Assembly: GCA_024762845.1 (NCBI GenBank)
Contig: JANTGQ010000001.1
Coordinates: 1 to 25,543, forward strand
Direction of reading: 5' to 3'
DNA: 25,543 bases
Source of the DNA: Nitratifractor sp.
Lineage (GTDB): Bacteria; Campylobacterota; Campylobacteria; Campylobacterales; Sulfurovaceae
Shown: in pieces, positions 1 through 25,543 of the stretch
How positions within the stretch are numbered: the first letter of the stretch is position 1
Layout of the letters: each line of letters starts with the position of its first letter
Notes under the pieces: generated by a model
Seen by the model: only the letters and a program-made list of their open reading frames with translations
What the model was told of the DNA's origin: nothing
Databases searched by the model: none
Program-made: the position numbers and the translations under genes

Positions 1-1104
1 AAAAGCCTTATGCGAGCTAAGCAGTGCAAGTGTAGAGTCTAGTCCACCCGAAATTCCTATGACAGCTCTTTTTATGTGTGCTTGCTTCATTCTGCGAATC
101 AAGGCATAAGCTTGAATGTCGGTTATCTCTTTACAGCGGTGTTCTCTATTATCTCTATCGCTTGGTACAAAAGGGTATGGGTCTATAAATCTATCTGACT
201 CTTGGACATCATCTAACGCTTGCAACTGAATTACATTGTGTTCTGTCGGCTTAGACTGCGAAAAAGAGCTGTCAGAGCGGCGTAGATTAGAGACTCTTTG
301 CAAATCAACACAGGCATAAAGTATCTTATTCTCAAAGCTAAGAGTACTATCTTGTGCAATAATAGAGCCATATTCACTTACTATTAAGTCTCCACCAAAT
401 ATTGTATCTGTAGAGCTCTCTCCTAAAGAGCTTGATGCATAAGCATAGACAGAACTTGTTCGTGCGCTTTGGTTACGAACGAGCTCTCTTCTATACGTTG
501 CTTTACCAATAACCTCGTTGCTTGCACTAAGGTTTAAAATTAAATTGGCACCATTTATTGCCAATTGGTTACTCGGGGGCGTTACTGCCCAAAGATCTTC
601 GCAAATTTCGATACCAAACGTTAAATCTTTTGCATCACTAAAGAGTAAATCTACTCCAAATGGAACTTCGTAATCAAAGAAGTTTATACTACTCTCTTTT
701 ATATTCTGAGCCGATACAAAATATCTACTTTCGTAAAACTCCTGTTTATTAGGGATAAAGCTTTTAGGGACAAAAGCTAAAATTTTACCATTTTGCAAAA
801 CAGCTGCGGTATTATAGAGTCTATTTTGATGGAGGAGGGCATACCCTACAACAATAACAGTGTTTATTTCTTGAGTTTCATGGCATAGTCTCTCCAATGC
901 ATCTTTTTGTGCTCGTAAAAGTCTCTCTTGAAAAAGCAGATCGCCGACGGTGTATCCAATAAGGGTAAGCTCACTAAAGAGTATAATAGAAGCACTATTT
1001 TGCTTAGCATCTTTAATGAGTGTAAGAATACTCTCTAGATTCTTTTTTGGGTTGGCAAGTGTAAGTTTTGGGGCTGCAAGAGCAATTTTATAGAAACCAA
1101 ACAT
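1..1104 (-). CDS. nadE: Glutamine-dependent NAD+ synthetase (nitrilase-like glutaminase domain plus start of synthetase domain); runs off the left edge
   Basis: Not in the ORF track; translated by hand from ATG at 1104: MFGFYKIALAAPKLTLANPKKN... It shows the nitrilase triad contexts SELTL, PKSFIPN and ICEDLW, and the ATP-pyrophosphatase motif GISGGLDS near the window edge. RBS GAGG at 1111-1114. Confidence 0.95.
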   Translation of the reverse strand, partial: MFGFYKIALAAPKLTLANPKKNLESILTLIKDAKQNSASIILFSELTLIGYTVGDLLFQERLLRAQKDALERLCHETQEINTVIVVGYALLHQNRLYNTAAVLQNGKILAFVPKSFIPNKQEFYESRYFVSAQNIKESSINFFDYEVPFGVDLLFSDAKDLTFGIEICEDLWAVTPPSNQLAINGANLILNLSASNEVIGKATYRRELVRNQSARTSSVYAYASSSLGESSTDTIFGGDLIVSEYGSIIAQDSTLSFENKILYACVDLQRVSNLRRSDSSFSQSKPTEHNVIQLQALDDVQESDRFIDPYPFVPSDRDNREHRCKEITDIQAYALIRRMKQAHIKRAVIGISGGLDSTLALLSSHKAF

Positions 1105-1132
1105 TGTGTTCCTCTTTTTTTAAATATGGATA

Positions 1133-1141
1133 ATTGTAACA
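1133..1141 (-). promoter_or_regulatory. Extended -10 promoter (TGtTACAAT) for nadE
   Basis: The reverse complement of 1133-1141 is TGTTACAAT, about 30 nt upstream of the ATG. This fits the TGnTAnAAT sigma70 consensus of Campylobacterota. Confidence 0.6.
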
Positions 1142-1203
1142 AAAAATTATAAGAGTTTTTAATTTTTGTAGAAGTATATTAGAATTAAGTAGTAAAGAGT
1201 AGG

Positions 1204-1236
1204 TAGGTATCTATCTCTTAAAAGATTAGATACCTA
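1204..1236 (-). terminator. Probable intrinsic terminator hairpin downstream of the FTR-rhodanese gene
   Basis: Perfect 10 bp inverted repeat TAGGTATCTA (1204-1213) / TAGATACCTA (1227-1236), about 20 nt after the stop codon. The minus-strand tail is pyrimidine-rich but only weakly U-rich. Confidence 0.5.
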
Positions 1237-1258
1237 GTTAAGTTCTGGTATAAATATT

Positions 1259-1999
1259 TTACCCTCTAACTATCTCTCCAGTGAAGCTTATAATTCCACG
1301 ATATAAGTTACCAATATGTTTCATACCGTTTGATTTTAGTATCTGCTGTACTTGGTAGCTTCTGCTTCCTGTGTGGCAGTAGAGGATAATATTTTCATCT
1401 TTTCTCTCTACAATTTTATTGACCCAGTCGTAAAACTGTGTTGTTGGCAGGAGCTCATCTGTTCCTTTAATATGCCCCATTTTATACTCCATCAACTCTC
1501 TTACATCAATAAGTGAAAATTTGACCATACCCAGCTCTCTTGCCTCCAGAAGTGCTTCTAGTTCGTCGCCGTCAAGCTGCTCTTTATTTACAAGCATCTC
1601 TGCCTCTTGGGTCGTTAAACCTCGAGAGTGTGTATGAGCTGCCTCTTCCATGCTGTTCTCTTTACTCTTTTGCTCAGCGTACTCTGGTGTACAAAAGATT
1701 CCACAGTGGCACACGCCATCTTCTGGTATCTCTTTTTCCAATGCTGGTTTACATGGACAGATTCGATTATCTGCCGCTTTTCTCTCTTCTTCTGTTTCGC
1801 CTTGGACAATAAAACATGGGCAGTAGCGTTTGTTATAGATAAGCTTGTTTCTTGCAAGCCCCATAGCTACACCTTCGTTAACCTCTTCTTCTGGGTTTTG
1901 AACAAAACCAAACTGCTTATTTACCTTCTCTACGAACTTCCAAGTTTTCTCTAGCTCTACTTGGAAAGTATCTGAATTTACATCTATATTTTGTTGCAT
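1259..1999 (-). CDS. Ferredoxin:thioredoxin reductase catalytic (beta) domain fused to a C-terminal rhodanese domain
   Basis: The FTR signature CPC...CPC...CHC is present (YCPCF, ICPCK, VCHCGIF). The C-terminal part has LIDVRE..HIKG and the rhodanese active-site loop CHTGSRS. Confidence 0.9.
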   Translation of the reverse strand: MQQNIDVNSDTFQVELEKTWKFVEKVNKQFGFVQNPEEEVNEGVAMGLARNKLIYNKRYCPCFIVQGETEEERKAADNRICPCKPALEKEIPEDGVCHCGIFCTPEYAEQKSKENSMEEAAHTHSRGLTTQEAEMLVNKEQLDGDELEALLEARELGMVKFSLIDVRELMEYKMGHIKGTDELLPTTQFYDWVNKIVERKDENIILYCHTGSRSYQVQQILKSNGMKHIGNLYRGIISFTGEIVRG

Positions 2000-2035
2000 A
2001 TTTTAAACCTTCAAAATTTTTTATTAAAAGTAGCT

Positions 2036-2044
2036 ATTCTAGCA
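2036..2044 (-). promoter_or_regulatory. Extended -10 promoter (TGcTAGAAT) for the FTR-rhodanese gene
   Basis: The reverse complement of 2036-2044 is TGCTAGAAT, in the 49 bp gap after dsbD. RBS GAAGG at 2008-2012. Confidence 0.55.
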
Positions 2045-2048
2045 AAGT

Positions 2049-3872
2049 TTACTTAATACTTTTTAAAAGTTCAACAAATCTATCTGGTTTTACAAAGCCT
2101 TGCTGAAAGAGATTTTCAAGAGCCTCGCCTTTACTATTAAAAAAGAGAATATTTGGGGCTCCAAATATATTAAAATGTTTCATTATAGCTTGGTCATCTT
2201 TTGTGTACTTTGTTATATCTAATTGAATAAAGCGAAATCGCTTCATAGCCTCTTTTACTTTAGGATTAGGAAAGGTAATCTCTGCAAGCTCTGTACACGC
2301 AGCACAGTTATCTTTACCAATATCAACAACAACAGGTCTCTTCTCTTTTTTTATCTCGTCTAGCAAAGTTTGAAGTCTGTATTGTTGCGTACTATGAGAG
2401 CTACTTTCAGCTTTTACAGAAATAGTTGTACCTTTAAATTTTTCTAGCGGATTAAAAATAGAAGTCGCACCACTTACAGCACCTACAAATAGAATAACTC
2501 CATAGAGAAGCACTAAGAAGTTTAAGATTTTAAAGACTCCAGTAATACCACTGCTGTTATTAGAGTCAAATACTTTAAACATTATAGCTGTTCCTATAAG
2601 CAGTATTGAGAATAGGTAAATATAGAGACTCGGAGAGATAATACCACGTAGAACATAAAGTGCCATAAGCAGCATTAAAACACCAAATACTCTTGAGACA
2701 TTCTCCATCCATCCACCAGGTTTTGGAACTAAATTTTTTGCACCAATACCAACAAGAAGCAGTGGTACACCTGCGCCAATACCCATTACAAAGAGTGCCA
2801 AACCGCCAAGCAATGCATCGCCTGTTGCTGATATAAAGACTATCGCACCACTAATTACCGGTGCTGTACAAGCGCCAACAATTAATGCAGAGATTGCACC
2901 CATAATTGCTGTACCAATTAAACCTTTTCCCTGAGCACTGTTGCTAACATTGTTTAATTTAGACTGTAGCTTCGATGGCAGTGCAATCTCAAAATAGCCA
3001 AAGAGAGAGAGTGCAAGTGCTATAAATATTGCAGCAACGGGTAAGATAACCCACGGATTATTTAAATTAGCCTGCAGATCAAAGTTAAGTAAACCTGCAA
3101 CAATGCCTATAACAGCATAACTAGCTGCCATGGCTACCACATAGACCAGTGATATAGTAAATGAAGTACCTCTCTTAATTTCGCCGCCGCTTCTATTTGC
3201 CTGTTGCAAAAGTATAGAGCTTAAAATTGGAATCATAGGTAGAATACATGGAGTAAGTGCCAATAATAGACCAACTATAAAGAAGAGCAGAAGTACAAAA
3301 ATCAGCCCTTCACTCTTAAGGGCTTGGGCAATATCTTTACTATTTCCTTGCTTAGCAAGAGTAGCTATCTTTTCAAAGAACCCAACTTTTTGGACTTTGC
3401 TAGTGCTAGTAGTACTCTCTACCGTATTTATTGAAGTGCTGGTTTTTGGAGCTTCGAGAGTAAAGGTGTAGCTCTGAGGTGCATAACAGATACCAGCGTC
3501 GGAACAACCTGAAAGATCAACCTGTAAATTATATTTACCACTGACCCCTAGTGTAGCGTTAGGTATGCTTATGGTTAAGTTACTGTCGTATGCCTCTTCG
3601 CCGGTAATAATTTTTGCTTTTGGCAATGTAGGGTTTAGTACTTTTTGACTTGGTTTTACAATAGAGAATTTGAGTTTGTTTTTATAGATATGTATCTTAT
3701 CCCCAAGTATAATATCTATAGTTAACGCATCTTTACCCTGTTTTGCATTTACTTTAAAAGCTTCGCTTGGCTTTAAGAAAGTTTGCTGTTTAGGTATCTC
3801 GAAACCGCCAAATCCTTCGCTGTAGAGTTGCGTAAAAAAGAGTAGCAGTAGTGGTAGTAGTAGTTTTTTCAT
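2049..3872 (-). CDS. dsbD: Thiol:disulfide interchange protein DsbD
   Basis: Signal peptide, then the N-domain cysteine pair GCSDAGICY, the transmembrane cysteines TPCILPM and GACTAP, and a C-terminal thioredoxin fold with CAAC. Confidence 0.93.
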   Translation of the reverse strand: MKKLLLPLLLLFFTQLYSEGFGGFEIPKQQTFLKPSEAFKVNAKQGKDALTIDIILGDKIHIYKNKLKFSIVKPSQKVLNPTLPKAKIITGEEAYDSNLTISIPNATLGVSGKYNLQVDLSGCSDAGICYAPQSYTFTLEAPKTSTSINTVESTTSTSKVQKVGFFEKIATLAKQGNSKDIAQALKSEGLIFVLLLFFIVGLLLALTPCILPMIPILSSILLQQANRSGGEIKRGTSFTISLVYVVAMAASYAVIGIVAGLLNFDLQANLNNPWVILPVAAIFIALALSLFGYFEIALPSKLQSKLNNVSNSAQGKGLIGTAIMGAISALIVGACTAPVISGAIVFISATGDALLGGLALFVMGIGAGVPLLLVGIGAKNLVPKPGGWMENVSRVFGVLMLLMALYVLRGIISPSLYIYLFSILLIGTAIMFKVFDSNNSSGITGVFKILNFLVLLYGVILFVGAVSGATSIFNPLEKFKGTTISVKAESSSHSTQQYRLQTLLDEIKKEKRPVVVDIGKDNCAACTELAEITFPNPKVKEAMKRFRFIQLDITKYTKDDQAIMKHFNIFGAPNILFFNSKGEALENLFQQGFVKPDRFVELLKSIK

Positions 3873-3966
3873 ATATCCTTATCCTCGCTTTAAGTTTAAT
3901 TTAGTATAAAATTATGAACATCTTCGGTTACTAAAAGATGCCCTTTACTTTGTATTGATAATACTA

Positions 3967-4055
3967 TTTGCAAGTAGAGTATCTGTGTACTAGACTTCTT
4001 GCAAAACTGTATTTAAGAGTGTATCTGCAAAATATATAGTTTTGAAAGAAGTCTA
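3967..4055. repeat. Overlapping inverted repeats in the dsbD/yyaL divergent intergenic region
   Basis: TAGACTTCTTGCAAAA (3991-4006) is the reverse complement of TTTTGAAAGAAGTCTA (4040-4055) at 15/16 positions, and the pairing extends inward with G-T pairs. TTTGCAAG (3967-3974) also pairs with CTTGCAAA (3998-4005). Confidence 0.7.
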
Positions 4056-4108
4056 CTATTGGTAATTTAGAAACTATAACAAATTTTTATTAATAAAAGG
4101 TTACTCAA

Positions 4109-5857
4109 ATGACAAATAGATTAATTAATGAAGAGTCACATTATCTACAAAAGCACGCACAAGATCCTGTTGATTGGTATCCGTGGGGAGAAGAGGCACT
4201 ACAGAAAGCACAAAAAGAGAACAAAGCAATTTTTTTAAGTATTGGCTATAGTAGTTGCCACTGGTGCCATGTGATGCAAAGAGAGTCATTTGATAATGAG
4301 GAGATAGCTCAAAAACTTAATGAAAATTTTATCTCAATCAAAGTAGATAAAGAGGAGCGTCCCGATATCGACAGACACTTTCAAGAGATTTACGAAAAGA
4401 TGCAAAACAAGAGAGGTGGATGGCCACTTTCTATATTTATGACTCCCAAGAGGAGTCCTTTTCATGCTGCAAGCTATATACCACCAATTGCAAACTATGG
4501 AATGATGGGATTTGCTGACCTACTAGATGTAATAGCACGAAGCTATACTCAAGATAGTGAAACTATGCAGAAGAAGGGTGAAGAGGTTCTTGAAGCACTA
4601 AAGCCAAAGAGTAATATAGAAGCTACACGAATTACAGAGCAGCTCATAAATATATCGGTACAACAGATTAAAGAGGTTTTTGAAAAAGAGTATGGAGGAT
4701 TTGGCGATACTCCCAAGTTTTTACATACAGCCACACTTAATTTGGCTCTGAAACTCTATAAACTTACAAAAGATAAAGAGTTAAAAGATATTGTTACTTA
4801 TACGCTTGATAAAATGCTTTTAGGTGGTCTCTATGACCATGTAGATGGTGGATTTTGCCACTCCAGCAGAGATAAAATGTGGCTTGTTCCACACTTTGAG
4901 AAGATGACATATGACAATGCCCTTATGGCAAAACTACTACTCAAAACTTATCAAGAGAGCAATATAGAGCTCTATAAAGAGGCAGCGTTCGAGACGATAA
5001 ACTTTATGCTACAAAAGATGAGTAGTGATAATCTCTTTTTTAGTACCAGCAGTGCTGATACAAATGGTGAAGAGGGAGAGTATTTTATATATAGCTACAA
5101 TGAAGTAAAAGAGGCATTTGAAGCAGAGGACCTAGAGAGTAATCTGCTCTTTGAGCTCTCTATATCCAAAAATGGTAATTTCGACGGTAAATCAATAGTG
5201 CGACTACAGGATATCAGCTCTAAGCGGGAGCCAGAAATAGAAAAAGCACTCCGTATTATGGCGAAGTTAAGGGAGAAAAGAGAGTATCCATGTATAGATA
5301 AGAAAATAGTTACATCTTGGAATGCAATGATGATTGGAGCACTTTTTGAAGCATCTAAAAGTGAAAAGAGCTACTTAGAAGTTGCTCTAAAATCACTAGA
5401 AGCACTCGAGAAGAAAATGGTAGATGGTGTAGAGCTCTACCATACTGCACCTATTGAAAAAAGCCCCAAGGTAAAAGCTGTTCTCGAAGATTACGCATGG
5501 TTTATAGATACATATCTAAGAGCATATAATGTAACACAAGATGAACACTACCTGATAAAAGCTACCAATTTGACAAATGAGGCGATAAGAAAATACTATA
5601 GAGATGGAAAATGGCTTATAAGTGATGGCGAGTTTAAAAGATTTGAGGTCGATGTCGACAATAGTTACTCTTCAGCTCTCGCTTTAATGGTACAAAATCT
5701 ATTAACCCTGCGTTCGTTCAGCAAATCTATATATGAGAAGTTTGCATTCCAAACACTGCAAGTGCACTCTTATGATTTAATGAGACAAGCTATATCAAGA
5801 CCAACTCTCGCAGATGCAGCAATTAGGTACTTAAAACCTGAGTTTGACAAGATATGA
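4109..5857 (+). CDS. Thioredoxin-domain protein of the YyaL/SPATA20 (DUF255) family; C-terminus possibly shortened
   Basis: N-terminal [28 protein letters not shown], CxxC in [12 protein letters not shown], and the family motifs [19 protein letters not shown] and TSWNAMM. RBS AAGG at 4097-4100. Confidence 0.9.
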
Positions 5858-5903
5858 TAATTTCGGATAATAAAATTATTGAACCAACCATGCATTGAGT
5901 TCA

Positions 5904-6095
5904 ACCCGAATTATGCATTAGAATTGTTTGAAATCTGCCAAACGCTTGTCCTTTGGGTATTTGCGGAAAACTGTGCAAGTGTGGATTCCCTACGGTCATG
6001 AGGTGCACCCATAGGTGCATTGATGGTTTCTCCGTGAGTGCCCACGGTGCAATGGTTTGTGCAGAGTTGAGTAATCTCTAATGTCTAATTCGGGT
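5904..6095. mobile_element. Non-coding ~192 bp fold-back element, probably a MITE with IS982-like terminal inverted repeats
   Basis: AACCCGAATTATGCATTAGA (5903-5922) and TCTAATGTCTAATTCGGGTT (6077-6096) form an 18/20 inverted repeat. The interior is also self-complementary and more GC-rich than the flanks. There is no transposase ORF and I found no clear target-site duplication. The ACCCGAATT start recalls IS982-family ends (from memory). Confidence 0.6.
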
Positions 6096-6227
6096 TCAGA
6101 GTTACCAATTTGCAACTGACACCAATAAAGAGAACTTTAGGAAACCTTTAAAAGGAGATCAATAGAGCTCTAGCGATTTAAGCAGTAGGGGAGGTACTAG
6201 ATACAAGATATAATCCGGATAAACAGA

Positions 6228-6611
6228 TTAGTCTGTCTCTTGTGTCCAATACTCAATGTGTTTGATAAGATTCTCTTCTTTAATTGGCTTAATTAATATA
6301 TCATCTGCTCCGAAGTTAAGAACTTCATTCTTTTCTGTGTCATCAGTTGTTAAAACAATTACGGGTGTATTGCTATTGCTTTTATGAGAACGAAATGCCC
6401 GAAGAAAACCTTTTCCATCTAAAATAGGCATAAGTATATCAAGAAGGACAAGATTTATCTCTGAATTTGTATCTACAATCTCCAGTGCTTCGGCACCATT
6501 GCTTGCCTCTGTAATTTCATTAATCATATCTTTATGTCGCGAGAGTAGGGCTCGTATGAGCTTTCGGTTAATGATATCATCATCTACTAAAAGTACATTT
6601 AACTGTTTCAC
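6228..6611 (-). CDS. Single-domain response regulator (CheY-like receiver)
   Basis: VLLVDDD, phosphoacceptor LLDILMP, conserved Thr in LTT, and KP. The GTG start overlaps the kinase stop (TAGTG at 6609-6613). Confidence 0.92.
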   Translation of the reverse strand: MKQLNVLLVDDDIINRKLIRALLSRHKDMINEITEASNGAEALEIVDTNSEINLVLLDILMPILDGKGFLRAFRSHKSNSNTPVIVLTTDDTEKNEVLNFGADDILIKPIKEENLIKHIEYWTQETD

Positions 6612-9600
6612 TATTTCGCCCTATATTTGCTAATAAGTGCCTGGATCTCATCTTTATTTGTAAGTTGATTAATAGATTCAACTCTAATTGAGTTATAATC
6701 TTGCAGGTTGTTTGCCTCTTCGGTAAGAACTACTGTCATATCTTGTTTGCTGATAATTTGCAAAAGAGTAGATGTTAAAAGCTCTTCATCAGTAAAGAGT
6801 ATGTCATACTCTTCGGTAGCTATTTTATGTGCAAGCTTTTCGGGTTTTTCCAATACATCAGATACCTCGCCAATAGATGTAACAAGAGTAGAGAGTATCT
6901 TATTGCTTAAAGGGAACTTTTTGGCAATGAGTATCTTTTTAGGTTTACTCTCTATCTTCTTCTCCTCTTGAACTTCTTTAATATTAGTTTTAGATCGATT
7001 TTTTCTATTCTCGTTTTGTTTCTCTAAGATATCCAATCTAATAGAGGATTTATGGCTTAGGAATTTGTGTAAAATATAGAGAAGTTCTGCCATCTCTATC
7101 GGTTTAGATATATATTCATCTAATCCCTCTTTTAAGAGTCTCTCTCTATCTCCCTTGAGTGCGTTTGCGGTTAGTGCTATAATTGGCACCTTGTTTAAAG
7201 CATTTTCATCTTCAAACTTTTTAATTATTTTTGTAGCCTCTATTCCATCCATTACCGGCATCTGGATATCCATAAATATAAGGTCATAGTCATTTACTAC
7301 TTTTCTTTTATCTACAGCCTCTTTTCCATGGTCAGCAACATCAACCTTGAGCCCAAAACTCTTGAGTATATTTACAATCAGTTTTTGATTGATAATATTA
7401 TCTTCTACAACAAGTACTTTTCCGTAGTACTTTGTATGTACTTTAGGGGTCTCTTGCTCTTTTGTTGTGTCTAACTTGCTTAAAAACTTCAGTGTATTTA
7501 AGAATCTGTTAAAGCCGATTGGTTTAAAGAGTATACGCTCATTCGGCAGTGCATACTCTTTAAGAATTTCATTATTTGTAAGGGTACTGATAGCTACAAA
7601 TTTCTCTTTATCCAGAGAGTGTAGCTCATCTTTTAACTCTTTGCTTGCTCTATTTATATCTACAAGAACATTTGCATTTGGATACTCATTTTGTAGAGTT
7701 TTTAGCTCATCTTTTGATTCAAAAAGTGAATATTTGGCGCCATAATATTTAAGATACTCCTCGATATAGTGTACCAGATGGTTCTCTTTGTCATTTTGGT
7801 AAAGAAGTAGTTCTAACTCTTTAAACAGACCGCTATAGCGCTCAATTCCACTCTCTATCTCCTCTATCGGCAGTGTAAAGTAGAATGTTGAACCAACACC
7901 CTCTTTACTGTCTACTTTTAGCTCCCCGCCCATAAGGTCTACATACTCTTTTGTGATGGTTAAGCCTAGCCCTGTTCCACCATATTTTCTGTTAACAGAT
8001 GAGTCACCCTGCATAAATGGTTGGAATATTCTCTCAAGCTGCTGCTTACTCATACCAATACCGGTATCACTTACGATAAACTCTACCCATACTCTATTAT
8101 CATCTTGAACAGTAAAACTTTTTTTGATCTCGACATCTATTTCACCATGTGCTTTGGTAAACTTAATTGCATTATTAAGTAGATTTGTCAATATCTCTTT
8201 TAGTTTGGTTGGATCACCCTTTAGTTTAGGGGAGATATTAGGATCAAGATAGTAGTTTAACTCTATGTTCTTCTCAGACGCAATAACAGCAAAAGTATCA
8301 ATAGTACTGTCGAACTCTTTTGCACTGTCAAAAATAACATGCTCTAACTCTACTTTATTACTCTCAAGCTTAGAGAGGTCAAGAATATTGTTAATAATAT
8401 TTAAAAGATTATCAGAACTCTTCTCAATAATTGTAACATACTCTCTCTGCTCATCATTAAGTTTTGTATTTTTCAAGAGTTCAGCAAAACCGATAATACC
8501 GTTCATTGGAGTTCTAATCTCATGCGACATATTTGCCAAGAAGTAGGATTTTGCTTTATTTGCTTCTACTGCGTCAACTTTATCCTCTTTAGCAGACTCT
8601 ATCATTGTCTCTAAAAACTTATACCCTTTACGCATACCACCAGATGTTTCGAAGTCGATGGTATTAATCTCTTGAAGTTCCTCTTTAACGCTAGGGTCAG
8701 TCTCGCCCAACTCTTTAACAGCTCTTTTGAGAGATAACTCAAGTTCACTAGAGTTTTTCTCAAGCTCTTTAGAGATTTTATGTCCAAAAAGAATGAGAAG
8801 AAGCGAAACTAATAGTAGTAGACCAAACAGCCCAACAAGAAGTAGGTGTTTTTGCATATTCTCTTTAAGTTTCTCTTTTGCCTGATTATATATAACAGCC
8901 GTAGATTTACTATATAATCCCGTATATTTACTTAAAACCGTATAGAGCCTAATAGAATCCGTTGTATAGTTACCTGTTGTGGCATTTTTTAAAATATCAT
9001 CATAAACATTAACAAACTTCTCCTCTACGAGGTTGCTATAAGAGTTATTTAAAAAGGCAGATATCTTTTGAGACAACTCTTTATCTTCTATTAGATTTGG
9101 ATCAAAACGCATAGCTTTGGCATGGTAACCCATCCATTGTTTCAACGTATCTTTTGTTATCTTATTTCGCTTTTCTATATTAAAAATAAGAAAATCGCGT
9201 AACAGGGCAGAGTACTCCTGACTTAAATAGAGATTTGAGAGTGCACTGTTTATCTTATTTAAGTCACTATCAAGCAAGAACCTCTCAACTTGCAGTAGAT
9301 TTTTCAGAACTGGGGTTGTAAGAGTAGTGGTGTAGCTGTCTAATATTTTTTTATAGTCAGCAGCGGGAAGAGAGACAAGTGAAGTCCGAATCTCTTTAAG
9401 AGAGTTTAGCTTCTTATTGAGTTTTAGATACGATTGTGAGTCTACAGAGATTGGCTCATGAAAAAGATAATCTTTTGCCAAAAGTGTAGAGCTGTTGCTT
9501 ATTAAATTATTTTTATACTCTTTAATTGCAGCATCAGTCTTTTTATACTGCTTCTTTAAGAGCTCTTTATAAGATGCCTTATTCGATGCAAGATGCAGGG

Positions 9601-9790
9601 CAGTTATGCCACGCTCCCTGCCAAGCTCTATCAATACTTTATCTAAATGAGTATTGTTGGTAGTAACAGCTTTATAGGCTCTTACCTTCTCATAATTTAT
9701 ATAGGTATTATAGAAAAGATAAGCAGCTGCTGCAACCAATATAAGTGCTGGAAGCAGTGTTATAAGTTTTAATTTACTCTTAATTTTCAT
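6611..9790 (-). CDS. Membrane-bound hybrid sensor histidine kinase: NIT-like extracytoplasmic sensor, HisKA, HATPase, one intact and two degenerate receiver domains
   Basis: Two transmembrane segments flank a helical sensor containing ELGRERG. H-box [12 protein letters not shown]; N/G boxes [18 protein letters not shown] and GGTGLGL; receiver LIFMDIQMP ... TANA ... SKP. Confidence 0.92.
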
Positions 9791-12085
9791 CTATTTATTA
9801 CTCTCGAAACTTTCTACTTCGCTCTCTAATCCCTTTAGTTTAGAGACAAACTCTTTTAAAAGCTCTTCTGACTTATCCATAGATTGAAGCTTCTGTAGAC
9901 TAAAAAGTGTCTCAGACACAGAGTCAAGCCGTAAATTACTTGCAGCACCTTTTAACATATGAGCTGTTGTTTGCATAGTTTTTATATCTTTCTCTTTATA
10001 AGCTTTTACCATTTGTGAAAGATGCTCTTTAGCCTGCGCAATAAAGTCATCTACAAACTCTAAAATCAGAGAAACTGGCAGATTTAAATCGTTAGATGCA
10101 TGATGAGGGTCAAAAGAGACATCTTTACTCTCTATCTTCTCTAAAAGAGATTGTGCAGATGTAATATCTATCACCTCTTGTGCAGGTAAAATCTCTTCTG
10201 CTACTTCTGCTTCTTTTAGCGCTTCTGTAGATACTAGCTTCTCTTCTGTTTCACTACTCTTTTCATCAATAACCTTCTTCTCACTAATGCTTTCAATAGC
10301 ACTCTTGTCGACTAACTTCTCTCTTAAGAGTGACTCAAAGAGAGTTACATCTCTTAATATACTACTATGGTCACTATTAGCATCTCTTAGCTCTTTTAAC
10401 TTTTTAGATACTGGGGTAAGAGATAATAACTCCGAAGCATCCTCTAGCATTGATATTGTAGAGTCTGATCGATTTTCCAAATCTTCTCTATAATTGTCTA
10501 GTTCATCTAAGTAGTTTCCTAACAGCATTTTATAACTATCTAAGTCTATACTGAGGTTCTTTGCATTTTGTTCTAAATTAACTCCATCTACTTGCATTTG
10601 AATTAGTTTATAGTAAAGCTTGCTACTATCTGCAGAAGATATTGTTTTACTCTCTTTTTTCTCTGCAACTACTTCTGATTGCAGCTGCGTAGGCTCTACA
10701 ACTTTTTTAATCTCTTGGGGCGCTACTGCCTCAGTTGTAACAGTTTGGCTTTTAGTTTCCTTAATCTTCTCTTGGTGCATTCGCTTTAGCTCTGCCAACT
10801 CTTGCTCTTCAAGTGTTGGCTCTGCTTCTTTTGTATCGATAATTATAGGTTCTTCTTCTACAGGTTCTTCTACTGTGCTCACTTTCTGAGTAGTAATACT
10901 CTCTTCTTTTGTCTCTATAACTGGTAGAACAACCTCATCTTCTTGCTCTTGTTTCTCAATAACTTCGCTATAGATTGGCTCCTGGCTTGTAACTTTTTCA
11001 GACTCTTCATAATCAGACTCTATAAACTTTTTCTCTTGGGAGTGCTCTTTTGTCTCTAGCAAGTCACTCGCAGTTGTTAGAACTTTCTCTTTATGGCTCT
11101 CTTCTAACTCTATATTCTCTTCGAGTTTTGAACCCCAAGGGAAAAGCTTCTCTTTAAGTCTGTTTAAACCTTTATTTTTGCTGCCACTCTCCTCTTCGCC
11201 ACCTGTTGCTACCTCTGCAATCTTCTCGAGTGGTTTTAGCTCTTCTTCGCCCTTCTCTTCTATAACAAGCTGTTGCTCATCTAATGGTTTGATATCAAAG
11301 TTTTCGCTCTCTTCTTTCTCTTCGACTGGGGTGAGCTCTTGTTCTACCTTTTCTACACTCTCTTGAGTCTTCTCTGGGGTAACTAACTCTATTGTATCAT
11401 TGTTACTTTCGTTCTCTTTTGCTTCGCTACTGTACTCTGTTAGTTTTATAGTTTCAGGAGTGGTAGTATCCTCACTCTTCTCTTCACTCTGTTCACTTTT
11501 ATGGTTTCCAAATAGTTTTACTGTTGCGTAACTCTCTGGTTCAACAGTTGGAGATTCACTTATACTCTCTTTAATAGTAAGATTTTCTTTATCTTCTACT
11601 ATTTGAGTCTCGGGCTCCAATGAGATAGTAGGGGCGATACTCTCTTCGATTACTTTGCTATTGCTCTCTTCGACCAAATCACTCTTTTCGATATCATCTT
11701 TTACTTTAGGAGTAACTTCACTCTTTTGGATAGTCGAGATTGTAGGTATAGAGAACTCATGGTCATCTTTTTTTATTACACCCTCACGCAGCTGCTTTAG
11801 ATAGTTAATACTCTCATCCTCTTCTACGATACTCTTTGACTCTTCAATAATATCACTCAGTTTATAGAGAGTTAATGTACCAAACGCCGAAAATAGTTTT
11901 GAACTCTCAAATCTGAGGTCCTCAGAAAAATTACTTGCTTTGAAAAGAGATGTTTCACTCTCAAGTCTTACGGTGCCATTTTTAAGAGAAGATGCTATTG
12001 CGCAAAGATCTCTTGAACCACTCTTTTCTAAAAACTCTTTGCTCGCTGCAACTATATAATTCTCGCTATTTGTAATAAAATACAT
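9791..12085 (-). CDS. Large acidic protein with a C-terminal Hpt domain, preceded by a His-less Hpt-like repeat
   Basis: Hpt motif TAHMLKGAASNLRL (His codon at 9959-9961), with about 400 aa of E/K/S/T-rich low-complexity sequence upstream. The stop codon abuts the kinase ATG. RBS AAGGA. Confidence 0.85.
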   Translation of the reverse strand: MYFITNSENYIVAASKEFLEKSGSRDLCAIASSLKNGTVRLESETSLFKASNFSEDLRFESSKLFSAFGTLTLYKLSDIIEESKSIVEEDESINYLKQLREGVIKKDDHEFSIPTISTIQKSEVTPKVKDDIEKSDLVEESNSKVIEESIAPTISLEPETQIVEDKENLTIKESISESPTVEPESYATVKLFGNHKSEQSEEKSEDTTTPETIKLTEYSSEAKENESNNDTIELVTPEKTQESVEKVEQELTPVEEKEESENFDIKPLDEQQLVIEEKGEEELKPLEKIAEVATGGEEESGSKNKGLNRLKEKLFPWGSKLEENIELEESHKEKVLTTASDLLETKEHSQEKKFIESDYEESEKVTSQEPIYSEVIEKQEQEDEVVLPVIETKEESITTQKVSTVEEPVEEEPIIIDTKEAEPTLEEQELAELKRMHQEKIKETKSQTVTTEAVAPQEIKKVVEPTQLQSEVVAEKKESKTISSADSSKLYYKLIQMQVDGVNLEQNAKNLSIDLDSYKMLLGNYLDELDNYREDLENRSDSTISMLEDASELLSLTPVSKKLKELRDANSDHSSILRDVTLFESLLREKLVDKSAIESISEKKVIDEKSSETEEKLVSTEALKEAEVAEEILPAQEVIDITSAQSLLEKIESKDVSFDPHHASNDLNLPVSLILEFVDDFIAQAKEHLSQMVKAYKEKDIKTMQTTAHMLKGAASNLRLDSVSETLFSLQKLQSMDKSEELLKEFVSKLKGLESEVESFESNK

Positions 12086-12180
12086 ACTATCATCCTTTAA
12101 AGCTTACTCTGCTGGTTATTGGTATTGAAAAATATCTTATGTATGATATTATATTACTCTTTAAAAAATGATTTATTTTC

Positions 12181-13998
12181 CTACTTTTCTATAATATTCA
12201 CACTTTTTAGCAGATTTGCTATTCTTTTATTGGTGATTTTTGCAATTTCACTATGCTCTGCACTCTCAATTGCTTCGAAAGTACCGAAGTAATTGAGTAA
12301 TTTTTTTACAATTTGTGGACCAACACCTTTATGATGATAGATCTCTAAACCAAGATCTTCTTTACGCTTTTTACTCTTGTGGTAACTTATAGCAAAACGG
12401 TGCGCTTCATCTCGGAGTCTCTGCAGAAACATTAATCGTTTGTCACTACTTTTTAATCGGACTATTTCTCCATTTTGTGTATAAATAATATCGTTTGCGG
12501 CACCTTTGGCTCTATGGGCTTTTGCATCTACTTTCTCTTTCGCAATGGCTAGAATATCTAAAGAGATATGCTCTTTATCTAAAATAGAGTGTGCTAGCTT
12601 TAGCAGAGTCGCCCCTCCATCAAGAAGCCATAAGTCAGGTGGGGACTCTTTAGAAAAACTCTCTACCCTGCGTTCTAGCATCTCTTTCATCTGAGCATAT
12701 TCATCTTTTGCCTGCAACTCATATCTGCGGTAACTCTTTTTATCCCAGCTGTTTTCATCCCAAACCACCATTGCTCCAACTGTTGCCTGTCCCATCATGT
12801 GGGAGTTGTCGAATACTTCTACTCTATAGGGTGCTAGTTGGAGTGTAAAGAGCTCTTTAATATCGTTTGCAATTGAGTAGCTGCTATCTTCTCTATTCTC
12901 TTTTAAGAGCTCTTTTGCATTTTTAATAGCTAAATCTATTAACTTCGCTTTATTGCCCGCTTTTGGAGCCTCTATAAATACTTTAGAGCCGATAGCCGTA
13001 CTTATAAGCTCTTGTGCGGCTTCAAGATCATCAAACTCTTGCGGAACCAAAACACGTTGAACCCCCATACTTATTGCTCTTTGGTAGTGGTCTACTACTA
13101 TCTGTTTATAGGCTTCACTACTATCAAACATCTGCGTATTTCTAAAGTAGTTATGTGTTGAAGAGACTATTTTCCCCTCTCTCATAAAAATTTTTACAAC
13201 AACACCTCTTTGCTCACCATTGACGACCACAAAAATATCATAGTTTGCTCGCGATGCAATATCTATTGTAGATTTCATCTGCAGTGCATTAATAACTTCT
13301 ACTCTATCTCTTAGTTTCGCGGCCTCTTCAAAACGCTCATTCGCTGCTAATGTAAACATTCTCTCGCTTATCTTATCGATTAGAATTTTTCTATTATTAA
13401 GCGCATACTTTGCCTCTTTTACAATTTTGGCATAACTGTTCTTGCTTATTTTACCCTCGCAGGGTGCTAGGCATTTGCCTATTTCGTAAAAGAGGCACGC
13501 TTTATTACCTTTAATACAACTCTTCTTTTGTACTAAGGGAAAGAAGTCATATAACGAATCAAGCAGCACCTTCGAGCCGCTTGGAAATGGTCCATAGTAT
13601 TTAAGTTTTGGCGATTTAATAACTTTTCTACTTATCTCAAAACGTGGAAACTCTTCGCTCTCATCTATTGTTATATAGGGATAGGTCTTATCGTCTCGAA
13701 GGAGAATATTATATTTGGGTTTGAGCTGTTTGATAAGTGAGTTTTCAAGAATGAGTGCATCCTCTTCGCTTGAGACAACAATATAGTCGAGATAGCTTGC
13801 CTCTTGGAGCATTTTACCAATTCGGGTAGTGTATGAGTATTTTGGAGTAATATCTGGCGTAAGGCGCCAATAGCTCTTTACTCTATTATTAAGATTTTTT
13901 GCTTTTCCTACATAAAGCAGCCGCTGCTGCGAGTCGAAATATTGGTATACACCTGGCTCTTTTGGAAGGTTTTTAATACTCTCATTAATTGTCTTCAC
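12181..13998 (-). CDS. uvrC: Excinuclease ABC subunit C
   Basis: GIY-YIG domain (PGVYQYF..LLYVGKAKNL), cysteine cluster CIK..ACLFYEIGKCLAPC, RNase H-like FDNSH and LDGG, RDEAHRFA, and a C-terminal HhH motif. Confidence 0.97.
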   Translation of the reverse strand: MKTINESIKNLPKEPGVYQYFDSQQRLLYVGKAKNLNNRVKSYWRLTPDITPKYSYTTRIGKMLQEASYLDYIVVSSEEDALILENSLIKQLKPKYNILLRDDKTYPYITIDESEEFPRFEISRKVIKSPKLKYYGPFPSGSKVLLDSLYDFFPLVQKKSCIKGNKACLFYEIGKCLAPCEGKISKNSYAKIVKEAKYALNNRKILIDKISERMFTLAANERFEEAAKLRDRVEVINALQMKSTIDIASRANYDIFVVVNGEQRGVVVKIFMREGKIVSSTHNYFRNTQMFDSSEAYKQIVVDHYQRAISMGVQRVLVPQEFDDLEAAQELISTAIGSKVFIEAPKAGNKAKLIDLAIKNAKELLKENREDSSYSIANDIKELFTLQLAPYRVEVFDNSHMMGQATVGAMVVWDENSWDKKSYRRYELQAKDEYAQMKEMLERRVESFSKESPPDLWLLDGGATLLKLAHSILDKEHISLDILAIAKEKVDAKAHRAKGAANDIIYTQNGEIVRLKSSDKRLMFLQRLRDEAHRFAISYHKSKKRKEDLGLEIYHHKGVGPQIVKKLLNYFGTFEAIESAEHSEIAKITNKRIANLLKSVNIIEK

Positions 13999-14443
13999 GG
14001 TTTCTAAGAATATCCTCTCTTATTTTTTTAAAAATCTCTGTTAATTCATCTTTGCTTGATTGTATCTCAAAATCGCCATATGCCAACTCCCTATATTTGG
14101 GGTCACTATTAGAGATATAACTTTCTGGTTTTGTATGGTATTTTGATACAAAAAACTCCACCTTTTCAATATGCGAAAAAGTCTCTTTGCACGATTGCTC
14201 AATAAAACTTAACTCTTTTAATAGGCTTTTTACTAAATCTTTATTATAATTTAGCTCCATTTTGTATCCGGGATGCGACAATCCTCCAAAAAGTGTATTG
14301 TTTCGGATATAAAAAAAAGCTATCGCTTTTTGAAACCTCGCAGGCAGAAGTGCCTGTAACTTATTTAAACAGGAGTATTTATGAATCGACTTAAAGTTGG
14401 GTCTGCTTTTCACACTATTAAGAATTTGGTTCGCTTTTTTCAT
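13985..14443 (-). CDS. Conserved Campylobacterota protein upstream of uvrC; possibly DUF721/DciA-like
   Basis: 152 aa ORF overlapping the uvrC start by 14 bp. The segment IRNNTLFGGLSHPGYKMELNY resembles the KH-like core of DUF721/DciA proteins. The family assignment is by eye only. Confidence 0.55.
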   Translation of the reverse strand: MKKANQILNSVKSRPNFKSIHKYSCLNKLQALLPARFQKAIAFFYIRNNTLFGGLSHPGYKMELNYNKDLVKSLLKELSFIEQSCKETFSHIEKVEFFVSKYHTKPESYISNSDPKYRELAYGDFEIQSSKDELTEIFKKIREDILRNREDN

Positions 14444-14554
14444 ATCGCGATTATAGCATCTTTTCTACTAATTGCAACGACAAGCGGATGTGGTTATAAA
14501 ACATCTCCTGTATGGGTAGATAAGAGTGCGAAGGCTCAGAGTGCCAAAAAATAA
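14426..14554 (+). CDS. Small putative lipoprotein (42 aa from TTG 14426; 57 aa from the in-frame ATG at 14381)
   Basis: Below the ORF-track cutoff. Translation: [42 protein letters not shown], with a hydrophobic h-region and a lipobox-like TSGC. The stop overlaps the nadB start. The ATG at 14381 has AGGAG at 14371-14375. Confidence 0.6.
   Translation: MVRFFHIAIIASFLLIATTSGCGYKTSPVWVDKSAKAQSAKK
14450..14458 (-). promoter_or_regulatory. Extended -10 promoter TGcTATAAT predicting a leaderless mRNA for the ORF-uvrC operon
   Basis: The minus strand reads TGCTATAAT-cgcgat-ATG. Only 6 nt separate the -10 box from the start codon, and there is no Shine-Dalgarno sequence. Confidence 0.75.
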
Positions 14555-16004
14555 GAGATACGATACTATTATTATTGGTGCCGGAATTGCCGGTCTATAT
14601 TTGGCAAGTAAATTGCCCAAAGATAAAAAGGTACTTGTACTCTGTAAAGATATCCCCTGGGAGTGTAATACATTTTATGCACAGGGCGGTATGGTTACAG
14701 CCCTGGATGAAAACGATATAGAACCCCACGTTTTAGATACTCTGGAGGCTGGCTCGTACCATAATGTAAAAGCAGCAGTCGAGGCGCTATCAAGAGACTC
14801 AATAGCAATTAGAGAAGATTTTGTCAAACATGGGATGGAGTTTGACAGCGCAGAAGATGGCAGACTACTCTATACAAAAGAGGCAGCACACTCTACAAGT
14901 CGAATTTTGCATGCCGGTGGTGATGCAACTGGTAGATATATGCATATGTTTTTAATGCAGCAAAATCTCCATATGCTACAGAAAAACTCCCTTGTTTACG
15001 ACCTTTTAATAGAGGGTGGAAGATGTTACGGTGTACGCCTAATGAAAGACTATAAACCCGAAACCCTCTATGCAAACTCTGTAGTAATTGCTAGTGGTGG
15101 AATAGGCTCTCTTTACCAATATAACACCAACTCTCGAACTGTCAGTGCAGATATACACGGTATATGTGTAGAGAAAGGGATAGAGTTAAAAGATATGGAG
15201 TTTATGCAGTTTCACCCAACTGTCTTTGTAAAAACCCCATTTGCAAGAAAACTCTTGCTTACAGAAGCCTTGCGAGGTGAGGGTGCATGGATTGTAGATG
15301 AAGATGGAAAAAGATTCCTATTCGACTATGACCCCCGAGGCGAATTGGCAAGTCGAGATATAGTCTCTCGCTCTATTTTTCTCTACAAGAGAGAGAGTGG
15401 TAAAAAAGTCTATTTAGATTTTAGTATGTTTGACGAAGATTGGTTCATTAAACGTTTCCCTAATATTACTAAAACGTTTAAAGCTATCGGATATAATCTT
15501 CCACGAGACAGAGTAGAGATATCTCCGGCATTTCACTATGCAAATGGTGGTATTGCATGCGATTTAGAGGGTAGGGTGCCAGGTATTAAAGGGCTTTATG
15601 TAGCAGGAGAAGCTGCAAGAACAGGGGTGCATGGTGCAAACAGACTCGCATCTAACTCGCTTTTAGAAGGAGCAGTATTTGCAAAAAGGTGTGCAGATGC
15701 CATATTGCAAGATGACAACTGCTGGGAACACGAGCCAAATTTCGACAAAGACTACGATACTCTTCTACACGAAGAGAATGATAAAAGCTATAAACATAAA
15801 CTCAGAGAGATTATGTGGAAAGATGTTGGAATTGTACGGACCAAAAGCGGATTATTAGAGGCAAAAAATTTTATTTACGATACTAAAAGCAAAAAAATAG
15901 GCAGATTGCTTGAGCTTCGTTTAAACACTGCTGCAGCTATTGTTATGTCTGCACTTAGACGCGAAGAGTCTCTGGGCTCACACTATATAGAAGAAAAATA
16001 TTAA
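14541..16004 (+). CDS. nadB: L-aspartate oxidase (start GTG 14541 preferred; GTG 14526 possible)
   Basis: FAD-binding IIGAGIAG; NTFYAQGG lacks the covalent-FAD His of SdhA/FrdA; also [27 protein letters not shown] and [15 protein letters not shown]. Confidence 0.93.
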
Positions 16005-16012
16005 GGATAGAT

Positions 16013-17554
16013 ATGAAACAAGTACCAATAGTGGTTTTAGATTTTGGCTCACAATATACACAACTGATTGCAAGAAAGTTGAGAGAGAGCGGAGTTTATA
16101 CAGAGGTAGTGCCATATAGAGAGTCTATAGAAGATATTAAAAAAAGAGGACCAAAAGGTATTATACTTTCTGGTGGTCCAGCTTCTGTTTATGCAGAAGA
16201 TGCATACAAACCAGACGAAGAGATTTGGAACCTAGGTTTGCCAATTTTAGGTATATGTTATGGAATGCAGCTCATTACACAACACTTTGGTGGCGAAGTG
16301 GTAGCCGCAGACCACCAAGAGTATGGGAAAGCAAAGCTGCATATAGAAGATGATAATAGTCTAATATTTAAAAATATCAACCAAGATAGCATAGTATGGA
16401 TGAGTCATGGTGATAGAGCAGAGAAATTGCCCAAAGGGTTTAGTGTAGTTGGTACAAGCGAAAACTCTCCGTATGCGGCAATTGCCAGCGAAGAGAAAAA
16501 AATATATGCATTCCAGTTTCACCCGGAGGTACACCACTCGGTAGAGGGCACTAAGCTACTTAAAAACTTCGCCAAATATATTTGTGGCTGTGAAAGCACA
16601 TGGAATATGGGCAGTTTTGCAAAAGAGAAGATAGCACAAATTCAAAAACAGGTTGGCGATAAAAAAGTACTTTGTGGTGTTAGTGGTGGGGTAGATAGCT
16701 CCGTAGTTGCTGCAATGCTAAACGAAGCATTGCCAAAAGAGCAATTAGTTTGTGTATTTGTAGACCAGGGATTGCTAAGAAAAGATGAAGCAGAACAAGT
16801 GCAGGATATGTTTAAACTTTTAGATATTTCACTAATTACTTTAGATGCAAAAGAGCAATTTATAGGTGCTCTTAAAGGTATTACCGACCCAGAACAAAAG
16901 CGTAAAATTATTGGAGAGAAGTTTATAGAGGAGTTCGATAAAGAGGCAAGTAGACATACTGATGTAAGCTTTCTTGCACAAGGTACACTCTACACTGATG
17001 TTATCGAATCTGTAAGTGTTAAGGGTCCTAGTAAAACTATTAAATCGCACCATAATGTTGGTGGTTTACCAGACTGGATGACTTTTGAGCTAGTTGAACC
17101 ACTAAGAGAAATCTTTAAAGACGAGGTTAGAAAACTAGGGCTAGAGCTAGGTTTACCTAAACATATGATAGAGCGCCACCCGTTCCCTGGACCAGGACTT
17201 GCTATTCGCGTCATGGGTGAAGTAAATGAAGAAGCTCTAAGACTACTCCGAGAGAGTGATGCAATTATGCAAGAGGAGCTAAGAGCTTCAGGATACTACA
17301 ACAAAGTATGGCAAGCTTTTACCGTACTGCTTAATGTACAATCTGTAGGAGTAATGGGTGATAATAGAACATACGACAATACCGTATGCGTACGAATGGT
17401 AGAGAGCGTAGACGGCATGACCGCAACATTTGCCCACATACCACACGATATTTTAGAGTCTATCAGCCGTAGAATAATAAATGAAATCGATGGCATAAAC
17501 CGTGTTGTCTACGACATAAGCTCTAAACCACCTGCCACAATAGAGTGGGAGTAG
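16013..17554 (+). CDS. guaA: GMP synthase (glutamine-hydrolysing)
   Basis: [44 protein letters not shown] and C-terminal [18 protein letters not shown]. Confidence 0.98.
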
Positions 17555-17559
17555 AGCTA

Positions 17560-17928
17560 GTGGCTCACCACAATAAACCGAAGTTTAATTTATTTAAAAA
17601 CATAGGGTATGCACTAAGCGGGGCTAAAATTGTACTAAAAGGAGAGACATCTTTTAAAATACAGTTATTTGTAATTGCTGTAATTGGTACTGTTTTGCTC
17701 TTTTTAAATTTAACTACACTTACCAAGCTAGTACTATTCTTTTCGACATGGTTAATACTTATTGCCGAAGCATTTAACAGTGCTGTTGAGCGTGTGGTTG
17801 ACCTTGTAACAAAAGAGTATGCACCATTGGCAAAAGAGGCAAAAGATATTGGCTCTTTTGGTGTACTGCTTACGTTTCTTTTTATAGCTTCAGTTTGGGG
17901 AGTAACGCTTTATCTTGAATTTAGATAA
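17560..17928 (+). CDS. dgkA: Diacylglycerol kinase (prokaryotic DAGK family)
   Basis: YALSG..ETSFKIQL, EAFNSAVERVVD and AKEAKDIGS with three hydrophobic segments. The start is reassigned to GTG 17560, with GGGAG RBS at 17547-17551; the ORF-track start at 17545 lies inside guaA. Confidence 0.9.
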   Translation: MAHHNKPKFNLFKNIGYALSGAKIVLKGETSFKIQLFVIAVIGTVLLFLNLTTLTKLVLFFSTWLILIAEAFNSAVERVVDLVTKEYAPLAKEAKDIGSFGVLLTFLFIASVWGVTLYLEFR

Positions 17929-17940
17929 AAGTATCTACTT

Positions 17941-18423
17941 TTATATCTCTTTTTCCATGAATTCAGCTATACCTGTAGAAGGATTAAGCTCGTAATTTTT
18001 AAATCCAAATTTTATATAAGATGACTTTGCAGGTTTATTTTTGCTTAGCACTTCTAAAGTCAGTTTACAGCAGCCTTTGGCAATTGCTATCTCTTCTATC
18101 TTTTGTAACATTTCTTGACTTAGACCTTTTCCACGATACTCCTGCAGTACTGCTAAATCATGAATATTTAGTAATGGCTTAGATTTAAAAGTAGAGAATG
18201 CTTCAAATGCGTTGATTAAGCCAGCTGGTTTACTATTTACATAGGCTAAAATAGTAATTGCATGGGGTATCTGTTTTAGAGAAGATACTAGATTCTCTTT
18301 AGCATACTGTGATAACTCTTCTCCTCCACCCATTGGGTCTTTGGCATAGCTATTGAGAAGATAGAGTATATCTTTTGCATGCTCCACATTTGTGTAATCT
18401 GCTTGTAGTATTTCTATATTCAT
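17941..18423 (-). CDS. GNAT family N-acetyltransferase
   Basis: Acetyl-CoA-binding motif A IHDLAVLQEYRGKGLS, followed by CKLTLEV..N..A...Y.KFGF. Confidence 0.9.
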   Translation of the reverse strand: MNIEILQADYTNVEHAKDILYLLNSYAKDPMGGGEELSQYAKENLVSSLKQIPHAITILAYVNSKPAGLINAFEAFSTFKSKPLLNIHDLAVLQEYRGKGLSQEMLQKIEEIAIAKGCCKLTLEVLSKNKPAKSSYIKFGFKNYELNPSTGIAEFMEKEI

Positions 18424-18426
18424 ATA

Positions 18427-19203
18427 TTACTTTACCATCTTAAGCAGTGTTTCTATACTCTTCTCCTGCATATCCAAATCTAAATGTGGGGCATCTTTTA
18501 CCTCTACTATAGTTACATTCACTCCCTTTGACTTTGCTAATTGGTAAAACTCTTTTGTAACTTCCGGCTTTGAGATAGTGTCTTTTGTACCATATACAAG
18601 AGCAATTTTACTCTCTTTGGAAATCTTATCTACAAAGTCAACTGCAGAGATTAAACCTTTTGTTTTATCTATTTTATGAATATCGTATCTTCCGCCAGCT
18701 AAAATGGCATTTTGGATTAGCTTTGGTTTATACCCTAAAACTGTAGCCGTTGCCATTGCTCCTGCAGAGTGTGCAACTACAGTTAACTCTTTGGCTTTGA
18801 ATTTGGATTTTAAATCTTTTAAGAGTGTTGCTAGAAACTCTACATACTCTTTTGTTGCAGCCATATGTACAGCATTTTTATTGTGCGTTAAAGCCTGAAT
18901 ATGATTAGTTGAAGAGCCAGAGTATCCAGGTAAAGCGACTGCTACCGTTGTGATATCGCTCTCAAGGTTTAAATTCTCAGCAAATGTTTTATATCGCGAG
19001 AGGGTGTCGGCTCCCTCTTTCCAGGCGCCGTGCACTGTTACAATGAACTTATCTTTTACTTCACCTTCAAATGATGCAAAATGAATACACTCACCAGCAC
19101 TAAAAATATAGCTATCTTTTAGGTTGGAACACTGCTCTTTGCTGATGCTTTTTGCATTAATTATTGCCAAAAGTGCAAGCAGCATAAAAAATATCTTTTT
19201 CAT
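18427..19203 (-). CDS. Exported alpha/beta-fold hydrolase
   Basis: Signal peptide MKKIFFMLLALLAIINA, oxyanion VHGA, nucleophile elbow AHSAG, acid in GTKD and His in APHL. Confidence 0.8.
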   Translation of the reverse strand: MKKIFFMLLALLAIINAKSISKEQCSNLKDSYIFSAGECIHFASFEGEVKDKFIVTVHGAWKEGADTLSRYKTFAENLNLESDITTVAVALPGYSGSSTNHIQALTHNKNAVHMAATKEYVEFLATLLKDLKSKFKAKELTVVAHSAGAMATATVLGYKPKLIQNAILAGGRYDIHKIDKTKGLISAVDFVDKISKESKIALVYGTKDTISKPEVTKEFYQLAKSKGVNVTIVEVKDAPHLDLDMQEKSIETLLKMVK

Positions 19204-19233
19204 TTGTTACCTTTCCTATTGAATATAGACTTG

Positions 19234-19242
19234 ATTATATCA
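19234..19242 (-). promoter_or_regulatory. Extended -10 promoter (TGaTATAAT) for the hydrolase-GNAT pair
   Basis: The reverse complement of 19234-19242 is TGATATAAT, 30 nt upstream of the ATG. An AGGAAAGG RBS lies between them. Confidence 0.65.
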
Positions 19243-19284
19243 ATCTTTGCAAATAAAAGTCAAGTTTCTAGTAATTGGAGTATA

Positions 19285-19305
19285 CTTTAGTCAAATAGGC
19301 TAAAG
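19285..19305. promoter_or_regulatory. HAIR-like (HspR) operator between the divergent hydrolase and htpG promoters
   Basis: CTTTAGT-caaatag-GCTAAAG matches the HAIR consensus CTTGAGT-N7-ACTCAAG at 11/14 positions with exact N7 spacing and symmetric substitutions. An outer repeat TGGAGTA/TACTCCA (19276-19282/19312-19318) flanks it. Confidence 0.6.
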
Positions 19306-19374
19306 TTTCTTTACTCCACTATTGATATTTTTAAAAAAATATAGTAAAATTACGAAAAAATATAGGAGTAATAG

Positions 19375-21246
19375 ATGGCAAAATATACATATCAAACAGA
19401 AGTAGGTCAACTTTTAAAATTGATGACACACTCACTCTACTCAAATAGAGAGATTTTTTTAAGAGAGTTAGTCTCTAATGCGAGTGATGCTATAGATAAG
19501 TTTAACTACCTGCATATTACAGATGAGAAGTTTAAAAACGAAGAGTGGAAAGCTCAAATTAATATTAAAATTGACAAAGATGATAACTCACTAACAATTG
19601 GTGATAACGGTATAGGGATGAATGAGCAAGATTTAATAGATAATCTTGGTACTATTGCAAAATCTGGTACAAAAGCCTTTTTAGAAGAGTTAGAGAATAA
19701 AAATGATGGCAAAGTAGACAGTAATCTAATTGGTCAATTTGGTGTTGGTTTCTACTCTGTATTTATGGTTAGTGATGCTGTAGAGGTTATAAGTAAAAAA
19801 GCTGGTGAAGATACAGCATACAAATTTAAGAGTGACGGAAGTGGAGAGTTTGAGGTTAGCCAGGTTGTTAAAGATGAGCACGGCACAGTAATCTATATAA
19901 AACTACGCGACGATGCACAAGAGTTTTTGGATGTTCATACGGTTAAAGATATTATTAAACGCTACTCAAATCATATTCCGTATGAGATTTATATTAACTA
20001 TGTCGAGACAAGTAAAGATGAAGATGGCAATGAAACAAGCGAAAATAAAAGAGAGTTGGCAAACGAGGCAACTGCACTATGGACACTACCAAAGTCTGAA
20101 ATTAAGGATGATGAGTATGAAGAGTTTTATAAAACCAACTGGCACGATAGCCAAGAGCCGTTAACTTGGGTACATACAAGTGCAGAAGGCTCATTGGAGT
20201 ATAAAACACTCTTTTTTATACCAAAAGTGCCACCAATGGATCTTTATAGAGCAGACTTCCAGCCTGGAGTTAAGCTTTATATTAAAAGAGTCTTTATCTC
20301 AGACAAAGAGAAAGAGTTACTACCACTCTACTTGCGTTTTGTAAGGGGTATTATAGATAGTGAGGATTTACCATTAAATGTTAGCCGTGAGATACTACAA
20401 GAGAATAGGGTGCTTGCTACAATTAAACAAGCATCAGTTAAAAAGGTACTTAACCACATTAAAAAACTCAAAGGCGAAGAGTTCGAAACTTTTGTAGAAA
20501 ACTACAATCAGCTTATTAAAGAGGGTATATATACTGACCAACTAAACAAAGAGTTACTCTTAGATATTGTTCGTTATAAATCGAATAAAGTTGACAAATT
20601 TACCTCTTTAAGTGAGTATATAGAGCGTGAAAAAGATAAAGAGAATAGAAAACAAGAGATTTACTATATTACTGGTGATAATTTAAATATTATTAAACAC
20701 TCTCCGCTACTAGAGGGCTATAACAAAAATGATTTAGAAGTCTTGCTCTTAGATGAAAAAGAGATAGATGAGTTAGTGACTCCAATGATAGGTGAGTATA
20801 AAGAGTGGAAATTGGTAGATATATCTATGGCAGAGGCTCCAGAAGTTGAAGAGAGTAAAGAGGAGATAGAGGAGTTAAACAAAGGGTTTGAAAGCCTGCT
20901 GCAGGTGATAAAAGATACATTAGGAGATAGTGTTAAAGATGTAAAAATAACTACAAGATTAACCCAGAGTGCTAGCTGTGTTGTACCTGATGGTACAGAT
21001 CCAATGGTCTCTATGCGTGCAATGTTTAAGCAGATGGGACAAGAGGAACCTGAGCTTCCACTTATCTTGGAGTTAAACGGAAAACATCCTATATTAGAGA
21101 AGTTAAAAACAACTAGTGATGTAAACTTAATTCAAGAGAGTGCATGGTTACTGCTTGATAGTGCGAAGCTTGCAGAGGGTATTGAGCCAAAAGATAAAAT
21201 TGAATTCTCAAAAAGAGTTACTGATATTTTGGCAAAAGTGCTATAA
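19375..21246 (+). CDS. htpG: Chaperone HtpG (Hsp90)
   Basis: LYSNREIFLRELVSNASDA, DNGIGM, NLGTIAKSGT, IGQFGVGFYS and DLPLNVSREILQ. RBS AGGAG at 19364-19368; TAAAAT at 19345-19350. Confidence 0.98.
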   Translation: MAKYTYQTEVGQLLKLMTHSLYSNREIFLRELVSNASDAIDKFNYLHITDEKFKNEEWKAQINIKIDKDDNSLTIGDNGIGMNEQDLIDNLGTIAKSGTKAFLEELENKNDGKVDSNLIGQFGVGFYSVFMVSDAVEVISKKAGEDTAYKFKSDGSGEFEVSQVVKDEHGTVIYIKLRDDAQEFLDVHTVKDIIKRYSNHIPYEIYINYVETSKDEDGNETSENKRELANEATALWTLPKSEIKDDEYEEFYKTNWHDSQEPLTWVHTSAEGSLEYKTLFFIPKVPPMDLYRADFQPGVKLYIKRVFISDKEKELLPLYLRFVRGIIDSEDLPLNVSREILQENRVLATIKQASVKKVLNHIKKLKGEEFETFVENYNQLIKEGIYTDQLNKELLLDIVRYKSNKVDKFTSLSEYIEREKDKENRKQEIYYITGDNLNIIKHSPLLEGYNKNDLEVLLLDEKEIDELVTPMIGEYKEWKLVDISMAEAPEVEESKEEIEELNKGFESLLQVIKDTLGDSVKDVKITTRLTQSASCVVPDGTDPMVSMRAMFKQMGQEEPELPLILELNGKHPILEKLKTTSDVNLIQESAWLLLDSAKLAEGIEPKDKIEFSKRVTDILAKVL

Positions 21247-21265
21247 TTAGAGGAAAAAGGTCTTC

Positions 21266-22204
21266 ATGGATTTCTTCTCTAAAGTAAACTCTTTCTCGAG
21301 AGAGCGAAAAGCTACAGTTGTTGCAACTGCAACTGCAACGCTTTTGGCATTTGTTAAGTTGGTTATTGGTTTAATGAGTGGTTCTGTTGCTGTACTGGCA
21401 TCTGCAATTGACTCTATTTTGGATACTGCAATATCTATTTTTAACTTTTTTGCTATTAAGAAAGCTGAAGAGCAGCCTAATGAAAAATTTTCTTATGGAA
21501 AAGGCAAGATCCAGGCAATAGCAGGTGTTATTGAGGGGACAGTAATAACAATCTCCGGACTCTATATTATTTACGAGGCACTCTCTAAACTAATAAACAA
21601 AGAGACAACAACAATGTTGGGTGTCTCTGTATGGGTGATGGTTATATCTATCATGATTACATTTTTTTTAGTAAAATATTTAGAAAAGATTGCCAAAGAG
21701 ACAGATAACTTAGTTATAAAATCGGATGCTTTACACTATAAAACAGACCTCTACAGTAATGGTGCGGTTTTACTTGCACTCTTTTTAGTCTCTTTAACTG
21801 GCTTAGATCTTATAGATGCAATCTTTGGTTTGGCAATTGGTGTCTATATTATATACTCAGCGTATGAGATTATAGTGGAGGGTGTTTTAATACTTTTAGA
21901 TAGGTCTCTTGATGCAGATATCGTTGCAAAAATTGGTGAAATTATCTCCAGTAGTGCAAAGGTTCGTGGGTATCATTGGTTAAAAACAAGAACAGACGGA
22001 AGTCATAATTTTGTTGATTTCCATTTAGTACTTGATCCAAAAATGACTCTAGAAGAGGCTCATGAAATTGGAGATAAATTAATATGTGAAATTTCGTCGC
22101 TAGATGCTACGAAAGGGTGGGTTATCAACCCGCATTTTGATCCACATGATGATGAAGAGTTGAATATCAGGTTCTATAATGGTACCGAGAGCTGTGGAAG
22201 ATAA
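21266..22204 (+). CDS. Cation diffusion facilitator (FieF/YiiP-like) metal exporter
   Basis: Six transmembrane segments; site A motifs DSILD and HYKTD (DD-HD type); FSYGKGKIQ; cytoplasmic domain with DFHLV, EAHEI and PHFDP. Confidence 0.92.
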   Translation: MDFFSKVNSFSRERKATVVATATATLLAFVKLVIGLMSGSVAVLASAIDSILDTAISIFNFFAIKKAEEQPNEKFSYGKGKIQAIAGVIEGTVITISGLYIIYEALSKLINKETTTMLGVSVWVMVISIMITFFLVKYLEKIAKETDNLVIKSDALHYKTDLYSNGAVLLALFLVSLTGLDLIDAIFGLAIGVYIIYSAYEIIVEGVLILLDRSLDADIVAKIGEIISSSAKVRGYHWLKTRTDGSHNFVDFHLVLDPKMTLEEAHEIGDKLICEISSLDATKGWVINPHFDPHDDEELNIRFYNGTESCGR

Positions 22205-22838
22205 TCTGCAAAGTGAGATATATCTCTGTTCTCCTAAAAAGGTAGAAGGGGTATCTTATCTACCAATGATACGTTTCAAGAGAGTATTAGAGCAGATTGA
22301 CCTAAGCAGGTACGATACACTTCTTTTTACATCAAAACAAGCTGTAGTTTTTACAAATGAGATCTGTTGCAACTGGAGATATAAAAAAATTCTGGCTGTT
22401 GGCGAACAGACTGCAAAAGTATGTAGAGAGTTTGGTGCTAAAGATATATACTTTCCGACAGAGTATTATGGCTCTGTTCTTGCAAGCGATATAGTTAGAA
22501 ACTTTGCAAATGCAAAAATAGTCTATCTGCGACCTCGTGTCATTTCTTTTGATTCGACCGCATTTATGCAGTCGCAAGGTATCGATATAGAGGAACGCAT
22601 ACTATATGAGACGCAATGTATAGAGTATGAAAAAGATAATTTGACCAAAAATGCTACAATCATCTTTACATCTCCATCTACAATACGATGTTTTTTTAAG
22701 AGCTTTCAATGGAGAGAGAGTTATAAAGCGGTTGTAATAGGCAAGACAACCTTAGAACAACTGCCAGAGGGCATCTGTGCAACTGTTTCACCCAAAGCAA
22801 CGATAGCAGCTTGTATAGAAACAGCACAAAATATGTAG
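22179..22838 (+). CDS. hemD: Uroporphyrinogen-III synthase (start may be GTG 22194)
   Basis: LLFTSKQAV, AVGEQTA, YLRP, LYETQ, IIFTSPSTI and VIGKTT, the typical short HemD pattern. Confidence 0.88.
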   Translation: MVPRAVEDNLQSEIYLCSPKKVEGVSYLPMIRFKRVLEQIDLSRYDTLLFTSKQAVVFTNEICCNWRYKKILAVGEQTAKVCREFGAKDIYFPTEYYGSVLASDIVRNFANAKIVYLRPRVISFDSTAFMQSQGIDIEERILYETQCIEYEKDNLTKNATIIFTSPSTIRCFFKSFQWRESYKAVVIGKTTLEQLPEGICATVSPKATIAACIETAQNM

Positions 22839-22884
22839 CTTTTTATAAAATAATTGACTTCCTATAGATTTTTTGAATTTTTTT

Positions 22885-22893
22885 TGCTATAAT
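22885..22893 (+). promoter_or_regulatory. Extended -10 promoter TGcTATAAT, candidate promoter for 6S RNA
   Basis: Perfect TGnTATAAT in an AT-rich tract about 50 nt upstream of the predicted 6S stem. Confidence 0.55.
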
Positions 22894-22945
22894 ATAAATA
22901 TAGTTTAAATAATTAAATTAATATTTATTTTTAAGCTATACATAA

Positions 22946-23140
22946 GTAATGCCTGGGTAGTTCGCTAAATTGCAAATGGGGTCCAACATTTAAGATGAGG
23001 GGGACTAAGTGGTTACTATGTGTGTGGATAGCTTTGCTTGAGCTCCTAGAGTGAGAAGTTGACCCCTAATTAGTAACCCTCTCCTCCACTTTGTTGGCTT
23101 ATTAGGGCCGACACATGCAAATACGGCTACCTGGGTTACA
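22946..23140 (+). ncRNA. ssrS: 6S RNA
   Basis: About 195 nt rod-like fold. Closing stem CCTGGGTAGT/GGCTACCTGGG; TTGCA 22970-74 pairs with 23116-20; CCAACA 22983-88 with TGTTGG 23092-97; GGTTACTA 23011-18 with TAGTAACC 23071-78. Central asymmetric bubble 22975-22982 / 23098-23115, and a T-tract follows. The position upstream of purD matches the known Campylobacter/Helicobacter locus. Ends are approximate. Confidence 0.85.
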
Positions 23141-23249
23141 ACTCTTTTTTATTACATTACCAACTAAGCATCAACGCTATTAAAATAATCTTCATATAGT
23201 TGCAAAATTGTACCTCTATAACTGATTTAGGTTACTGAGAGTGTTATAT

Positions 23250-23258
23250 TGGTATACT
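23250..23258 (+). promoter_or_regulatory. Extended -10 promoter (TGgTATACT) for purD-RDD-lptD
   Basis: TGGTATACT lies 26 nt upstream of ATG 23285, with GGAG RBS at 23273-23276. Confidence 0.65.
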
Positions 23259-23284
23259 TCTATAAAAATAGTGGAGTTGTATGT

Positions 23285-24559
23285 ATGGATGTTTTAATTA
23301 TCGGAAGTGGGGGCAGAGAGTACTCTATAGGTTACGCTTTAAAAAAAGATGAAAATGTAGACAAAATATACTTTGCTCCTGGCAATGGTGCTACAGATAC
23401 ATTGGGCAAAAATATTGCACTATCTGATTTTAACGAACTTGCAAATTTTGCAAAAGAGAGTAGCATTGAGTTAACTATTGTAGGACCCGAAGATCCATTG
23501 GTAAATGGAATTGTAGATGTTTTTCATGAGCATAATTTAAATATTTTTGGTCCAAGTAAAGCTGCAGCACAACTTGAAGGTTCAAAAGTATTTATGAAAA
23601 ATTGTCTTCAAAAGTATGGAGTACCCACTGCAAAATATTTAGAAACAGACTCTTTAGATGAAGCTAGCAGCTTTATAAACACTATGTCGACTCCAATAGT
23701 TGTAAAAGCAGATGGGCTCTGCGCCGGTAAAGGTGTAATTATAGCACCGACTCATGCAGATGCAATTGAAGCTGCAAAAAATATGCTAAGCGGTGAAAGC
23801 TTTGGAGACGCCGGTAGTAAAATTATTGTAGAGGAGTATCTTGATGGATATGAACTCTCTATCTTTGCAGTATGTGACGGAAAGGATTATGTTGTGCTCC
23901 CGGCTGCACAAGACCATAAAAGAGTTCTCGATGGAGACGAGGGTCCCAATACAGGCGGAATGGGTGCCTATGCTCCTACCCCTTTAATTGATGATGAGCT
24001 TTATAAAAAAGTGGAAGATCGAGTAATAAAACCAACTCTAGAGGGCTTAAAAAAAGATGGAATGCCATTTACTGGTGTACTTTTTATTGGTGTAATGGTA
24101 GTTAATGGAGAACCTATTGTATTGGAGTATAATGTTCGTTTTGGAGACCCAGAGTGTGAAGAGTTAATGGTTCTGATTGAGTCTCCAGTTAGTGAACTCT
24201 TTTACAAAGCAGCTACTGGAGACCTTGCCAATTTGGATATTAAACTAAGTAACAGATATGCTGTTGGAGTAGTGCTTGCGAGCCAAAACTATCCATATAG
24301 TAGTAGCCAACCTGCAGAGATTATTGTAGATGAGATTGTACATAAAGAGTTAAGTGAAAACTCTTATATAGCGTATGCAGGTGTGAGCAAAGATGAAGAT
24401 GGCACTCTTTTGGCAACAGGTGGCCGTGTGTTGGTATGTGTAGGTATTGGTGAAAGTATTCAGGAGGCAAGAGACCGTGCATATATGTTGGTTGGTCAAG
24501 TACATTTTATTGGGAAAAAGTGCCGTACAGATATAGCCTATCAGGCGCTTGCACAATAG
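23285..24559 (+). CDS. purD: Phosphoribosylamine--glycine ligase
   Basis: [45 protein letters not shown] and [10 protein letters not shown]. The start is reassigned from TTG 23249 to ATG 23285 on RBS and promoter position. Confidence 0.97.
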
Positions 24560-24581
24560 CTATTAAAATTAAAGGGTAAAG

Positions 24582-24995
24582 ATGATAGAATACGCCTCTA
24601 TAGGTCGAAGAATGGTCTCTTTTGTAATAGATGACCTATTGGTATCTTTTTTGTTTATTGCAATATTTTATGGGCAGATTGTATCTTTGGGGACGCAGGA
24701 GGCTATGATATTTTTTGTTGCTCAAAATAGTTGGGTGTTACTTTTGTTGAAAATGTTTTATCACACTTTTTTTATAGCGTACAGTGGTGCAACAGTTGGA
24801 AAATATTTTGCTAAAATAGTAGCAATAGATGAAACGAGTGGAGAGAAGCTTAGCTGGTCTATGGCTGCGCTAAGAGCAATAGTAAGAGTTATTGGTGAGT
24901 CTCTCTTTTATATAACATTTTTGTTTGCCTTTTTTTCTCCTAAAAGACAAACACTACATGATAAATTAACAAAGTGCGTGGTGGTCAATGTTTAA
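24582..24995 (+). CDS. RDD family membrane protein
   Basis: YASIGRRMVSFVIDD, GATVGK, LRAIVR and RQTLHDK. Confidence 0.9.
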   Translation: MIEYASIGRRMVSFVIDDLLVSFLFIAIFYGQIVSLGTQEAMIFFVAQNSWVLLLLKMFYHTFFIAYSGATVGKYFAKIVAIDETSGEKLSWSMAALRAIVRVIGESLFYITFLFAFFSPKRQTLHDKLTKCVVVNV

Positions 24996-25543
24996 ATTTA
25001 ATAAAATTATTCTAAGTGTTATTCTTGCAGCTACATTAGCTCAGGCTGAATCGAAAGAGGCAAAAGATATTGAGGTGTATGCCAAAGAGGTACAGCAAGA
25101 TAATGGTGATGCAATAATAAATGATGGTGTTGTCGTTGAATATGATGGCTCTATATTTCGAGCTGATAGAGCGAAATACTCTTTTGATAAAAAATATCTT
25201 AATCTTAGTGGAAATGTAACGTTAATTGATAAAAGTGGCAAACGTATTCGAGCTAAAGAGTTAAGGTTAGACTTAGGAGACAATAGTGTTATTTTAAAAG
25301 ATTTTTTTACTTTAGCACAAGAGCATATATGGTTTAGTAGCACTAAAGGTAGTAAAAAAGAGCAATTAATTACATCAAAGAATGCTCTTTTTTCAAGCTG
25401 TTCAGTTGACAACCCGGACTGGATGCTAGGGTTTAATAAGGCAATATATGATACAGAGACAGAAATAGTACGCTTCTATGATGCAAAAGTCTATATAAAA
25501 AAAATACCCGTATTTTATTTTCCTTATATCTATGTACCACTTT
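24988..25543 (+). CDS. lptD: LPS-assembly protein LptD (OstA), 5' part; runs off the right edge
   Basis: Not in the ORF track. From ATG 24988: MFKFNKIILSVILAATLAQA-ESKE..., beta-taco repeats (ADRAKY, LSGNV), FSSCSVDNPDW and IPVFYFPYIYVP. The purD-RDD-lptD order is typical of Campylobacterota. Confidence 0.9.
   Translation, partial: MFKFNKIILSVILAATLAQAESKEAKDIEVYAKEVQQDNGDAIINDGVVVEYDGSIFRADRAKYSFDKKYLNLSGNVTLIDKSGKRIRAKELRLDLGDNSVILKDFFTLAQEHIWFSSTKGSKKEQLITSKNALFSSCSVDNPDWMLGFNKAIYDTETEIVRFYDAKVYIKKIPVFYFPYIYVPL

Follow-up and report, generated by a model that had tools for sequence, protein, structure and literature searches.

An FTR-rhodanese fusion protein widespread in Campylobacterota as a candidate ferredoxin-driven persulfide reductase

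The fusion gene and its two domains

The window analyzed here is a stretch of 25,543 nucleotides from a hydrothermal-vent Campylobacterota genome (Nitratifractor sp., contig JANTGQ010000001.1). Near its beginning, a complete gene on the minus strand encodes a protein in which a domain resembling the catalytic chain of ferredoxin:thioredoxin reductase (FTR) is followed by a single rhodanese domain (Table 1). An upstream GAAGG supports the start codon, as do homologues whose alignments begin at residues 1-5. FeThRed_B and Rhodanese were the only domains detected in the Pfam scan of the protein and both scored far above their cut-offs. FeThRed_B (PF02943) reached 127.3 bits (cut-off 22; E 3.1e-37; profile positions 1-105 of 106 covered) and Rhodanese (PF00581) 51.8 bits (cut-off 22.2; E 1.2e-13).

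Table 1. Features of the fusion gene, its product and the adjacent dsbD gene, in positions of the window
Feature	Position	Strand	Basis
Complete FTR-rhodanese fusion gene (P0001), 246 aa	1259..1999	minus	ORF and translation, stop codon included; full-length homologues with 42-89% identity
FTR catalytic-chain-like domain (FeThRed_B), residues 15-121	1637..1957	minus	Pfam, genome search and structural matches 7pwe, 1dj7, 7c2b
First CPC motif, C60-P-C62	1814..1822	minus	Sequence reading; invariant in alignment A1
Second CPC motif, C81-P-C83, presumed cluster ligands	1751..1759	minus	Invariant in alignment A1
CHC motif, C97-H98-C99	1703..1711	minus	Invariant in alignment A1
Cys103, seventh Cys, four residues past CHC (CHCGIFC)	1691..1693	minus	At least 90% conserved in alignment A1
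Charged linker helix, residues 105-123	1631..1687	minus	DSSP on AlphaFold2 model
Linker motif H122-T-H-S-R-G-L-T129	1613..1636	minus	Consensus HTHSRGLT in most fused homologues
Single rhodanese domain, residues 146-237	1289..1564	minus	Pfam and structural matches to single-domain rhodaneses
Rhodanese active-site loop C208-H-T-G-S-R-S214, six-residue sulfurtransferase type (CX4R)	1358..1378	minus	Sequence reading and alignment A1
dsbD	2049..3872	minus	Pfam DsbD_N, DsbD_TM and thioredoxin-like domain

A sequence-only reading of this DNA had described an intact CPC/CPC/CHC set of FTR cysteines, a charged helical linker and a rhodanese carrying its Cys in a CxxGxRS loop, and all three elements were recovered here at the residues and positions given in Table 1. 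The linker consists of the charged stretch PEYAEQKSKENSMEEAAHTH, which was predicted as one long helix (pLDDT 83-97) in an AlphaFold2 model of the full protein with a mean pLDDT of 93.6. The linker motif HTHSRGLT was absent from three divergent homologues (P0123, P0126 and P0127) as well as from the pairs of separate genes described below. Taken together, the domain content is best explained by a cytoplasmic two-module enzyme, which would combine an N-terminal reductase of the FTR/FDR type with a C-terminal, catalytic single-domain rhodanese.

Catalytic residues and relatives of known structure

Conservation was assessed in an alignment of 20 diverse homologues with 42-89% identity (A1). All six FTR cysteines (C60, C62, C81, C83, C97 and C99), whose pairs are spaced by 18 and 13 residues, and His98 were invariant in 20/20 sequences. 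By analogy with the Synechocystis FTR we take C60 to be a cluster ligand and C62 to be the exposed redox-active Cys, and from these motifs we infer a [4Fe-4S] cluster in the FTR module and ferredoxin as its electron donor. Poor conservation of the rhodanese Cys, which the sequence-only reading had named as the finding that would speak against its proposal, was not observed, as C208, S212 and R213 were identical in all 20 homologues down to 42% identity and G211 was at least 90% conserved. The catalytic Cys208 is thus retained rather than replaced by the Asp, Ser or Gly of inactive rhodanese homology domains. The invariance of the FTR cysteines, His98, C208, S212 and R213 across the 20 homologues argues that selection maintains the catalytic function of both modules; a conserved rhodanese Cys can have causes other than persulfide carriage.

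The length of the active-site loop bears on one alternative function. Rhodanese-fold arsenate reductases exist and require a thiol reductant, and vent fluids can be rich in arsenic, both of which would suit a Cdc25/Acr2-type arsenate reductase or phosphatase regenerated by the FTR module. However, the loop of the fusion protein is of the six-residue CX4R type as opposed to the seven-residue CX5R of Cdc25/Acr2, and ars genes were not found nearby. A Cdc25/Acr2-type activity was therefore rejected on loop length, and we consider it extremely improbable.

The closest solved sequences to the FTR domain were the rubredoxin-FDR of Methanosarcina acetivorans (4tpu, E 1e-7) and the glutaredoxin-FDR of Desulfotalea psychrophila (7pwe, E 2e-6), the latter of which was also a structural match. 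Both resemble the fusion in joining an FTR catalytic-chain homologue, without the variable subunit, to a small redox domain, and the second cysteine spacer is similar as well (13 residues in the fusion compared with 12 in FDR). On the other hand, the partner in the fusion is a C-terminal rhodanese with one Cys, whereas 4tpu and 7pwe carry a rubredoxin or glutaredoxin with a CxxC or metal site, and the CHC triplet of the fusion corresponds to CYC in both aligned sequences. The aligned stretches of 4tpu and 7pwe have no counterpart of Cys103, which is shared with a stand-alone FTR paralogue encoded in the same genome. The Pfam scan detected no rubredoxin domain in the fusion protein, which places it outside the Methanosarcina-type FDRs.

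Similarly, the classical FTRs of cyanobacteria and chloroplasts (1dj7, 2pu9 and 7c2b) belong to the same Pfam family and share the CPC...CPC...CHC arrangement including the His between the last two cysteines, but their sequence similarity to the fusion was weaker (E 1e-4 to 1e-3). They lack the fused rhodanese and the additional conserved Cys103, and their spacers are 16 and 8 residues long rather than 18 and 13. The FTR variable subunit (PF02941, FeThRed_A) was not found in this 74%-complete genome or in any of five complete relatives, while the positive control for this search matched in Synechococcus. The fusion is thus not a classical FTR heterodimer.

An alternative is that the protein works as a conventional ferredoxin:thioredoxin (or disulfide) reductase with an accessory rhodanese, which would serve as a cluster shield in place of the variable subunit, as a docking element or as a sulfane-sulfur-sensing switch that gates the reductase by persulfidation. 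The His in the CHC motif is kept as in classical thioredoxin-reducing FTRs, and with no variable subunit encoded something else must cover that face of the FTR. Possible substrates are encoded in the genome in the form of several thioredoxin-like proteins and of at least two thioredoxins that score above the family cut-off. However, stand-alone FTR paralogues of 113-116 aa without a partner domain are found in the same genomes, which indicates that the FTR domain does not need the rhodanese for stability, and the entire CxxGxRS loop including its Arg is invariant, beyond what a scaffold would need. Furthermore, no thioredoxin gene is a recurrent neighbor of the fusion, and the genome contains a canonical trxA-trxB pair, which together with the stand-alone FTR paralogue means that the fusion is not needed as a general thioredoxin reductase. 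We regard an accessory rhodanese as unlikely, even if it is the alternative to be taken most seriously.

The rhodanese domain matched single-domain rhodaneses in fold, with TM values by target of 0.8-0.87 to structures such as 3gk5, 3mzz and 1gmx and of 0.84-0.87 to 3gk5, 3mzz and 9a5g_B. It shares the fold and the six-residue loop with E. coli GlpE (1gmx) and PspE (2jtq), which were both among the structure matches, as well as with human TSTD1. In GlpE the sulfane sulfur is removed as sulfide by the dithiol reductant thioredoxin. The reductant of these three proteins is free thioredoxin that is ultimately reduced by NADPH, whereas that of the fusion would be covalently attached and driven by ferredoxin.

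Distribution, gene neighborhood and split pairs

The search for homologues of the fusion returned 1545 matches, and the best 120 of these 1545 all contained both domains; the architecture is common. In a sample of 400 Campylobacterota genomes, most families had a match to the fusion in almost all of their genomes (20/20, 7/7, 22/23, 34/34, 8/8, 18/19 and 4/4 genomes in seven families). The two largest families, which are probably the host-associated ones, gave weak or partial matches only, in 1/118 and 4/158 genomes. The fusion is near-universal in free-living Campylobacterota. Cultured strains that carry it include Sulfurovum sp. NBC37-1 and a Sulfurospirillum. One complete genome of the same genus as ours (G121) is without it and encodes the two modules at unlinked loci. 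DNA of this stretch was found in hydrothermal-vent metagenomes of several studies; no RNA datasets were listed as containing the 3-kb stretch or the fusion gene alone. NCBIfam holds no dedicated family for the fusion.

The earlier argument that such an enzyme would suit a sulfur-cycling organism fared less well. The fit holds only loosely, because the fusion is much wider spread than SoxB, which was encoded in 0/7, 5/19 and 21/34 genomes of families in which the fusion is near-universal. A link of the fusion to the Sox system was rejected, as its distribution does not track SoxB.

Neighboring genes were compared at about 45 loci, about 20 of which were scanned against Pfam. No conserved operon or sulfur-metabolism partner was found around the fusion at these loci, where its neighbors were housekeeping genes (IspH, L9, HslV, Aat, ClpA, RecA, FabD, ArgH, aconitase and SecG). 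Such surroundings, along with near-universality in free-living lineages, would suit a core biosynthetic role in which sulfur of the rhodanese persulfide goes to Fe-S assembly, to an enzyme that thiolates tRNA or a cofactor, or to a sulfur-carrier protein, and the FTR module either supplies ferredoxin electrons for reductive sulfur release or restores the rhodanese Cys once an acyl-disulfide or disulfide intermediate has formed. Among named NCBIfam families, the C-terminal rhodanese part of the MoeZ/MoeB-type adenylyltransferase/sulfurtransferases is the best match and points in the same direction (E 8e-12 with the fused and 8e-14 with a split rhodanese, both below family cut-offs). However, this similarity is at the domain level only: the MoeZ/MoeB profile reached 42.5-44.8 bits against a cut-off of 647 and matched with its C-terminal rhodanese part, which leaves the fusion outside that family, whose members carry a ThiF-type adenylation domain. 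No MoaD, ThiS, ThiF, tRNA-thiolation or Fe-S assembly gene recurred alongside the fusion, and the two largest families, in which it was not found beyond the weak or partial matches, need these cofactors too. A biosynthetic sulfur relay therefore appears to us distinctly unlikely.

In the window itself, dsbD lies 49 bp upstream of the fusion gene on the same strand, and a motif scan found no terminator-like site between the two. The order dsbD, zero or one gene, FTR-rhodanese, together with a divergent DUF255 gene, recurs at three further loci (L023, L067 and L069). On this basis the fusion could act as a cytoplasmic electron donor to DsbD, with electrons passing from ferredoxin through the FTR-rhodanese to DsbD in place of NADPH, TrxB and thioredoxin, and the split rhodanese also gave a weak match to TsoB, an NCBIfam family of rhodanese/DsbD fusion-like selenoproteins. 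However, the adjacency is limited to a subclade of Sulfurovaceae and was not seen at some 40 further loci, among them L068 and L071-L076, the usual donor pair trxA-trxB is present in the genome, and a rhodanese with a single Cys is no dithiol donor. A general link between the fusion and DsbD was rejected since the adjacency holds in one subclade only, and a donor function for DsbD seems very improbable.

Several Sulfurovum genomes encode the FTR and the rhodanese as neighboring separate genes. At the gatC...dapE locus a split FTR (113-135 aa) and a split rhodanese (114 aa, with the loop CRTGSRS or CRTGNRS) adjoin each other in two cases (L058 and L060), and adjacent split pairs were also observed in the genomes G269, G289, G291 and G388, of which G289 and G291 additionally hold a fused copy. 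The adjacency of the split genes gives Rosetta-stone support for functional coupling of the two modules. In a tree of the FTR domain, which is based on 118 columns and mostly unresolved, the fused, split and stand-alone FTRs of Campylobacterota formed one well-supported group (SH-aLRT 97) that also takes in five unattributed stand-alone representatives. The copies at the gatC-dapE locus, split or alone, clustered at 92% support, which is under the 95% mark of this tree, and the order of fusion and fission is not readable from it.

Proposed function and its significance

Disulfide reductases fused to a rhodanese are known in Npsr and CoADR-RHD, where the surface Cys of the rhodanese has been proposed as the first sulfur acceptor in the reduction of persulfide or polysulfide to H2S (PMC7969121). 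The protein described here has the same overall plan of a disulfide-reductase module followed by a C-terminal rhodanese of about 100 residues, and its rhodanese domain superposed on 3icr/3ict with an rmsd of 1.7-2.0 A over about 97 residues of the rhodanese part only. The reductase modules are not homologous, however. That of Npsr and CoADR-RHD is a pyridine-nucleotide disulfide oxidoreductase using FAD and NAD(P)H with bound CoA as a shuttle, whereas that of the fusion is a 120-residue FTR-type module, presumed to hold a [4Fe-4S] cluster and to be reduced by ferredoxin, with no known CoA site. With no FAD/NAD(P)H domain found in it, the fusion may be viewed as a functional analogue of Npsr/CoADR-RHD rather than as a member of that group.

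Our preferred, still tentative reading, to which we give slightly less than an even chance, is that the fusion protein is a ferredoxin-driven reductase of the sulfane sulfur or persulfide held on its own rhodanese Cys. The domain identities, the conserved catalytic residues, the coupling of the modules and the distribution come from the analysis above; the donor, the substrate and the intramolecular step in this proposal are what we infer from the modules and their residues. Cys208 would first be converted to Cys208-SSH, with thiosulfate, polysulfide or a persulfide (low-molecular-weight or protein-borne) as the source of the sulfane sulfur. The FTR/FDR-type [4Fe-4S] module would accept single electrons from ferredoxin, the first of which would open the C62-C99 disulfide beside the cluster. 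Attack of the freed C62 thiolate on this persulfide would expel HS- and join C62 to C208 in a heterodisulfide (C62-S-S-C208) analogous to the intermediate between FTR and thioredoxin; the second electron would resolve it. The net activity would be that of a ferredoxin:sulfane-sulfur (persulfide, polysulfide or thiosulfate) reductase. In free-living Campylobacterota exposed to sulfide, its role would lie in supplying sulfide or in sulfane-sulfur homeostasis and not in respiration.

Structure prediction lent no support to the intramolecular step. Over the whole chain, the AlphaFold2 model superposed poorly on a fused AFDB relative of 41% identity (TM 0.44, rmsd 11.6 A), meaning that the relative orientation of the domains is not reproducibly predicted. 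A complex prediction for the FTR domain (residues 1-120) with 4Fe-4S and the rhodanese domain (residues 124-246) scored 0.10 against a mark of 0.32, weighing neither for nor against binding.

As the sequence-only reading had supposed, no publication or biochemical study of an FTR-rhodanese fusion was found in the literature searched, a search to which the key papers on FTR evolution and FDR were external. Balsera et al. 2013 (Planta) reportedly may already list the architecture. Sulfurovum, Sulfurimonas and Arcobacteraceae dominate sulfidic and vent habitats, and their cytoplasmic handling of reactive sulfane sulfur is poorly known. In papers on the sulfur metabolism of Campylobacterota, 'rhodanese-like sulfurtransferases' are listed with no role assigned to them (PMC13609358, PMC10045233). 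The proposed function lends itself to direct testing, as the family is compact and strongly conserved and has members in cultured strains.

It is conceivable, though we would wager somewhat against it, that the fusion is the first representative of a new enzyme activity, that of a ferredoxin:persulfide (sulfane-sulfur) reductase which depends on a [4Fe-4S] cluster and turns the one-electron disulfide chemistry of FTR on the Cys-persulfide of a tethered rhodanese. Being near-universal in free-living Campylobacterota, it would perform a core, so far unrecognized step of cytoplasmic sulfur handling. If so, the low-potential ferredoxin pool would be tied directly to sulfur trafficking, and the FTR mechanism of disulfide cleavage by an Fe-S cluster would extend to a new substrate class. 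The fusion would then be the iron-sulfur equivalent of the NADH-dependent Npsr and CoADR-RHD, working, in comparison with Npsr, independently of oxygen and NAD(P)H, and would carry out a core sulfur-handling step in bacteria that dominate primary production at hydrothermal vents and in sulfidic waters.

Domain architecture and conserved residues of the fusion

The fusion gene encodes a FeThRed_B domain (ferredoxin:thioredoxin reductase, FTR, catalytic chain) followed by a rhodanese domain. The sequence-only reading had described an intact FTR CPC/CPC/CHC set joined by a charged helical linker to a rhodanese with a Cys in a CxxGxRS loop, and every one of these elements was recovered from the ORF, Pfam, sequence and AlphaFold2 analyses. 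The FTR cysteines are arranged as C60-P-C62, C81-P-C83 and C97-H-C99 with spacers of 18 and 13 residues, the rhodanese loop reads C208-H-T-G-S-R-S214, and the charged stretch at residues 105-123 forms a single long helix bridging both domains in a confident model built from 20 homologues (mean pLDDT 93.6, pTM 0.73). When the whole chain was superposed on an AFDB model of a fused relative (41% identity), the match had a TM of 0.44 and an rmsd of 11.6 A; the inter-domain pose is thus not reproducible between predictions.

In an alignment of 20 sequences with 42-89% identity to the query, the six FTR cysteines, both prolines and His98 were invariant, as were Cys208, Ser212 and Arg213 of the rhodanese, while Gly211 was kept at at least 90%. 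The sequence-only reading had named a poorly conserved rhodanese Cys as a refutation of its persulfide/polysulfide reductase or sulfur-relay proposal, and with Cys208 invariant that refutation does not arise. Arsenate reductase or phosphatase activity, the last of the rival explanations for this protein, is hardly to be expected. The nearly invariant Cys103, a clade-specific feature, also has an equivalent in the stand-alone FTR paralogue of the source genome, whereas the solved ferredoxin:disulfide reductases (FDRs) 4tpu and 7pwe lack a counterpart in the aligned stretch. The linker motif, likewise clade-specific, is kept in most fused forms and its His-x-His-Ser-Arg-Gly core is missing from split pairs and the most divergent fused forms. 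One fused homologue without the motif, P0123 (uncultured Sulfurovum, 308 aa), is extended at the C-terminus by about 65 residues; its source wrongly names it 'Rubredoxin'.

Location of the fusion, its parts and related loci (L, loci; G, genomes, with G000 the source genome; C, contigs)
Feature	Location	Strand	Remarks
FTR-rhodanese fusion gene, 246 aa	window 1259..1999	minus	single ORF, ATG start with GAAGG upstream
FeThRed_B domain	residues 15-121	minus	Pfam, 127 bits, E 3e-37
Rhodanese domain	residues 146-237	minus	Pfam, 52 bits, E 1e-13
Cys103	window 1691-1693		seventh Cys, four residues past CHC (CHCGIFC)
Linker motif HTHSRGLT	residues 122-129, window 1613-1636		
dsbD and divergent DUF255/YyaL-type gene	window 2049-5857		small thiol-redox cluster with fusion gene
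Signalling cluster	window 6228-12085	minus	includes response regulator gene
Housekeeping genes	window 12181-25542		
Stand-alone FTR paralogue, 116 aa	G000 contig C90, L002:1495-1845	minus	about 61% identical to fused FTR domain
Split pairs	L058:5829-6642; L060:4050-4815		gatC-FTR-Rhd-(YqiA-like hydrolase)-dapE
Tandem FTR modules, family f4	L077 (G005:C1:547743-548784)		likewise G007, G031, G045, G106
Extra rhodanese gene directly downstream of fused gene	L067 (G274:C12:69374-70579)		genome of same genus

In sequence comparisons the FTR domain came closest to the FDR type (7pwe, a glutaredoxin-FDR fusion of Desulfotalea, E 1e-7; 4tpu, the rubredoxin-FDR of Methanosarcina acetivorans, E 2e-6). 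Classical FTR chains were farther off (E 1e-4 to 1e-3), although the domain shares their CHC triplet where both FDRs have CYC. Foldseek matched the domains separately, the FTR half to 7pwe, 1dj7 and 7c2b and the rhodanese half to single-domain rhodaneses (3gk5, 3mzz, GlpE 1gmx, PspE 2jtq) and to the rhodanese modules of CoADR-RHD (3icr, 3ict) and PDO-rhodanese (5ve3); no solved structure with both domains was among the matches. NCBIfam holds no model dedicated to the fusion; the rhodanese domain there comes closest to the rhodanese at the C-terminus of MoeZ/MoeB enzymes, with scores far under the family cut-offs. A biosynthetic sulfur relay, the second of the rivals, appears rather unlikely.

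Fused, split and stand-alone forms across the phylum

The stand-alone paralogue in the source genome (a MAG, 74% complete) has the CPC/CPC/CHC set plus the extra Cys and is flanked by gatC, which is divergent, and by dapE on its downstream side. At the same locus in several Sulfurovum genomes, an FTR gene (113-135 aa) is directly followed by a separate rhodanese gene (114 aa, loop CRTG(S/N)RS) whose product shares about 50% identity with the fused domain. A small periplasmic thioredoxin-like gene follows dapE at both tabulated split loci. In a phylum sample, an even choice of 400 Campylobacterota genomes each at least 90% complete, adjacent split pairs occurred in G269, G289, G291 and G388, with a fused copy besides in G289 and G291; judging by read-through matches, G297 and G364 may have a split pair too. 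In family f4 the fused gene is directly preceded by a stand-alone FTR gene, and the extra single-domain rhodanese of L067 (117 aa) shares 49% identity with the fused domain. That the modules are fused in some genomes and encoded side by side in others is evidence of the classical kind that they work together. In the FTR-domain tree, the fused, split and stand-alone copies of Campylobacterota formed one supported group with five unattributed stand-alone representatives, and the tree was unresolved beyond it.

A word-indexed homologue search returned 1545 matches, the best 120 of which (67-89% identical) all had both Pfam domains. Organisms among the matches included Sulfurovum sp. NBC37-1, Sulfurovum mangrovi, Nitratifractor and Hydrogenimonas. 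The family is compact: 1.84 billion representatives at 50% identity, searched exhaustively, yielded only about six clusters of full-length fused proteins, including one from Sulfurospirillum. All species-representative genomes with the gene were Campylobacterota (Sulfurovaceae, Arcobacteraceae, Halarcobacter, Campylobacterales). Within the phylum sample, seven families had matches in 20/20, 7/7, 22/23, 34/34, 8/8, 18/19 and 4/4 genomes, tallies that include FTR-only, rhodanese-only and split-pair matches besides fused genes, while the two largest families, to judge by their size and small genomes probably the host-associated Campylobacteraceae and Helicobacteraceae, had weak or partial matches only (1/118 and 4/158). 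SoxB was far patchier: in families with a near-universal fusion it occurred in 0/7, 5/19 and 21/34 genomes. DNA of the window was detected in hydrothermal-vent metagenomes of several studies, and a look for RNA data sets returned none.

Gene neighbourhood and candidate partners

In the window, dsbD shares the strand of the fusion gene and lies 49 bp upstream of it, and the gap holds no terminator-like site; the DUF255/YyaL-type thioredoxin-domain gene (582 aa) is divergent from dsbD, and a glutamine-dependent nadE follows 154 bp downstream of the fusion gene. Among about 45 loci compared, the dsbD adjacency and the dsbD-DUF255/YyaL order recurred at three loci of close Sulfurovaceae relatives (L023, L067, L069) and nowhere outside that subclade; a ferredoxin-to-DsbD route, the third rival, is quite improbable. 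The neighbours across these loci were IspH, ribosomal protein L9, HslV, leucyl/phenylalanyl-tRNA-protein transferase, ClpA, RecA, FabD, ArgH, aconitase, SecG and similar, so that neither a conserved operon nor a sulfur-metabolism partner was found at them.

Further along the window, the signalling cluster includes, besides the response regulator, a hybrid histidine kinase of 1059 aa that bears a NIT (nitrate/nitrite-sensing) domain, and a protein of 764 aa in which a C-terminal Hpt is the sole recognised domain. The housekeeping stretch contains uvrC, a nadB-like flavoprotein gene, guaA, dgkA, GNAT, alpha/beta hydrolase, htpG, CDF transporter, hemD, purD and RDD-family genes.

The source genome encodes trxA-trxB and has seven further rhodanese-domain matches elsewhere; an FTR variable subunit was found neither in this 74% complete genome nor in five complete relatives. 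The first of the rivals, in which the protein reduces thioredoxin or disulfides and its rhodanese plays an accessory or regulatory part, is on the unlikely side.

Proposed reaction and biological role

It is established that FTR accepts two electrons from ferredoxin one after another, as reportedly described by Dai et al. 2000 and 2007: the first opens the cluster-side disulfide, upon which one Cys ligates the cluster while its exposed partner attacks the disulfide of the substrate and forms a heterodisulfide, and the second frees the product. A rhodanese persulfide (Cys-S-SH) is chemically suited as a substrate for the exposed thiolate. Attack of the C62 thiolate on the inner persulfide sulfur would expel HS-, and the resulting C62-C208 heterodisulfide would be the counterpart of the FTR-thioredoxin intermediate. 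A parallel is documented for Npsr, which uses FAD and NAD(P)H instead of cluster and ferredoxin: the Cys of its C-terminal rhodanese is proposed to accept the sulfur first, and persulfides or polysulfides are reduced to H2S (PMC7969121). Based on FTR chemistry and this precedent, we tentatively rank a ferredoxin:sulfane-sulfur reductase first, at somewhat short of even odds. A role in sulfane-sulfur homeostasis or sulfide supply, and not in respiration, is indicated by the scattered housekeeping context, the wide occurrence beyond Sox and the location in the cytoplasm.

The architecture is not new as sequence, since public annotations already show it ('ferredoxin-thioredoxin reductase catalytic subunit/rhodanese-related sulfurtransferase' among the source names of the matches). 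It may have been mentioned before, by Balsera et al. 2013. In the literature searched, no functional study of the fusion was found, in agreement with the sequence-only reading, which knew of no biochemical one. Persulfide reductases that combine a flavoenzyme with a rhodanese are already known, as are FDR domains with a rubredoxin or glutaredoxin fused to them; what is new here relative to these, as judged from the domains encoded, is an Fe-S disulfide reductase joined to a putative persulfide carrier. What makes the fusion of interest is that an ecologically dominant group has it as a core gene and that it is directly testable.
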